DNA from: a virus | Taxonomy: Duplodnaviria; Heunggongvirae; Uroviricota; Caudoviricetes | DNA: 19,442 bases | IMG/VR virus record: IMGVR_UViG_2609459832_000003 | Span: 1 to 19,442 of that record | Reading direction: 5' to 3' (one strand) | Shown here: piece after piece, positions 1-19,442 of the stretch | How the letters are laid out: each line of letters begins with the position of its first letter | How positions within the stretch are numbered: the first letter of the stretch is position 1 | Program-made: the position numbers and the translations under genes | Notes under the pieces: model-generated | Database searches by the model: none | What the model was told of the DNA's origin: nothing | The model's input: the letters and a program-made list of their open reading frames with translations, nothing else

Positions 1-582
1 CACTGTTCCACAGTACATATCACCCAGCATTAACGTGCCGGATGCACCCGATGAAAAAATATTGTTACCACCACCAATACTCACCTGAATTTTGTCAGTC
101 CGGTCATCTGATACATAAAACGATGTATTTCCAACTAATGAGCGGTTGCAGTACAGACTGGCTGAGACATAGCCGTTTTCGTTTCGCGTTGCGAAAATTT
201 CATAGTAATAACTGGCTGCTTCATCAGGATACGGGGTTGTAAATGAATAGCCATTAATCCTGATGTGGGATGGCGAAGATGAATATTTCTTTCCCGCACT
301 TAATGTCAGACGAAATCCCAGCTGTACAGCTGAGGCTTTTAAGTCCGGAAGTGTGCTGTACAGTGTGACATATGAGGGTGTCGTAAAAATCAGCCCCGTT
401 CTTTCTACAGTATTTACGGCCTGAGTGCCACGACAGACGGATGTTACAGAACCGGACATATCATTGATAAGCGTGACACCGTTTTCGTTCAGTGCTGAAA
501 TAATATTTGTTGAATAATAGTTCTCGCACAATCCCTCATTCGCCGGAATTTGTCGAAAACTTTCGAGTTTAATAATATTCAA
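1..582 (-). CDS. Partial CDS (N-terminal ~194 aa; gene continues past the window start): putative tail fiber / receptor-binding protein
   Basis: Minus-strand frame has no stop from 600 down to 1 (checked triplet by triplet). TTG start at 580-582 sits 6 nt after an AAGGAGAG Shine-Dalgarno and 24 nt after the stop of the upstream baseplate gene. Position right after the gp48-like gene is where Mu/P2-type clusters put the fiber. Missing from the ORF track because it has no ATG start and no stop in the window. G+C looks lower (~40-45% in sampled lines) than the rest of the tail operon. Confidence 0.45.
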   Translation of the reverse strand, partial: MNIIKLESFRQIPANEGLCENYYSTNIISALNENGVTLINDMSGSVTSVCRGTQAVNTVERTGLIFTTPSYVTLYSTLPDLKASAVQLGFRLTLSAGKKYSSSPSHIRINGYSFTTPYPDEAASYYYEIFATRNENGYVSASLYCNRSLVGNTSFYVSDDRTDKIQVSIGGGNNIFSSGASGTLMLGDMYCGTV

Positions 583-605
583 AGCGGCTCTCCTTTTATT
601 TTATG

Positions 606-1565
606 TCATTCGGACGTGACCACAGCAAAATGCAGTCCCGGGTGATTAATCAATAACGGTTCACGGGTTCTGCTGGCTGTCTGCAACTGCATACTGTTAA
701 CCGGTACGGGGGAGCGGGTCCTGTATCCCGTCTGCAACTGTGCGCTGTTCATGGTCATGGGGTCCGTTGTCGGCAGACCTGAGTGCAATTGCGCCCTGCT
801 GAGTACCAGTGGTTCTGCCATCGGACGGGCGGCATAAAAGTTAATCCGGTTAATTGTCAGCGGCTTACCTGTCAGTGCCGGAACAACCGCAAAATGAACA
901 CCTGTATGATTAATCGCTAATGGCTCAGTCGTCTTGTGTCCGGCCTGAAAGGAGAGGCTGTTTATAGTCAGGGCGGCTTGTTGCCCTTCACCAGACTCAT
1001 CCGGATATGCAAAAAGGACAACAGTATGCGACGGACATAATTTATTAATCACGCACTCCGCAACCGTATCACCCCACGTCCGGATCGGTGTGTTACAGGT
1101 GTCCGAACATGTCTGCCACTGAGCACCGGCATCCACCGGCAACGTCACACGCCAGAAATAACGCCAGCGATCACCCCATTCCGGATCGGGGCTTGCATCC
1201 AGGTGCTGGAACTGTTCGATCGTCACGCCGGTATATCCCAGCGCCTCAAGCTGCTCCAGGAAGAACTGCTCATTTATGCCACCAGCCACATTGGCTTTTG
1301 CTTCCAGCCGTTGCTGACGCTGGCGTAATGTCTGGGCTCCAACAGGAGAGCAGGTGTCAGGTAAACCATACAATTCTTCATAACGTTCAATCAGCTCTGT
1401 TGACTGACCAGGATCGATTTCAGCCATCAGTTCATCAGCCCGCTGATGAACACGTACAAGCGATGGTGCCAGACCATCAAGCACGCCGTCGGTATCGCTC
1501 CATGCAGGCCCCGGCGGCATCAGTCCGTACAGCAGCTTTGTATAATCATCCTGTAACGAATCCAT
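606..1565 (-). CDS. Baseplate protein, Mu gp48 / P2 gpI-like (DUF2313-type N-terminal domain) with a repeat-containing C-terminal extension
   Basis: N-terminus (MDSLQDDYTKLLYGLMPPGPAWS...ELYGLPDTCSP) matches the DUF2313/YmfQ-type proteins that follow baseplate J in Mu-like tails. Start overlaps the stop of the J-like gene (TAATG at 1563-1567). At 319 aa it is longer than typical ~190-aa homologues. Confidence 0.7.
   Translation of the reverse strand: MDSLQDDYTKLLYGLMPPGPAWSDTDGVLDGLAPSLVRVHQRADELMAEIDPGQSTELIERYEELYGLPDTCSPVGAQTLRQRQQRLEAKANVAGGINEQFFLEQLEALGYTGVTIEQFQHLDASPDPEWGDRWRYFWRVTLPVDAGAQWQTCSDTCNTPIRTWGDTVAECVINKLCPSHTVVLFAYPDESGEGQQAALTINSLSFQAGHKTTEPLAINHTGVHFAVVPALTGKPLTINRINFYAARPMAEPLVLSRAQLHSGLPTTDPMTMNSAQLQTGYRTRSPVPVNSMQLQTASRTREPLLINHPGLHFAVVTSE
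621..928. repeat. Imperfect direct repeats inside the 3' end of the gp48-like gene
   Basis: A ~45-bp imperfect direct repeat at ~621-664 and ~884-928 (shared core tgattaatc) encodes EPLLINHPGLHFAVV / EPLAINHTGVHFAVV. Three ~25-bp units at 681-704, 732-754 and 778-804 (ctgcaactg...) encode the xxAQLQTG-like motifs. Confidence 0.6.
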
Positions 1566-2647
1566 TATTTACTCCTTGCCGGGTCATAAGCCTGCCAGGT
1601 GATCTCGCCGAGCACCGGAAGCTCGGTCTCCCCCAGGTCAATATCCGATGAAGGGACGATTAACCGGTGGGCCACTTCACCAGCAGACAAACTGATGGCC
1701 TCACTGATTCTGGACAGATACATACGCCCCTCTGGCACACCATCCCGTAACATCAGTGCATTCAGCTCTGCTTTTATTGCAGTCCTGATCTGCGGTGTGT
1801 CTTTCGATAATGCAATCGTCATCGGGATGACTTTTTCTGTGGCACCGAATACATACAATCCGCTTCCGGCAACCGGTGTCAGAGGAAGAATGTGCTCTCT
1901 GACTGCATTAATGACGCTTTCATCCGGAGCCGGATGTTCCGGATCGTTTGTCGCCACCATCACCCCTACCGTTCCTATTCCTCTCCAGTGACGGTATGTC
2001 CATGCGCGCGTAATACCAGGCACTTCTTTAGCCCAGACGACATAATCCCCGTCAGCCCCGCCCTGAGGCGTCCAGTAATACCGCTCAATGACGCGGGCGC
2101 GCCACGTTTCCAGATCTTCAGTATCGAATCCGCCGGTCAGGGTATCAGCCACACCGGACGACGGCAGACCATTCACCGGCGTGACCAGGATTAATGCCGT
2201 ACCGTCGTCAGCATTACCGACCGCACCTGCAGTTGAGCAGGCGATCGGCACGCGCAGGACACCACCGGAGCTGGTTGCATCGGCAGTTGCTGTGTACTGA
2301 ACCAGGTCATCGCGCTGAATAACACTCCCGGCGGTCACCTTCAGGTCATCGCTGACATCTTCCCAGCGCATATACCCGCTGGCAGCCGTGGCCCCCTTGC
2401 GCGGACACCGTTTCATCGCAGCATGTCGCGCCAGCCAGGATTCATCACACCGGTCAGGCAGTATGTTCATTGCCAGATAATCGATGTAACCGTAAACCGT
2501 ATGCAGCGCCGCCGCATACACTTTTGCCCGCACGTCTTCATCCATGCGCCGGAGTGGGTCACTGACGTCCAGCCTGGCGAATAAATCGTTACGGAGCATA
2601 CTGATATTTTCTGCCAGCGTCGGGCGCTGAAACTCACTGTCCGCCAT
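1565..2647 (-). CDS. Baseplate J-like protein (Mu gp47 / P2 gpJ family)
   Basis: 360-aa ORF in the expected position between gp46-like and gp48-like genes, overlapping both neighbours. Size and synteny fit the baseplate J family. Confidence 0.8.
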   Translation of the reverse strand: MADSEFQRPTLAENISMLRNDLFARLDVSDPLRRMDEDVRAKVYAAALHTVYGYIDYLAMNILPDRCDESWLARHAAMKRCPRKGATAASGYMRWEDVSDDLKVTAGSVIQRDDLVQYTATADATSSGGVLRVPIACSTAGAVGNADDGTALILVTPVNGLPSSGVADTLTGGFDTEDLETWRARVIERYYWTPQGGADGDYVVWAKEVPGITRAWTYRHWRGIGTVGVMVATNDPEHPAPDESVINAVREHILPLTPVAGSGLYVFGATEKVIPMTIALSKDTPQIRTAIKAELNALMLRDGVPEGRMYLSRISEAISLSAGEVAHRLIVPSSDIDLGETELPVLGEITWQAYDPARSK

Positions 2648-3062
2648 GCGTTATCGCACTCCACAGATTATCAAAAGAAATCATTACCGGTCCGTCACGC
2701 CGCCAGAGAGTGATACTGTTACCCAGTTCATTAATCCCGGTGCGGCGGATATCCAGATCAATACGGGACACCACACCGTCATCAATCATCCATTGCAGGC
2801 ATTCGCGGATATACCCCCTTACCGTCTGCACCAGCTGATTTGTCAGTTTGCTGCGCTGAAGCAGCCACAGCCGGGAGCCGTAACGGTCATTCTGTACCGC
2901 AGGCCAGGTATCCCCCCACCATCCCATCGGGACGTCGGCGTTGTCATCAGGCTCCGCCCGCCGCCAGGTGAACAGGGAGATCACCACGGAGCGGGTCAGC
3001 GGATCCAGCGGTGCGCTGGCACTGGTGCGTTTGCCGTTCACCGTCAGCCACAGTTCCATCAT
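2634..3062 (-). CDS. Mu gp46-like baseplate protein (GP46 family, gp25/gpW-like wedge)
   Basis: 142-aa ORF between the spike (gp45-like) and baseplate J genes. ATGA overlap with the upstream gene at 3059-3062. Confidence 0.7.
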   Translation of the reverse strand: MMELWLTVNGKRTSASAPLDPLTRSVVISLFTWRRAEPDDNADVPMGWWGDTWPAVQNDRYGSRLWLLQRSKLTNQLVQTVRGYIRECLQWMIDDGVVSRIDLDIRRTGINELGNSITLWRRDGPVMISFDNLWSAITHGGQ

Positions 3063-3607
3063 GCCTCCATCGCTTTATCAGGTTTGTCGGTGTTACTGCC
3101 CTGACCGTTATCTCTGTGACGATGCCCGTTATAGGCAAGCCGCATCGCTGACATGGTGGTGCCGCCGGAGTCGCACAGGTCTTTCACCTGTCCTGTCACT
3201 TCCAGGTCCATTTCAAAACGTGCTTCAGGTGCATTGCGAAACGTGATCGTTTTACCTGCACCGTCCACCACGATCCCCTCCCGGGTCAGCGTCAAGGACT
3301 GCCCCTGATCGTCATAGACAGCCACCTCACCCGTCTTCAGCCCTTTCAGGCGGTAGCGCCGATCCGACACCGTAACAACCACCGCATGAGAACGGTCGCC
3401 ATCCGGAAACAACACCACCGCTTCCGCACCGCTGTTTGCGCTTGCGGTAAAACCGTAGGGTTCAAGATGTTCAACCCCGGCTTTGGGTTCACCGGCAATC
3501 AGGGACACATCCACGGTCTGACATTTCGTGGCGGCACTGATGCTTTTCACCACGGCCCGACCAATCAGGCCGAGGAGTTGTCGCTGCATGACTTCAATCG
3601 TCCTCAT
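3059..3607 (-). CDS. Baseplate assembly protein V-like / central spike (Mu gp45 homologue)
   Basis: 182-aa ORF, synteny gp44-gp45-gp46. Size fits the phage baseplate assembly protein V family. Confidence 0.7.
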   Translation of the reverse strand: MRTIEVMQRQLLGLIGRAVVKSISAATKCQTVDVSLIAGEPKAGVEHLEPYGFTASANSGAEAVVLFPDGDRSHAVVVTVSDRRYRLKGLKTGEVAVYDDQGQSLTLTREGIVVDGAGKTITFRNAPEARFEMDLEVTGQVKDLCDSGGTTMSAMRLAYNGHRHRDNGQGSNTDKPDKAMEA

Positions 3608-4686
3608 CAGAACGGGTCCTCCTGTACTCTGGCTTTTTTCTTTTTCCGCGCGCCGGGAGCCTCGGGTTCAGGCAGATAAGCATCAGGCGGGCCGACACGG
3701 ATTTCCGTCAGGGTGCCGTTCTGGTCCTGAGTAAACGTGACTTCCGAGACAAGCAGTTCGGTATTGTCGAAACCACAGACCGGATCAAAGACAATCACCC
3801 GCTGGTTGGGCTGCCACAGCGTACCGTTACCCTGTCGCCAGCCCTGCACCACATAGGTGGTTTCATCCGTCCGCGCCGCCCGTTGTCGGGCTTCAAAGTC
3901 AGCACGGGCAATACAACCTGCCCCCGTAGCCTGCCCTGTCTGCCTGATATACATCGGACGGTAACGGGCAATAAATGCGTCCTCTGTGCGGGCCCTCAGC
4001 GCGGTGGTGGTGGCCTCACCGAAATCATCGTCGTTTCCGGCACGCTGCCCCGCCACCTGGTAAACAGAAAACCGCTCCCGGACACTCTTCTCCGTATCGC
4101 AGGAAAGGATGTTTTCCCCGAGCACCAGCGCAGTATGCGCCCGCGTTGAGCCAATACCGCCAATCACCAGCCTGCCGTGCGGGTCGTCGTAAGCCAGTGC
4201 CTGCTGCTGACCGAGTATTTTGTTGATTACCTCAATCACCGTTTCACCATGATCGGGCTGGACGTCAGGAATAACACCCGACGGCGCACCGCTGTTCACC
4301 ACCTCAATGCCGAAGGGCGCAGCAAGCGCCTGCGCAATCTGTACCAGCGATCGTCCGTTAAACTGTGTCGGTTCGGCTGCACAGTCAATCAGGTCAGCAG
4401 TCAGACTACGTCCGGCAATACCGGTGCTGACCGAACGGGCATCGTAACGAACGGGGGTCGCCTCCACCCAGCCGGTGATCACCAGTTCATCACCAATCAG
4501 CACCTCCACTTTTGAACCGTTTTTAATGCGCGGCTGAAGCGTGGTGATACCCTCACCCCCCGGCCACTGGCGGGTGATCTCCACACTGAAATCCCGTGCC
4601 AGCCGTTCAATACCGGCACCGATGCGCACCGATGTCCAGCCATTCCACTCCCGGCCATTTACCCGTAGCGTGACATTGTCGTTCAT
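3607..4686 (-). CDS. Tail/baseplate hub protein (Mu gp44 'P' / P2 gpD-like)
   Basis: 359-aa ORF immediately after the DNA-circulation gene (ATGA overlap at 4683-4686), as in Mu gp43-gp44. Confidence 0.7.
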   Translation of the reverse strand: MNDNVTLRVNGREWNGWTSVRIGAGIERLARDFSVEITRQWPGGEGITTLQPRIKNGSKVEVLIGDELVITGWVEATPVRYDARSVSTGIAGRSLTADLIDCAAEPTQFNGRSLVQIAQALAAPFGIEVVNSGAPSGVIPDVQPDHGETVIEVINKILGQQQALAYDDPHGRLVIGGIGSTRAHTALVLGENILSCDTEKSVRERFSVYQVAGQRAGNDDDFGEATTTALRARTEDAFIARYRPMYIRQTGQATGAGCIARADFEARQRAARTDETTYVVQGWRQGNGTLWQPNQRVIVFDPVCGFDNTELLVSEVTFTQDQNGTLTEIRVGPPDAYLPEPEAPGARKKKKARVQEDPF

Positions 4687-6011
4687 TGCACTGGCACCTT
4701 CAGAGGGATCACCGGCACAAAGCCGGGATGCGTAATGGCATTACGCCGGATAATGTCCTCGTCACGCGCCGCGTTATCAAACCAGGTCGCCGCCAGCACC
4801 AGCGCGGGTAAAACCTCATCCGGTGTGCGCTGAATGATCCGTGCAGACTGTTCAAGGCGCGTGTTGATATCCGCATTCAGATCTGCTTTCACCCGGCGCA
4901 GCGCCAGAAACAGCGCATCACTGGTTGTACGGGACAACTCCTTATCAATTGCCGTATTCAGTGTGTCGCGAATGTCGGTCAGTTCTTCCCACGTCGGCAG
5001 GTCAACCGTGTTTTTCACCGCCGGTGCATTGTTCAGTGCCGGATGCGTGACGGAAGGCCAGCCAGTGCTCTGCGCAGGTGTTGTTGCCTGCCCCACTGTG
5101 GCATTCTGCATCACTGCGGAAGTTGTTGGCGCAGGCAATCGGGTGACGGCATACGCCGCTTCGCTGATTGCGGTCGTACGAAGGGTGCTGGCAACCACGT
5201 TACGCTGCTGCGTCGCCGTGGCGGTAGTTTTACTGTCCGTTTTCCAGATGCCGCGCGGTTGCAGATCGCTGCCGAGGCTGACACCGGAAAGCGTTTTGAT
5301 CATGGTGACAAGGTCGCTGGCGTTACCATAAAGGCGTTTCCCGGTACGCCACATTTTCTGCACCTGCTCAACGAAATTTTTGCCTGACGATGGTGGCGGC
5401 AGAAGTACCGAGATATCCCCCTGCAACAGCCTGGCAGCATCCGATACGGCAGAATCCACCACTTTCATCGCATCAGAAACATACCCAAGCATTGTGCTGG
5501 CATTACCTACGACGTCGTTCTGCACAAAATCTGCCACGCCATCGATACTGAAACCACTGAAGCTGTCACTGATGCAGTCATCCAGTGCAGAACAGGATGA
5601 CATCAGCGTCTGCGCCGTCGCCGCACCTGAAGTGGGGTAAGAGAGTTCTCCCGCTTCGACAAACTTCAGGTCAAAGCGGACAATACGCCCTTCGCTCTTC
5701 GATGTGCTGACCCGAACCTCCCCGTCAACACAGACTTTCAGCTCACCGTATGTCGGATGGACAAGCGTGCCGGGACCGGGTTTATTCAGCGCGTCAATCA
5801 GGCGATCGCGCTGGTCAAAGCAGTCATCTCCCACCACATAAGCCGTGATGGACGGGCGGAAAGTGATTTTCCCCAGGTCTTCGGTATAGGGTTTGTCACG
5901 GTTCGGGTATTCGTGCGTTTCCACACGACGACCGGTTCCCGCACTTTCTTCTTCAACCTTAAACGGCACGCCGCGAAATGACGCGTCCTGAAGTCTGTCT
6001 TTCCACGTCAT
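4683..6011 (-). CDS. DNA circulation protein (Mu gp43 'N' family)
   Basis: N-terminus MTWKDRLQDASFRGVPFKV...GRRVETHEYPNRDKPYTEDLG matches the conserved DNA-circulation N-terminal domain. 442 aa. GGAG Shine-Dalgarno 6 nt upstream of the ATG at 6011. Confidence 0.8.
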   Translation of the reverse strand: MTWKDRLQDASFRGVPFKVEEESAGTGRRVETHEYPNRDKPYTEDLGKITFRPSITAYVVGDDCFDQRDRLIDALNKPGPGTLVHPTYGELKVCVDGEVRVSTSKSEGRIVRFDLKFVEAGELSYPTSGAATAQTLMSSCSALDDCISDSFSGFSIDGVADFVQNDVVGNASTMLGYVSDAMKVVDSAVSDAARLLQGDISVLLPPPSSGKNFVEQVQKMWRTGKRLYGNASDLVTMIKTLSGVSLGSDLQPRGIWKTDSKTTATATQQRNVVASTLRTTAISEAAYAVTRLPAPTTSAVMQNATVGQATTPAQSTGWPSVTHPALNNAPAVKNTVDLPTWEELTDIRDTLNTAIDKELSRTTSDALFLALRRVKADLNADINTRLEQSARIIQRTPDEVLPALVLAATWFDNAARDEDIIRRNAITHPGFVPVIPLKVPVQ

Positions 6012-6026
6012 ATAAACTCCGGATAC

Positions 6027-6082
6027 AAAAAACCCGCCAAATCTGCTTTGTCAGTTATTTACAGCGCAGAAGATGTGGCGGG
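6027..6082 (-). terminator. Rho-independent terminator at the 3' end of the AT-rich moron
   Basis: On the minus strand, CCCGCCA (rc of 6076-6082) pairs with UGGCGGG (rc of 6033-6039), with further AUCU/AGAU pairing inside, followed directly by U6 (rc of the A-run 6027-6032). It lies 20 nt after the moron stop codon and just before the gp43 ribosome-binding site. Confidence 0.6.
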
Positions 6083-6101
6083 AATCTAATATTTTTAATT
6101 A

Positions 6102-6596
6102 CTATCTGAGTTGAACATCAATGGAATAAACATCACCACTCTTTATAAATTTAGAATCTGTCCTTTCATCAAAAGATTCAAATGACTGTACATTTAAAAA
6201 CTTTTTCATTTTATTTTCAAAAATACTTTCATTAACACCAGTTAAATATTTGAATGCTCTACCAGCAAGGACCTCATTACTTAAATCCATTGTGTTTTTA
6301 TTGTCTTTGAAAAACCAAACAATAACCTTTTGTGGGCATGATGGATTATAAACAGATATATAAAACTGCGGCTCATATTTTTCATCAGCATCATCACTGA
6401 GCATTTCTTCAGAAGATAATTCTCTTCTGAATTCATATTGCCGCTTAGTGATTCCTTCATCCTTTATTATCTCTTGCTTAACTGGTGCAATACCTATAGA
6501 AGAGATTAATTCTGACTCATTAAAGTTGAACTTACACTCTTCCGCAGCCAAGTTAAAAGATAAAAGTGCAGATATAAAAAAAACAAAGATACGCAT
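6102..6596 (-). CDS. Hypothetical secreted (signal-peptide) protein of unknown function, encoded by an AT-rich moron
   Basis: Complete ORF, stop at 6102. Longest ORF starts at 6614 (MIEGMIM...), but the ATG at 6596 has a GAAGGG Shine-Dalgarno 6 nt upstream and gives a textbook signal peptide: MR + IFVFFISALLSF + NLA/AEE. Very AT-rich codon usage unlike all neighbours. Two Cys in the mature part. No family recognised from memory. Confidence 0.7.
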   Translation of the reverse strand: MRIFVFFISALLSFNLAAEECKFNFNESELISSIGIAPVKQEIIKDEGITKRQYEFRRELSSEEMLSDDADEKYEPQFYISVYNPSCPQKVIVWFFKDNKNTMDLSNEVLAGRAFKYLTGVNESIFENKMKKFLNVQSFESFDERTDSKFIKSGDVYSIDVQLR

Positions 6597-6626
6597 AATC
6601 ATCCCTTCAATCATTTGTAAGGAATG

Positions 6627-6658
6627 ATTATATTAACTACTTAAAGCTGAAAAGCCAA
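6627..6658 (-). promoter_or_regulatory. Candidate sigma70-type promoter for the moron gene
   Basis: On the minus strand: TTGGCT (rc of 6653-6658), 17-nt spacer, TAATAT (rc of 6630-6635), overlapping a perfect TATAAT (rc of 6627-6632). Sits in the 81-bp AT-rich gap between the tape-measure stop and the moron ORF. Predicted start site would give a ~25-nt leader to the 6596 ATG. Confidence 0.35.
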
Positions 6659-6695
6659 ATCATGCCAGACAAAAACACATTAATCATTTTGTACA

Positions 6696-8528
6696 CTACC
6701 TGAACCGCGTATAGCCAACATCATGGCTGACATCAAAACCGCTGGATCGCGTTTCCATAACCCGCATACCCGGAGGCGAATTCACAAAAGAGACCTTGAT
6801 CTCACCATCAACTTTTGGCACAAAAGCTTTGTTAATCATGAAGGGATTCGGGCCTGTGGCATCGGAGGCGTTGTTTGACTGAGCCGGATCTACCGCCGGA
6901 TAAGGTGTGTATCCCCGCGCCGGTATTCCCGTCCCATAAGCATCATAAGCACCCGCGCCCCACTGCGCAGAGTTAATGGCATCGACCGTGTCACCGGAAC
7001 TGTCGGTAAACCACTCAATAATGGGCTTCAGCTTGTCCCACATATCCTGAAACCACTTAACAACCGGCCCCCAGTTATTGATCACCATTCCCAGCGGCGA
7101 CCAGGCAAAAACTTTCTTAAGGAGTTCCCAGCCAGCCTCAAAATAAGGACCAATGGTTTCCCAGAGCTTCTTAAAATAAGGTCCGACAACATCCCAGTTA
7201 GTGATAATTAATCCCGCAGCCAGAGCAATCGCCGTCGCAATCATGCCAATCGGCGTCATCGACATGATCCTGCTGACAATACTGATGGCACCGCCCACGC
7301 CCATCAATCCCAGTTTCAGAATCGCAAGACCGGCAGCAAGCCCGACGATGCCGCGAATAACCCGGGGATTTTCATCCGCAAACTTCGTGAATTTTTCCCC
7401 CAACTCCCCCAGCCATTGCGTGATATTTTTGGCGTCACCAGAAAATGCGCCGCCAATAGCCGCAAGGCCGTTAGTTGCGGTCCCTGTCATTGCCTCCCAC
7501 AGATTGGACAGCGTACCAAGCTGTGCCTGAACACGTTTATTCAGGCTGGCCTGTTTATTCATCTTCTGCTGGATCTGATCGTAACCATCCTTTCCTTTAT
7601 CGATCAGAGCATTGACCACCTGAAGGGTTTCGGCATCATCACCAAATATTGCCTTAAGTACACCTGTTCGCTTAACGTCGGTCAGTTTTCGCAGCTTTGC
7701 CAGTTGCTTAAACATGTTATCAAGACCGCCAAAACTCCCTTTGCCGTCAGTAAAATCGAGCTGCACTCCGAGTTTCTGGCGGGCCATGACTTTATTGACG
7801 TCCCTGATTTTCTTAACGCTTAATCCGGACTGGATAACTTTTCGCAGGGCGTTACCTGCCGACTCCCCGTTCATCCCCATCTGATCCATCATGACGCTGA
7901 TGGGGGCAAGGCTCTGTGCAGCCTGAAGACCGTCCTTGTTCACCATCTTCAGAACAGAGCTGGTTTTAGTGAAGAAGGACAACATGTTGGTATCGTCAAC
8001 GCCCAGATAAAACGCCTTCTGGATAGTGTCGAACAGCCCCATCATGTCTTCTGACGCCGTTCCGGTAGCATCCTGCATCTTTGCGGCAAACTCGGCAGCC
8101 GCTTCCGGTGTTTTTTTCAGTTGTACCGCAAGATAAGCTGTCGCTTTACCCACACCGCCAAGAATGTTTTCTGCCGGGATCCCCTGACGCACCAGCATCT
8201 GCATCATGTTCTGGAAATCAGCCGTTGTACCGGGTAGCTGGTTACCCAGGCCAATAGCCAGTTTATTGATGTCCTGAAAGCGCTTTCCAACCTCGCCGTT
8301 CGCATCCATCATGGCGACTTTCAGCCCGGTGGCGGCGTTTTCCTGATCGGCATAAGATTTCAGGGAAAGCGTCAAACCCGCTGCCAGTCCGCCACCAAGC
8401 GCCAGCCCACCCTGTGACGCTTCTTCCGCCTGGCGTTTAAATCCCCGGATTTTCTTTTGCATTTTCGACAGCGCGGGAGAAAGCCTGTCGACACCGGTGA
8501 TCAACGCCTTAAGCTCAAATTCAGCCAT
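6696..8528 (-). CDS. Tail tape measure protein
   Basis: 610-aa ORF after the chaperone/frameshift pair. Central hydrophobic stretch and periodic aromatic residues (NWDVVGPYFKKLWETIGPYFEAGWELLKKVFAW...WFQDMWDKL) are typical of tape-measure proteins. Gly/Ala-rich. Confidence 0.85.
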   Translation of the reverse strand: MAEFELKALITGVDRLSPALSKMQKKIRGFKRQAEEASQGGLALGGGLAAGLTLSLKSYADQENAATGLKVAMMDANGEVGKRFQDINKLAIGLGNQLPGTTADFQNMMQMLVRQGIPAENILGGVGKATAYLAVQLKKTPEAAAEFAAKMQDATGTASEDMMGLFDTIQKAFYLGVDDTNMLSFFTKTSSVLKMVNKDGLQAAQSLAPISVMMDQMGMNGESAGNALRKVIQSGLSVKKIRDVNKVMARQKLGVQLDFTDGKGSFGGLDNMFKQLAKLRKLTDVKRTGVLKAIFGDDAETLQVVNALIDKGKDGYDQIQQKMNKQASLNKRVQAQLGTLSNLWEAMTGTATNGLAAIGGAFSGDAKNITQWLGELGEKFTKFADENPRVIRGIVGLAAGLAILKLGLMGVGGAISIVSRIMSMTPIGMIATAIALAAGLIITNWDVVGPYFKKLWETIGPYFEAGWELLKKVFAWSPLGMVINNWGPVVKWFQDMWDKLKPIIEWFTDSSGDTVDAINSAQWGAGAYDAYGTGIPARGYTPYPAVDPAQSNNASDATGPNPFMINKAFVPKVDGEIKVSFVNSPPGMRVMETRSSGFDVSHDVGYTRFR

Positions 8529-8703
8529 GTGTGCGTTTCTCCTGCTCTATCCTGTTTGCCTGACTGACCAGCAAGGGAATTTCACTGATCGGCATATTCA
8601 GCAATTCGAAGGGATTAATGCGCCAGTAGCTGGCGCAGTCAAAGAAGCGATCAGTGAGGTATTCAGCCGTCAGGCCTGGAGGAAAAAACCAGCCACAAGC
8701 CAC
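8521..8703 (-). CDS. -1 frame C-terminal extension of the tail assembly chaperone (expressed as a fusion by programmed frameshift, not as a separate gene)
   Basis: ORF in the -1 frame relative to the chaperone, overlapping its last ~11 codons and ending 5 nt before the tape-measure ATG. Slippery heptamer at the overlap (see 8682-8688). Confidence 0.65.
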   Translation of the reverse strand: MACGWFFPPGLTAEYLTDRFFDCASYWRINPFELLNMPISEIPLLVSQANRIEQEKRTHG

Positions 8704-8939
8704 GCCGCTGCATTCAGGTCTGCCGGAGACATCTGGTCGACAGAGCTTTGCGGCACTTTCGCCAGCCGCACAATGTATTTCGACACCACATGCGCCAGAA
8801 GTCTGACGGACTCATCCTGATTCATCTGGTAGGGATACCCCAGCTCGCGGACATCCTTCCCGGTGGGCTCATCAAACTCCAGTACGGAGAGTGTCTCGCC
8901 ATGAGCAGTAATCGGTTTCTTTAACTCAAGCTCTTTCAT
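8670..8939 (-). CDS. Tail assembly chaperone (lambda G-like role; Mu gp41-like position)
   Basis: 89-aa ORF between tube and tape-measure genes. Start overlaps the tube stop (TAATG at 8937-8941). Ends 3 codons after a slippery site. Confidence 0.7.
   Translation of the reverse strand: MKELELKKPITAHGETLSVLEFDEPTGKDVRELGYPYQMNQDESVRLLAHVVSKYIVRLAKVPQSSVDQMSPADLNAAAWLVAGFFLQA
8682..8688 (-). promoter_or_regulatory. Programmed -1 ribosomal frameshift slippery heptamer T_TTT_TTC
   Basis: Minus-strand sequence GCU GGU UUU UUC CUC CAG GCC UGA. The zero-frame codons TTT TTC form an X_XXY_YYZ heptamer; a -1 slip reads TTT TTT CCT CCA GGC... into the 8521-8703 ORF. Confidence 0.65.
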
Positions 8940-9295
8940 TACTGGTAATCCCCTTCTTCACCGTGGAACTCAAGATCAACCGTGCCTTCTTCGGCATTAT
9001 GGTTCGCTTCGCCGTGCAGCCAGGCAGACGACAGTACATAGACCTGACCGTTCGCCAGCTCGGCAGTGATGGTCATCTCATCAGACGAGGTGATTTTGCC
9101 CACCGGAAAATTCTTCGGCACCTTGAAGGTCCCTTTGACATAAGGCGCACGGTGAGTTTCCTTGCGGTCCACTGAACCGTCCAGGCCGATGATGTCATCA
9201 TTGACCGTCCTGTTCATGGGCACCTCAATGCCGCCGGTCAGCGATAGCTGCTGACCGTCAATTTTGAAATAACAGGTTCCCCCGATACGGGCCAT
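8939..9295 (-). CDS. Tail tube protein (contractile tail; Mu gp40 'M'-like)
   Basis: 118-aa ORF immediately after the sheath gene (TAATG overlap at 9293-9297). Size and synteny. Confidence 0.75.
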   Translation of the reverse strand: MARIGGTCYFKIDGQQLSLTGGIEVPMNRTVNDDIIGLDGSVDRKETHRAPYVKGTFKVPKNFPVGKITSSDEMTITAELANGQVYVLSSAWLHGEANHNAEEGTVDLEFHGEEGDYQ

Positions 9296-10791
9296 TATGC
9301 AGACTCCTCTGAATACTGAAGACGGAACTGGTTAACCACGGCAAAGACACGCAACTGGTTAACATAGTCAGGCGGGAACAGCGTGTTCAGGCGATTTGGA
9401 TCGCTGGCATCACGCTCCACAACCAGGTACTGCTTGAACAGTTCGTAGTTTTCCACGATCCCCGCACGCTCGAGCTGACGGTAGGTTGCCAGCAGTTCCC
9501 CTTTGATCACCGCCGGGGTGACAATCGCCTGACCGGGACCAAAGCGGGTACCGTCACTGGCAAGCTTGTGACGCCCGTACTTACTGGTAATGACGGATTT
9601 CAGTTTGCGCAGTACATACGCACTGGTATGCAGCGTCTCGCTGTCGAGGTAGCTGTTATCCGCAACCCCGTAAGCGTTTTTCCTGTACGTGGTGACATCA
9701 CGCTGAATGCGCAGCACCCCGCTTTCGACATACGCCGTTGCCACGCCATGAGACAGCAGGGTCTGCTGCTCGGTCATCGTGAACCGTTTCCCCTTCGGCG
9801 CAGGCAGCATACCCACCAGCTCACCGGTCTGCGTGGGACGTGCCGGATCGTTGCGGATAAACACTGCCGCGCGGGCGGTACGGCTGGCTGCCAGCTCGTC
9901 GGCAGGCGTCTGGGGGTCTTTTTCGTACCCCGCCAGGGTAATGTGCTGCTGGTTAAACTGGTCACCTGCGGTCACCAGTTCTGACAGCGTGCCGGTCTTT
10001 GCCGTATACACATGACCATACAGCTGACGCGCATAGCTCCAGCGACCGCTGGTATCGTTCATCTCGGTCACCAGCGTGTTAACGGAGGCCGTGTCGCTGA
10101 ACGGCAGGCCGATATAATCAAACGGCTCATCCGCCATTGCAGCCACCGCGCCGGTGAGAACAGGAGCGCCCGTTCCGGCGGTACCCGTCGCCACGGCAAT
10201 CTGTACGCCCGCTGGCAGCACTTCGCCCCCACCAAAGCCGTAGTAATTGAGGCTGACAGGAATTTCATTCCCGCAAAGCCCCTTATGACGCGCGGTCAGT
10301 GTGACCACGCCTGCCGAAGATGAAGCCGTAAACGGCAGGGTCGGAACGGCATTGATGGCATCCTGGATACTGCTGGCAATCATCGTGACGTTATCGCCGT
10401 TAGTCACCGGTGCCTGCACGCGGGTACGTCCCACATACACATTCACCGTGCCGGTTTCGGTTGCCGCCCCGGTCACCGTCAGCGTAACCGTTGCCGCCGC
10501 GCCTGTGGATTCAGGAACGGCAATCACATACAGCTCGCCAAACGGGTCAGTCTGGCGATAAGCCTCGACCATACGCGCCAGCTGACTTCCCGCACCACAA
10601 ATCTGGCGTGCATAGTCTGCCGACGGCATCAGTACCAGACTGTTGGCAACAATCTCTGCACCGTTATTGGCATGACCAATCAGCAGCGATGCTCCGCTGT
10701 CCTGTGCAGTATTCGCCGCCTGGTTATCCATTTCCGCATAAAACAACGGAACCAGCGTATTCGACGGAATGGTGTTAAAGCTTATCGTCAT
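9295..10791 (-). CDS. Tail sheath protein (contractile tail; Mu gp39 'L'-like)
   Basis: 498-aa ORF followed by tube, chaperone and tape measure. Size and synteny characteristic of myovirus sheath proteins. Confidence 0.85.
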   Translation of the reverse strand: MTISFNTIPSNTLVPLFYAEMDNQAANTAQDSGASLLIGHANNGAEIVANSLVLMPSADYARQICGAGSQLARMVEAYRQTDPFGELYVIAVPESTGAAATVTLTVTGAATETGTVNVYVGRTRVQAPVTNGDNVTMIASSIQDAINAVPTLPFTASSSAGVVTLTARHKGLCGNEIPVSLNYYGFGGGEVLPAGVQIAVATGTAGTGAPVLTGAVAAMADEPFDYIGLPFSDTASVNTLVTEMNDTSGRWSYARQLYGHVYTAKTGTLSELVTAGDQFNQQHITLAGYEKDPQTPADELAASRTARAAVFIRNDPARPTQTGELVGMLPAPKGKRFTMTEQQTLLSHGVATAYVESGVLRIQRDVTTYRKNAYGVADNSYLDSETLHTSAYVLRKLKSVITSKYGRHKLASDGTRFGPGQAIVTPAVIKGELLATYRQLERAGIVENYELFKQYLVVERDASDPNRLNTLFPPDYVNQLRVFAVVNQFRLQYSEESA

Positions 10792-10945
10792 CGGTATTCA
10801 CCTTTTTATTCACGCGCCGGATATCACCCGCTGCTTCACGGCGCAGCCAGTAGTTGTTCTCGTCAACATTTCGCCCTTCGGCGGGCAAAAGGTCGCCGCG
10901 GGCAGGGTCAGGCACTGACCGCCCTTTAACAGGTTTGACAAACAT
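10775..10945 (-). CDS. Small conserved pre-sheath protein (56 aa; recalled as DUF2635-like)
   Basis: Not in the ORF track (below 60 aa). ATG at 10943-10945 with GAGGA 5 nt upstream; stop TAA at 10775-10777 overlaps the sheath start. Translation MFVKPVKGRSVPDPARGDLLPAEGRNVDENNYWLRREAAGDIRRVNKKVNTDDDKL resembles, from memory, small proteins found upstream of sheath genes in Mu-like tail clusters. Confidence 0.5.
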   Translation of the reverse strand: MFVKPVKGRSVPDPARGDLLPAEGRNVDENNYWLRREAAGDIRRVNKKVNTDDDKL

Positions 10946-10953
10946 GAGGATCC

Positions 10954-11514
10954 TCAGGAAGGAAGGGTTATTACGGTGTGATGTTCGATATCGCCGTCAG
11001 GCCCGTTACCGGGCTCGAGATAATCAACATCAATCGCCAGCGTTTGCAGTTCATCCAGACTGTTCAGATCATCCTGCTGGCGGGTATCGTCTTCAGTCAG
11101 CTCGCTGATGACCGAAAAATCGAACTGATAAATCAGCTCATGACGATTCAGATCCAGCAGCGTGCCGCCGTCATAGGTAATCGGGTTACCGCACGCTTCC
11201 GGGTTCCAGCCCAGCAGGGCCTTAAAGAGCATCTGCCGGACATCGTCCACCACATCATACGAGGCAAACTGACCGCGCTCATCACGCCCGTTACTCAGTA
11301 TGACAACCACGGAGAAGGCCTCTTTCAGCTCCTGCCAGTAGTCGGTCTGGCTTTTGTTTTCTCCCGGAGAGTCATCCCCCGGTACCACATACGCCGCCGG
11401 GAGTCTCAGCTTTCCGACCTCCGGCAGATTTTTGAACTGTGCCGCGCCTGCCACCCGGTTTTCAAAACACGGGCAGCGAGCACGCAGCGCAGCAATAACA
11501 GGCGTCAGTTTCAT
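10954..11514 (-). CDS. Virion/tail-completion protein (Mu gp37 / DUF1834-like)
   Basis: 186-aa acidic ORF between the head-tail joining genes and the pre-sheath/sheath genes. ATGA overlap with the upstream gene. Assignment rests mainly on synteny. Confidence 0.5.
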   Translation of the reverse strand: MKLTPVIAALRARCPCFENRVAGAAQFKNLPEVGKLRLPAAYVVPGDDSPGENKSQTDYWQELKEAFSVVVILSNGRDERGQFASYDVVDDVRQMLFKALLGWNPEACGNPITYDGGTLLDLNRHELIYQFDFSVISELTEDDTRQQDDLNSLDELQTLAIDVDYLEPGNGPDGDIEHHTVITLPS

Positions 11515-12017
11515 CTGCGTCGTCGCTCCGGCTTCAGTGATTTACGTAATTCCCGCGCCAGAAAATAGCGTGTCCAGCTGCGGTTCTTTTCAAGCGTTTC
11601 CACCATAAAGTTATTACGTGGAGCCAGCCGCCAGCCGCTGCCACCGGATGCACCACGATGATGACTACGACGACGTTTTGCTCCTCCCCGGACACCAAAA
11701 AACAGAAACGCCGGATAGAAGTCACCAGAGATCATCCGGTTCCCCTTCCCGTTGCGCTGGTTAGGGGCAATGCGTGTCATAAAACCGGCTCGCTTTTTAC
11801 TGGCTCTCGGCACCATATAACCAATCGAACGAGCCAGGCGTCCGGTCTGATAACCGGGGTTTTCACCCGGTGCCGACCGCGCACGGCGCATCACCAGCCG
11901 TCGGGCATCACGCATATGACGCTGACCAATCGTGACAAACGCCCGCCGGACACGGGCGCGGTTAAAGCGCATCTCCGCGGGCTGCTGAACATCAACGTGC
12001 AAAAAGGAAGTCGCCAT
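11511..12017 (-). CDS. HK97 gp10-family head-tail joining / virion morphogenesis protein
   Basis: 168-aa very basic ORF following the head-closure gene. Position and size fit the HK97 gp10 family. Confidence 0.55.
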   Translation of the reverse strand: MATSFLHVDVQQPAEMRFNRARVRRAFVTIGQRHMRDARRLVMRRARSAPGENPGYQTGRLARSIGYMVPRASKKRAGFMTRIAPNQRNGKGNRMISGDFYPAFLFFGVRGGAKRRRSHHRGASGGSGWRLAPRNNFMVETLEKNRSWTRYFLARELRKSLKPERRRR

Positions 12018-12402
12018 TGTTGCCTCCGTGACTCTGCGTAAATTCGCCCAGCTCCGTACACTCCAGCAGCAGAAAGCGCCGCGCCCCGTTCAGATCACGC
12101 TGACGTTTCACCCGGTACACACTGTCATCACAGACCACCTCATAATCAGCAGTGATCCCCCGGCGGTAACGAATGGTGATGTAATGGGTGATGGCGTCCC
12201 CGGTCTGCGCGGTTTCCTGCCAGGTGGTGGCACTGGTCTGGATAACCTTCGCCCATGTCCGGAACGTAACCGGGTATTGAGGCTCCACGCCAAAGTTATC
12301 CGCGGGCATATCCACCCGCTGGCGGAGCAGGACGCGTTTATTCAGTTCGCCGGGGTCCGGCAGCATGTAGGTTGCGCTGGTCTGCGCCTGACGAATTTTC
12401 AT
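11992..12402 (-). CDS. Head closure / head-tail adaptor protein
   Basis: 136-aa ORF directly after the gp6-like connector gene (ATGA overlap at 12399-12402). Synteny of the HK97-type head-tail joining set. Confidence 0.55.
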   Translation of the reverse strand: MKIRQAQTSATYMLPDPGELNKRVLLRQRVDMPADNFGVEPQYPVTFRTWAKVIQTSATTWQETAQTGDAITHYITIRYRRGITADYEVVCDDSVYRVKRQRDLNGARRFLLLECTELGEFTQSHGGNNGDFLFAR

Positions 12403-12722
12403 TGCGGAAAGTACCTGTACGGGCCGACAAGCCAGCCAAAACTCTGCGGCATGTCGAGTTTCTCCACTTCCGTAACCGACGAGCGGTTTTCGTAAAAATG
12501 GCTGATAAGCATCAGCATCCCCAGACGAATATCATCCGGCAGGTGCAGCCCGTCCGGATCGCTGTCCGGAATGGATTCATCCGGTGCATAGAGCTTCCGG
12601 TTCAGATACGTTTCCGTCCGCTTTTGCGCCGCACAGGCCAGCAGTTGCAGATGGCGGTCATCAGCATCGAAATCCTCATCCAGCCGGAGTTGGGCTTTAA
12701 TCTCTTCCATTGTCAGAAGCAT
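12399..12722 (-). CDS. Head-tail connector protein (gp6-like)
   Basis: 107-aa ORF (MLLTMEEIKAQLRLDEDFDADD...) downstream of the capsid gene. Size and position typical of gp6-like connector proteins. Confidence 0.6.
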   Translation of the reverse strand: MLLTMEEIKAQLRLDEDFDADDRHLQLLACAAQKRTETYLNRKLYAPDESIPDSDPDGLHLPDDIRLGMLMLISHFYENRSSVTEVEKLDMPQSFGWLVGPYRYFPQ

Positions 12723-12724
12723 AC

Positions 12725-12925
12725 TCAGCTCTCTTTACTGGTCGTGGCTTTTTTCTCTTTTGCCGCTTTACTGCTTTTTGCACTGGTTCCGCGCTCAGCT
12801 AACCCGGCCTGAAGTGCAATCTCCTGCACCCGGGCAGGAAGCGCCCCGTCGTCATACTCACCGGCCCGAATGACCTCAACACGCATACCGTCCGGTGACC
12901 ATTTCAGATCTTGTTTCAGGATCAT
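12725..12925 (-). CDS. Small hypothetical protein with a Lys/Ser-rich C-terminal tail
   Basis: 66-aa ORF between the major capsid and connector genes. Stop overlaps the next start (TGAGTATG). No family recognised. Confidence 0.4.
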   Translation of the reverse strand: MILKQDLKWSPDGMRVEVIRAGEYDDGALPARVQEIALQAGLAERGTSAKSSKAAKEKKATTSKES

Positions 12926-12947
12926 GATTCTTCACCCGTCAGAACAG

Positions 12948-12967
12948 GGGGCGCGGTTCCGCGCCCC
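12948..12967 (-). other. GC-rich hairpin just downstream of the major capsid gene
   Basis: GGGGCGC (12948-12954) / GCGCCCC (12961-12967) inverted repeat with a 6-nt loop, 8 nt after the capsid stop codon. No U-run follows. Confidence 0.5.
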
Positions 12968-12974
12968 TGAATGA

Positions 12975-14180
12975 TTACGCCGCTGCAATCTTCAGCAGTT
13001 TGATGGCCTGCGAATCGACCAGCATCCCGCCGGTGCGCTTGGTGGTATAAAAACCGACAAACGGTTTATTGGTGTACGGGTCACGCAGAATGCGGGTGCC
13101 GATACGGTCAACGATGGTGTAACCCCGTTTGAAGTTACCAAATGCAATGGCTTTCGCATCAGCGGCGATATCCGGCATCTGTTCGTTTTCAGCGATACCG
13201 TAACCCGCCAGAGAGGACGGCTGCCCCAGCTCCAGCCCCGGACGCCACAGATAGTTACCCTCGCTGTCTTTCAGCAGACGGATGGCAAACAGGCTGTTGT
13301 TGTTCATCATGAACTTCGCGCCAGTGCGGTGTGCCTTACGCAGCGTGTAAATCAGTTTGATAATGGCGTCTGCGGTCACCGCAGTCGCTTCGCCGGATAC
13401 AATATGCTGAAGTTTGCCGAACGCCCGGACCTTGTCGGTTTCATCAGTGGATTCATACGCCAGGAACCCTTTCGGCTTCTTGGTGCCATCGCCTGAGGTA
13501 AAGGCAATTTCTTCCTGTTCGGCAAATTCGGTTGCCAGCTCGCTGTTGATCCAGGCCTCCACGTTGAAAAAGGCATCATCCAGCATTTTCTGGGTGGCCT
13601 GCGGGTTGCCGTAAATTTCCCCCATGAGAGGTTCAATCAGCTCCAGTCTGGAGGTGGCAGTCTGGGATCGCGTATCCGTTTCCCCCACCCATCCGGAAGC
13701 CGTACCGCCCAGATTCACCAGTTTTTTGTAGTCGGAACCGCCAACGGTGATCACCGTGGCTTCCTGACGCATCACCACTTCATCTTTCAGCAGGTTAAGA
13801 ATGTTGCGATCCAGTTCTTCCGGCACGGCGTAGCCACCGTCTTCATCGGTACCCACCTGCAATGCCTTACGCTCCAGATCGCGCAGACCGTCTTCACGGC
13901 CTTTACGCAGGAAGCCCACAAACGCCTCTTTATGCTCGGTGGCCAGTTTATTTTGCGCTCCACCAGCCGGACGTTTCAGCTCAAGCAGCTCTTTTTCAAG
14001 GTCGCTTTTGAGATTTTCCAGCTCGCTGAGTTTCCCGTTCAGGGTTTCCACCTGCCCGGCAAGCTTGCCTTTTTCCTGCTCAATCGCATCCACGCGCTTG
14101 TCGTTCTTTGCTTTGAAGTCGTCAAACTTCTGCTGCAGCTCCTGCGCGACCTGTTCGACATCTTTAATATCAACCGCCAT
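12975..14180 (-). CDS. Major capsid protein, HK97 family, with N-terminal coiled-coil delta (scaffold) domain
   Basis: 401-aa ORF. The first ~100 aa are highly charged and coiled-coil-like (QELQQKFDDFKAKNDKRVDAIEQEKGKL...LEKELLELK), followed by a capsid fold region. Sits directly after the prohead protease. Confidence 0.9.
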   Translation of the reverse strand: MAVDIKDVEQVAQELQQKFDDFKAKNDKRVDAIEQEKGKLAGQVETLNGKLSELENLKSDLEKELLELKRPAGGAQNKLATEHKEAFVGFLRKGREDGLRDLERKALQVGTDEDGGYAVPEELDRNILNLLKDEVVMRQEATVITVGGSDYKKLVNLGGTASGWVGETDTRSQTATSRLELIEPLMGEIYGNPQATQKMLDDAFFNVEAWINSELATEFAEQEEIAFTSGDGTKKPKGFLAYESTDETDKVRAFGKLQHIVSGEATAVTADAIIKLIYTLRKAHRTGAKFMMNNNSLFAIRLLKDSEGNYLWRPGLELGQPSSLAGYGIAENEQMPDIAADAKAIAFGNFKRGYTIVDRIGTRILRDPYTNKPFVGFYTTKRTGGMLVDSQAIKLLKIAAA

Positions 14181-14194
14181 CGTATTTCTCCTGA

Positions 14195-14845
14195 TTAGAA
14201 GTTCAGATTTTTCAGTGCATTCAGTGCAGAACCCACATCCTCAGCGTCGCGCAGGGACAGTGCGCCATAGCCCCCGGCCATGAATGCTTTGGCCTGGGTA
14301 CGGGAGAGTCCGACATCACGCAGGACTCTTTCGATTTTTTTCTGTTCGGGGATTTCCCCGCGGGCCAGTGCGTTCTTGACGTCGCTGATCCGCGCCTCGT
14401 CGTTAGACGGGAACGTCACCAGGCTGACTTCCCAGAGGTCGATTTCTTTCAGCAGAAAGGCTTCTTTGCTCCGGTCGTATTCCCAGTCTTTCAGGACGTA
14501 CCCAATAGAAAGGCCGGTTAACGAACCGGCCTTCATGTGTGCATGTGCGCGTTTTGCGAGGGGATCATCATCAATAAGCAACCGTCCCCTGACGTAAAGC
14601 CCGACATCGTCTTCCTTCATTTCGGTGTAAACACCGATGGGTTCATCCATGCGGTGCTGCCAGAGCAGCGCAGGTAACGCTTTTCTGTCACTCCACGCCC
14701 GCAGGGAAGCAGCAAATGCCCCGGACATCACCACATCATCGTGGCTGTCCTTTACACCAAAGACGGAGCCATACCCTTCAAACTCACCGGAGTCACTGAC
14801 AGATTTCAGACTCAGCGGTACATCAAGACGTTGTTTCGTCTGCAT
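14195..14845 (-). CDS. Prohead maturation protease (HK97 family)
   Basis: The ORF extends to 14881, but the ATG at 14843-14845 has an AAGGA Shine-Dalgarno 8 nt upstream and avoids a 59-nt overlap with the portal gene. Sequence ...SGEFEGYGSVFGVKDSHDDVV... is typical of HK97-type proteases. Confidence 0.85.
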   Translation of the reverse strand: MQTKQRLDVPLSLKSVSDSGEFEGYGSVFGVKDSHDDVVMSGAFAASLRAWSDRKALPALLWQHRMDEPIGVYTEMKEDDVGLYVRGRLLIDDDPLAKRAHAHMKAGSLTGLSIGYVLKDWEYDRSKEAFLLKEIDLWEVSLVTFPSNDEARISDVKNALARGEIPEQKKIERVLRDVGLSRTQAKAFMAGGYGALSLRDAEDVGSALNALKNLNF

Positions 14846-16064
14846 TGGCGTTATCCTTCTGCTTACCGGCTTTACTGCCATCGGAGGGTTTCGTGGTCAT
14901 GTTCATCGGTGTGAGATAGACATCACCACCGGGACGCGGATTCATATCTTCCAGGTCGCGGCAGTCATTGGGAGAGTAAATTCCCCAGTTGATCCCGGTG
15001 GCGTAGGCTTCAAAACGGGACTTCATATCCCCGCGCAGTAACGCCCCGGCGTTAAATTTGGCGTAATAAACGCCCTGCTTACTTTTTCGTACCAGTCCGG
15101 TGTTGATCCGCTGTTCGATGCGGGTCAGATACGGCACCAGTGAATAGTTGATAAATCCCAGCCCCAGCTCTTCGATATTGTTGAAGGTGGCGCGATCGGT
15201 GTTCTGCACCATGTGCAACGGCACCCGGAACAGACGACAGATTTCTTCAAGCTGAAACTTGCGGGTTTCCAGGAACTGGCTGTCCTCGGCGTTCAGCGCC
15301 ATCGACTTCCAGTCCAGCCCCATCTCAAGGATCATCGGGCGGTGAGCATTGCCAAGCCCGGTGTGACGCTCCTCAAAATCTTTCTTCAGGCGCTCATAAG
15401 CCTGATCTGACAGCGTCTGCTCTGTACGCAACACACCCGACGTCACCGCGCCATTGCTGAACAGTCTGGCCCCGTGCTCTTCGGTCGCTGCCGCCAGCGA
15501 TATTGCCTCGCGGGCATAGGCGATGGGATTCAGCCCCACCAGTCCGTCCAGCGTCAGCGTGCGCACATGCCAGATATCCTCCTGGCTCAGTACATCCGTG
15601 GAGCCATCCGGGAATGTGACCTGATAGATCGGCTCCCAGCTACTGTTAAGCTTCGGTACCACACAGCCGGGATCGACGGGCAGCAGTTCAGCCACTTCGC
15701 CAAATGCTTTCACTTTGTAGGCGTAAAAGTTTCCCCGCAGGCACAGACAGGTGACCACCAGCTCCCAGAACTCCTGCGGCGTCATATAGCCATTGGGATG
15801 CGTGGAGATCAGTTTATGCAGACGTTCGCCGGTGGCTCTCTGCTTCAGGCTGCCGTTCAGGTGATACAGATTGCAGGGCAACATCCCGACCGACTCTGCC
15901 AGCACTCTGACGCAGGAAAAAACCGCCGTCAGTCGCATGGCCCGCTGACTGCTGATCTGCTTTCCGGTATAGGTGTCGTAGGACAACCCGATGGCATCCG
16001 CCAGCTCTGCTGGCGTGGTCACCGGTGCGTCACTTTTTCGTTGAAATAATCCCGAAAAGAACAC
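14823..16064 (-). CDS. Portal protein (HK97 family)
   Basis: 413-aa ORF between the terminase and protease genes. GTG start at 16062-16064 with GGAGG 6 nt upstream, overlapping the stop of the preceding small ORF (TAGTG). Confidence 0.9.
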   Translation of the reverse strand: MFFSGLFQRKSDAPVTTPAELADAIGLSYDTYTGKQISSQRAMRLTAVFSCVRVLAESVGMLPCNLYHLNGSLKQRATGERLHKLISTHPNGYMTPQEFWELVVTCLCLRGNFYAYKVKAFGEVAELLPVDPGCVVPKLNSSWEPIYQVTFPDGSTDVLSQEDIWHVRTLTLDGLVGLNPIAYAREAISLAAATEEHGARLFSNGAVTSGVLRTEQTLSDQAYERLKKDFEERHTGLGNAHRPMILEMGLDWKSMALNAEDSQFLETRKFQLEEICRLFRVPLHMVQNTDRATFNNIEELGLGFINYSLVPYLTRIEQRINTGLVRKSKQGVYYAKFNAGALLRGDMKSRFEAYATGINWGIYSPNDCRDLEDMNPRPGGDVYLTPMNMTTKPSDGSKAGKQKDNANADETTS

Positions 16065-16246
16065 TATTTACCTCCACCAACAGACAGCTGTGTACGATCG
16101 AGATATCGCGCTACCAGCCACGACCAGAACAGGCACAACGCCCCGGCAACAACAAACCCCGCCGGGGGATAAATCAGCCAGGCACCATACGCCAGCAAAA
16201 GCGCCCCCAGCACGCCCACCAGAGGCGCGAGAATCAGCATGATCAT
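16064..16246 (-). CDS. Small predicted membrane protein (two hydrophobic segments), function unknown
   Basis: 60-aa [52 protein letters not shown]... GAGGT Shine-Dalgarno 5 nt upstream of the ATG at 16246. Stop overlaps the portal start, so it is translationally coupled. Confidence 0.5.
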
Positions 16247-16257
16247 AATTACCTCAG

Positions 16258-17991
16258 TTAAAGCGAGCGGATCCCATAGGACTCAATGTGGTCAGACAGC
16301 GTGTCTTCTTTCTCGTACAGCATGGCTCTGCCAACCGCCATAATCAGCGCAACTGCACCGTCAATTTTGTTTTCCGCCTGCTCTTTGACGGGTTTCACCA
16401 CATCATCGTTACCCGGAATGGTTTTGCCGACCACATTGCCGATACACCAGGTCATGATGGGATTGCCATCATGATGAAAGCGCCCCGATTCAATTGCCGC
16501 TTCCAGCTCTTTCATCGGGTCGGACATGTTGGTGTAGTTCTGAATGATAGTGACGGGATTCAGGTCTTCATCAGCAAGGTCATGTGACAACCCGGTCGCC
16601 CCGAAGGGGTCGATGGGTGACTCACTGACCGGGCTGATTTTGTTCGCCGCTTTGGCCTCCTCGAGGATGTAGCGATAATCCACCTCCGCACCATCGGTAA
16701 CGGTCAGAACGCCCATTTCCACCCATTTCTGAAAGCGTTCGGCTGTCCGGCGATCTTCATTTTTCTCGACGCTGTACACCGTGTCATACGGTACCCAGAA
16801 GCGCGGAGCCACACTGTAGTAATGCGTTTTACCGTCAATCTCGCGGGTATAAAGTCGCGCCATGCTGTTCATATCCAGCTTACGCGCCAGGTCAAAGGCC
16901 AGAATGCACGGCTGCCCCTCGAACTGCTCAAGGGTCAGTGATTTATCCTCGCAGCTCTGCCAGCTCACCAGGTTGAAATACGCCGAACGCGCCGACACCC
17001 AGATATTGAGGTGTTTTGTTTTAAAGACGTTTGCCAGACGGGCGTTATTTTTCGCACGCTGCTGCTGACTTAACAAAAATTCGCGATAAACCGACACGCC
17101 AATATTTGGATTGGCTTTTTCCAGCACCTGCGGGTCGGTCCAGTCATCGCCTTCGTCAACGGTATAGATGATCCCGAACAGTTCATCGTTGGGTACCGAA
17201 CCGTTGAGCATCTCGATAACTTCCCGCCGCTTGTCGTAGCACGGCCCCTCAATGTTGTACCCGGCGGTGGTGATGGCCCACATCAGTGGCTGACGTCGCG
17301 CGCCCATCCCGGTAAGCATCGTGGTATAAAGCGCATCGGTGGCGTGCTCGTGATATTCATCCACCACGGAACAGTGGGGTGATGAACCATCACCGGGGTT
17401 ACCGATCAGCGGTTCAAACCGCGCGCCATCCTCCGGACGGTTCATGTTTGAGGCGTTAACCTCAATCCCGAACGCTTCCGTCAGCATGGGTGTGCGTTTA
17501 CACATCAGTCGCGCCGGGCGAAAGACTTCCCACGCCTGTTTCTCTGTCGTGGCACCGGAATACACTTCCGCGCCAAACTCGTTATCACAGGCAAAACAAT
17601 ACAGGGCAACACCGGCAGAGATTGCCGATTTGCCGTTCTTACGGGGGATTTCGGTATACACCTCCCTGAAGCGGCGCAGCCGGGGGCCTTTATAGACCCA
17701 GCCAAACGCACAGCAGATCACAAAGAGCTGCCACGGTTCCAGCGTGATGGGCATCCTCTTGAATGCCCACTCCCCCTTGGTGTGTGGCAACAGCTGAATA
17801 AATTTCGCGGCCCGTTCAGCCAGGTCCTTGTCGAAGCGGTAACGAAACGACTTACTTTTTTCCGCCATCAGGTCATCAAGATGGCGCTGGCAGGCCTGAA
17901 TCACAAACTGGCAGGCCACAATCTTTCCGCGCACGACATCCCGGGCATACTGATTGGCAGCATTTACGTTGGGGTAAGATTTCCGGCTCAT
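16258..17991 (-). CDS. terL: Terminase large subunit
   Basis: 577-aa ORF with a Walker A-like motif (IPRKNGKSA) in the N-terminal ATPase region. ATGA overlap with terS at 17988-17991. Followed by the portal gene. Confidence 0.9.
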
Positions 17992-18482
17992 GACTCGATA
18001 ATTTTCAGAAACGGGTTAGTGGCTTTCTTCTTCCCCGCCAGGCCAATCAGACGCTGGCGGCTGCTGGGGTCGAGTCCGAGCATTGCCCCCGTACTGCTCA
18101 TCTCGGACTCCTGTTCTTTTTTGGCGGTCAGCTCCGGATTTTTGACCATGCCGCCCATTGCACCGGTGATGGTGTTGCCCTGTCTGGCAATATTTTTCAC
18201 GGCACGTCGCCAGAACTCATAGGCCACGCACCACCGCTCAAGCACTGCGAGGTCAGTCACGCACAGCAGGCCCTGACCGCAGAGTTCTTTGGTTGTCAGT
18301 TGCCACATGATCGTGGCGAGAGGAAACTCTTCTTCAGCGAACCACTCCGGTGGCTCAACACCTTTGATGGGCGTAAAAACAGGTTCATCTTTGTTCAGGG
18401 CTCGCTTGCCGGGGTTTCCGGCCAGCTCCTTGCGCGCCGTTGGCTTAGGGCGACGCCCGGAACGCCCCGCCGTTCCAGCCAT
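17988..18482 (-). CDS. terS: Terminase small subunit (P27 family-like)
   Basis: The ORF-track start at 18491 is a GTG that overlaps the AGGAG Shine-Dalgarno. The ATG at 18480-18482 lies 8 nt after AGGAG and gives [27 protein letters not shown]..., typical of P27-type small terminases. Confidence 0.8.
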
Positions 18483-18532
18483 ATGCGGCACTCCTGGTTA
18501 AATTTCATTTTTCGCGGGTATAAAAAAACGAT

Positions 18533-18581
18533 GGGGCGGGCAGTCCGGAAGACGTCAGGTCACAGGGATTTGACCCGCCCC
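18533..18581 (-). other. GC-rich inverted repeat with downstream U-run in the HNH-terS intergenic region (terminator-like; possible cos/terminase recognition region)
   Basis: GGGGCGGG (18533-18540) and CCCGCCCC (18574-18581) form a perfect 8-bp inverted repeat with a 33-nt spacer containing the palindromes TCCGGA and GACGTC. On the coding strand the stem is followed by AUCG and U7 (rc of 18523-18529). Confidence 0.4.
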
Positions 18582-18607
18582 TCCCCTCTGTCAGTGGGAA
18601 CTGATTC

Positions 18608-18958
18608 TTACTTCAGCCGTTCACGGGCCGTCTTCGCCTTATGACACGGCCAGCACAGGCTCTGCAGATTACTGTCGGCATCAGAGCCGCCATGCGATTT
18701 CGGGATGATGTGGTCGACGGTTTTCGCCTCGCTCACCACACCGACACGCAGACACAACTGACACAGACCTTTATCGCGCTTCAGAATACGGGCACGAATC
18801 ACCGTCCATTTTGAGCCATAGCCACGCTGGTGGCGGCTCAGTCCGCGCTGGTGCTGCCCCCAGCCTTCACCGCGATGCTTATCGCAGTAACCCGAACTGT
18901 CTGTTGTTGTGCCTGCACATCCACGCTTACGACAGGCGCGGGGGATTCGTGATGGCAT
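18608..18958 (-). CDS. HNH endonuclease (terminase-associated)
   Basis: HNH/zinc-finger motifs CQLCL...DHIIPKSHGGSDADSNLQSLCWPCHKAKT. The ATG at 18956-18958 has an AAGGAG Shine-Dalgarno 6 nt upstream; the longer ORF-track start (19033) would read through an intergenic hairpin. Confidence 0.85.
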   Translation of the reverse strand: MPSRIPRACRKRGCAGTTTDSSGYCDKHRGEGWGQHQRGLSRHQRGYGSKWTVIRARILKRDKGLCQLCLRVGVVSEAKTVDHIIPKSHGGSDADSNLQSLCWPCHKAKTARERLK

Positions 18959-19019
18959 TGGAATCTCCTTAATACCGGCATTATCGCAGCCCCTCACTGA
19001 AGGGCTGCTGTAATGCCTG

Positions 19020-19316
19020 TTACTCAGTAACAACTGCGCCTTCCGGTAATTTCATACCGGCAAATACCGGACAACCCGGATGACGATCATCTTCTGTTGC
19101 TTCCAGCATTGACTCACCAAACCACTCCGTCGTGGCGCGACCATCAGCTGCTTTGTAGTGGATCAAGTACTGGTTTTCGCCATCCGTATACTGCGCGCGG
19201 GCTTTAACCTCACCCCATTCATCACTGATACGCATCTCCACCAGTTGAGACAACTCAAACTTAAACGGAGCAGCATCAGCACCAATTACAATCGGTTTGT
19301 TTTCTGTTTTTTCCAT
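19020..19316 (-). CDS. Hypothetical acidic protein upstream of the HNH/terminase genes
   Basis: ORF open to 19367, but AGGAG (rc of 19323-19327) precedes the tandem ATGs at 19319 and 19316 (MMEKTENKPIV...). No family recognised. Confidence 0.45.
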   Translation of the reverse strand: MEKTENKPIVIGADAAPFKFELSQLVEMRISDEWGEVKARAQYTDGENQYLIHYKAADGRATTEWFGESMLEATEDDRHPGCPVFAGMKLPEGAVVTE

Positions 19317-19442
19317 CATCGTCTCCTGATATCGAAGCCCGTCGCCGCACCGGGCACTGATCAACATTTGAGTATTCGCGGCGACAGAAAGAATTTATTT
19401 TATTGAGTAGCCACAAACACAGAATTTCATGCTTACCGGACG

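Follow-up and report, generated by a model that had tools for sequence, protein, structure and literature searches.

A PHROG 8291 gene beside a repeat-extended YmfQ gene of an E. coli prophage: a candidate accessory tail-tip adhesin

Introduction

In an E. coli prophage, what is encoded by the open reading frame that comes directly after the final baseplate gene and runs off the end of the available sequence? The stretch of DNA analyzed here (19,442 nt, hereafter the window) is the late region of the prophage. It contains genes for terminase, portal, HK97-type protease and capsid, genes for the contractile sheath, tube and tape measure of the tail, and a Mu-like baseplate set coding for the DNA-circularisation protein, gp44/P, gp45, gp46, J/gp47 and Gp48/YmfQ. 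The product of the frame at the edge had been taken, in an original prediction made from the letters alone, for the receptor-binding tail fibre of the phage, acquired by horizontal exchange.

Other places in the tail module of the window were recorded in passing. A 170-aa ORF on the minus strand (6102–6614), flanked by the tape-measure gene and the DNA-circularisation gene, lies in a sharp island of low G+C (0.32–0.35, compared to ~0.55). It falls into phrog_8976 ('unknown function', E 4e-106), has no Pfam, NCBIfam or PADLOC match and has the look of a moron acquired by the tail module. At 8521–8939, also on the minus strand and just ahead of the tape measure, two ORFs in different frames overlap, one of 60 aa and the other the 89-aa tail assembly chaperone (PF10109); judged from the ORF list, this is the layout expected of an E/E'-type programmed frameshift.

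Results

The minus-strand frame at the edge contains no stop codon from position 600 down to position 1, and its first possible start, a TTG, leaves 194 codons inside the window (Table 1). An open frame of 200 codons appeared in none of 20,000 shuffles of the 600 edge bases. The predicted frame and start codon are borne out by RefSeq/PGAP annotation, which uses the same TTG in 99.9%-identical DNA, and the TTG is kept in most E. coli-type members of the protein family. A Shine-Dalgarno sequence is present as predicted, with a spacer one nucleotide shorter than the 6 nt claimed. The YmfQ gene (606–1565) has its stop codon at 608–606 and thus ends 23 nt away, so that the ORF does lie directly 3′ of the last baseplate gene. 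Its G+C content (0.426 for positions 1–582) is, as had been noted, below that of the structural genes (0.546 for 1566–19442); fibre and Tfa genes are also low, at 0.47. That the ORF is missing from the ORF list, another correct remark, is due solely to the omission from that list of ORFs that run off the window. Neither a signal peptide nor a transmembrane or hydrophobic segment was found in the protein. A consensus scan, which is a weak test, revealed no promoter- or terminator-like sites in the 23-nt gap upstream of the gene or in the 30-nt gap downstream of it in a relative (see below), promoter-like sites at these gaps being fewer than in shuffled sequences. We conclude that the edge ORF is a real TTG-initiated E. 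coli prophage gene.

Table 1. Features at the edge of the window and carriers of the repeat tail
Feature	Position	Strand	Basis
Edge ORF, codons 1–194 of 349, PHROG 8291 family	1..582	(-)	translation; full-length gene in L001
Start codon TTG	580..582	(-)	first start past the in-frame TAA at 603–601; PGAP picks the same
Shine-Dalgarno AAGGAGAG	588..595	(-)	5 nt (CCGCT) before the TTG; read from sequence
YmfQ C-terminal 124-aa extension, aa 196–319, seven tandem 16–20-aa repeats	609..980	(-)	translation
Gp48/YmfQ baseplate wedge core, aa 1–195	981..1565	(-)	PF10076, E 7e-25; phrog_203 'baseplate wedge subunit', E 1e-73
Baseplate J/gp47 gene	1565..2647	(-)	PF04865, E 1.5e-53; Mu-like contractile-tail context
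Carrier: PF10076 Gp48			at least 3 different cores
Carrier: PF08400 lambdoid Stf N-terminal domains			with or without PF03406
Carrier: PF12571 P2-type fibre N-terminal domain			
Carrier: Salmonella 919-aa tail-tip protein			

The rest of the gene was read from close relatives. DNA 99.9% identical to window positions 1–1600 was matched in 89 of 5,426 complete E. coli genomes; 35 of the matches cover most of it, and many are ETEC. In one of these relatives (NZ_CP068155, L001) the full gene occupies positions 10019–11068, has 349 codons and codes for WP_001297483.1, labelled 'hypothetical protein'. An early truncation just past the window edge is not seen in the relatives, the window's own continuation being unseen. 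A 30-nt gap separates the 349-codon gene of L001 from a gene for a 369-aa protein, which is followed by a 176-aa tail fibre assembly protein, a DUF4376 remnant, tRNA-Ser and hyaA, the last two marking the end of the prophage. In profile searches the product of 369 aa hit phrog_6859 'tail fiber protein' (E 4.5e-170) along with about twenty further PHROGs for fibres, and the product of 176 aa is a Caudo_TAP (Tfa) chaperone. The N-terminal 180 residues of this fibre are ~95% identical to those of the fibre of a sister prophage, L002, and the two diverge beyond. In L002, located at the same tRNA-Ser site, YmfQ is complete at 196 aa and the fibre gene comes straight after it. Residues 1–195 of the window YmfQ are 92% identical to L002 YmfQ, and 124 extra residues follow. 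Since L002 has neither the YmfQ extension nor the 349-aa gene, the two together constitute an insert that separates the ordinary fibre from the wedge protein. The RefSeq label of the fibre (L001 11099–12208) is 'hypothetical protein' despite the strong fibre PHROG matches; no Pfam domain scores above threshold in it.

Judged by these matches, the canonical tail fibre is the product of the gene next after the edge ORF, beyond the window. It is therefore extremely improbable that the edge ORF is the receptor-binding fibre itself. The strong ribosome binding site, the place right after the last baseplate gene, the lower G+C and the horizontal exchange described below all agree with that assignment; against them stand the bona fide fibre that comes next, with a conserved baseplate-attachment N-terminus and a Tfa of its own, the insertion of the ORF between wedge and fibre genes, the lack of any match of the ORF to fibre families, and a predicted compact globular fold without a shaft. 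The original prediction was right that the N-terminus of the protein is unlike those of known fibres. The fibre-assembly chaperone gene that it proposed to look for downstream does not follow directly: the fibre gene comes first in L001 and Tfa only after it. The invertible segment that it also proposed to look for is not there: L001 has no invertase gene before the prophage ends at tRNA-Ser, no inverted repeats resembling recombination sites were found in window positions 1–1700, and the idea was dropped. The only DNA repeats in 1–1700 are two copies coding for EPLxINHxGxHFAVV, 73% identical to each other.

Profile searches assigned the protein to a single PHROG, phrog_8291 ('unknown function'), which matches residues 1–349 of 349 with an E-value of 8.5e-247 (5e-135 for the 194-aa fragment). 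No match to a fibre family, PF12571, PF08400 and PF03406 included, was obtained in Pfam, PHROGs or NCBIfam, and neither the ORF nor the family profile matched anything in Pfam, NCBIfam, PADLOC (anti-phage defence) or the sequences of the PDB. A first homologue search with a single sequence returned only relatives of at least 97% identity. An exhaustive HMMER search of 1.84 billion representatives extended the family to 14 clusters with identity down to 27%, and a profile search to 63 clusters of 345–387 aa with E-values as low as 1e-146. The only hosts named are E. coli, Salmonella enterica and Raoultella; every cluster is called 'hypothetical' and none has a Pfam domain. On a narrower alignment, the family was found in 27 IMG/VR prophage-type contigs and in one GTDB species representative, E. 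albertii. The YmfQ extension and the 349-codon gene occur together in 66 of the 5,426 complete E. coli genomes. The family is known only from prophages, since tblastn of three divergent members against 50,697 records of sequenced phages gave no match. Conservation is fairly even along the length of the protein, and the hypervariable C-terminal tip that fibres typically have is absent. By these searches, PHROG 8291 is a small, uncharacterised family of Enterobacteriaceae only. The literature on YmfQ with tail fibre, on Casjensviridae and on AchV4 yielded no description of the family or of the repeat presented below.

Several of the prophages that carry the gene are visibly degraded. In L001 (4389–5957) and L041 (15058–15965), relatives that are 99.8–99.9% identical, the stretch from capsid to DNA-circularisation genes, with head completion, sheath, tube and tape measure, has been lost, so many carriers are defective prophages; the window itself is intact between these genes. 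L041 (6701–7919) and L042 (1–512) also contain, outside the range of the window, genes for an ADP-ribosyltransferase (scabin/enterotoxin A-like) and an AB5 toxin B subunit beside the lysis cassette.

Structure prediction with AF2 started from an alignment of 54 family sequences, the first of them 98% identical to the edge ORF. The resulting model (pLDDT 90.4, pTM 0.89) is all-beta and has two domains, approximately residues 1–195 and 205–349. The 349-aa protein is thus predicted to consist of two compact globular ConA-like (lectin/glucanase) beta-sandwich domains, the fragment inside the window corresponding to about the whole of the N-terminal one and the remaining codons lying beyond the edge. 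The modelled monomer is compact and does not have the elongated architecture of a shaft. Its jelly-roll beta-sandwich superimposes on members of the ConA-like lectin/glucanase fold; agreement with PDB entries in Foldseek is weak (E 5e-6, TM 0.2–0.38). The ConA-like fold is generic, and the modelled fold by itself does not prove sugar binding.

In another reading, the protein is not a passive lectin but a tail-borne polysaccharide depolymerase of lyase or glycosidase type, attached to the phage in the way proposed below. We regard this reading as improbable: carbohydrate-binding modules (CBMs) and lectins match the model equally well, and in sequence the protein matches no family of lyases or hydrolases.

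Foldseek against BFVD returned matches over the whole length (TM 0.62–0.68, E 1e-14 to 1e-12) to proteins of 320–370 aa, all from isolated siphophages, among them AchV4, JS26 (three paralogues), Kokobel1, JC01, Saba and Enc34. The proteins of AchV4, JS26, Kokobel1, JC01 and Enc34 share the two-domain architecture of the family over the whole length; identity of the siphophage proteins to the family is only 10–16%, and HMMER from the family does not reach them. The top match, 14% identical, is from Achromobacter phage AchV4 and is labelled 'Virion structural protein'. In AchV4 this label refers to tail-cluster proteins detected by LC-MS/MS (PMC7996906), the structural match not being tied to a specific AchV4 gene. 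Adsorption of AchV4 is sensitive to periodate (PMC7996906).

The C-terminal extension of the window YmfQ is built of repeats. Units 1–4 are AALTINSLSFQAGHKTT, EPLAINHTGVHFAVVPALTG, KPLTINRINFYAARPMA and EPLVLSRAQLHSGLPTT, and units 5–7 are DPMTMNSAQLQTGYRTRS, PVPVNSMQLQTASRTR and EPLLINHPGLHFAVVTSE. They are of the type EPLxINxxxLQxG, with unit 2 and the last unit, 7, finishing in GxHFAVV. AF2 modelling of the extended YmfQ alone (6-sequence alignment) gave a pLDDT of 33.7, low even for the Gp48 core, so the model says nothing about the repeats. The PGAP annotation of a homologous YmfQ is a pseudogene 'missing C-terminus' with only 585 nt covered. This call is doubtful, because the frame of 319 codons (606–1565) is intact and the extension is conserved in many loci; it is probably an artefact of the family model, to judge from the reading frame.

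Repeats of this kind were also found next to other members of the family. Across the anchors, that is, the tail proteins that carry them (Table 1), the consensus is (E)PLVINRxxLQSGxxT, in 3–7 tandem copies of 16–20 aa. The anchors are built on no fewer than three mutually unrelated N-terminal domains known for attachment to the tail. The repeat-tailed ORF ends 1–30 nt upstream of the family member in 30 of the 34 loci tabulated, with repeats such as QEPLVINRVMLQSGYTT in L010 and QEPLSINRLYLQSGAKT in L011. The exceptions are of several kinds. In L019 the anchor is of the Gp48 type, carries seven repeats and lies two genes upstream, with fibre and Tfa genes in the interval; L021 has the same upstream-ORF row as L019, and its anchor was placed by that row alone. 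In L006, from Salmonella, a divergent repeat, PVRxxYGxVI, ends a 919-aa tail-tip protein, and in L004 the upstream ORF has 64 aa and a degenerate motif. If L006 and L004 are counted with their divergent and degenerate repeats and L021 by its L019-like row, the family gene and a repeat-tailed, tail-anchored protein occur together in 36 of 36 loci examined. As the window arrangement recurs many times in nearly identical form, these loci represent ~13 independent arrangements. The association was also met from the opposite direction: anchors P0075 and P0080, found solely through their repeat tails, each precede a 50%-identical family member by ~30 nt, that of P0075 being in a heavily deleted prophage. 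The search with the repeat-tail profile gave only 7 proteins, and the census of repeat carriers is incomplete.

The number of repeats differs among close relatives (4 in L010, 5 in L031, 6 in L030 and L032). The same gene, 98% identical, accompanies repeat tails of rather different sequence, so recognition of the repeats would have to act at the level of the motif. In the annotation of L010 (3861–4978) the Gp48-type anchor is called as two overlapping genes of 138 and 257 aa; its counterpart in L030–L032 is one ORF of 379–396 aa with an Ig-like/CarboxypepD_reg-like insert between Gp48 core and repeats. In L011 (4979–5010) the called start of the family member (TTG, MRVIGQIP...) is without the conserved N-terminal MNIIxLEGF, and translation from an ATG that lies 22 nt upstream in a different frame gives MSKTNIQLEG, which suggests a 1-nt frameshift or a sequencing error at the 5′ end.

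These associations bear on two further explanations of the gene. The main rival to an accessory virion protein is a moron, a cargo gene that just happens to sit in the hypervariable fibre region, with a role in lysogenic conversion or inside the cell and a product absent from the virion. Low G+C (0.43), the confinement of the family to Enterobacteriaceae prophages and its absence from sequenced phage isolates, a position as the last gene before host DNA in several loci, and persistence in degraded prophages are all in keeping with a moron. We nevertheless consider it unlikely: the gene has a tight late-operon spacing and no promoter or terminator of its own that our weak test could find, its product carries no export signal and has no match in PADLOC, it constantly accompanies a repeat tail on a structural tail protein, in the reciprocal search as well, and the top structural match over its whole length bears the virion structural label on an LC-MS/MS basis (AchV4; PMC7996906). 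An assembly factor or chaperone for the repeat-tailed anchor, made but not retained in the virion, would be encoded right after the anchor, as fibre chaperones are. We hold this to be highly improbable, given that a 349-aa protein with two lectin-like domains is unlike Caudo_TAP (and does not match it), that fibre and Tfa genes separate the family gene from the anchor in L019, and that the closest structural match bears the virion label.

The borders of homology between the window and other loci fall at the limits of these elements. Homology to L024 and L013, which have Stf-N or P2-H-N anchors, begins at position 583, one base before the TTG, with 98% identity; homology to L019 begins at 597 and thus takes in the ribosome binding site. 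At the other end of the extension, 949 is the first homologous position in L036, whose Gp48 core is a different one, and homology to L002 stops at 996, the junction of core and extension. On these borders, the gene and the extension show cassette-like recombination breakpoints, at 996/949 and at 583–597. The horizontal exchange of the original prediction is upheld, since homology begins at the ribosome binding site or start codon while the genes upstream differ; the receptor-binding role that it gave to the exchanged module is one that we infer.

Discussion

We put at slightly better than even the chances that the 349-aa protein is an accessory virion adhesin of the tail tip. In the proposed arrangement it would form a separately encoded adhesin 'head'; the tandem-repeat extension of YmfQ would hold this head non-covalently on the baseplate, in which the Gp48 core would be the anchor, and the head would bind, or possibly cleave, polysaccharide of the cell surface. 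As the phage retains an ordinary fibre with its chaperone, the head would serve as a second host-recognition device. The proposal follows from the place of the gene in the late operon without signals of its own, from its co-occurrence with the repeat tail and from the virion-labelled structural analogue. From the same evidence we infer that the product is present in the virion, docks physically on the repeats and binds glycans, and that receptor binding, as an accessory adhesin, is its most likely role. The evidence on the family consists of prophage genomes and predictions, the structural virion match being at 14% identity.

More tentatively, and with odds somewhat against it, repeat stalk and ConA-like head may constitute a portable two-piece host-recognition module not described before, with a stalk that could be added to tail-attachment domains of unrelated origin, namely the Gp48 wedge protein, the N-termini of lambdoid Stf and of P2-type fibres, and a siphophage tip protein. 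Enterobacterial myo- and siphophages would then swap or add receptor specificities as one cassette. Gp48-type wedge proteins are present in one copy per wedge in contractile baseplates, and the N-terminal domains of Stf and P2-H belong to trimers, so a single docking geometry on both types of carrier is not obvious.

If true, the adhesin proposal would amount to a compact receptor-binding system that can be plugged into tails of different architecture. It would bear on host-range mosaicism in prophages of E. coli, many of them in ETEC, and of Salmonella, and might help in engineering the specificity of phages or tailocins. Annotation would be corrected for the 349-aa protein and the canonical fibre, both now 'hypothetical', and for the extended YmfQ, now flagged by PGAP as truncated although its extension is conserved and patterned. 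Should the inference not hold, the gene is just another ORFan of the hypervariable fibre region.

Several known systems invite comparison. The triple beta-spiral shafts of adenovirus fibre and reovirus sigma1 are made of tandem repeats of ~15–17 aa with a Pro/Gly-Leu-x-hydrophobic core that precede a beta-sandwich head. In the prophage system the head would be a separate polypeptide, and the resemblance is without sequence support: the repeat-tail profile found no adenovirus or reovirus chain among PDB sequences at E-values up to 10.

In phages of the T2/S16 type, the tip of the long tail fibre gp37 bears gp38, a globular adhesin with a gene of its own. As with gp38, the gene studied here stands right after that of its carrier, with a specific end of which it is co-inherited, and the product would attach non-covalently at the distal end. 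No relation to gp38 in sequence or fold was found, the fold predicted here being a ConA-like double beta-sandwich; the carrier is a tail of 16–20-aa tandem repeats rather than the tip of gp37, and binding to it is putative.

Accessory carbohydrate-binding baseplate proteins are found in siphophages, such as BppA of lactococcal phage Tuc2009, the BppU–BppL tripod of TP901-1 and the CBM insertions in Dit and Tal. With these proteins the proposed head would share a beta-sandwich of lectin or CBM type, held by an adaptor and added to a tip that has a primary receptor-binding protein. Here, however, the phages are temperate myo- and siphophages of Gram-negative hosts, there is no homology, and the adaptor, unlike BppU, would be a repeat extension on Gp48, Stf-N or P2-H-N.

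Branching systems of adaptor and tailspike, namely gp66–gp63.1 of G7C, the TSPs of CBA120 and the adaptor of SP6/K1-5, likewise combine modular, horizontally exchanged anchor docking regions with separate receptor-binding proteins, with breakpoints at the module borders. Their docking domains are T4 gp10-like or T7 gp17-like and their spikes are trimeric beta-helices, whereas in the prophages described here the candidate docking element is a short array of repeats and its partner would be a compact lectin-like protein.

Follow-up and report, generated by a model that had tools for sequence, protein, structure and literature searches.

The host range of contractile-tailed phages and tailocins is usually credited to the fibre docked on gp48. 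Other arrangements are known: in G7C (gp66/gp63.1) and on the CBA120 tailspikes, receptor-binding proteins are adaptor-docked and branched via T4 gp10-like docking domains, and in the T2-type gp37-gp38 system the product of a downstream gene, an adhesin, attaches to the fibre at its C-terminal tip. The fibre shafts of adenovirus and reovirus are triple beta-spirals, built from repeats of 15-17 aa ('x-P-L-x-V-...-L-x-L') that need three chains. In phage Mu, each wedge holds one gp48, and the trimeric fibre (gp49) is anchored on an internal gp48 loop, residues 133-155 (PMC11915804).

The stretch of DNA analysed here (the window, 19,442 nt) belongs to a contractile-tailed E. coli prophage, whose late structural region it represents; all genes lie on the minus strand. 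Their products include terminase, portal, protease, HK97-type capsid protein, sheath, tube, tape measure, DNA-circularisation protein and gp44-, gp45-, gp46- and gp47-like baseplate proteins. Of the complete E. coli genomes, ~1% contain near-identical copies, and many of these genomes are from ETEC strains. A 170-aa ORF without a Pfam match lies between the tape-measure and DNA-circularisation genes (6102-6614, minus strand). In the otherwise near-identical prophage of strain FDAARGOS_1077 (L002), the DNA-circularisation gene directly adjoins the capsid gene (L002 11644-14438), and the tape-measure, tube, sheath and head-tail genes present in the window are lost.

A gp48-type wedge protein with a C-terminal extension

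The last baseplate gene of the window (606-1565, minus strand; stop codon 606-608) encodes a 319-aa gp48-type baseplate wedge protein with a repeat extension, as judged from the ORF translation, Pfam PF10076 and phrog_203 (baseplate wedge subunit). Phage_Mu_Gp48 (PF10076) covers aa 13-187 with 88 bits against a gathering cutoff of 37.4. The upstream neighbour is the gp47/Baseplate_J wedge protein (1565-2647, minus strand; PF04865, 182 bits), and the adjoining ORFs match Pfam GP46, Gp45, Baseplate_J, gp44-like and DNA_circ_N, which places the gene directly after Baseplate_J (gp47) in a gp44-gp45-gp46-gp47 baseplate operon. By sequence and position, the N-terminal 189 aa are thus a bona fide member of the family of Mu gp48, P2 gpI and R-pyocin Tri2 (BW3, PF10076, 'YmfQ family').

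This domain (aa 1-189; 999-1565, minus strand) is complete, as shown by its alignment to residues 12-177 of PDB 9ki1_a (E 2.7e-8) and by comparison with phiP27 L53. Mu gp48 (PDB 9ki1), the only solved relative, has 180 aa and is present in six chains; L53, the closest phage counterpart, has 196 aa. These lengths bear out the earlier note's remark that gp48-type proteins usually measure ~190 aa: canonical BW3 members end at ~180-196 aa, whereas the window protein adds 130 aa that include 17-aa repeats. L53 tracks the window domain closely up to ...YPDE and then runs for 7 more residues to its end (...VVLFSYPDEDEDAQD). The window protein there reads ...VVLFAYPDE, followed by SGEGQQAA and 122 further residues. 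Nucleotide similarity to phiP27 ends at window 996, and the Mu gp48 chain ends exactly at the start point of the extension. Since L53 ends where the window protein reads on, nothing is missing from the gp48 domain, and the extension has been added to it. The Mu fibre-docking loop (residues 133-155) aligns with window aa ~146-168; both share a TP(L/I)R motif, and this region is closely like that of L53.

The earlier note had taken the protein for the last baseplate component before the fibre, which does not hold, as a 349-aa gene of family phrog_8291 sits between gp48 and the canonical fibre gene. In L002, a 99.9% identical locus, gp48 with its extension is followed by the 349-aa gene, which starts with TTG 23 nt beyond the stop codon, then by the gene for a 369-aa fibre, a homologue of phiP27 L54, and by that for a tail-fibre assembly protein (Tfa); in phiP27 the order is gp48, fibre, Tfa. 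Relative to phiP27, the extension and the phrog_8291 gene are an insertion between gp48 and the canonical fibre gene, with the gp48 domain and the fibre both kept.

In many E. coli genomes, RefSeq PGAP labels the gene a pseudogene ('YmfQ family protein, incomplete, missing C-terminus'; L002 7981-8565, corresponding to window 981-1565) and leaves the 390-nt extension without annotation. As the ORF is unbroken and conserved, the label is apparently a systematic mis-annotation, and our finding corrects the recurrent description of the gene as a truncated pseudogene.

Seven repeat units of about 17 residues

The extension begins with the linker SGEGQQAA (aa 190-197; 975-998, minus strand), assigned from the translation and the comparison with L53, between the gp48 domain and the repeats. 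It continues as seven tandem ~17-aa units of the pattern P-L-x-I/V-N-x-x-x-L-Q-x-G-x-x-x-x-E: unit 1 (aa 198-214, ALTINSLSFQAGHKTTE), unit 2 (aa 215-234, 20 aa, PLAINHTGVHFAVVPALTGK), unit 3 (aa 235-251, PLTINRINFYAARPMAE), unit 4 (aa 252-268, PLVLSRAQLHSGLPTTD), unit 5 (aa 269-285, PMTMNSAQLQTGYRTRS), unit 6 (aa 286-302, PVPVNSMQLQTASRTRE) and the terminal unit 7 (aa 303-319, PLLINHPGLHFAVVTSE). Segmentation into units and comparison with homologues divide the array into two parts. Units 1-2 (aa 198-234; 864-974, minus strand) are lineage-specific and consist of a regular unit, a 'terminal-type' unit (PLAINHTGVHFAVV) and the linker PALTGK. Units 3-7 (aa 235-319; 609-863, minus strand) form a portable five-unit module of four regular units and the terminal unit, and align unit for unit with the five-unit modules of P0002, L018, L011 and L050. 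The 'HFAVV' form of the unit ends the module in all homologues and appears here already at unit 2, which marks the window extension as a 2+5 composite.

The repeats stand well above background. In a BLOSUM62 self-comparison of 12-mers, the best match scored 53 (EPLAINHTGVHF / EPLLINHPGLHF, offset 88 aa) and the next family 41 (offset 17 aa), against a mean of 24.6, an sd of 3.2 and a maximum of 36 in 300 shuffles. Strong self-matches fall almost exclusively at offsets of 17, 51, 54, 71 or 88 aa, and the 17-aa unit recurs in homologues of the module. The C-terminal repeats proposed in the earlier note are therefore real, with two amendments: its two motif types are variants of one 17-aa unit, and the extent it gave, 606-930, covers the array largely, with unit 1 reaching window 974 and the extension starting at ~998.

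At the DNA level, the periodicity is faint. A 45-nt pair (619-663 / 883-927) shares 73% identity, with 33 of 45 positions matching against a maximum of 29 in 500 shuffles; a 12-nt motif recurs at 51-nt spacing, and the peaks of self-identity lie at 264 and 51 nt. For window 400-1700, Tandem Repeats Finder (TRF) returned 0 rows and hence no array, and the units are pairwise 29-65% identical in DNA. The direct repeats that had been read from the DNA thus exist but are weak. The amino-acid period is kept as the DNA has diverged, and omega in the repeats is 0.24-0.59, so selection acts on the protein: the repeats are under purifying selection.

Unit number differs among homologues, as the earlier note anticipated, and ranges from 4 to 7: seven units in the window, L003 and L159, six in L167, five in L010, L011, the fibre carriers and P0002, and four in L012 and P0014. 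Mu-type gp48 proteins thus occur with 7 (L003) or 6 (L167) units and a sister lineage with 5 (L011) or 4 (L012). L010 contains a genuine 51-bp tandem array (4.5 copies, 92% identity); together with the counts of 5 and 4, this indicates that copy-number change by unit recombination does occur in the repeat family. For the window gene, length variation through DNA repeats is not plausible, given the divergence of its units, the empty TRF result and the lack of any length change among the E. coli records listed, which were drawn from 58 covering at least 80% of the query. The suggestion of recombinational length variation therefore fails for this gene and applies to the sister lineage.

It is very improbable that such variation, by slippage or recombination, is the main role of the repeats as a contingency locus. 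The differences in unit number (7 vs 6, L003 and L167; 5 vs 4, L011 and L012) and the 92% array of L010 would fit such a locus, but the low DNA identity between the window units, the missing TRF array and the alignment of the E. coli records without length change speak against it, as does the recurrence of five units on fibre carriers, which suggests a defined structure. The available data point to a stable unit number within lineages.

Structure prediction gave little to build on. AlphaFold2 on the 319-aa protein as a single sequence reached a pLDDT of 35 and was unusable; the extension, modelled with an alignment of 8 sequences (the only eligible ones), reached a pLDDT of 48 and a pTM of 0.42, and its all-beta arrangement with ~two short strands per unit is not trustworthy. 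A Foldseek comparison of this low-confidence model with the PDB returned nothing below E=2. The extension had no match in Pfam (E<=10) or in profile searches of the PDB, and tblastn against GenBank phages gave a chance-level match only. By eye, the period and the P-L-x-V...L pattern resemble the adenovirus and reovirus shaft repeats. We rejected a triple beta-spiral shaft: there was no Pfam match at E<=10, PDB searches with a profile of the module and with a two-unit profile (profiles A2 and A5) found no shaft protein, and gp48 is present once per wedge.

Co-occurrence of the repeat module and the phrog_8291 gene

The window ends inside the gene downstream of gp48 and holds its first 194 codons (1-582, minus strand); the full-length L002 copy, to which the window part is 99.5% identical, encodes 349 aa from a TTG start and matches phrog_8291 with E 8.5e-247. 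This family, of ~350 aa, has no assigned function. A 23-nt intergenic spacer (583-605, minus strand) contains the Shine-Dalgarno sequence AAGGAGAG (595-588). Across the six lineages compared (window, L003, L011, L018, L050 and L062), the carrier stop codon and the start of the phrog_8291-like partner gene are 14-30 nt apart. Five of them use a TTG start (window 580-582) behind a good Shine-Dalgarno sequence, with a spacer of 22-30 nt. This conserved weak start may set the stoichiometry or reflect translational coupling. The partner protein had no match in Pfam (including GP38) or the PDB, and no tblastn match in 50,697 GenBank phage records; its fold may be of a jelly-roll or lectin-like type. 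Conservation of the family is even from end to end (43-62% identity between lineages; conserved N-terminus MNIIKLESFRQIPAN), without the variable tip typical of receptor-binding proteins. Among GTDB species representatives, the gene was found in Escherichia albertii only. No prior description of the repeat module or the partner appeared in the literature searched.

To follow the pairing, we used two sets of loci. In the carrier-selected set, comprising the window and 146 loci fetched around relatives of module carriers, 14 of 147 sources carried the module, and in all 14 a phrog_8291-like gene starts just after the module stop codon. Another 127 related loci have neither component, and six have the partner without the module, five of them cut at a contig end and one a remnant. 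In the partner-selected set of 28 loci, the ORF immediately upstream carries the module in 25, and one locus is cut by a contig end. The remaining two, L158 and L159, encode a fourth gp48 type with a 2+5 module, then a fibre, Tfa and only then the partner, so the association survives loss of adjacency. All 27 evaluable partner-selected loci thus have the module in the same tail cluster. The loci all stem from Escherichia and its close relatives and should be counted as about eight independent contexts instead of 40 separate events.

Other carriers were revealed by an exhaustive HMMER search of 1.84 billion representative proteins; word-indexed protein searches had returned only a few E. coli fragments. 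The module occurred in few clusters only, always at the extreme C-terminus. Weaker HMMER matches were discarded as eukaryotic low-complexity proteins or as the P0002 fibre motif 'SPxFTGxPxxPT...IANxxFV'. The carriers are at least 8 different proteins, including four unrelated gp48 lineages (SfV/phiP27-type, Mu-type, a third type with an Ig-like middle domain, P0012, and the fourth type named above), two tail-fibre N-terminal types, namely 'Prophage tail fibre N-terminal' (PF08400) with Phage_fiber_2 (P0009, P0010) and a P2 gpH-like fibre N-terminus (PF12571; P0013), and a 133-aa protein without a recognised domain (P0014). The window protein has no match to Phage_fiber_2 (PF03406), a repeat restricted to other carriers, such as P0002, P0009 and P0010. 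In the PF08400-fibre contexts, the partner is the last tail gene, the usual place of the distal fibre part. Since the association spans eight unrelated carriers, modules down to ~30% identical and partners down to 43%, its age far exceeds that of any single transfer. Covariation between module and partner (mirror-tree logic) gave no signal; in L062, a 97%-identical partner stands beside a module only ~30% identical to that of the window.

A recent exchange is visible in L003, a true Mu-like prophage with com and mom genes. Its gp48 domain is barely alignable with that of the window, yet extension and downstream gene are shared by both prophages. The two match at 97.7% over window 1-949, and units 3-7 show 100% nucleotide identity across 255 nt, whereas units 1-2 have diverged (dS 1.16, dN 0.28, omega 0.24). 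It follows that the five-unit module moved together with the partner gene in a recent exchange; purifying selection acts on units 1-2, which are specific to the lineage. L003 also holds an incomplete 'prophage tail fiber N-terminal domain' gene (2243-2581) just beyond Tfa and before com and mom, on the strand of the tail genes and with a 14-nt overlap with the Tfa gene; a second fibre gene may have left this remnant.

A different arrangement is found in five IMG/VR sister loci of the P0012 lineage (L013-L017; ORFs starting at 5989). Here, gp48 is covalently fused to Big_2 and BspA-type LRR_5 domains (848-1474 aa), the repeat module and the phrog_8291 gene are both absent, and the fibre and Tfa genes are kept downstream. 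The size differences stem from large internal duplications, and the products would be wedge proteins with covalent adhesin-like domains. These loci and the window have in common the gp48 C-terminus as attachment point for an accessory surface domain, with the payload being covalent in L013-L017. The fusions suggest that the gp48 C-terminus is a display site for such domains.

Candidate role of the cassette

The comparative evidence for what appears to be a portable two-part cassette is solid. We favour, with a probability of about 0.55, the reading that the repeats are a portable docking module that would recruit the phrog_8291 protein, as an accessory and probably host-binding component, to the virion. 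The 17-aa array would act as an adaptor written in frame onto the 3' end of whichever baseplate-proximal tail protein lies upstream, and would bring the ~350-aa, putatively all-beta phrog_8291 product to the particle. In the window, the carrier is gp48, expected once per wedge and six times per baseplate, with its internal loop already holding the canonical fibre; the phage might thus display six accessory, probably host-surface-binding, proteins beside six ordinary fibres. The region equivalent to the Mu loop and the fibre gene are both kept, which makes the extension an additional site, more likely for an extra protein than for the fibre. In the earlier note, the repeats were proposed to dock the fibre or contact a receptor. 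Docking remains the best-supported role, and the docked item is more likely the 349-aa protein, since the fibre-loop region is retained; the extension probably anchors this partner. Some observations sit less easily with docking. The module is found both on gp48, a monomer in each wedge, and on fibres, whose characterised examples (Mu gp49) are trimers, and this is awkward for a single structural model. Covariation is also lacking, though a specific interface often leaves such a signal, and the even conservation of the partner is not what a receptor-binding protein with a variable tip would show. A wider version of the docking reading accommodates both carrier types: the five-unit array would be a general 'plug' that mounts one family of accessory adhesins non-covalently on a monomeric wedge protein or a trimeric fibre, and that moves between unrelated phages by recombination inside the repeats. 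We hold this version only tentatively.

The pairing can be read in other ways. The array might itself be the functional tip, for example a small beta-structured element that binds the host or contacts the membrane, with the 350-aa protein as its dedicated assembly chaperone or cap, like Tfa or gp38-type proteins. The partner gene comes directly after the module, behind a short spacer and with a weak TTG start in five of six lineages; fibre chaperone genes occupy this position, and the protein is evenly conserved, not tip-variable. We nevertheless regard this as unlikely: the 350-aa partner is four times larger than the 85-aa module, a normal Caudo_TAP chaperone is already present for the fibre, fibre and Tfa genes separate partner from module in L159, and the sister phages with large adhesin-like LRR_5 domains at the equivalent position point to the display of a payload. 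Still less probable is that the repeats are a mere spacer, stalk or extra baseplate contact, with the partner attached elsewhere or a non-structural moron and the linkage a legacy of mobile-block ancestry. The missing covariation and the block shared by the window and L003 through recent recombination would agree with such a history, but the association holds across eight unrelated carriers, with identities down to ~30% for modules and 43% for partners, and, truncations and the one remnant aside, neither component occurs without the other among the loci examined.

That the extension is an accident of annotation or evolution, a gp48 pseudogene fused to junk by deletion, is the least probable of all and largely refuted. 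In its favour, PGAP marks the copies in many E. coli genomes as partial and does not annotate the extension, and some host prophages are degraded, as in L002 without its sheath, tube and tape-measure genes. Yet the gp48 domain reaches to within 7 residues of the point where its phiP27 counterpart ends, the frame is open in every copy, and PGAP itself annotates the 324-aa protein of the Mu-type prophage as intact. Furthermore, the 17-aa period persists in the protein while the DNA diverges (omega 0.24), and the window itself has a complete structural module that runs from terminase and portal through to the baseplate.

Compared with described systems, the N-terminal domain is an ordinary gp48/gpI/YmfQ member; what is new is the very compact repeat element, which in its presumed function resembles adaptor-mounted receptor-binding proteins and gp37-gp38 tip capping. 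With the G7C and CBA120 adaptors, it would share the logic of a conserved docking element on a tail protein that mounts a separately encoded, swappable host-binding protein. Unlike those adaptors, to which it has no sequence relationship, the putative docking element is a short C-terminal repeat array and occurs on both wedge and fibre carriers. The likeness to T2 gp37-gp38 lies in the gene order, in a small C-terminal element that would be capped by the product of the next gene, and in the gp38-like genes of the L147 cluster; in contrast to T2, the partner has no GP38 Pfam match, and the carrier in the window is a baseplate wedge protein instead of a fibre.

If the docking reading is right, the wedge protein offers a second modular attachment site, two host-recognition systems are possible in these E. 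coli prophages, which are common in ETEC, and accessory binding proteins could be swapped without rebuilding the fibre; the 85-aa module would also serve phage or tailocin engineering as a tag whose partner is defined. Should the plug version hold, simple Mu-type baseplates would carry two independent sets of host-recognition proteins, and the module would be a transferable docking tag for host-range engineering.

The cassette was also met in settings that differ from the intact prophages. On Logan contig ERR10789655_5293 (L147, 1-7463), from a phage type that differs from the prophages, the module is carried by a small protein of 133 aa, the partner encoded next has 348 aa, and the cluster further encodes a 1386-aa fibre (Phage_fiber_2 and Peptidase_S74) and two gp38-like genes. 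Among L005-L009 are several draft E. coli assemblies with a break in the partner gene, and some complete genomes have 2-5 matching places; together, these suggest that the cassette is often multi-copy within one genome. Finally, an E. coli prophage remnant (L151; 2367-3512 and 6001-7803) carries type II heat-labile enterotoxin genes (Pfam Enterotoxin_a, LT-IIB), with a deletion-fused copy of the module (P0050) and a 387-aa partner gene a few kb away.

Follow-up and report, generated by a model that had tools for sequence, protein, structure and literature searches.

What is a GC-rich hairpin with a U-run doing in the middle of a phage late operon, a few nucleotides in front of a baseplate gene, and to which of its neighbours does it belong? 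The window, i.e. the whole stretch of 19,442 nt analysed here, is an SfV-like prophage with HK97-type head genes and Mu-type tail genes; it belongs to the SfV/SfII group, with lambdoid regulation, the HK97-type head and a contractile Mu-type tail. All long open reading frames of the window are carried by the minus strand and make up a phage late operon in the order terminase, portal, protease, major capsid, connector genes, sheath, tube, chaperone, tape measure, an AT-rich open reading frame, and homologues of Mu N/gp43, P, Q, V, W and YmfQ. The nearest complete genome is a prophage of E. coli UTAK-3 with 99.6% identity across the entire window (66 mismatches and 10 gaps), while the isolated and deposited phage SKA5 possesses the same junction type and is 97.7% identical to the window in the junction region. 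In the PGAP annotation of the UTAK-3 prophage (L005) terS, the tail terminator gene and a holin gene are flagged as frameshifted and YmfQ as truncated, so this copy is probably defective. The junction between the tape measure gene (TMP) and N comprises the following features.

6696..8528, minus strand: tail tape measure gene, identified by Pfam PF10145 and from the annotated near-identical prophage; it bounds the cargo slot on the upstream side
6102..6596, minus strand: AT-rich cargo ("moron") gene of 164 aa (164–170 aa depending on the start; the longest open reading frame starts at 6614)
6076..6082, minus strand: 5′ arm of the basal stem of the putative terminator, CCCGCCA (from sequence and folds); the compact terminators of orthologous loci have a homologous CCCGC arm
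6040..6075, minus strand: structured 36-nt insert in place of a UUCG-type tetraloop (from the fold)
6070–6066 with 6046–6042, minus strand: inner 5-bp helix of UCUGC with GCAGA inside the 36-nt insert (from the fold)
6033..6039, minus strand: 3′ arm of the basal stem, UGGCGGG (from sequence and folds)
6027..6032, minus strand: U6 tract abutting the stem (from sequence)
6017..6020, minus strand: Shine-Dalgarno sequence GGAG of the N/gp43 gene, 6 nt upstream of the N ATG (6011)
4683..6011, minus strand: Mu N/gp43-like DNA circularisation (baseplate hub) gene, 442 aa (Pfam PF07157, E 6e-34)

The preliminary description of this locus had reported a GC stem CCCGCCA/UGGCGGG with inner pairing and U6 on the coding strand between the moron stop codon and the ribosome-binding site of gp43, and the sequence confirms this at exactly that place. 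The basal stem consists of 7 bp, six of which are G-C pairs, and the first base of the U-tract (UUUUUUGU) follows directly after the stem. GUAUCC lies between U6 and GGAG, and the latter is separated from the N ATG by 5 nt. The hairpin is situated in non-coding sequence 19 nt past the moron stop codon TAG (6104–6102) and 21 nt short of the N ATG. It is also stable: the 50-nt stem-loop alone folds with -20.6 kcal/mol (z -5.1, with none of 200 shuffles as good), a 71-nt segment has a minimum free energy of -22.5 kcal/mol (z -3.6, 1 of 200 shuffles), and the hairpin is retained on folding with 174 nt of context.

In a custom scan of every sense-strand run of at least five T in the window, allowing hairpins of up to 60 nt, the element ranks second of 21 runs, the top two both being intergenic. 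The best hairpin/T-run of the sense strand is a long GC-rich hairpin at 18584..18530 on the minus strand (GGGGCGGG...CCCGCCCC, -25.2 kcal/mol) followed by AUCG and U7, which is located in the 121-nt gap from the HNH endonuclease gene to terS; it may represent a terminator or belong to the cos region. A 10-bp hairpin of G and C only (AGGGGCGCGG-AA-CCGCGCCCCU) is found at 12969..12946, minus strand, directly past the major capsid stop codon and without a U-run; Mu has a terminator predicted by TransTermHP at the equivalent place. A simple terminator scan does not list the element between the moron and N, because that scan allows loops of 3–8 nt only. With its 36-nt, partly self-paired loop the window hairpin indeed departs from the compact form with a loop of about 3–8 nt that is characteristic of intrinsic terminators, while a GC-rich stable stem, a U-tract directly 3′ of it and a non-coding site past a stop codon are all present, and compensatory changes are found at the homologous positions in a set of sequences selected as hairpins. 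A bidirectional terminator was considered and rejected: the plus strand can fold just as well, yet no T-run adjoins the structure there, and the element is therefore unidirectional. The 55-nt hairpin including the insert was located in 85 of 5426 E. coli genomes, in each as a single copy and always at this junction; this single context argues against a dispersed repeat or mobile element as the origin of the 36-nt insert. An Rfam scan of positions 5800–6900 at E ≤ 1 returned no known RNA family, only two sub-threshold chance matches to eukaryotic snoRNAs. Judged by these features, the element is very probably an intrinsic (Rho-independent) terminator downstream of the moron gene in the tail operon of the prophage.

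From its position behind the moron the preliminary description had concluded that the terminator marks the moron as an autonomous unit. This conclusion does not hold up against the relatives of the window. The TMP–N junction is a hot-spot for cargo, of which E. coli has at least six states. These were found among phages of E. coli and Shigella with an N of 96% identity or more, and are listed below with their counts, where available, in 5426 complete E. coli genomes.

State A (532 genomes): empty, 63-nt spacer, hairpin GUCCCAC-UCCG-GUGGGAU + U6
State B (85 genomes): window type, expanded-loop hairpin + U6
State C (177 genomes): a different gene of 176 aa (second moron), hairpin GCCACCU-UCUAAU-AGGUGGC + U6
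State D (56–72 genomes): antisense OB-fold, Sie-like gene; sense-strand terminator absent
State E (101 genomes): 162-aa secreted protein (fourth cargo), hairpin CCGCGU-UUAC-ACGCGG + U5
State F: SfIV, 24-nt spacer, no hairpin

Some state of the cargo slot is present in about 950 of the 5426 genomes. The 80 IMG/VR loci with nearly identical N comprise the empty type, the window type, the second moron and the antisense cargo type, and 62 of them have the 63-nt spacer instead of the 684-nt cassette, as do SfII and SfV, both of which are cargo-less and carry the state A hairpin. In the GenBank record of SfII (KC736978, 11928–11966) this hairpin is annotated as 'putative rho-independent terminator', a feature that goes back to a prediction with the ARNold software (PMC3851460).

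Several peculiarities of these loci should be mentioned. The annotated N genes of SfII (L001 727) and SfV (L002 754) begin at different upstream in-frame ATGs, and the SfII start reads through the terminator hairpin; the conserved N start, with GGAG-N5-ATG and the N-terminus MTWKDRL or MAWKDRL, lies further downstream. The antisense OB-fold, Sie-like gene in the slot (L004 705–760, L090 1058–1100) is phrog_8545; the GGGAGGGCCGCCC(C)UCCC hairpin right after the tape-measure stop codon is its terminator, and in these two loci other sequence stands in place of both the sense terminator and the GGAG ribosome-binding site that N usually has. In E. coli ET120 (L087) a deletion fuses early genes (rusA, ninH and a truncated phosphoesterase) to the last few tape-measure codons, and this deletion prophage has the type A terminator and N intact. 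The antisense accessory gene STMMW_20121 from the Salmonella ST64B transcriptome (PMC7067206) could not be placed at the TMP–N junction and was not used.

The hairpin extends well beyond E. coli and Shigella. A scan of distant genomes by N alignment, with one genome per species, yielded 23 loci with N 48–98% identical, to which a protein search of deposited phages added Yersinia phage YeP2, an ST64B-like Salmonella phage and Pantoea phage AH07. Moron orthologues at 61–62% protein identity occupy the same slot in front of a diverged N and are followed by CCCGC-UUCG-GCGGG and U7, and in AH07 an orthologue of 43% identity precedes GACCCGC-UGCG-GCGGGU and U6. The tetraloops in orthologous loci are UUCG, UCCG or UGCG, and the 36-nt insert is absent from the 61% and the 43% orthologues. 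Since both of these carry the same CCCGC/GCGGG stem, the window hairpin is best described as the compact stem with an expanded loop; in the window lineage an ancestral tetraloop would have been expanded by about 34 nt, with basal stem and U-run left untouched. In SfII and SfV the stretch that begins with the type A stem and ends at the N ATG is colinear with its counterpart in the orthologues, the stems differing by compensatory pairs.

With N at 48–72% identity, the hairpin is also found in Kosakonia, Kluyvera, Atlantibacter, Edwardsiella, Serratia, Symbiopectobacterium, Pantoea, YeP2 and the ST64B-like Salmonella phage. In Kosakonia, Kluyvera, Atlantibacter, three Edwardsiella loci and Serratia microhaemolytica the hairpin with its T-run lies 20–28 nt upstream of the N ATG; the distance from the stem end to the ATG is 20–23 nt in most relatives, and each of the sense-strand hairpins detected at the junction in relatives is followed by a T-run. 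Four empty lineages, their spacers measuring 37–63 nt, also keep the hairpin within those 20–28 nt of the N ATG; they include YeP2, the Salmonella phage grouped with a gut Enterobacteriaceae genome, and Symbiopectobacterium grouped with Pantoea bathycoeliae, and in the last two the hairpin directly abuts the tape-measure stop codon. S.Typ Adana likewise belongs to the cargo-less phages in which a homologous hairpin and U-run lie at the same distance from the N start. The sense hairpin is absent at the antisense-cargo junctions of Scandinavium, Buttiauxella and Citrobacter, at a junction of only 3 nt (L143) and in some Symbiopectobacterium loci with two small sense open reading frames. Mu has a Y–N gap of 4 nt, no terminator there and its late promoter Pp inside N, and was discarded as a model of a transcription-unit boundary at the junction.

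Covariation was assessed on an alignment of 14 different compact hairpins; six stem from empty junctions, and the other eight follow cargo genes of three unrelated families. Standard pairs are formed in 84 of 84 cells, a percentage that is biased upward and partly circular because the sequences were chosen as hairpins; the compensatory substitutions are unaffected by this choice, and double changes are seen in five of the six pairs. The covariation score amounts to 0.522 as compared to 0.17 ± 0.04 in column shuffles, none of 500 reaching the score, and to at most 0.115 in controls with slid partners. A smaller alignment set gives the same picture.

By homology, then, the predicted terminator is a feature of the TMP–N junction that is independent of the cargo: it belongs to the junction and not to the moron, because cargo-less SfII, SfV, YeP2, S.Typ Adana, Symbiopectobacterium and Pantoea keep a homologous hairpin with compensatory changes in the stem. 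Non-homologous cargoes, namely a 150-aa protein in Kosakonia, a 134-aa protein in Edwardsiella and the moron B family, are followed by the same alignable hairpin, and the terminator appears to be under selection both with unrelated cargo and with none. The hairpins of states C and E and of loci L142 and L151 defy alignment in register and could have come in with their own cargo (the second moron and the fourth cargo in states C and E), yet they have a T-run at the same distance, which lends convergent support to a terminator rather than to mere structure.

An alternative, which we regard as unlikely, is that each sense cargo brought its own terminator and that the hairpin in empty phages is the functionless leftover of a deleted moron. 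The differences in sequence and register between the hairpins of states C and E, L142 and L151 and the CCCRC family agree with such an origin, as does the region just past the tape-measure stop codon in empty SfII, the first approximately 25 nt of which are AT-rich, resemble the left end of the moron cassette and have the look of a deletion scar; antisense cargo cassettes, moreover, do bring their own terminator and replace the whole spacer. However, a leftover is hard to reconcile with four empty lineages from different genera that keep a perfect stem of 5–7 bp, compensatory double changes and a U-run, with the scar-free junctions of Symbiopectobacterium and Pantoea, where the hairpin abuts the tape-measure stop codon, and with the alignable hairpin shared by non-homologous cargoes. 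For the junction terminator itself two histories are possible. It may pre-date the cargo, genes having been inserted in front of it, or an old unit of cargo plus terminator may have repeatedly lost or exchanged its gene while the terminator was retained; under either history the terminator is independent of the present gene.

A phage can be viable without the terminator, which is missing from SfIV with its 24-nt spacer, from L143 with a 3-nt junction, from Mu with 4 nt and from all antisense-cargo junctions. That SfIV and the phages with antisense cargo do without it agrees with a function in the lysogen or in fine-tuning, not in virion assembly. An effect during lytic growth is conceivable: a partial terminator (attenuator) or a stabiliser of the mRNA 3′ end could reduce the output of the baseplate genes, which are low-copy, compared with that of the high-copy sheath, tube and tape-measure genes, and would not be exclusive of a role in the lysogen. 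The site at the exact border of tail-shaft and baseplate genes and its conservation without cargo would suit this function; a strong GC hairpin, albeit without U-run, also stands behind the major capsid gene, and Mu provides a precedent for a transcriptional boundary nearby with its predicted terminator after the capsid gene and a separate baseplate late promoter inside N. RNA polymerase modified by lambda Q crosses intrinsic terminators efficiently. The same is to be expected of a Q-modified polymerase at this site (PMC8955417), and infectious phages without the element exist (SfIV and the antisense-cargo types), which makes the attenuator quite improbable. That the hairpin is no terminator at all is very improbable, for although the constant 20–23 nt from stem end to N ATG and the U-run just upstream of the Shine-Dalgarno sequence would suit a signal acting in the translation or processing of N (leaders rich in U can enhance translation), the segment from U-run to ATG is of shared ancestry, which accounts for the constant spacing, the non-homologous hairpins at the junction have U-runs behind them as well, the Rfam scan gave no match, and a chance structure is ruled out by z-scores and covariation.

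The gene in front of the terminator shows several traits of a moron. Moron elements were reportedly defined by Juhala et al. in 2000. The gene lies between genes that are adjacent in relatives (63-nt spacer versus 684-nt cassette) and deviates in base composition, its GC content being 0.28–0.34 as compared to about 0.55 in the flanks; the cargo in other genera is likewise of low GC. It does not, as described above, carry its own terminator with the cassette, for a homologous terminator is found in cargo-less phages and behind non-homologous cargo. The moron character that the preliminary description had ascribed to the gene is supported by its absence from close relatives, by its GC content and by a conserved -10-like hexamer upstream, the latter being part of the following elements.

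6627..6658, minus strand: putative sigma-70 promoter of the moron, TTGGCT (6658–6653), 17-nt spacer, TAATAT (6635–6630)
6594..6632, minus strand: leader hairpin with a 14-bp helix, in which the -10 region and the next 8 nt are paired with the Shine-Dalgarno sequence (6608–6602) and the AUG (6596–6594) of the moron

A perfect TATAAT (6632–6627) overlaps the TAATAT of the candidate promoter, which scores below the 9-of-12 threshold of the promoter scan. At the equivalent place a -10-like hexamer is present in the 61% orthologues (TGaTATAAC, an extended -10) and in AH07 (TATAAT). The leader hairpin has a ΔG of -16.5 (z -4.9, none of 200 shuffles), and the 61% orthologues L125 and L127 display the same leader architecture in different sequence (z -3.1 and -4.2). 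An RBS-occluding leader hairpin as a general trait of the cargo was rejected, as it is absent in six other cargo types and thus specific to the moron family of the window. By analogy with the fold-back inhibition of IS10, the leader hairpin could silence translation of late transcripts that read through from upstream. It may thereby add a second layer of control, with the ribosome-binding site hidden in read-through transcripts and the protein made only from the moron promoter in the lysogen.

The moron protein has an N-terminal segment resembling a signal peptide (MRIFVFFISALLSFNLAAEE). It matches no Pfam family and is assigned to phrog_8976 (PHROG 8976), which has no assigned function; its structure model is confident, and fold comparison gave no convincing match. 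The product is most simply a secreted or periplasmic accessory protein. In AH07 the orthologue in the same slot is 43% identical and N is 51% identical. The moron family is, as far as these identities tell, an old one whose divergence tracks that of N, and its low GC content is for this reason not a sign of recent import.

If the terminator is active in the lysogen, the late polymerase must be able to pass it, and the preliminary description had accordingly supposed the late transcript to be terminator-resistant. Of this claim an expectation stands, founded on the Q-type antiterminator genes that the near-identical prophage and SKA5 encode in canonical position. In the UTAK-3 prophage, outside the window, rusA is followed by a DUF1133 protein (L005 3337–3990) that also matches the Q21-type family PF06530 (29 bits, cut-off 26). 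A candidate late promoter, TTGATT-17-TTCAAT, overlaps the end of this Q-position gene, a hairpin with T-run, AACCCGC-CUUCGA-GCGGGUU UUGUUUUAUU, is found 78 nt downstream of its stop codon, and a further hairpin with T-run lies behind the lysis genes. SKA5, with the same junction, and SfII, with a homologous junction, have annotated Q genes, and Q in the SfV/SfII phage group is described in the SfIV paper (PMC3851460). Directly downstream of the Q-like gene, in the position of the Shiga toxin genes in Stx phages, the UTAK-3 prophage harbors an ArtAB-like toxin pair (L005 4267–5485, outside the window) consisting of genes for a scabin-related ADP-ribosyltransferase and for the B subunit of a subtilase-family AB5 toxin. 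Where an operon combines internal terminators with processive antitermination, spurious transcription is limited and parts of the operon can be expressed on their own (PMC8955417). With very long stems, terminators resist a processive antiterminator (PMC10325885), and the loop expansion of the window hairpin might conceivably alter its susceptibility to Q; its structure of 7+5+3 bp is, however, interrupted and not a long perfect stem.

Taken together, we consider it probable that the hairpin is a junction terminator of SfV/ST64B-like phages with Mu-type tails which stops transcripts in the lysogen and is crossed by Q-modified polymerase. For the lysogen we infer that host RNA polymerase would start at the moron promoter (about 6620) or at a spurious start upstream, transcribe the gene of the 164-aa secreted protein and release the RNA in the U-run 6032–6027, 21 nt before the N start, so that the baseplate and fibre genes would remain silent. 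In the lytic phase, polymerase that the Q-type antiterminator has modified at the late promoter would ignore the terminators of the operon and enter the baseplate genes. The terminator would be older than the present cargo or outlive it, different genes being swapped in just upstream.

More tentatively, and with more doubt than conviction, the TMP–N terminator may be seen as a backbone-encoded insulator older than its cargo, a 'safe harbour' in the late operons of SfV/ST64B-like phages across Enterobacterales. If so, any promoter-bearing gene landing just upstream would automatically be insulated from the baseplate genes, and this would account for the presence of at least seven unrelated cargo genes at one junction, with secreted proteins, a Sie-like exclusion protein and others exchanged before a fixed backbone terminator. 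The slot would then be a predictable place for lysogenic-conversion or anti-phage genes in a large phage group and a natural insertion point for engineering such phages with tail assembly undisturbed.

The architecture as such, a moron with terminator and antitermination, is ordinary, and the SfII homologue of the terminator has already been annotated. New are the cargo-independent conservation of the terminator across genera with covariation, the loop expansion in the window lineage, the census of the cargo slot and the conserved hairpin in the moron leader, which would occlude the ribosome-binding site. In comparison with the moron elements of lambdoid phages, such as HK97 gene 15 and lambda lom and bor (reviewed in PMC3594210), the window likewise shows an extra AT-rich gene in the late structural operon that is absent in close relatives and has a promoter-like site upstream and a terminator downstream; HK97 gene 15 even adjoins the tape measure gene, as the window moron does. 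Contrary to those elements, the terminator of the window is common to cargo-less relatives, conserved by covariation and does not travel with the moron, and the cargo family is old and no recent import despite its low GC content. The SfII terminator agrees with that of the window in junction, strand, distance to the N start, the homologous stem (CCCAC/GUGGG versus CCCGCC/GGCGGG) and U6, whereas SfII has a 4-nt loop and no cargo, and the window a 36-nt structured loop with a 164-aa gene upstream.

The late operons of lambda, 21 and 82 depend on Q, and their Q-modified polymerase crosses tR′ and the terminators downstream. The phages described here resemble them in a Q-family gene after rusA with a candidate promoter and a candidate terminator just downstream, as well as in a long late operon with several predicted intrinsic terminators. 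They differ in that the Q gene lies outside the window and is deduced from near-identical genomes, and the Q families vary among close relatives, with DUF1133/PF06530 in UTAK-3 and a 250-aa Q in SKA5. A functional parallel is provided by the conAn system of pLS20 conjugation operons, where polymerases that began elsewhere than at the regulated promoter are halted by internal terminators and a gene with a weak constitutive promoter is expressed alone up to the next terminator (PMC8955417). Element and antiterminator are unrelated to those of the window, and the analogy is one of function only. The transposases of IS10 and IS50 are subject to fold-back inhibition of translation. The moron leader is comparable in that sequence upstream of its own presumed transcription start can pair with the ribosome-binding site, by which read-through transcripts would become translationally silent; in contrast to the insertion elements, the transcript made from the moron's own start may still contain some of the 5′ arm.

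Follow-up and report, generated by a model that had tools for sequence, protein, structure and literature searches.

The window analysed here, the whole stretch of DNA of 19,442 nucleotides, corresponds to the late, structural part of a temperate phage that is SfV/SfII-like and has a contractile tail of the Mu type, and all of its genes are carried by the minus strand. A prophage that E. coli UTAK-3 carries at ydfJ (the Qin site) matches it with 100% identity, and most of it is ~97% identical to the Shigella phages SfII, SfI, SfIV and SfV. Our analysis concerns a small gene, hereafter the cargo gene, which lies between the genes of the tail tape-measure protein (TMP) and of the DNA-circularisation protein (gp43). 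The features of this junction are the following:

4683..6011, minus strand: downstream neighbour, gene of a Mu gp43/N-like DNA-circularisation protein (PF07157, 442 aa)
6020-6017, minus strand: ribosome-binding site (RBS) GGAG of the DNA-circularisation gene
6027..6082, minus strand: hairpin CCCGCCA...TGGCGGG followed by T6, similar to an intrinsic terminator, directly upstream of the DNA-circularisation RBS
6033..6705, minus strand: DNA that differs from the cargo-less phage SfII, with approximate limits (~670 bp here, ~50 bp in SfII)
6102..6596, minus strand: cargo gene, encoding a 164-aa precursor (RefSeq WP_032220455.1, 'hypothetical protein'; PHROG 8976)
6104-6102, minus strand: TAG stop codon of the cargo gene
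6336..6338, minus strand: codon of Cys87, invariant in the whole family and presumed disulfide partner of Cys21
6534..6536, minus strand: codon of Cys21, third residue of the predicted mature protein, invariant in all signal-peptide-bearing members
6543..6596, minus strand: predicted Sec (SPase I) signal peptide, residues 1-18, with n, h and c regions and a MRIFVFFISALLSFNLAA-EEC boundary; the -3/-1 rule is kept family-wide
6597..6614, minus strand: MIEGMI, six in-frame codons upstream of M7 in the mechanical 170-aa ORF
6602..6608, minus strand: Shine-Dalgarno sequence GAAGGGA, identified by reading the sequence itself, 6 nt before the ATG at 6596
6627..6632, minus strand: perfect -10 hexamer TATAAT, 30 nt upstream of the ATG, a candidate promoter element only
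6696..8528, minus strand: upstream neighbour, gene of the TMP (PF10145, 610 aa)

Called mechanically, the open reading frame spans positions 6102..6614 on the minus strand, its 170 codons being counted from the first ATG, and it is in this form that the original prediction had proposed it as a gene. Translation more likely begins at the third ATG (M7, 6596..6594), which is preferred because the Shine-Dalgarno sequence lies 6 nt upstream of it and because the starts in PHROG, in RefSeq and in the homologues agree. Indeed, PHROG 8976, the sole family match of the cargo protein and itself annotated as 'unknown function', aligns over its entire profile (1-164/164) with ORF residues 7-170 (E = 3.6e-106), and the homologues begin at the Met equivalent to M7. 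The MIEGMI codons, which are devoid of a Shine-Dalgarno sequence and missing from the homologues, are probably untranslated.

The GC content of the cargo gene is 31%, against 52-59% in its neighbours (about 55% in the flanks). At 31% GC, stops are expected at ~0.078 per codon, and the chance of a 170-codon open run calculated from this composition is P ~1e-6. Homologue pairs display pN<<pS. Furthermore, in 20 E. coli-type IMG/VR loci the cargo gene is intact in all 14 of its 14 alleles, with a dN/dS of 0.10-0.20 versus 0.05-0.11 for the flanking genes. Thus the cargo gene is real, intact and under purifying selection, as the original prediction of a genuine gene implied; positive selection or an arms race was also considered, and a dN/dS of 0.1-0.2 gives no signal of it. 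The absence of a known domain and the database names, which are all 'hypothetical protein', would suit an ORF that hitch-hikes without a function, or one annotated in error within an AT-rich spacer. This view is effectively refuted by the length of the open frame (164-170 codons, depending on the start) at such a low GC, by the selection acting on the 14 intact alleles, by homologues that retain length, signal peptide and Cys pair down to 27% identity, and by a confident AlphaFold2 (AF2) model (pLDDT 87).

The precursor begins with a basic n-region (M-R), continued by a hydrophobic core of ~12 residues and then by L-A-A. Signal-peptide features were scored by hand over 13 family members, 12 of them signal-bearing: in these 12 proteins, whose identities are 27-68%, Ala is always found at position -1, and position -3 is occupied by A, V, S, I, L or T. 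By this manual scoring, the cargo protein displays a positive n-region, an h-region within the 7-15 residues expected of an SPase I substrate, and small residues in -3 and -1. Cleavage was placed at the LAA-EEC boundary, after A18, because the -1 Ala and the -3 pattern are conserved; the signal peptide of the original prediction is therefore kept, whereas its exact cleavage site is displaced, the family pattern favouring a position one residue later.

Export by the Sec pathway and cleavage after A18 would yield a mature protein of 146 aa, with a mass of 17.1 kDa, an acidic pI of 4.8 and exactly two Cys, C21 and C87. No lipobox of the type [LVI][ASTVI][GAS]C precedes Cys21, the residues at this place being A-E-E (A-E-Q in the family consensus). 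The n/h/c features, the A-E-E-C context and the invariance of both Cys in the signal-bearing homologues all agree with the secreted, non-lipoprotein product with two Cys that had been described beforehand. The two Cys probably form a disulfide in the mature protein, and taken together the anatomy of the product and its periplasmic localisation can be proposed with good confidence. One member of the family, P0020, is a chromosomal, non-phage copy found just after an autotransporter gene; it is the only copy without a signal peptide and it is also devoid of Cys21, a joint loss that is consistent with a disulfide needed only in the periplasm.

Scans of the cargo protein against Pfam, NCBIfam and PADLOC-DB v2 returned no match, even at E<=10, in keeping with the earlier statement that it contains no recognisable motif. 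A profile search of PDB sequences gave noise only, the top match being a mitoribosomal protein with E = 0.003 over 49 residues. The AF2 model (pLDDT 87, pTM 0.78) depicts a two-layer alpha/beta domain of seven strands and four helices beyond the signal helix. With this model, Foldseek against the PDB returned no match below E = 0.07, and the BFVD contained one protein of the same fold, from an uncultured siphovirus (TM ~0.6, 14% identity), whose automatic name is unreliable. None of the top-ranked structural matches returned was a known protein of the exclusion, lysozyme-inhibitor or virion type; structure prediction followed by Foldseek had been suggested as a check of the original prediction, and it gave no confident match to any known virion structural protein. 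The family is uncharacterised, and no known fold or family was matched.

The residues conserved in the family are mainly structural (P, G, F, Y and both Cys), accompanied by the polar residues E27, K45, R57, N107, T119, N128 and K152, and no conserved His/Ser/Asp constellation was found in the family alignment. Because there are no conserved residues of catalytic type, we infer that the cargo protein is a non-enzymatic binder rather than an enzyme.

The family is tiny, with 13 clusters among 5.8 billion proteins. An exhaustive profile search of 1.84 billion representatives produced 13 matches, one of which (P0024, a 1766-aa eukaryotic repeat protein) was rejected as a repeat-summed artefact, and a new search with a broader family profile brought no further members. 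Its members are confined to the Enterobacterales; those that are named, all as 'hypothetical protein', come from E. coli, Shigella sonnei, Salmonella, many Yersinia species, Kosakonia and Atlantibacter. Among isolated phages, SKA5 of Escherichia (98% identity) and AH07 of Pantoea (gene 16, 42% identity) carry the gene too. The niches of these hosts span animal-, plant- and fish-associated Enterobacterales, and this breadth argues for a role centred on the phage rather than specific to a niche.

In every phage context examined, that is more than 40 loci with identities down to 27%, the family gene lies between the PF10145 TMP and DNA_circ_N genes and on the same strand. This position holds in 31 of 31 IMG/VR loci, and the same junction is found in Kosakonia, in a metagenomic enterobacterial contig, in Atlantibacter, in Yersinia, in loci L016/17 (27% identity), and in phages AH07 and SKA5. 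The location in a tail operon, which the original prediction had asked to verify across prophages, is therefore confirmed for all phage-borne loci examined. Low GC is observed at all homologous loci as well (31-41% versus 47-55%). Moreover, in pairwise comparisons of seven diverged loci, the divergence of the cargo gene tracks that of the TMP, gp43 and hub genes (Spearman 0.68-0.87), with comparable values between the flanks themselves (0.80 for TMP versus circ, 0.75 for TMP versus hub), and the cargo gene evolves faster than its flanks (mean identity 40% versus 58-70%). The locked position and the co-divergence with tail genes point to an old, co-inherited resident of the tail module, and not to a freely hopping moron. 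Alternatively, the position lock could reflect cassette exchange by homologous recombination in the conserved flanks.

The cargo gene was also said to be accessory DNA, and this is what comparison with related modules reveals. It is absent from SfII, SfV, SfI and SfIV, which are plaque-forming phages, and of ~1090 E. coli genomes with matching flanks only 84-85 contain it, so that ~92% of them are without it. In SfII, ~50 bp including the hairpin and the U-run separate the TMP stop from the gp43 start, with no gene in between. Extra DNA and deviant GC, two of the marks of a moron in the Juhala/Hendrix sense, are both found here, and the cargo gene is dispensable for the virion.

These data weigh on the idea that the hydrophobic N-terminus stays uncleaved and that the protein is a virion or tail-assembly component, for instance a tail-lumen 'pilot' protein inserting into the membrane on ejection. 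A component of this kind would be expected between the tape-measure and hub-associated genes, would co-diverge with them, and would accommodate the tight operon packing seen in some phages, all of which applies to the cargo gene. However, functional phages with 97% identical tail genes do without it, its GC is 20 points under that of all the structural genes, and no structural match to virion proteins was obtained. Furthermore, cleaved signal peptides, and not transmembrane anchors, typically have an h-region of this length (~12-14 residues) ahead of a conserved AXA site, and the two invariant Cys speak for an oxidising compartment. A role in the virion is thus highly improbable.

Regarding transcription, the original prediction had endowed the gene with its own promoter, active in the lysogen. 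A scan for the sigma-70 consensus over positions 5900-6900 detected no promoter, and the best -35 element for the TATAAT hexamer at 6632-6627 is TTTTCA, which is poor and spaced by 15 nt. Hexamers resembling a -10 element occur 30-34 nt upstream of the ATG in six of seven diverged loci; they were nonetheless not counted in favour of a conserved promoter, as in the short-gap loci these hexamers are codons of the conserved TMP C-terminal motif DVGY(N/S/T)R. In three distant relatives (Yersinia, AH07 and L016), the cargo gene follows the TMP stop by 13-16 nt, and with such a gap its transcription there must be that of the late tail operon. A promoter of its own and expression in the lysogen are therefore no more than candidate features of the gene, and the E. 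coli clade possibly possesses a weak promoter in addition to the late operon.

A terminator of its own would likewise be expected of a moron, and a hairpin with a U-run does lie downstream of the cargo gene. Every module, whether it contains cargo or is empty like SfII, has an equivalent hairpin ahead of the gp43 RBS; because it is present at the cargo-less SfII site, we consider it as a feature of the tail-module backbone. A lambda-like Q antiterminator has been noted in SfIV (PMC3851460), and by analogy Q antitermination would explain how an intrinsic terminator is tolerated within the late operon. An Rfam scan of the whole window yielded no RNA family.

The embedding of the gene in the tail operon, on the same strand and with gaps of only 13-16 nt in Yersinia, L016 and AH07, is what would be expected of a late periplasmic protein serving the phage's own burst without any role in the lysogen, whether in lysis timing, in envelope breakdown, or in masking a receptor or secondary receptor against loss of progeny on debris, as T5 Llp does. 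The backbone hairpin would then be read through by a Q-modified polymerase, Q being noted for SfIV (PMC3851460), and the occurrence of the gene in the isolated phages SKA5 and AH07 goes in the same direction. Such a function is, however, difficult to conciliate with a gene that is dispensable in most relatives, that is not near the lysis cassette, that is linked to the TMP and hub genes and not to the receptor-binding fibre genes, and that stays intact in a prophage with frameshift-flagged structural genes. We regard it as unlikely.

The prophage in question, the identical one of UTAK-3, lends itself to another explanation. RefSeq flags frameshifts in several of its structural genes while the cargo gene is intact, and an ArtAB-like toxin pair is carried elsewhere in the same prophage. 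A low-GC accessory prophage gene, with a product predicted to be exported and a perfect -10 hexamer upstream of its E. coli allele, could encode a host-fitness or virulence factor which protects or adapts the bacterial envelope (e.g. by inhibiting an enzyme derived from the host or by protecting against stress), similarly to lambda Bor/Lom and Gifsy-2 SodCI and with no part in phage-phage conflict. Such a factor would hardly be expected at one and the same tail-module junction across niches as unlike as those of E. coli, Salmonella, Yersinia ruckeri, Kosakonia and a tree-leaf Pantoea phage, and in the distant relatives the gap of 13-16 nt leaves no room for an independent promoter, although one inside the TMP 3' end is possible. 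An envelope factor working for the bacterium alone is therefore improbable.

The junction was further surveyed in 45 evenly spaced genomes taken from the E. coli that match the flanks. It is most often empty and SfII-like (20 of the 45 genomes), and the occupied junctions contain at least five unrelated types of low-GC cargo, counting the gene studied here. The alternative cargos are the following:

L020: 176 aa, N-terminal membrane anchor
L021: 225 aa, lipoprotein with an LLGGC lipobox
L022: 125 aa, bPH_1 domain, no signal
L023/L024: on the opposite strand, tRNA_anti-like OB-fold with an N-terminal transmembrane helix

Four of the five types are envelope-targeted. A PADLOC scan of the alternative cargos gave no match, and L020, considered as a possible homologue of the present family, was rejected with an hhalign probability of 0.8%. 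The TMP-gp43 junction of SfV/Mu-type tail modules is thus a cargo hot spot in E. coli. In the searchable literature, we found no description of the gene or of this hot spot.

Several proteins that act on incoming phages at the envelope can be compared with the cargo protein. HK97 gp15, the product of a moron in a tail operon, prevents injection of the genome, and this block depends on the tail region of the incoming phage (PMC3594210). As with gp15, we are dealing with a small envelope-targeted accessory protein, encoded in a tail operon beside the tape-measure gene, of deviant GC and absent from close relatives. The differences are as follows: gp15 belongs to a siphovirus and sits in the inner membrane, whereas the cargo protein has a predicted cleavable signal and a soluble globular domain; there is no sequence relationship with gp15/YebO, Pfam being empty at E<=10 for the cargo protein; YebO has many non-phage homologues, whereas the cargo family is almost exclusively phage-borne; and gp15 has a demonstrated lysogenic expression and exclusion phenotype, whereas the cargo protein is a candidate only.

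T4 Spackle (gp61.3) resides in the periplasm, where it binds stoichiometrically a tail-tip component, the spike, of the superinfecting phage (PMC7677548, PMC7650644). It shares with the cargo protein the characteristics of a small, signal-peptide-bearing periplasmic protein from a contractile-tail phage, but neither the Spackle fold nor a lysozyme-bearing spike target is found here. A Spackle-like lysozyme inhibitor was accordingly rejected, the tail proteins of the window being devoid of any lysozyme or PG-hydrolase domain. Another contractile-tail phage, P1, which is temperate, encodes the ~25 kDa protein Sim (superimmunity). Sim (Maillou and Dreiseikelmann, 1990) is reportedly exported in a SecA-dependent manner and processed, and it reportedly blocks infection after adsorption. 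The likeness lies in the predicted export and processing of the cargo protein and in the kind of phage, temperate and with a contractile tail; Sim is larger, is encoded elsewhere in its genome and has no structure or family model, so that the comparison is made by description only.

The Cor proteins of phi80 and N15, whose genes lie in tail regions, are envelope proteins that prevent superinfection (PMC3594210), and T5 Llp is a phage envelope protein directed against superinfection and loss of progeny (PMC9586334). Llp and Cor are outer-membrane lipoproteins that bind FhuA, in contrast to the cargo protein, which has no lipobox (A-E-E-C) and shows no fold match; the lipobox-bearing L021 is closer to this class. 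Finally, the HXS system uses a periplasmic effector to block phage DNA entry (PMC13128918), an activity that for the cargo protein is only proposed. HXS is a multi-gene bacterial system producing an rSAM-matured HxS-repeat peptide, whereas the cargo gene encodes a single globular protein with no repeats. In its proposed mode of action the cargo protein most resembles gp15, as an accessory protein from a tail operon, or Spackle and Sim, as exclusion proteins of the periplasm. It is outside the HK97 gp15, Spackle and Sim families, with no sequence or fold similarity to them and a different topology, Sim being set apart by description.

The explanation that we favour, tentatively and with somewhat less than even confidence, is that of a periplasmic binder, accessory to the tail module, which would block phage entry. 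The 164-aa precursor would leave the cytoplasm by the Sec pathway and, once cut behind Ala18, become a soluble periplasmic protein that a Cys21-Cys87 disulfide would stabilise, its gene being transcribed at least with the late tail operon. Once in the periplasm, the protein may bind a component of the incoming tail (TMP, gp43/N or spike) or a host partner, and this binding would block genome delivery by incoming tails of the SfV/Mu type. The lysogen or the infected cell would gain superinfection exclusion, and progeny would be spared futile ejection into cells that are already infected or lysing. Export to another compartment would at the same time avoid interference with tail assembly in the cytoplasm.

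This reading is favoured by the exclusive and ancient linkage of the family to one tail type together with a wide host ecology, and by the mostly envelope-targeted nature of the alternative cargo together with the precedents of HK97 gp15 and T4 Spackle. On these analogies, an entry-blocking function of the periplasmic binder is possible rather than probable, and its binding target and exclusion phenotype are speculative. If expression were restricted to the late phase, classic exclusion protecting the lysogen would be inapplicable. Other observations stand against an entry block: a dN/dS of 0.1-0.2 bears no sign of an arms race, PADLOC and Pfam give no match, there is no structural relative among known exclusion proteins, and the position lock could stem from recombination between conserved flanks instead of functional coupling. 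We also considered a larger proposal, in which the family would be a new class of soluble periplasmic 'gatekeeper' with an unseen fold that blocks genome delivery by Mu/SfV-type tails through binding to their TMP, gp43 or spike complex, and the junction a dedicated hot spot for interchangeable envelope-acting exclusion factors, be they secreted, lipoprotein or membrane-anchored; this proposal is rather doubtful.

It is reasonable to describe the cargo product as an uncharacterised, envelope-targeted accessory protein of prophages, belonging to a family for which an exclusion role is the candidate function by analogy. The function put forward in the original prediction, superinfection exclusion or host fitness, is reasonable but stays hypothetical, with circumstantial support for an envelope role centred on the phage. 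If it proved to have no phage phenotype, it would be one more conserved hypothetical prophage protein. To our knowledge, very few entry-blocking prophage proteins have been characterised, and almost none of them is soluble and periplasmic. Prophage entry blockers shape the phage susceptibility of E. coli, Salmonella, Shigella and Yersinia, and they matter for phage therapy and for prophage-driven evolution. The cargo gene is an easily testable candidate in this regard, as a single small gene with available carriers (SKA5 and AH07) and gene-free relatives (SfII and SfV). Moreover, the TMP-gp43 hot spot may outweigh the gene itself, since it would mark a fixed position at which phage factors acting on the envelope can be sought.

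E. coli prophages have a hot spot for cargo at the junction between the tape-measure and DNA_circ_N genes (equivalent to window 6012-6695), where the secreted-protein gene lies. Many of these prophages have no cargo at the junction, while others carry alternative genes that are low-GC throughout and gave no PADLOC match:

Alternative cargo at the junction
L020: 176-aa membrane-anchored protein (WP_000679481.1)
L021: 225-aa lipoprotein (WP_000866660.1)
L022: bPH_1 protein (WP_001514801.1)
L023 and L024: TM-anchored tRNA_anti-like OB-fold protein (WP_000734912.1), on the opposite strand

An Atlantibacter prophage (L009 9980-11778) suggests that a second site for cargo lies one gene further downstream than this junction: two additional genes are inserted there, with DNA_circ_N on one side and the hub (GpP-like) gene on the other; their products, of 506 and 93 aa, gave no match in a Pfam search.

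The only non-phage homologue of the secreted protein, P0020 (L014 / L015 5986-6471; 32-34% identity), is encoded next to a pertactin-type autotransporter gene, directly beyond its terminator, and the P0020 gene is likewise low-GC (37% versus 52%). P0020 has lost Cys21, the first of the two cysteines of the secreted protein, and lacks a signal peptide whichever in-frame start is taken.

The UTAK-3 prophage (L001), identical to the window, may be defective with its secreted-protein gene still intact, since RefSeq annotation flags a frameshift in its holin gene, outside the window, as well as lesions in structural genes:

RefSeq-flagged lesions
window ~10954-11513 (L001 25055-25614): tail-terminator gene, frameshift
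window ~17987-18480 (L001 32088-32581): small-terminase gene, frameshift
window 981-1565 (L001 15082-15666): YmfQ/Gp48 gene, truncation

At the flagged tail-terminator gene, the ORF listing of the window gives an unbroken 186-aa ORF (10954-11514). Past the truncated Gp48/YmfQ gene, GC falls to 42-47% at the left end (window 1-600), which is the region of tail-fibre replacement in UTAK-3, where two hypothetical genes (L001 12494-14683) occupy the place of the usual tail-fibre genes. Also outside the window, an ArtAB-like toxin pair (L001 35417-36635), annotated as a scabin-related ADP-ribosyltransferase and a subtilase-family AB5 binding subunit, is flanked by the Q/DUF1133 region on one side and by the lysis genes on the other.

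In all SfV/Mu-type modules examined, a hairpin rich in GC (CCCGC-tetraloop-GCGGG, longer in the window copy) followed by a U-run lies directly 5' of the ribosome-binding site of the DNA-circularisation gene, and it is kept both with and without cargo at the junction:

Hairpin and U-run
window 6027-6082, minus strand
L002 (SfII) 4064-4102
L003 8496-8563
L005 8502-8540
L009 8496-8549
L012 6556-6620
L016 2656-2691
L018 6472-6516

The element, conserved at this mid-operon position among the tail genes, resembles an intrinsic terminator and may serve in attenuation, in mRNA stability or as a landing pad for cargo.

Follow-up and report, generated by a model that had tools for sequence, protein, structure and literature searches.

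The moron concept of Juhala and Hendrix was defined for phages HK97 and HK022, and examples include HK97 gene 15 as well as bor and lom of lambda. The gene described here, which we refer to as the moron, resembles these lambdoid morons in being an additional late-region gene that is absent from collinear relatives, has a lower GC content and encodes a product predicted to be exported, and in having a promoter-like site before it and a hairpin with a U run after it, in a phage type reported to be Q-antiterminated. It differs from them in being no recent pickup, since it has co-diverged with its flanks across several enterobacterial genera while still being AT-rich, and also in that its terminator is common to phages lacking the gene, its protein family has no known function and its promoter is a candidate only. 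Among the marks by which morons are recognized, we found presence or absence in collinear phages, deviant composition and a downstream factor-independent terminator (the one common to gene-less phages); as for a promoter of its own, we found an 8/12 match at chance level with a -10 hexamer kept in 4/6 lineages. We use the term moron as in PMC3851460. The moron described in the SfIV paper is a different one, located next to Q, and our literature search found nothing on the present gene, on phage SKA5 or on morons in the tail region of SfV.

A second parallel comes from phage T4, where the read-through RNAs of gene e (lysozyme) and of I-TevI hide the ribosome-binding site (RBS), and a promoter located in the 5' arm of the hairpin yields a translatable RNA (PMC3014915). 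The moron shares with these genes a predicted hairpin that would sequester the RBS in read-in transcripts, together with a candidate promoter within the DNA of the 5' arm: a stable hairpin pairs the Shine-Dalgarno (SD) sequence and the AUG with the leader (6632-6619 with 6607-6594), the -10 hexamer overlaps the arm, and for a predicted +1 at 6623 the computed ddG is 5-8 kcal/mol. In T4 the internal promoter is of the gp55 late type and it is early and middle RNAs that are silenced, whereas here a host sigma-70 promoter would act in lysogeny and late RNA would be kept silent; moreover, the T4 cases are experimentally proven and the present one is predicted only.

An accessory gene in the tail module of SfV-like prophages

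The window (the whole stretch of 19,442 nt that was analysed) carries all of its genes on the minus strand, in the order terminase, portal, protease, HK97-type capsid, sheath, tube, tail tape-measure protein (TMP), DNA-circulation and baseplate, and represents the structural arm of an SfV-like prophage whose head is of the HK97 type and whose contractile tail is of the Mu type. The moron ORF (6614/6596-6102) is flanked by the TMP and DNA-circulation genes (Table 1). By direct reading of the minus strand, the TMP gene stops with TAG at 6698-6696, leaving a gap of 81 nt (6695-6615, 28% GC) in which a tool scan for terminators found no minus-strand terminator-like site. A 701-bp stretch around the candidate promoter is 100% identical to E. 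coli UTAK-3. In the UTAK-3 prophage (NZ_CP157160.1 2373658-2398358, L062), whose cassette is identical to that of the window, PGAP flagged the small terminase and tail terminator genes as frameshifted and YmfQ as truncated, and the prophage adjoins a truncated ydfJ; it may be defective although its moron ORF is intact.

Table 1. Coordinates of the features discussed in the text, in window positions.
Feature	Position	Strand	Basis or detail
TMP gene, late gene 5' of the moron	6696..8528	-	Pfam PF10145
-35-like hexamer TTGGCT (4/6)	6653..6658	-	Direct reading; allele census
-10-like hexamer TAATAT (4/6; T1, A2, T6 present), best candidate -10	6630..6635	-	Direct reading; aligned in four lineages
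Perfect TATAAT	6627..6632	-	Direct reading; anti-start-codon part of the hairpin 5' arm
Predicted transcription start zone, +1 near 6623, within the hairpin 5' arm	6618..6625	-	Usual 7-nt distance from the -10
Leader hairpin	6594..6632	-	5' arm 6632-6619 (UAUAAUCAUUCCUU) with 3' arm 6607-6594 (AAGGGAUGAUUAUG)
Shine-Dalgarno GAAGGGA, 5 nt 5' of ATG 6596	6602..6608	-	Direct reading
Moron ORF, 164 aa, N-terminal signal peptide (cleavage between MRIFVFFISALLSFNLAA and EEC), two invariant Cys, phrog_8976	6102..6596	-	PGAP start, WP_032220455.1
Hairpin with U run, intrinsic-terminator-like	6027..6082	-	CCCGCCA (6082-6076) with UGGCGGG (6039-6033), then U6 (6032-6027)
SD GGAG of the DNA-circulation gene	6020-6017	-	Read from sequence
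Mu N-like DNA-circulation/tail protein gene, late gene 3' of the moron	4683..6011	-	Pfam PF07157

In-frame ATGs are present at 6614, 6602 and 6596 on the minus strand. The first-pass annotation had favoured 6596, and the homologues bear this choice out, since they are 164 aa long and start with MR followed by a hydrophobic segment (MIR in clade B); PGAP makes the same call in UTAK-3. A GGG or GGAG block in the SD region is kept in all clades. In the homologues the predicted signal peptide ends in A, ahead of EQC, and on its sequence the product is a secreted protein of phrog_8976 (PHROG 8976, unknown function). It matched no Pfam, NCBIfam or PADLOC entry, a PDB profile search returned no match, and no similarity in sequence or fold to described families of anti-phage defence or superinfection exclusion was found; the AF2 model shows a confident alpha/beta fold (pLDDT 87). 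In 5.8 billion proteins this small family forms 13 clusters; every source labels it hypothetical. Going by its location only, we would guess at a periplasmic role in the lysogen, either in superinfection exclusion or in envelope modification.

The cassette is absent from SfV, SfI, SfII and SfIV; SfV, SfI, SfII and vB_EcoM-689R6 align to both flanks only, and the same cassette is present in phage SKA5 (97% identity). We found it in 85 of 5,426 complete E. coli genomes (~1.6%), with an empty junction of the SfV type in 556, and the protein occurs also in prophages of Shigella sonnei, Salmonella, Kluyvera, Kosakonia and Atlantibacter. Homologues at 42-68% identity were found in Kosakonia, Kluyvera and Atlantibacter, in metagenomes and in 46 viral contigs, invariably with a TMP gene on one side and, on the other, a DNA-circulation gene belonging to the same type of phage. 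Homology to SfV covers the first ~20 nt past the TMP stop (to ~6674) and is found again from the 3' half of the terminator hairpin onwards, so that ~6673-6040 is insert-specific DNA and both the -35 and the -10 hexamers lie within it.

The GC content of the moron is 31%, versus 52-56% in the flanks (local values of 27-34% versus 52-60%), and the same contrast is found in all 11 related lineages (31-42% versus 45-58%). Because the gene has co-diverged with the flanking proteins, its divergence (53-62% identity) tracking theirs (65-87%), we consider it an old resident of the phage lineage and not a recent import; its AT-richness seems to be maintained, through amino-acid composition, H-NS targeting or something else. 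The Atlantibacter prophage carries two additional ORFs (506 and 93 aa, L010:5980-7778) between its DNA-circulation and baseplate-hub genes; they have no Pfam match, and the two-ORF segment adds a further accessory insertion to the tail module.

Candidate promoter hexamers and their conservation

The first-pass annotation had proposed that the gap upstream of the moron holds a plausible sigma-70 promoter, TTGGCT-17-TAATAT with an overlapping perfect TATAAT, and the minus strand reads as described for the two elements, for the 17-nt spacer (TTTCAGCTTTAAGTAGT), for the TATAAT (which overlaps TAATAT by 3 nt) and for the 81-nt gap. The -10 hexamer TAATAT ends 33 nt 5' of ATG 6596, and a start near 6623 would give a leader of ~27 nt. 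Compared with the canonical sigma-70 promoter (TTGACA-17-TATAAT), the site has the right layout (a spacer of 16-18 nt, here 17, and A2 and T6 in the -10, here together with T1), the TTG of the -35 and a leader of suitable length with a good SD; it differs in that the match is weak, at 8/12 (4/6 + 4/6), and in having no extended -10, no evident UP element and, in nearly all clades, a pyrimidine at the predicted +1. The -35 is weaker still in nearly all copies: the TTGGCT allele was found in 3/85 cassette-bearing E. coli genomes and in 0/34 other fetched copies, the remaining 82/85 E. coli genomes and the other fetched copies having TTGGGT (3/6), which lowers the full match to 7/12. We also considered and rejected an extended -10, since TG precedes neither TAATAT nor TATAAT, and a sigma-54 promoter (TGGCAC-N5-TTGCW), for which TGGCATGATTTGGC at 6669-6656 falls 1 nt short of the required spacing and the GC element depends on the allele, most alleles having GG.

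To rank the site, we scored all placements on both strands of the 19.4-kb window with an approximate PWM (hexamer frequencies taken from the literature), in which TTGGCT-17-TAATAT reached 9.3 bits and rank 11. Among dinucleotide shuffles of the 28%-GC gap, 25% reached the 9.3-bit score, 32% held an 8/12 site and 8% held a perfect TATAAT, meaning that, judged by gap shuffles, the sigma-70 match in the local sequence alone does not exceed the chance level. Promoter prediction, which had been suggested as a check, did not bear the site out, the consensus scan (tool, 9/12 threshold) listing nothing in the TMP-moron gap, where the site has 8/12. Comparable PWM matches also occur inside coding DNA. 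TTGAAA-17-TTAAAT within the moron ORF (~6220-6192, minus strand, sense) and TTCAAT-17-TATATT on the opposite strand, facing the TMP gene (~6606-6634, plus strand), score equally well or better, and spurious matches of this kind are typical of AT-rich foreign DNA.

The equal matches in 25-32% of gap shuffles, the failure of the scan to list the site and the equal or better matches in coding DNA (including the one at 6220) all favour the view that the gap has no functional promoter, that AT-rich foreign DNA has produced the hexamers by chance, that the gene is transcribed with the late operon only and that the conserved block is a hairpin tuning or limiting translation in the late mRNA. The lack of a terminator upstream of the moron fits this view as well. 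We nevertheless consider it rather unlikely, partly on account of what is conserved between lineages.

We sorted the upstream gaps into six sequence lineages, A to F, where A is the E. coli type including the window and F is the most distant homologue (L060, 42% identity). The gaps are hardly alignable between lineages except for a few blocks. The aligned -10 block reads TAATAT in the E. coli type, TACTAT in L006 and L013, TAAGAT/TAATAT in L010 and L056, and TAACAT in L046, L048 and L054, so that TAnnAT is kept in 4/6 lineages (nine sequences, clades A-D). Within these nine sequences T1, A2, A5 and T6 are invariant and positions 3 and 4 variable, which, at the level of sequence, is the pattern expected for a -10 element. 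Positions 4-6 pair with the start codon in the leader hairpin (see below), so part of the conservation may come from RNA structure; T1 and A2 lie outside the stem, and RNA pairing does not account for their invariance in four lineages, which counts against an explanation by chance and hairpin alone. The same is true of the TTG, found 5' of the -10 at 17 nt (clades A and B) or 18 nt (clade C and L054), across spacers that cannot be aligned; in L046 and L048 the -35 is degenerate. TAnnAT ends 36-38 nt 5' of Arg codon 2 in 10/12 sequences, with a chance of 1.6-5% per sequence, although these conservation statistics are soft, the lineages being few and related by descent. One of the ten, in L060, is probably coincidental, as its TATAAT encodes conserved TMP residues.

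The remaining lineages depart from this arrangement. In clade E (L004, L058) the -10 is absent at the aligned position. These two sequences, of the Kosakonia type, have in common an identical 25-nt block, GACGTGATAGTTTTATGTAAAACGA (L004:3940-3970, L058:2450-2480), which holds the extended -10-like TGATAGTTT ~50 nt 5' of the ATG. In L060 (2440-2510) the gap after the TMP stop is only 12 nt, which suggests translational coupling to the late gene and not an intergenic promoter, in keeping with late-operon expression only. Taken together, the conserved -10-like element and the TTG at the right spacing go part of the way towards making the case for a weak host-type promoter. The proposal of a plausible sigma-70 promoter thereby finds partial support in the -10, kept in four lineages, and in the TTG at 17-18 nt, kept in three lineages and in L054, one branch of the fourth; its match to consensus, 8/12, is not above chance.

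The overlapping TATAAT fared differently. It has the top PWM score (10.9 bits, rank 2 in the window), and if it were the working -10, with TTTTCA at 15 nt or no -35 at all, transcription would start at ~6620-6618, the whole 5' arm of the leader hairpin would be removed, and the RNA, as calculated for a 5' end at 6620, would have the most open RBS. This arrangement appears very improbable to us: TATAAT is 20 nt from TTGGCT, the sole alternative -35 is TTTTCA, promoters rarely have a 15-nt spacer, which is strongly disfavoured, and there is no TG to make an extended -10. The perfect hexamer is moreover limited to the E. coli clade, the same columns reading TATCAC, GATTGT, CATTAC and similar elsewhere. 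Since TATAAT is complementary to AUUAUG, allowing for one G·U pair, in the leader hairpin, its presence is accounted for without a promoter role, and we do not count it as a promoter element. Stops in all three frames (TAG, TAA, TAA) fall within 11 nt at 6629-6639 on the minus strand, overlapping the -10 region, and are probably a by-product of AT-richness.

Leader hairpin and downstream terminator

The leader hairpin has a dG of -16.5 kcal/mol (z -4.37), and 0/200 shuffles were as stable. Its 3' arm consists of the SD and the AUG, and an inner stem of 3 bp pairs 6617-6615 with 6610-6608. TAATAT pairs with the AUG through its last three bases, the stem extending further downstream, and this overlap, like the significance of the hairpin itself, agrees with a conserved block that would serve translation control in the late mRNA and no promoter. 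Equivalent stems in clade D reach -13.6 and -17.2 kcal/mol (z -2.75 and -4.0), where a different SD (AGGAGUGG) is accompanied by a matching anti-SD; clades B and C have weaker stems that are individually not significant, leaving the hairpin significant in clades A and D only. RNAalifold predicted the same stem from the nine sequences. In the consensus stem, 79% of cells are paired, compared with 34-61% when the partners are slid; six stem pairs are altered on both sides, and the covariation score was exceeded by 10/500 shuffles. With so few lineages, and with a structure taken from one of the very sequences compared, we grade this support as modest. The hairpin was also considered as a terminator of the TMP gene and rejected, its stem being AU-rich and its U8 run beginning ~10 nt past the stem.

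We calculated the cost of opening the RBS region (6610-6590) in RNAs with different 5' ends, obtaining 13-16 kcal/mol for 5' ends from 6700 to 6632 (12-15 kcal/mol for long RNA), 7.0 kcal/mol for a 5' end at 6623 and ~5 kcal/mol for one at 6620. A start ~7 nt past the -10 (~6623) falls in the 5' arm of the hairpin, and in the E. coli clade the RBS of an RNA begun there would be 5-8 kcal/mol cheaper to open than that of a long RNA. The corresponding difference is 3.4-5 kcal/mol in clade D and L054 and ~0 in clades B and C.

The pairing of a U-rich anti-SD (UUCCUU) through G·U pairs opposite AAGGGA, the stability of only ~-5 kcal/mol of the shortened stem and the enteric hosts would also be compatible with a regulated translational switch, for example an SD occlusion resembling a FourU thermometer, that acts on any transcript carrying it and to which a promoter would be secondary. 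We hold this to be a slim prospect. Known thermometers are far less stable than the full stem (-16.5 kcal/mol), and the stem is weak or non-significant in clades B and C. Nor did the region match a relevant Rfam family: a search of 5900-6800 returned nothing relevant at E<=1, only two chance snoRNA matches far below the gathering score.

Downstream of the ORF, the terminator-like hairpin has a dG of -24.6 (z -2.9). The tool scan reported a terminator-like site at 6036-6020, which we rejected as a sub-fragment of the true hairpin, whose loop is too long for the scan and which was confirmed by folding. Other clades have a compact ACCCGC-TTCG-GCGGG-T7 at the same place 3' of the ORF, the core being kept in every clade; the loop of the E. 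coli clade is expanded by ~35 nt (6040-6075, minus strand) with an inner helix of its own, in place of the 4-nt TTCG loop of the other clades. SfV and SfII, which lack the moron, carry a homologous CCCAC-TCCG-GTGGG-AT6 at the same place (L002/L003 ~1330-1355), with a compensatory G:C to A:T change between their stem and that of the moron-bearing phages, and the SfII hairpin is annotated as a terminator by its depositors. Because these moron-less phages carry the homologous hairpin, the terminator belongs to the TMP/DNA-circulation junction and is not private to the moron. Either the moron was lost from SfV and SfII by deletion, or it was inserted just upstream of an existing terminator. The first-pass annotation had described a complete promoter-gene-terminator cassette; the insert is indeed accessory and its ORF is followed by a hairpin with a U run, but phages that lack the gene have the terminator too.

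A proposed transcript start and mode of translation of the moron

The model that we favour, which at this stage we put at slightly below an even chance, combines a weak sigma-70 promoter in the gap with an own transcript that would be translatable and a late read-through RNA that would be occluded. The promoter would be TTGGCT (TTGGGT in most copies)-17-TAATAT, with a start near 6623, and would be embedded in the 5' arm of the hairpin that covers the SD and the AUG. In a lysogen it would drive low-level transcription of the moron, halting at the hairpin and U run at 6082-6027 and leaving the baseplate genes silent; an RNA begun at this promoter would be missing most of the 5' arm and could be translated. 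A late RNA coming from the TMP gene would contain the whole hairpin and be translated poorly, the ribosomes on the TMP gene stopping 64 nt upstream of the stem, presumably too far away to unwind it. The late genes of SfV-type phages are under the control of a Q antiterminator (PMC3851460). Because these phages encode it, late transcription is able to pass the terminator, and under the model the Q-antiterminated late transcription would ignore it as well.

One consequence would be a gating of moron translation by the transcript start, such that the protein is translated in lysogeny only, with the Q-antiterminated late RNA silent, and that this arrangement is conserved in at least two diverged SfV-like lineages. 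This stronger proposal strikes us as doubtful. Transcription with the late operon only, the main competitor of the favoured model, sits poorly with the nature of the product: since functional phages such as SfV do without it, the secreted protein is unlikely to serve as a part of the virion or of its assembly.

In other respects the moron is an ordinary cassette, and its candidate hairpin-embedded promoter is its one unusual feature. If the promoter is inactive, the locus is an accessory late gene with a structured leader. If a hairpin-embedded promoter does operate here, it would illustrate a way of keeping a gene specific to lysogeny even though the gene sits mid-way in a late operon and has no terminator upstream. 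And if the promoter works, lysogens would make the secreted protein, which would then be a candidate lysogenic-conversion or superinfection-exclusion factor.

What the first reader, a model, noticed from the sequence alone, without database searches (positions are those of the whole stretch)
8521..8939. Programmed -1 frameshift in the tail assembly chaperone (G/GT-like) with a T_TTT_TTC slippery site
The chaperone ORF (8670-8939) ends 3 codons after a perfect X_XXY_YYZ heptamer (coding strand T TTT TTC, plus-strand 8682-8688). The -1 frame ORF continues for another ~53 codons and stops 5 nt before the tape-measure start. This is the conserved arrangement of lambda G/GT and Mu-like chaperones, predicting a ~139-aa fusion made at low frequency. 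The ORF track shows 8521-8703 as a separate ORF, which would mis-annotate it.
Basis: partly seen in the sequence, partly recalled or inferred. Interest (0 to 1): 0.5.

Follow-up and report, generated by a model that had tools for sequence, protein, structure and literature searches.

The report
Unannotated tail-chaperone frameshift, SfV-like prophage
In this SfV-like E. coli prophage, the small tail-assembly chaperone gene between the tail tube and tape-measure genes carries a conserved T_TTT_TTC slip site that should yield a second, 139-aa protein by -1 frameshifting; this is a textbook phage device, real here but missing from public annotations.

Summary
On the minus strand, an 89-aa chaperone ORF (8939-8670, Pfam PF10109) contains an in-phase T_TTT_TTC heptamer (8688-8682) three codons before its stop. 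The -1 frame stays open for 53 more codons, giving a 139-aa fusion. One detail is wrong: the -1 stop (8523-8521) overlaps the tape-measure ATG (8528) by 8 nt; it does not lie 5 nt before it.

Comparative evidence is strong. All 26 related loci examined (100-40% protein identity) keep the T6/T7 run in the same phase. Synonymous sites inside the run are frozen, while those of other invariant residues vary. The -1 extension shows coding-type substitution and a conserved motif, and it ends at the tape-measure start. Most loci have no start codon for it, so it is not a separate gene.

The closest known case is phage P2 E/E+E' (TTTTTTG, 91/142 aa, same position, same 8-nt overlap), not Mu, which uses -2. 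No conserved stimulatory RNA structure was found. Production of the protein, its efficiency, and ribosomal versus transcriptional slippage were not tested here.

The kind is well known. This member is unannotated in all seven records opened, and the region is found in about 20% of complete E. coli genomes. Interest is low.

The parts
8670..8939 (-). Tail assembly chaperone ORF (G-like / P2 E-like), 89 aa, the zero-frame product
   Evidence: ORF list and translation. Pfam PF10109 Phage_TAC_7 at 60.3 bits against a cutoff of 25, residues 4-86 matching profile positions 2-78 of 79. phrog_166 'tail protein'. RefSeq annotates it as 'phage tail assembly protein'.
8682..8688 (-). Slippery heptamer T_TTT_TTC: P-site codon TTT, A-site codon TTC, both read by tRNA-Phe
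   Evidence: Phase checked. GG-TTTTTT-Y is kept in the same phase in all 23 genome loci, and a T6/T7 run is kept in phages AH07, F1055 and SfIV. Gly84 is GGT in 22/22 and Phe85 is TTT in 22/22 unique sequences, while the wobble sites of other invariant residues vary.
8521..8682 (-). -1 frame extension (E'/T-like): 53 codons (8682-8524) plus the TGA stop (8523-8521). Reachable only by a shift from the chaperone ORF.
   Evidence: Translation. Matches phrog_32181 at E 4e-40. Conserved motif FDCAxYWRINPxELL...QANRI, and the end lies at the tape-measure start in all relatives. Differences by codon position are 478/291/950, with 0 stops in this frame against 2-7 in the other two. 12 of 21 unique loci have no start codon for it, and none has a Shine-Dalgarno (SD) sequence.
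8521..8939 (-). Predicted frameshift fusion CDS, join(8939..8682, 8682..8521), 139 aa
   Evidence: Built. Predicted fusions in relatives are 136-148 aa from the start codons assigned. The profile of these fusions aligns with P2 E+E' over 118 columns at E 7.8e-5, with the shift sites in register.
6696..8528 (-). Tail tape measure protein gene (610 aa). Its ATG overlaps the -1 ORF stop by 8 nt.
   Evidence: PF10145 at 95 bits. PHROG tape measure families. The overlap is computed.
8939..9295 (-). Tail tube gene (118 aa). Its stop overlaps the chaperone ATG (TAATG).
   Evidence: PF10618 Tail_tube at 113 bits. Sequence.
9295..10791 (-). Tail sheath gene (498 aa). It sets the myovirus tail-gene context.
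   Evidence: PF04984, PF17482 and PF17481. phrog_165 tail sheath at E 1.6e-231.

Best explanation
This is the tail assembly chaperone pair of an SfV-like prophage with an HK97-type head and a Mu-type contractile tail. Most ribosomes translate the 89-aa chaperone and stop at 8672-8670. A minority slip back one base while tRNA-Phe occupies both the P site (UUU) and the A site (UUC) of U_UUU_UUC. Both tRNAs re-pair with UUU in the -1 frame. Translation then continues for 53 codons to a stop that overlaps the tape-measure ATG, giving a 139-aa protein with the same N-terminal 86 residues and a new C-terminal domain.

By analogy with lambda gpG/gpGT and P2 E/E+E', the shared N-terminal part would bind the tape measure protein. 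The extension would recruit the tube protein. The fixed ratio of the two products would be needed for tail assembly, and neither would be expected in the virion.

Shown here: the anatomy, family membership, and conservation of the site, phase and -1 coding capacity. Inferred: that the fusion is made, its frequency, the ribosomal mechanism, and the chaperone function.
For: - Anatomy and phase.
- PF10109 hit that ends exactly at the slip site.
- Position between the tube and tape-measure genes in a complete late operon.
- All 23 genome loci, from 100% to 40% identity and including Pantoea and the betaproteobacterium Derxia, keep GG-TTTTTT-Y in phase.
- In those loci the zero-frame stop moves (3, 8-9, 14 or 21 codons downstream), yet the -1 ORF always runs 50-59 codons to the tape-measure start.
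- SfIV and F1055 alleles change the preceding residue (Gly to Arg or Asn) but keep its wobble T.
- Wobble sites inside the heptamer are frozen (22/22); elsewhere they vary.
- Third-position excess and no stops in the -1 frame.
- No conserved start codon or SD for the extension.
- The only stretch in which a shift could occur in every relative runs from about 21 nt upstream to 12 nt downstream of the heptamer's last base, and it holds no other slippery motif.
- P2 E/E+E' is annotated with a -1 shift at GG-TTTTTT-G at the same position, with products of 91/142 aa and the same 8-nt overlap with its tape-measure gene.
- hhalign of the fusion profile against P2 E+E' gives E 7.8e-5.
- U_UUU_UUY is among the shift-prone motifs in E. 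coli (PMC4066793).
- Role and ratio of G/GT: PMC5009743.
Against: - No direct evidence of the protein was obtained here.
- In a reporter, U_UUU_UUC alone gives only 0.12% shifting, rising to 7.6% with the IS3 pseudoknot stimulator (PMC4066793 Table S3).
- I found no conserved stimulatory hairpin or SD-like element near the site, so the native efficiency is unknown.
- The extension does not hit Pfam PF06528, the P2 E' family, and pairwise BLAST against P2 E+E' is not significant (E 0.63).
- Ribosomal and transcriptional slippage give the same protein sequence and cannot be told apart from sequence.
Confidence: 0.88

Rival explanations
1. The fusion is made by transcriptional slippage, not by the ribosome. 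RNA polymerase adds one extra U while copying the T6 run, and the edited mRNAs encode the same GFFPPG... fusion in a single frame.
For: The site is a homopolymer: T6 here, T7 in L099/L100, L104/L105, SfIV and F1055. Selection for a wobble T before the run also lengthens the run. U7 and A7 runs are avoided in E. coli genes in all three frames, possibly because of such slippage (PMC4066793). The intrinsic ribosomal efficiency of UUUUUUC in a reporter is low, 0.12%.
Against: Six residues is short for efficient slippage by E. coli RNA polymerase; from established knowledge, runs of about 8-9 or more are usually needed. Every relative keeps the run in the X_XXY_YYZ phase. The homologous P2 site is annotated and cited as a translational frameshift (PMC3091744). 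The last base is always a pyrimidine, which fits A-site re-pairing of tRNA-Phe.
Confidence: 0.07
2. The downstream ORF (8703-8521, 60 aa from a GTG) is an independent small gene, as annotated in phage vB_EcoM-689R6 and grouped in phrog_32181.
For: The mechanical ORF list calls it. One GenBank record annotates it as a hypothetical protein. PHROGs holds a family of such stand-alone calls.
Against: 12 of 21 unique relatives have no ATG, GTG or TTG in that frame between the last upstream stop and the conserved motif. Where one exists, it is a by-product of the conserved Trp codon of the zero frame and has no SD. The GTG at 8703 has no SD upstream of it.
Confidence: 0.02
3. The heptamer and the open -1 frame are coincidental. 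Only the 89-aa protein is made, and the 141 nt before the tape-measure gene are untranslated leader, as in the RefSeq annotations.
For: RefSeq/PGAP and the SfV, SfI, SfII, SfIV, AH07 and F1055 records annotate nothing in the gap.
Against: The -1 frame shows a coding-type substitution pattern (478/291/950) and no stops, against 2-7 stops in the other frames. A protein motif is conserved down to 40% identity of the chaperone. Synonymous sites in the heptamer are frozen.
Confidence: 0.03

Closest known systems
Phage P2 gpE / gpE+E' (-1 frameshift in the FETUD tail operon; Christie et al. 2002, cited through PMC3091744; annotated in NC_001895)
   Same: Same Pfam family for the upstream protein: PF10109 is described as covering 'E, or 41 or 14'. 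GG-TTTTTT-N heptamer in the same phase and at the same place (VVGF|L against VAGF|F). Products of 91/142 aa against 89/139 aa. The gene lies between the tube and tape-measure genes of a contractile tail. The extension's stop overlaps the tape-measure ATG by the same 8 nt. No downstream stimulatory hairpin is reported for P2 or found here.
   Different: The last base of the heptamer is C (or T in relatives) rather than G, so the A-site codon is Phe, not Leu. The extension is not recognised by Pfam PF06528 (Phage_P2_GpE), which hits P2 E' at 78.7 bits. Overall similarity is detectable only by profile comparison (E 7.8e-5, probability 61%). The tail module here is Mu/SfV-type, not P2-type.
Phage lambda gpG / gpGT (G_GGA_AAG, -1 frameshift; Levin et al. 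1993; Xu et al. 2004, 2013, 2014, cited through PMC5009743)
   Same: Same logic and gene position: a chaperone ORF before the tape-measure gene, a slippery heptamer near its end, and a -1 extension with no start of its own. It is the functional model in which the G part binds the tape measure and the T part binds the tube protein, at a fixed ratio of about 30:1.
   Different: No detectable sequence similarity. A different heptamer and different tRNAs. Lambda has a non-contractile tail.
Phage Mu gp41 (Mup41) tail assembly chaperone with a -2 frameshift
   Same: The neighbouring tail genes (sheath L, tube M, gp38, N, gp44-48) are Mu-like, and the chaperone sits in the same slot.
   Different: Mu gp41 is 144 aa and its extension lies in the +1/-2 frame. 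The literature describes a -2 shift (PMC5009743; PMC2628397). Mu has no T6 run at that place.

Membership tests
G/GT-type tail assembly chaperone frameshift (Xu, Hendrix & Duda 2004 definition) | Two overlapping ORFs located between the major tail/tube gene and the tape measure gene | tested here: met
   Tube 8939-9295, chaperone 8670-8939, -1 ORF down to 8521, tape measure from 8528.
G/GT-type tail assembly chaperone frameshift (Xu, Hendrix & Duda 2004 definition) | [quoted passage not shown] | tested here: met
   T_TTT_TTC at 8688-8682, three codons before the stop. It is the only heptamer in the window that opens a long -1 ORF.
G/GT-type tail assembly chaperone frameshift (Xu, Hendrix & Duda 2004 definition) | The downstream ORF has no translation start of its own | tested here: met
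   No start codon in 12 of 21 unique relatives, and no SD in any.
G/GT-type tail assembly chaperone frameshift (Xu, Hendrix & Duda 2004 definition) | Slip site and downstream coding frame conserved among diverged relatives | tested here: met
   23 of 23 genome loci plus 3 phages. Frozen wobble sites. Codon-position pattern.
G/GT-type tail assembly chaperone frameshift (Xu, Hendrix & Duda 2004 definition) | Fusion protein made at a low, fixed ratio to the short protein | not testable with these tools
   Needs western blot, mass spectrometry or a reporter assay. Reporter values for the bare motif are 0.12% alone and 7.6% with the IS3 pseudoknot (PMC4066793).
G/GT-type tail assembly chaperone frameshift (Xu, Hendrix & Duda 2004 definition) | Both products required for tail assembly and absent from virions | not testable with these tools
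   Genetic and biochemical property; known for lambda (PMC5009743). For P2, essentiality only is on record (annotation).
Pfam PF10109 Phage_TAC_7 (tail assembly chaperone E / 41 / 14) | Score above the curated gathering threshold | tested here: met
   60.3 bits against a cutoff of 25, E 1.9e-16.
P2 E+E' extension family, Pfam PF06528 Phage_P2_GpE | The extension matches the PF06528 profile | tested here: not met
   No hit at E up to 10 for four extensions of this family, while P2 E' scores 78.7 bits.
P2 E+E' extension family, Pfam PF06528 Phage_P2_GpE | Homology of the whole fusion to P2 E+E' | tested here: inconclusive
   hhalign gives E 7.8e-5 at only 61% probability over 118 columns, with the shift sites and the A..(F/Y)(W/H)...P.EL motif in register. 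Pairwise BLAST gives E 0.63.
Mu-type -2 chaperone frameshift | Extension encoded in the +1/-2 frame relative to the chaperone | tested here: not met
   Here the +1 frame closes 2 codons past the zero-frame stop in the two relatives whose shift-site sequence is identical to the window's (L085, L086), and the extension is in -1. In Mu the extension lies in the +1/-2 frame.

The most novel reading that the evidence does not exclude
The bare U_UUU_UUC motif shifts only about 0.1% in a reporter. Frameshifting here may therefore depend on an unrecognised stimulator, or run partly through transcriptional slippage. Candidate stimulators are the nascent AGFF peptide, the flanking CCUCC context, or the conserved 7-bp hairpin about 48 nt downstream of the start of the heptamer. 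Either case would make this family a test bed for stimulator-free or unconventional -1 recoding, shared with P2.
Probability: 0.1. Interest if true: 0.35.

Novelty: new member of a known kind. Interest (0 to 1): 0.15.

Why it matters
The value is mainly in annotation. The matching region occurs in 1100 of 5426 complete E. coli genomes and in the Shigella serotype-converting phages SfV, SfI and SfII. SfIV carries a diverged allele. None of the seven records I opened annotates the fusion. They either leave a 141-nt 'gap' or call a spurious 60-aa hypothetical protein. A correct join annotation would add a probably essential tail-assembly protein. It would also remove phrog_32181-type orphan ORFs. 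It further shows that a Mu-type tail module can carry a P2-type -1 chaperone site in place of Mu's -2 site. It does not change our understanding of recoding.

Tried and rejected
1. Stimulatory RNA structure.
- The MFE fold of the 99 nt starting at the heptamer has z = -1.66, which is not significant.
- Per-locus folds differ from one another.
- RNAalifold on 15 sequences finds no helix within 40 nt after the site.
- The one conserved 7-bp hairpin, about 48 nt downstream, has no covariation (covariation term +0.17) and overlaps the conserved CASYWR codons.
- By eye, no SD-like element is conserved 6-17 nt upstream.

2. The full-length 137-139-aa database proteins P0001-P0003 looked like natural in-frame fusions. 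Their sequences carry several indels, and each is a single-member cluster (P0002 and P0003 also on a single contig; P0001's sequence is shared with P0004). I take them to be assembly errors.

3. Structure.
- The AlphaFold2 model of the 89-aa part is of low confidence (pLDDT 66, pTM 0.47).
- It has no PDB fold match (best E 5.9).
- A profile search of PDB sequences also found nothing.

4. NCBIfam has no model for the fusion.

5. Literature.
- Christie 2002, Xu 2004 and the SfV genome paper are not held in the library.
- I therefore could not check whether SfV was already listed among predicted frameshifts.
- Full-text searches found no paper describing this site.

6. The first viral-contig scan returned only 100%-identical copies. 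Diversity came from the species-dereplicated genome scan.
Full report
**What the window is.** All long genes lie on the minus strand and form the complete late operon of a prophage. Pfam identifies, in order:
- HNH endonuclease, small and large terminase, portal, S78 prohead protease and HK97-type capsid;
- connector proteins, tail terminator and DUF2635;
- tail sheath (9295-10791) and tail tube (8939-9295);
- a small PF10109 protein (8670-8939) and the tape measure protein (6696-8528);
- the Mu-type DNA-circulation protein and baseplate proteins gp44-gp48.

The DNA around the finding is 98.5-99.2% identical to Shigella phages SfV, SfI and SfII and to two E. coli phages. It is 100% identical to prophages in E. 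coli chromosomes. A matching region is found in 1100 of 5426 complete E. coli genomes.

**Checking the observation.**
- The ORF 8939-8670 encodes 89 aa.
- The run TTTTTTC occupies 8688-8682 on the coding strand and is phased T_TTT_TTC.
- Three codons (CTC CAG GCC) follow before the TGA at 8672-8670.
- After a -1 slip the reading frame gives PPGLTAEYL...EKRTHG, 53 codons, ending at the TGA 8523-8521.

The one error concerns the end. The tape-measure ATG is at 8528, so the -1 ORF does not stop 5 nt before it. It overlaps it by 8 nt (ATGGCTGA).

The arrangement is unlikely to be chance. The window's 23 long ORFs (5936 codons) hold ten in-phase XXXYYYZ heptamers. Only this one is followed by a long -1 ORF that runs past the zero-frame stop.

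**Comparative evidence.** A scan of one genome per species returned 23 loci encoding relatives of the chaperone. Their protein identity ranges from 100% down to 40%. They come from Shigella, Edwardsiella, Buttiauxella, Citrobacter, Kluyvera, Erwinia, Pantoea, Kosakonia and the betaproteobacterium Derxia.

In every one, GG-TTTTTT-C/T sits in the same phase. The zero-frame stop is not fixed: it lies 3, 8-9, 14 or 21 codons downstream. The -1 frame, however, always stays open for 50-59 codons. It ends within a few bases of the tape-measure start, usually with the same 8-nt overlap. The +1 frame closes much earlier in all but the GC-rich Derxia locus, 2-27 codons past the zero-frame stop.

The extensions share a motif, FDCAxYWRINPxELL...QANRI, still recognisable in Derxia as VAYFWHISPLEV. 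Three further lines of evidence support this reading:
- **Coding selection in the -1 frame.** Among ten unique sequences with identical geometry, differences by codon position of the -1 frame are 478/291/950. There are no stops in that frame, against 2-7 per sequence in the other two. The chaperone proper gives 631/377/1961.
- **Selection on the nucleotides of the slip site.** In 22 unique sequences, Gly84 is always GGT and Phe85 always TTT. The wobble positions of other invariant Ala, Pro, Gly, His, Tyr and Asp residues vary freely. In the more distant SfIV and F1055 alleles the residue before the run changes from Gly to Arg or Asn, but its codon still ends in T (CGT TTT TTT, AAT TTT TTT).
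- **No independent start.** In 12 of 21 unique loci the -1 frame holds no ATG, GTG or TTG between its last upstream stop and the conserved motif. Where one exists, as with GTG 8703 here, it comes from the conserved Trp codon of the zero frame and has no Shine-Dalgarno (SD) sequence.

The stretch in which a shift could occur in every relative is therefore narrow, from about 21 nt upstream to 12 nt downstream of the heptamer's last base. It holds no other slippery motif.

**Mechanism.** The best-supported reading is simultaneous -1 slippage of two tRNA-Phe molecules on U_UUU_UUC. E. coli has a single tRNA-Phe (anticodon GAA) that reads both codons; this is established knowledge, not tested here.

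U_UUU_UUY belongs to the shift-prone class in E. coli (PMC4066793). In that study's reporter, the bare UUUUUUC motif gave 0.12%, rising to 7.6% with the IS3 pseudoknot. P2's UUUUUUG gave 0.12% alone.

I found no conserved stimulator. The local fold is not significant (z = -1.66). Folds differ between relatives. The consensus fold has no helix within 40 nt after the site. A conserved 7-bp hairpin about 48 nt downstream shows no covariation and coincides with the conserved CASYWR codons. P2 and its relatives are also reported to lack such a structure (PMC3091744).

The native efficiency therefore cannot be predicted. The review PMC5009743 gives a G:GT ratio of about 30:1 for lambda and a 2- to 3-fold higher efficiency for P2.

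Transcriptional slippage on the T6/T7 run would yield the identical protein and cannot be excluded from sequence. I rate it unlikely because the run is short, its phase is conserved, and the homologous P2 site is treated as translational.

**Function (inferred).** By analogy with lambda and P2, the short protein and the shared part of the long one would coat the tape measure protein. The extension would recruit the tube protein. Neither would be expected in the virion (PMC5009743; P2 annotation 'essential tail protein').

**Comparison with known systems.** The closest known case is P2 E/E+E', not Mu.
- P2's annotated shift site is GTC GGT TTT TTG, at the same place in the same Pfam family.
- P2's products are 91 and 142 aa, against 89 and 139 aa here.
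- P2's extension overlaps the start of its tape-measure gene T by the same 8 nt.
- A profile of 16 predicted fusions aligns with P2 E+E' over 118 columns (E 7.8e-5, probability 61%). The VAGF/VVGF shift sites and the A..(F/Y)(W/H)..P.EL motif are in register.

The extension is nevertheless not a member of Pfam PF06528, the P2 E' family, and pairwise BLAST is not significant. Mu's tail genes otherwise resemble this module, but its chaperone is 144 aa with an extension in the +1/-2 frame. The literature describes a -2 shift there. This is thus a Mu-type tail module carrying a P2-type -1 chaperone site.

**Annotation status and novelty.** None of the records I opened annotates the fusion. RefSeq/PGAP prophages, SfV, SfIV, Pantoea phage AH07 and Salmonella phage F1055 leave the stretch before the tape-measure gene empty (141 nt where the allele matches the window's, 84 nt in SfIV and F1055). 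The feature names listed under the hits for SfI and SfII show no fusion either. One phage record calls the extension a separate hypothetical protein, and PHROGs holds those calls as an orphan family, phrog_32181.

Four full-text searches found no paper describing this site. The key surveys (Xu 2004, Christie 2002) and the SfV genome paper are not in the library, so an earlier listing cannot be ruled out.

The phenomenon is textbook. I class this as a new, or at least unannotated, member of a known kind, of low interest beyond correcting annotation.

**What led nowhere.**
- Apparent full-length fusion proteins in the database are indel-ridden singleton entries.
- The AlphaFold2 model of the 89-aa part is weak (pLDDT 66) and has no fold match.
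- PDB sequence and NCBIfam searches found nothing.

Noticed in passing
window 6028-6660 (minus strand): An AT-rich insert (GC about 30%, against 52-55% in the flanks) lies between the tape-measure and DNA-circulation genes. It holds ORF 6102-6614 (170 aa). The likely true start is ATG 6596, giving MRIFVFFISALLSFNLAAEE, which looks like a signal peptide. There is no Pfam or NCBIfam hit, only phrog_8976 (unknown function). A hairpin plus T-run that looks like a terminator follows at about 6075-6028. It resembles a moron encoding a secreted protein.
   Followed up: partly
window 6576-6583 (A8 on the plus strand, T8 on the coding minus strand): A T8 homopolymer lies inside the signal-peptide codons of the AT-rich ORF and includes an in-phase TTTTTTT heptamer. 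The -1 frame closes after 7 codons. This is a candidate site for slipped-strand or transcriptional-slippage on/off variation of that gene.
   Followed up: no
window 8617-8633 (minus strand), about 48 nt downstream of the start of the heptamer: A 7-8-bp GC-rich hairpin (GCGCCAG-CUA-CUGGCGC) is conserved in most close relatives. It shows no compensatory changes and coincides with the conserved C-A-S-Y-W-R codons of the extension. It lies too far downstream for a classical frameshift stimulator.
   Followed up: partly
proteins P0001-P0006 (database hits to the fusion): Metagenome and Logan assemblies contain 107-139-aa 'in-frame' versions of the chaperone plus extension. All carry several indels around the T-run and elsewhere. 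They look like homopolymer assembly errors rather than natural fusions.
   Followed up: yes
L111 (Shigella phage SfIV), L110 (Salmonella phage F1055), L104/L105 (Pantoea): A second allele class of the chaperone (107-108 aa) has its zero-frame stop 21 codons after a T7 heptamer. About 60 nt are therefore read in two frames. The tube gene is nearly identical between SfV and SfIV, but the match breaks off inside the chaperone gene, which suggests a mosaic recombination joint there.
   Followed up: partly
window 16064-16246 (minus strand): A 60-aa ORF lies between the large terminase and portal genes. It matches phrog_502, 'membrane protein' in the moron/host-takeover category, an unusual position inside the head module.
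   Followed up: no

Follow-up and report, generated by a model that had tools for sequence, protein, structure and literature searches.

ymfR, a gene for a predicted two-helix membrane protein joined to the portal gene in HK97-type head modules of temperate phages

The open reading frame at 16064..16246 on the minus strand of the 19,442-nucleotide phage stretch analysed here (the window) is ymfR, a gene for an uncharacterised but catalogued two-helix membrane protein. It is a genuine late gene in the HK97-type head module of an SfI/SfII/ST64B/e14-like temperate phage, and YmfR is probably neither a holin nor a lysogenic-conversion moron. We regard the identity and the anatomy of the gene, taken together, as close to certain. 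Our best explanation of its role is more tentative and places YmfR at the inner membrane in connection with the portal protein; with identity and anatomy blended into that role, the explanation as a whole has somewhat less than an even chance of being right.

Identity and spread of ymfR

A profile search with the protein matched phrog_502 (PHROG 502, 'membrane protein') at E=1.5e-27 over residues 1-55, PGAP names the same DNA 'ymfR: protein YmfR', and the copy in E. coli K-12 is annotated as ymfR/b1150 in the cryptic prophage e14. Since YmfR is thus already catalogued as b1150, InterPro IPR020297 and PHROG 502, the window brings no new entity. The e14 gene is the same gene, also 60 aa long, with ~98% protein identity in e14-like remnant loci and ~96% DNA identity in the O16:H48 (K-12 serotype) records. 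It is flanked by ymfN, a remnant of terL, and by beeE, a remnant of the portal gene, in the same neighbour order as in the window, but the flanking terL and portal genes are truncated in K-12 whereas the module in the window is intact. The 'putative integral membrane protein' genes of SfII (SfII_03), ST64B (Sb3) and phiP27 are orthologues at the same position with 84-98% DNA identity, and these differ from the window gene in annotation only.

Scans of the protein against Pfam, NCBIfam and PADLOC gave no match above threshold; at E<=0.1 Pfam returned only a sub-threshold match to TctB, and no PADLOC defence family matched at E<=1. A profile search against PDB sequences also found no match. Literature searches on ymfR/b1150 led only to lists of genes, to deletions and to a single transcriptome table, and to no experiment or interaction data for any member of the family. 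Database labels for the gene vary among membrane protein, hypothetical protein, 'head-tail joining protein W' and none at all (SfIV and PY54), and SfV has a divergent, unannotated member that overlaps the annotated portal start.

YmfR is an old and widespread family. PGAP names a 'protein YmfR' in 1368 of the 5426 complete E. coli genomes; members were also present in phages SfI, SfII, SfIV, ST64B and phiP27, in myoviruses (SfII type) and the siphovirus PY54 alike, and in an Alcaligenaceae MAG and Azospirillum phage Cd. The wider family forms 386 clusters at 50% identity, occurs on >585 viral contigs, keeps a length of ~50-70 aa throughout these clusters, and spans phages of Alpha-, Beta- and Gammaproteobacteria. 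The first-pass annotation had assumed that packaging modules normally do without membrane proteins and had called this gene unusual. The premise fails, as ymfR is frequent in this phage group, and so does the description, as about one in four complete E. coli genomes and hundreds of viral contigs carry ymfR/PHROG 502, and it sat at this junction wherever it was examined. The scan of the collection used the narrower alignment A3, the broad alignment A2 being too diverse, and tblastn counts from the phage collection under-report distant members because transmembrane helix 1 is lost to the low-complexity filter. One candidate, a match in a Defluviitaleaceae MAG (L018), was rejected as a false positive inside an ABC-transporter transmembrane domain.

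Gene anatomy and predicted membrane topology

ymfR (16246..16064, minus strand) has an ATG start and encodes 60 aa followed by a TAG stop. Its upstream neighbour is terL, the gene for the terminase large subunit (16258..17991, minus strand; PHROG and Pfam matches), whose TAA stop (16258-16260, minus strand) is separated from the ymfR ATG by an 11-nt gap containing a Shine-Dalgarno GAGG (16252..16255, minus strand) 5 nt before the ATG. On the other side ymfR is linked to an HK97-type portal gene (PF04860; 14823..16064, minus strand; profile matches) by a TAGTG junction (16062..16066, minus strand), in which the ymfR TAG (16066-16064) and the portal GTG (16064-16062) have one base, a G, in common. 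The first-pass description of a 60-aa ORF with its own Shine-Dalgarno and a stop overlapping the portal GTG was therefore borne out. The portal Shine-Dalgarno, GGAGG (16071..16075, minus strand; sequence GGTGGAGGTAAATAGTG), is embedded in codons G58-G59 of ymfR, which accounts for the conserved C-terminal glycines of the protein, and a strong Shine-Dalgarno-like word occurs at the same place near the ymfR end in 27 of 61 family members. Judging from these signals, ymfR is translated from its own Shine-Dalgarno right after terL, and TAGTG is a termination-reinitiation junction from ymfR to the portal gene.

A sequence scan of the region found no promoter-like site near ymfR, whose short flanks could not hold one. 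Its GC content (58.5%) and GC3 (64%) fall within the ranges of the flanking genes (54-58% and 60-68%), in agreement with the host-like GC first described. The expectation of expression with the late genes also stands, as ymfR sits in the late head operon and is coupled to the portal gene; in e14, ymfR rose by ~4.5 log2 alongside other lytic genes under an SOS-inducing drug (PMC10012262). The 11-nt gap upstream, the 1-nt overlap downstream, the missing promoter and the neighbour-like GC speak against a classic moron. The only hairpin lies inside ymfR, in codons 7-16 (16201..16228, minus strand); it is terminator-like, is followed by TTTT, and is annotated in SfII as a 'putative rho-independent terminator'. 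It probably just follows from the GC-rich Gly/Leu/Ala codons at this place, given that its fold z-score is only -1.19 and terminator-like sites in the region are at chance level (6 vs 4.8 expected).

The protein is predicted to be a 60-aa helical hairpin. Mean Kyte-Doolittle hydropathy over 19 residues reached 2.67 for residues 1-19 and 1.81 for residues 28-46, above the classical threshold of 1.6, and an AlphaFold2 model (mean pLDDT 73) placed helices at residues 2-25 and 27-57, so the two hydrophobic segments first noted held up under transmembrane prediction. On the summed Hessa scale helix 1 scored -1.8 kcal/mol and helix 2 a marginal value of about -0.1. Hydropathy, the model and conservation together define transmembrane helix 1 (codons 1-24, 16175..16246, minus strand), with conserved P8, G11, G14, G21 and W23, and transmembrane helix 2 (codons 31-46, 16109..16156, minus strand), with an invariant G35 plus C38, W41 and S42. 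The tight turn between them, IYPPAG (codons 25-30, 16157..16174, minus strand), was assigned from conservation and is predicted by the positive-inside rule to face the periplasm; it falls in the family's most conserved motif, W-x-x-Y-x-P-A-G. A short, polar and basic C-terminal tail (codons 47-60, 16067..16108, minus strand), predicted to be cytoplasmic, differs in sequence from member to member apart from its G-G-(G/E) end.

Charged residues in YmfR are confined to R47, D50, R51 and K60, so that the 14-residue tail has 3 basic residues and 1 acidic one; many relatives carry just 1-2 charges there, and in many members the C-tail is only 'AR' plus a few residues. Over 94 family members the N-tail has a mean K+R count of 2.0, the turn 0.1 and the C-tail 1.2. 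From this charge pattern we infer that YmfR lies in the inner membrane with its two termini cytoplasmic and the conserved W-x-x-Y-P-P-A-G turn at the periplasmic face, and the helices would pack against each other through the invariant glycines G14 and G35.

Selection and linkage to the portal gene

The frame and length of ymfR are maintained in homologues down to 55% identity with dN/dS of 0.1-0.35, and on these values the gene is under purifying selection and is not a chance ORF. A broken frame in relatives had been named as grounds for discarding the gene, and the frame is intact. Phages with just 34% portal identity still share the motif G-x-W-x-x-Y-x-P-A-G and the two invariant glycines, and the peptide motif is common to Gamma- and Betaproteobacterial phages. 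Conservation is concentrated at the glycines within the membrane and in the turn predicted to be periplasmic, while the predicted cytoplasmic tails vary in sequence and length. Nonsynonymous divergence (dN) of ymfR is 2-3x that of the portal gene.

ymfR was directly upstream of an HK97-type portal gene in all loci examined (15/15 genomic and 80/80 viral), and its stop overlaps the portal start by 1 nt or 4 nt, or abuts it, in 58 of 61 unique family members. An extra gene stands between terL and ymfR in ~13 loci, and an insertion between ymfR and the portal gene was seen in only one. In 23 locus pairs with close portals and unrelated terL the YmfR distance averaged 0.15; in 3 pairs with close terL and distant portals it was 0.72. 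These distances indicate that in mosaic phages ymfR is inherited with the portal gene and not with terL. This physical linkage may simply reflect the overlapping junction, where recombination would find no neutral site.

In HK97 itself terL overlaps the portal gene and no ymfR-type gene lies between them. A portal-seeded sample had a detectable YmfR member in 19 of 80 loci, and many of the others had terL abutting the portal gene. With the gene missing from HK97 and many relatives, HK97-type assembly cannot generally depend on it, and it has been lost repeatedly. Its presence is nevertheless strongly clustered on the portal tree (9 Fitch changes vs 24 in shuffles, where the minimum was 18), and ymfR is an old gene. 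Portal N-termini were compared between loci with and without ymfR, and a G-L-F-G-x-L-A-type N-terminus was present in both groups, which makes this feature uninformative.

Possible roles of YmfR

Our best explanation is that YmfR would be a late accessory factor, dispensable and produced in step with the portal protein, that acts at the inner membrane on portal/prohead initiation or on the packaging site. In its favour we count the late, coupled expression of ymfR, its linkage to the portal gene, its breadth and the selection on it, and the precedent of T4. It would be a small membrane tether or organiser, modelled on the portal initiator of T4, which is assembled on the inner membrane with the aid of gp40 and YidC (PMC9958956). 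The likeness to this phage helper linked to a membrane-assembled portal (gp20) is conceptual (PMC9958956). Homology between gp40 and YmfR was not found (hhalign probability 0.3%), and gp40, unlike YmfR, has no transmembrane segment and is not encoded beside the portal gene. We know of no membrane step in HK97-type phages. The portal-linked role is possible but should be held only tentatively. The predicted cytoplasmic tails, the parts of YmfR that could reach a portal, are the variable ones, which counts against it, and we also weighed against it the faster divergence of ymfR relative to the portal gene, the chance that the overlapping junction alone explains the linkage, and the fact that HK97 manages without it.

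The main alternative is a late accessory protein aimed at the host membrane, placed at the terL/portal junction by chance, which we consider conceivable though less than probable. Here the small hairpin would work by binding or modulating some conserved part of the host that lies in the inner membrane or faces the periplasm, for example in a late block of superinfecting DNA entry or in stabilising the membrane or proton-motive force until lysis. This would suit a protein whose best conserved parts are membrane-embedded glycines and a predicted periplasmic turn rather than cytoplasmic tails, and a gene that is repeatedly lost, is lacking in HK97 and evolves faster than the structural genes. PHROGs places PHROG 502 in its moron/host-takeover category, and by annotation small two-helix phage proteins such as T4 Imm work in this way. 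Exclusion genes are sporadic, usually have their own promoter, and lie near immunity or tail genes. By contrast, ymfR has a fixed position at the portal gene across phages of Alpha-, Beta- and Gammaproteobacteria and across tail types, lacks a promoter, and has the composition of its neighbours. It was co-induced with the lytic genes of e14 (PMC10012262), which points away from expression in the prophage, and YmfR has no homology to any PADLOC defence model or to T4 Imm (hhalign probability 0.2%).

A lysis factor, which the first-pass annotation had offered as one option, is improbable. In favour of a holin, antiholin or pinholin-like timing factor, YmfR is small, has two predicted transmembrane helices, is expressed late, and shares its predicted N-in/C-in topology with class II holins (e.g. 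S21). Neither these holins nor T4 Imm are related to YmfR in sequence, and ymfR has no lysis or immunity context: its neighbours are terL and the portal gene with no adjoining endolysin, and in every genome examined the locus is tied to the portal gene and not to lysis genes. No Pfam family, holin families included, matched at E<=0.1, the PHROG label is 'membrane protein', and the short, weakly charged C-tail may also count against a holin. In SfII, which is 96% identical in this region, the lysis genes form a full, canonical S/R/Rz/Rz1 cassette elsewhere, after Q and ~5 kb upstream.

The other option first offered, a mere spacer ORF, is more doubtful still. If only ribosome passage and reinitiation at the portal gene mattered, the peptide would be functionless, and it would fit that nothing in the family is as constant as the stop/start overlap (58/61), that the portal Shine-Dalgarno lies inside ymfR, and that HK97 obtains the same coupling straight from terL. 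A functionless peptide conflicts with a dN/dS well below 1, with a motif shared by Gamma- and Betaproteobacterial phages and retained together with both glycines despite such divergent portals, and with a length held at ~50-70 aa in 386 clusters. The remaining label, a lambda gpW-type head-tail joining protein, has next to no chance of being correct and is refuted at the sequence level: YmfR is small and its gene occupies the map slot that W holds between A and B in lambda, and ON470603, ON470584, ON470580 and PQ793804 carry the name 'head-tail joining protein W', but gpW is a soluble portal-binding head-completion protein with no sequence similarity to YmfR, Pfam gave no match with its family (PF02831) included, PHROG says 'membrane protein', and YmfR, a predicted transmembrane hairpin with a GRAVY of 1.29, is almost entirely hydrophobic and for that reason incompatible with a soluble neck protein.

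A practical outcome concerns the database records, several of which give ymfR the wrong label 'head-tail joining protein W' or overlook the gene (SfV, SfIV and PY54). What this analysis adds is that the YmfR family is old, widespread, selected, and joined to the HK97-type portal gene by a stop/start overlap. A conserved membrane protein within a module for head assembly in the cytoplasm is a minor puzzle. Should YmfR be a peptide for late exclusion or for conditioning the membrane, it would be one further small phage membrane effector. If it ties portal or prohead assembly to the membrane, it would be of interest to phage-assembly specialists. That the family serves as a portal membrane anchor or organiser throughout a large branch of the HK97-type phages of Proteobacteria is unlikely on present evidence; if true, these phages would, like T4, nucleate the portal ring, initiate proheads or have their packaging site at the inner membrane, and YmfR would be a missing player in the building of exactly one portal into HK97-like proheads.

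Gene order and the junction with the portal

The packaging and head genes lie on the minus strand in the order HNH endonuclease (19033-18608), terS (18491-17988), terL (17991-16258), ymfR (16246-16064), portal (16064-14823), prohead protease (14881-14195), and major capsid protein (14180-12975). These identities come from PHROG and Pfam matches. ymfR has an ATG start and a 60-aa product. Between the terL stop and ymfR are 11 nt (CTGAGGTAATT) in which GAGG lies 5 nt 5' of the ymfR ATG, and ymfR ends in GGT GGA GGT AAA TAG, with the G of TAG serving as base 1 of the portal GTG. The portal Shine-Dalgarno, GGAGG, sits within the final glycine codons of ymfR, so the portal ribosome-binding site accounts for at least part of the conservation of the C-terminal glycines of YmfR. 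GC and GC3 of ymfR matched those of the neighboring genes, and no promoter-like site was found near it. ymfR is a late-operon gene; its translation immediately precedes that of the portal, to which it is coupled, and the two are inherited together. The first-pass annotation of a 60-aa ORF with its own Shine-Dalgarno, host-like GC, a stop overlapping the portal GTG, and probable late expression was therefore accurate.

A hairpin of 12 pairs followed by TTTT occurs at 16201-16228 (minus strand, codons 7-16 of ymfR). SfII annotates this feature as a 'putative rho-independent terminator', but its stability did not exceed that of shuffled controls (z = -1.19). The HNH endonuclease gene is directly upstream of terS, and the HNH-terS-terL order is repeated in many related loci, with 31 HNH hits among 80 viral loci. 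The first 59 nt of the longest protease ORF lie within the portal 3' end (14823-14881) and the SfII protease is annotated as shorter (651 nt), so the true protease start is probably further downstream.

Family breadth and distribution

YmfR matched the PHROG 502 'membrane protein' family (E = 1.5e-27), while scans of the protein with Pfam, NCBIfam, and PADLOC gave no match. DNA identity was 94-98% to SfI, SfII, SfIV, 118970_sal3, and ST64B (gene sb3), and 84% to phiP27. The orthologue in e14, the cryptic prophage of E. coli K-12, is ymfR (b1150, 'IPR020297 domain-containing protein YmfR'), flanked by what remains of the terminase (ymfN) and portal (beeE) genes. Our literature search found no functional study of ymfR, which is mentioned in lists of deleted e14 genes; an SOS-inducing drug raised its expression by about 4.5 log2 alongside other e14 lytic genes (PMC10012262).

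A word-indexed search returned 166 relatives, nearly all of 60 aa and from Enterobacterales, and when 1.84 billion cluster representatives were searched with a profile, 386 clusters passed E ≤ 1e-3, almost all of them 45-90 aa long. The family core is h-h-G-h-x-G-x-x-L-x-S-Y-G-A-W-L-I-Y-x-P-A-G-F-I-V-x-G-x-L-L, then A-R; in a 50-sequence alignment G14 and G35 were invariant and G21, W23, P28, and G30 nearly so. Distant members included one Alcaligenaceae MAG and Azospirillum phage Cd, and every distant member tested belonged to PHROG 502 or the related PHROG 7105. The gene is already catalogued, with function unassigned, and is common rather than unusual in this phage group: 'protein YmfR', a PGAP label, is present in 1368/5426 complete E. 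coli genomes, and a viral-contig scan confirmed >585 ymfR loci. The first-pass observation of a membrane protein between terminase and portal genes thus stands, as does the conservation in related prophages that it proposed to check, but its interpretation was partly supported, and the arrangement it called unusual is common.

Presence was not universal. HK97 has no ORF between terL and portal, which overlap by 1 nt. A detectable member occurred in 19/80 portal-seeded viral loci, each immediately before the portal, and terL abutted the portal in many of the rest. Four loci (L100, L166, L169, L170) carried HMM-negative small two-TM ORFs in the same slot, and that of L100 belongs to PHROG 7105, as does the SfV copy. 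On a neighbor-joining tree of 80 dereplicated portals, a biased sample with half of the loci selected for carrying ymfR, presence was strongly clustered (9 parsimony changes vs 24, minimum 18, in shuffles). All deep branches contained members. Such a distribution is consistent with an old gene passed on with the portal and lost on several occasions.

Several relatives are unannotated or mislabeled. In SfV (NC_003444, L002), where terL spans record 559-2292 and the portal is annotated to start at record 2392, the interval holds a divergent member missing from the annotation, the 53-aa MKSLIADVIGLAGFGLLTCGVYLQFGMAPALILSGALLLVGALAMARRGTRAA (PHROG 7105 at E = 3e-22, YmfR profile at E = 4e-7). It overlaps that start by ~59 nt, so the true start of the portal gene is probably farther downstream. 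Yersinia phage PY54 (NC_005069, L181) has a member at 2302-2491 in an unannotated 190-nt terL-portal gap, and the SfIV orthologue (NC_022749, about 2382-2483) likewise lacks annotation. In ON470603, ON470584, ON470580, and PQ793804 (H1, H2, H19, H12) the orthologue is labeled 'head-tail joining protein W', apparently transferred from lambda by map position. In the second prophage copy of Shigella flexneri SFBU0723 (CP182557, L014) the ORF at 3001-3179 is 1 nt short and split across two frames beside intact terL and portal (99% identity), reflecting either a pseudogenized copy or a homopolymer sequencing error. The enterobacterial module, with 93-100% identical DNA/protein, was also found in an Edwardsiella hoshinae NBRC 105699 contig (L004), which held the sole 100% identical small protein among genome loci, in a MAG labeled 'Bacillota bacterium' (L006), and in the 1764-bp 'Enterococcus phage Efm 3-10' (OR844959); the latter two labels look like binning/contamination artefacts.

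Linkage to the portal

ymfR lay between terL and an HK97-type portal in 15 genomic loci; one further hit (L018), inside an ABC transporter, was false. The small ORF was directly upstream of the portal ORF in 80/80 viral loci fetched, with a stop-to-start distance of -1 nt in 49, -4 nt in 7, and 0 in 2 (61 unique sequences). About 13 viral contigs (L031, L033, L034, L036, L037, L039, L044, L047, L048, L051, L063, L065, L097) have an additional 300-1000 nt, presumably one more gene, on the terL side of the small ORF, whose fusion to the portal start is preserved. On the portal side, an insertion occurred only in L052.

Mosaic genomes separate the two neighbors. phi467 and several viral contigs share portal and ymfR but carry an unrelated terL, while SfV matches terL at 97% identity and the portal at 27%, and its small protein is strongly divergent. 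Mean YmfR distance was 0.15 where portals were close and terL distant (23 pairs) and 0.72 where terL was close and the portal distant (3 pairs), and the partial rank correlation with YmfR was 0.20 for portal and -0.03 for terL. Judged from these sequence comparisons, ymfR follows the portal in mosaic relatives. SfV similarity ends ~80 nt before the terL stop (about 16261-16339, the last terL codons), and the protein match stops at residue 566 of 577, so the extreme TerL C-terminus switches along with ymfR and portal. This would fit a putative portal-binding TerL tail.

A constrained, predicted membrane hairpin and its possible roles

The two hydrophobic segments noted at first pass were recovered by hydropathy and AlphaFold2. 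Kyte-Doolittle 19-residue means were 2.67 (residues 1-19) and 1.81 (residues 28-46), summation on the Hessa scale favored helix 1 and was borderline for helix 2, and AlphaFold2 (28-sequence alignment) gave helices at 2-25 and 27-57 with mean pLDDT 73, which we infer to pack via glycines. Charge is confined to R47, D50, R51, and K60. Across 94 family members mean Lys+Arg was 2.0 in the N-terminal tail, 0.1 in the inter-helix turn, and 1.2 in the C-tail, from which the positive-inside rule gives cytoplasmic termini and a periplasm-facing turn; YmfR is thus predicted to be an inner-membrane protein with N-in/C-in topology. dN/dS was 0.1-0.35 for ymfR vs 0.03-0.10 for portal and terL (Nei-Gojobori, 19 relatives), and in Mangrovibacter, Scandinavium, Erwinia, and Citrobacter prophages identity was 55-65% for YmfR, about 81% for portal, and mostly about 88% for terL. 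The peptide, a hydrophobic hairpin, is therefore constrained, though less than the structural proteins.

Tentatively, YmfR may be an accessory factor that would tie portal, prohead, or packaging events to the inner membrane. This guess draws on the association in gene order, on occurrence irrespective of tail type or host genus, and on the precedent of T4, whose portal initiator is membrane-bound (PMC9958956). Against it, ymfR is dispensable in many relatives, and its conserved residues are predicted to face the membrane/periplasm while the portal is cytoplasmic. The main rival, also possible but doubtful, is a late peptide directed at the host membrane (exclusion or membrane conditioning) and linked to the portal only physically. 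Neither T4 Imm nor T4 gp40 showed profile similarity, and gp40 has no TM segment. A classic moron was rejected, as the gene lacks its own promoter/terminator and compositional shift and its position is old and fixed. The lysis role suggested at first pass is unlikely: YmfR has no holin family match, no endolysin neighbor, and a weakly charged C-tail, and SfII encodes S/R/Rz/Rz1 after Q. Also suggested was a mere spacer ORF, or pure coupling leader, which is very unlikely given dN/dS and a motif conserved between phages with portals 34% identical. A gpW-like role is extremely unlikely, as the hydrophobic hairpin shares only map position, and no similarity, with lambda gpW.

The one reading of wider importance, that HK97-type portal or prohead assembly includes a membrane-linked step, we consider unlikely.

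Follow-up and report, generated by a model that had tools for sequence, protein, structure and literature searches.

What is the function of a short, seemingly structured gap between an HNH endonuclease gene and the small-terminase gene of a tailed phage? The question arises in the window, by which we mean the whole 19,442-nt stretch of DNA analysed here (IMG/VR virus record IMGVR_UViG_2609459832_000003, positions 1 to 19,442). The region under study is its HNH-terS intergenic space, where the head-gene operon begins, and the surrounding genes all lie on the minus strand. An open reading frame of unidentified function (19020-19367) stands upstream of the HNH gene (18608-18958), which encodes a zinc ribbon together with an HNH domain (Pfam HNH, E 7.5e-17). 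On the other side of the gap are terS, encoding a P27-family small terminase (17988-18482; Pfam Terminase_4, E 2e-21), and terL, encoding the large terminase (16258-17991; Pfam TerL_ATPase and TerL_nuclease); past terL follow, on the same strand, the genes for the portal, protease, major capsid, tail sheath, tape measure and baseplate. The start of terS is the ATG at 18480-18482, as in the 495-nt terS of SfV and SfIV, with an in-frame GTG at 18491 as the alternative start in the list of open reading frames, and inspection of the sequence places the Shine-Dalgarno element AGGAG of terS at 18491-18495 (minus strand). An earlier note had drawn attention to the gap for an 8-bp GC inverted repeat, the palindromes TCCGGA and GACGTC, and a U7 run, and had proposed a terminator, a cos or packaging element, or both. 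All of these features are present. The arms GGGGCGGG (18533-18540) and CCCGCCCC (18574-18581), given on the plus strand, form a perfect inverted repeat of 8 bp whose arms are 33 nt apart; the palindromes are found at 18544-18549 (TCCGGA) and 18551-18556 (GACGTC), and the U7 run corresponds to A7 on the plus strand at 18522-18528.

The identity of the region emerged from comparison with characterized phages. A megablast search against phage records retrieved SfII, SfIV, SfV, SfI, phiP27 and Salmonella 118970_sal3. For SfI, the virion termini were determined by direct run-off sequencing and compared with the prophage, which disclosed a 10-nt gap, 5'-TGCCCGCCCC-3', and the authors concluded that packaging is of the cos type, like that of SfV (PMC3636060); one cos site is common to SfI, SfII, SfIV and SfV (PMC3851460). 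The SfI-mapped sequence lies within the intergenic region of the window, at 18533-18542 on the minus strand. The sequence of SfI, SfV, SfIV and SfII from the G-rich box described below (the G-box) to the start of terS is identical to that of the window, and terS plus terL have 97-99% nucleotide identity. Relative to SfIV, the window is 100% identical over 18481-18560, 95-97% identical in the flanks, and 95-100% identical from 18680 to terS; the body of the HNH gene differs from that of SfIV and is phiP27-like, and the two types meet in a mosaic joint around 18700-18760. In the phiP27 record, the homologue of TGCCCGCCCC in the window is CGCCCGCCCC, 10 nt annotated as a misc_feature under the name 'cos-site'. 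The matches to the SfI and phiP27 sites establish that one arm of the repeat is the last eight bases of the cohesive end, as the coding-strand CCCGCCCC falls inside TGCCCGCCCC.

On this sequence comparison, the region would be the cos site of a prophage of the SfV/SfI/phiP27 type whose packaging module (TerL, P27-family TerS and HNH) is HK97-like, a reading to which we assign a probability of roughly 0.85. The cos or packaging alternative in the earlier note is thus borne out by a mapped end in SfI and by an annotated homologue in phiP27. The site is an already known one, and because it is identical to the site mapped in SfI, it is ordinary and probably not a transcription terminator. It is present in 1162 of 5426 complete E. 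coli genomes, and the prophage in the window could be defective. String searches of the literature with TGCCCGCCCC, CCCGCGAAA, GCGGGCGAAG and GGGGCGGG produced unrelated primers or no match. The ends of deposited genomes have the same register. The linear records of SfI, EPP-1 (Edwardsiella), phi644-2 (Burkholderia) and HK97 end after these 10 positions and start at the next base (+1); for EPP-1 and phi644-2, homology instead of measurement may have determined the record ends. The record of the Bacillus phage gamma has a 9-nt end at both record ends in the same register, and in that of Clostridium phage phi3626 a 3' cohesive end of 9 nt is annotated at the corresponding position.

The packaging proteins assign the site to a type. 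TerL of the window is 26% identical to HK97 gp2 over 522 aa (BLASTP, E 3e-30). Its HNH protein matches HK97 gp74 (E 1e-10) and the phage gamma nickase N.phiGamma (38% identity, E 5e-17), and is 95.7% identical to that of phiP27. The small terminase is 50% identical to that of phiP27, and it exhibits no BLASTP similarity to HK97 gp1 (hhalign probability 0.3%), which is not a Terminase_4 protein. As the small terminase is not of the gp1 type, the site in the window is a P27-TerS variant of the HK97-type cos. Profile and PDB searches turned up no solved relative of the P27-family TerS, and a single-sequence AlphaFold model of the protein had a pLDDT of 40. HK97 DNA has 10-nt 3' overhangs, and gp74 stimulates cleavage of its cos (PMC11331095, PMC9410871). 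A lambda-type cos is a different matter. The lambda site resembles ours in having a cut with partly symmetric flanks between a TerS-binding region, next to the terminase genes, and a further element on the opposite side (PMC13595911 and textbook knowledge). It differs in its 12-nt 5' ends, its Nu1-type TerS, its IHF sites and the lack of an HNH protein, and we saw no sequence relation; the TerS of the window belongs to Terminase_4, not to the Nu1 type, and its relative SfI has a 10-nt end.

Read along the minus strand, the site is a series of adjoining elements. It opens with the G-box GGGGAGGGGCGGG (18574-18586), whose eight bases at the 3' end are a repeat arm, and directly 3' of it is the A-rich box TCAAATC (A-box; 18567-18573). 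The 21-nt spacer CCTGTGACCTGACGTCTTCCG (18546-18566) holds GACGTC and most of TCCGGA. The trinucleotide GAC (18543-18545) abuts the 5' side of the 10-nt cohesive end TGCCCGCCCC, the cosN core (18533-18542), with a predicted bottom-strand nick at AC/YG (a slash denotes a boundary of the cohesive end). Positions +1 to +4 are ATCG (18529-18532), with the predicted top-strand nick between 18533 and 18532. The T7 run at +5 to +11 (18522-18528) is the T-tract of a terminase-side box, and ATACCCGCGAAAAATGAAATTT at +12 to +33 (18500-18521) is the candidate binding site of the P27-family TerS.

We then compared this organization across relatives. A scan with one genome per species and a three-sequence TerS alignment found 80 loci in Enterobacterales, Pseudomonas, Burkholderiales, Moraxella and other groups. 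The alignment was anchored on CGCG[AT]A[AT], a T-run was required within 14 nt, and dereplication at 88% identity left 63 sequences. Fraca and Klebsiella 020009, which have other genes after HNH, were left out, as was Vibrio injensis, where the HNH gene abuts terS and there is no cos-like region. Among the P27-TerS loci, 77 of 82 sequences are gapless over 102 nt. In the upstream part of the consensus, a G-box of some 13 nt (77% G) is followed by an A-rich box (7 nt), the 21-nt spacer, GAC and a C-rich stretch of 10 nt; the downstream part reads RTC, NN, W, TTTTT, A, YRCC, CGCGAAA and WWWRAAATT. Since the anchor and the filter act here, the T-run itself and the degree to which +17 to +23 are conserved are partly built in; the register of these elements to AC/YG is independent of them. 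G accounts for 632 of the 819 letters in the 13 G-box columns of the 63 relatives. The A-box is TCAAATC, GTCGAAA or GTAAAAA in all relatives, and the spacer is invariant at 21 nt in the gapless alignment with no conservation of its sequence. Around the cut, A occupies -2 in 59 of the 63 sequences and C occupies -1 in 60, while the second base of the overhang is G in 59; past the cut, +1 is R in 57, +2 is T in 52 and +3 is C in 52. The T-tract at +7 to +10 is kept in 61-62 of the 63, relatives without an inverted repeat included, and C at +16 is universal (63/63). In the P27 family no feature at the cut is more strongly conserved than AC/CG (AC/TG in the SfV group). The phiP27 site agrees with the window in architecture and register and is identical in the G-box, the A-box and the ACCCGCGAAA box; it differs at overhang position 1 (C, compared to T in the window), in the spacer and at +1 to +13.

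Does the inverted repeat represent structure within this arrangement? We measured it against chance. When the 116 nt were shuffled 5000 times with dinucleotides preserved, 9.1% of the shuffles contained a perfect inverted repeat with arms of 8 bp or longer (loop 3-60); 40 such 8-mer pairs occur within the 19.4-kb window, and the spacer palindromes, with their 3-bp arms, were equalled or exceeded in 85% of the shuffles. Folding of the full intergenic RNA was no better than that of shuffles (z = -1.36). The 73-nt core folded at -29.5 kcal/mol, with z = -2.4 as RNA and z = -2.1 as single-stranded DNA. Rfam 15 covariance models had no match up to E 1 over 18300-19442, and a terminator scan and a promoter scan made no call at the region on the coding strand. 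Shuffles and folding z-scores, taken together, give no reason to see in the listed features a structure above chance.

The stability of the core and a U7 run within 4 nt of the stem are what a rho-independent terminator of the HNH (late) transcript would need, with GGGGCGGG and CCCGCCCC as its stem, and such a terminator could co-exist with cos; several rho-independent terminators are predicted in the SfIV genome, at positions that its text does not give (PMC3851460). The geometry argues otherwise, as the stem would enclose 33 nt compared to the usual 3-8, and AUCG intervenes between CCCGCCCC and U7. The relatives argue against it as well. With the 63 sequences aligned, in-register Watson-Crick pairing of the arms amounted to 50.6% of cells, compared to 51-55% when the 3' partner was slid by 1-4 nt; all eight pairs formed in only two sequences, those of the window type and of phiP27; and RNAalifold returned an empty structure, with no consensus. 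The T-tract at +7 to +10 is maintained where the repeat is missing, for example beside the overhangs CGACCGTTCC and CGCGTGTTTG; it behaves like a terminase-side DNA signal and not like the tail of a terminator. A hairpin or terminator is left unsupported by arms that do not co-vary and by the lack of an RNAalifold consensus. Furthermore, the next genes downstream, on the strand of the HNH gene, are terS, terL and the head genes, and lambdoid phages transcribe their late operon through cos under antitermination. We consider a terminator at this position unlikely. Of the 'terminator and/or cos' proposal, the cos part is sustained by the mapped SfI end, and the part concerning structure and termination is not, for want of co-variation and of a fold.

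The same repeat might act as DNA, as a functional cruciform or hairpin, or as a symmetric protein site, that presents the cut to terminase or HNH. It is a perfect 8-bp G+C repeat of which one arm is the cohesive end, the single-stranded DNA core has the z-score of -2.1 given above, and the same 8 bp are kept in phiP27. If the two arms had been held together by selection for pairing, each G-box should match its own overhang better than that of another genome. The mean longest complementary run was 4.75 nt within genomes and 4.69 nt across genomes (permutation p = 0.33, 63 relatives). IMG/VR relatives carry the G-box variants GGGGTGGG, GGGGAGGG and GGGGCAGG with the overhang unchanged. HK97, whose cos works, has the same architecture and no repeat (G9 against CGCCGCCAAA), and the repeat is equally absent in many P27-family relatives. 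A G-rich box and a C-rich overhang yield 4-5 nt of complementarity for free. A role of the repeat as DNA structure or symmetric site is thus, in our judgment, very unlikely. The repeat is rather the product of two separate conserved elements, the G-rich box and the C-rich cohesive end, which are complementary by chance in this lineage, the most complementary one. The nested palindromes sit in the single unconserved stretch of the site. Spacer palindromes with 5-6-bp arms do occur in several relatives, such as AGCCGGAACCGGCT and AGGCGATCGCCT. A conserved spacer dyad was considered and rejected: the summed best stems came to 222, compared to 208 on average and at most 227 under the null, a small excess family-wide. 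The inverted repeat, the palindromes and the U7 run are best read as by-products of DNA signals and not as an RNA or DNA hairpin.

The box whose T-tract is the U7 run, TTTTTAYRCCCGCGAAA, is strongly conserved, and CCCGCGAAA occurs in the same register in 77 of 82 P27-family loci. In most relatives this A/T-rich box, from T7 through AAATTT, is found 8-40 nt upstream of the ribosome-binding site of terS, where it might serve as a terS promoter, an UP element or a translation enhancer. The coding strand holds no sigma-70-like match. In 13 of 74 loci the start of terS is 60-100 nt further away, and the box stays fixed in its register to AC/YG. The linear genomes of SfI, EPP-1 and phi644-2 start 4-6 nt before the T-tract, which places the box at the end of the molecule. 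A function in terS expression is highly improbable on these grounds. Since the register to the cut is kept when the start of terS moves, the box belongs to cos and not to the expression of terS.

By analogy with HK97, the TTTTTAYRCCCGCGAAA box is probably the binding site of the small terminase. For HK97, the TerS site has been resolved to single bases: it is CTAACCCGATTTTTT, at +15 to +29, in which position 21 (C:G) and positions 24-29 (the A-tract) are essential (PMC11331095). The window has T7 at +5 to +11, ACCCGCG at +14 to +20 and then A5, an A-tract that extends to +25. As the TerS of the window has no detectable similarity to gp1, the candidate assignment is one of analogous position and composition.

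The upstream half of the site has a wider distribution. HK97 reads GGGGGGGGGA TCAAATC N21 GAC CGCCGCCAAA / GTTTGAATTTAACGCTAACCCGATTTTTTTAG, that is, a G-run, an A-box identical to that of the window, 21 nt, GAC and a 10-nt C-rich end in the same register. It is served by homologous TerL and HNH proteins, and, as in the window, a CCCG motif followed by a homopolymeric A/T tract is located 14-30 nt past its cut. The differences lie in a small terminase, gp1, with no detectable relation to the P27 family, in the sequence of the downstream box, and in the missing inverted repeat. Phage gamma has the G-box GGGTAGGGGCGGG, the A-box TCGAAAA, N21 and TAC/CGCCGCCCC; in contrast to the window, its end is 9 nt long and its downstream sequence is another one. 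HK97, phi644-2, EPP-1, phage gamma and phi3626 share the register of the G-box, with a slight shift in phi3626. A G-box plus A-box at a fixed 24 nt upstream of the cut is found in HK97, in P27-TerS phages of Gamma- and Betaproteobacteria, in phage gamma and in phi3626, whichever the type of TerS.

This upstream half (G-box, A-box, 21 nt, GAC and overhang) is combined with three types of downstream sequence. The first is the P27-type box, to which the window belongs. The second, CCYTTCCTC...GGTTCGAAAAC-T8, is found in Klebsiella Kp4873-4 and many IMG/VR relatives, where the neighbouring TerS is a divergent Terminase_4 protein. The third is the HK97 sequence beside the unrelated gp1. Judged from these sequence combinations, the upstream half would go with the homologous TerL and HNH, and the downstream half with the type of TerS.

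A mechanism can be sketched from these observations. On concatemeric DNA, TerS would bind close to the cut, on its downstream side, at the T-tract/CCCGCGAAA box, as the HK97 parallel suggests. TerL and HNH would introduce nicks 10 nt apart, in the bottom strand at 18543/18542 and in the top strand at 18533/18532. The RTC downstream of the overhang mirrors the GAC upstream of it, in a GAC-N10-GTC symmetry by which each strand would be nicked just 5' of GTC, giving 10-nt 3' ends. The predicted product is virion DNA with 10-nt 3' cohesive ends, whose sequence comes from SfI. Their 3' polarity is our inference and not a statement of the SfI authors: the two run-off reads left a gap rather than an overlap, hence the 5' ends are recessed and the overhangs are 3'. 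The 3' overhangs of HK97 and the annotated 3' end of phi3626 agree with this polarity. The G-box and the A-box would probably serve the TerL/HNH side, in initiation or in termination.

Which nuclease would cut which strand is suggested by phage gamma. N.phiGamma, an HNH protein encoded beside cos and terminase, is a strand-specific nickase with the target CG^GT, or AC^CG in terms of the complementary strand (Xu and Gupta; PMC3592412). The cohesive end of phage gamma starts at TAC/CG, so that its AC/CG junction equals the measured nick site, and a bottom-strand nick in CG^GT at this junction would create exactly the left boundary that a 3' overhang requires. By this correspondence, the bottom-strand nick would be made at the AC/YG junction by the HNH protein. 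The overhang of the window begins with T and not C (AC/TG), which makes its bottom-strand site CA^GTC, one mismatch from CG^GT. We tentatively put forward a combined reading, which we hold to be possible rather than probable: the G-box/A-box element 24 nt upstream may be a second, cosQ-like sub-site of cos that spans phyla, and AC/CG may mark the bottom-strand nick of HNH, with the top strand cut by TerL 9-10 nt away. Going by the distribution of the sequence, such a sub-site would be read by TerL or HNH. The searchable literature, which does not include key older papers, yielded no description of the upstream G-box/A-box, of the P27 consensus or of the HNH-nick match.

A more distant parallel is offered by herpesviruses, whose pac1 and pac2 elements have G-rich tracts beside a T-rich element, and CGCGGCG by a T-rich region, with cleavage at a fixed distance (PMC13595911). 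The likeness of pac1 and pac2 to the G-box/A-box and to the T-tract/CGCG box of the window is one of composition only.

For the window, the value of the identification lies in annotation alone: it defines where the genome of a very common type of E. coli and Shigella prophage begins and ends, and it cautions against calling such a site a terminator. The side results are modest, though of some use for the study of DNA packaging: a G-box and A-box that reach into phages of Firmicutes, a consensus for the P27-type cos, and a match between AC/CG and the HNH nick. They provide a gapless consensus, at base resolution, for cos sites served by P27-family small terminases, and they separate an upstream half linked to TerL and HNH from a downstream half linked to the type of TerS. 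The link between CG^GT specificity and one of the two cos nicks makes the question of which nuclease cuts which strand directly testable.

Comparison of the window with phages phiP27 and SfIV placed a mosaic joint at 18700-18760, within the HNH gene. On its upstream side, which comprises the open reading frame preceding the HNH gene and two-thirds of that gene from the 5' end, identity to phiP27 is 97-100%; on its downstream side, which takes in the 3' end of the HNH gene together with the cos site, terS and terL, identity to SfIV is 95-100%. The HNH protein itself shows 95.7% identity to that of phiP27 and only about 79% to that of SfIV. The preceding open reading frame (19020-19367, minus strand) encodes 115 amino acids and falls within PHROG 1935, a group of unknown function; no Pfam match was found for it. 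The arrangement is the same in phiP27 (locus L33), where the 115-amino-acid open reading frame lies directly upstream of the HNH gene. Between its stop codon and the start of the HNH gene, the window carries a 7-bp inverted repeat, GCAGCCC N9 GGGCTGC (18986-19008), and no U-run follows this repeat on the coding strand.

The database records of SfV (L002/L004) and SfIV (L003/L005) are linearized between GACGTCT and TCCGGAC. The mapped cohesive end lies 7 nt downstream of this point, and the point does not coincide with the terminus reported for SfI. The SfI paper (PMC3636060) mentions a T-versus-A difference between the cos sites of SfI and SfV, which the SfV record does not show.

The G-rich and A-rich boxes of the upstream cos half are also found upstream of the cohesive end in Bacillus phage Gamma (L181/L182) and in Clostridium phage phi3626 (L183/L184). 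The record of phage Gamma carries the 9-nt end CGCCGCCCC at both termini. In phi3626, the genome of which is A+T-rich, the two boxes are very conspicuous.

The spacing between cos and terS varies among the loci compared. At seven Caballeronia and Paraburkholderia loci (L127, L157, L158, L159, L163, L171 and L173), the cos box is separated from the start of terS by about 60-70 nt, and this stretch contains the conserved motif AGTTACAACGSC. The HNH gene of the Vibrio injensis locus (L143) runs straight into terS with no recognizable cos region between the two, and the cos site of that element must lie elsewhere or be of another kind.

Another arrangement was seen in L011, L033, other IMG/VR loci and Klebsiella Kp4873-4 (L092). 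These relatives have both the HNH gene and the upstream half of cos in common, and their small terminase is a divergent member of the Terminase_4 family; a T8 run is located at about +32, counted from the first base past the cohesive end on the terS side. Their sequence switches either within the final two bases of the 10-nt end or just past them (CGCCCGCC|AA CCCTTCC...). The position of the switch suggests that modules are exchanged at the cut site itself.
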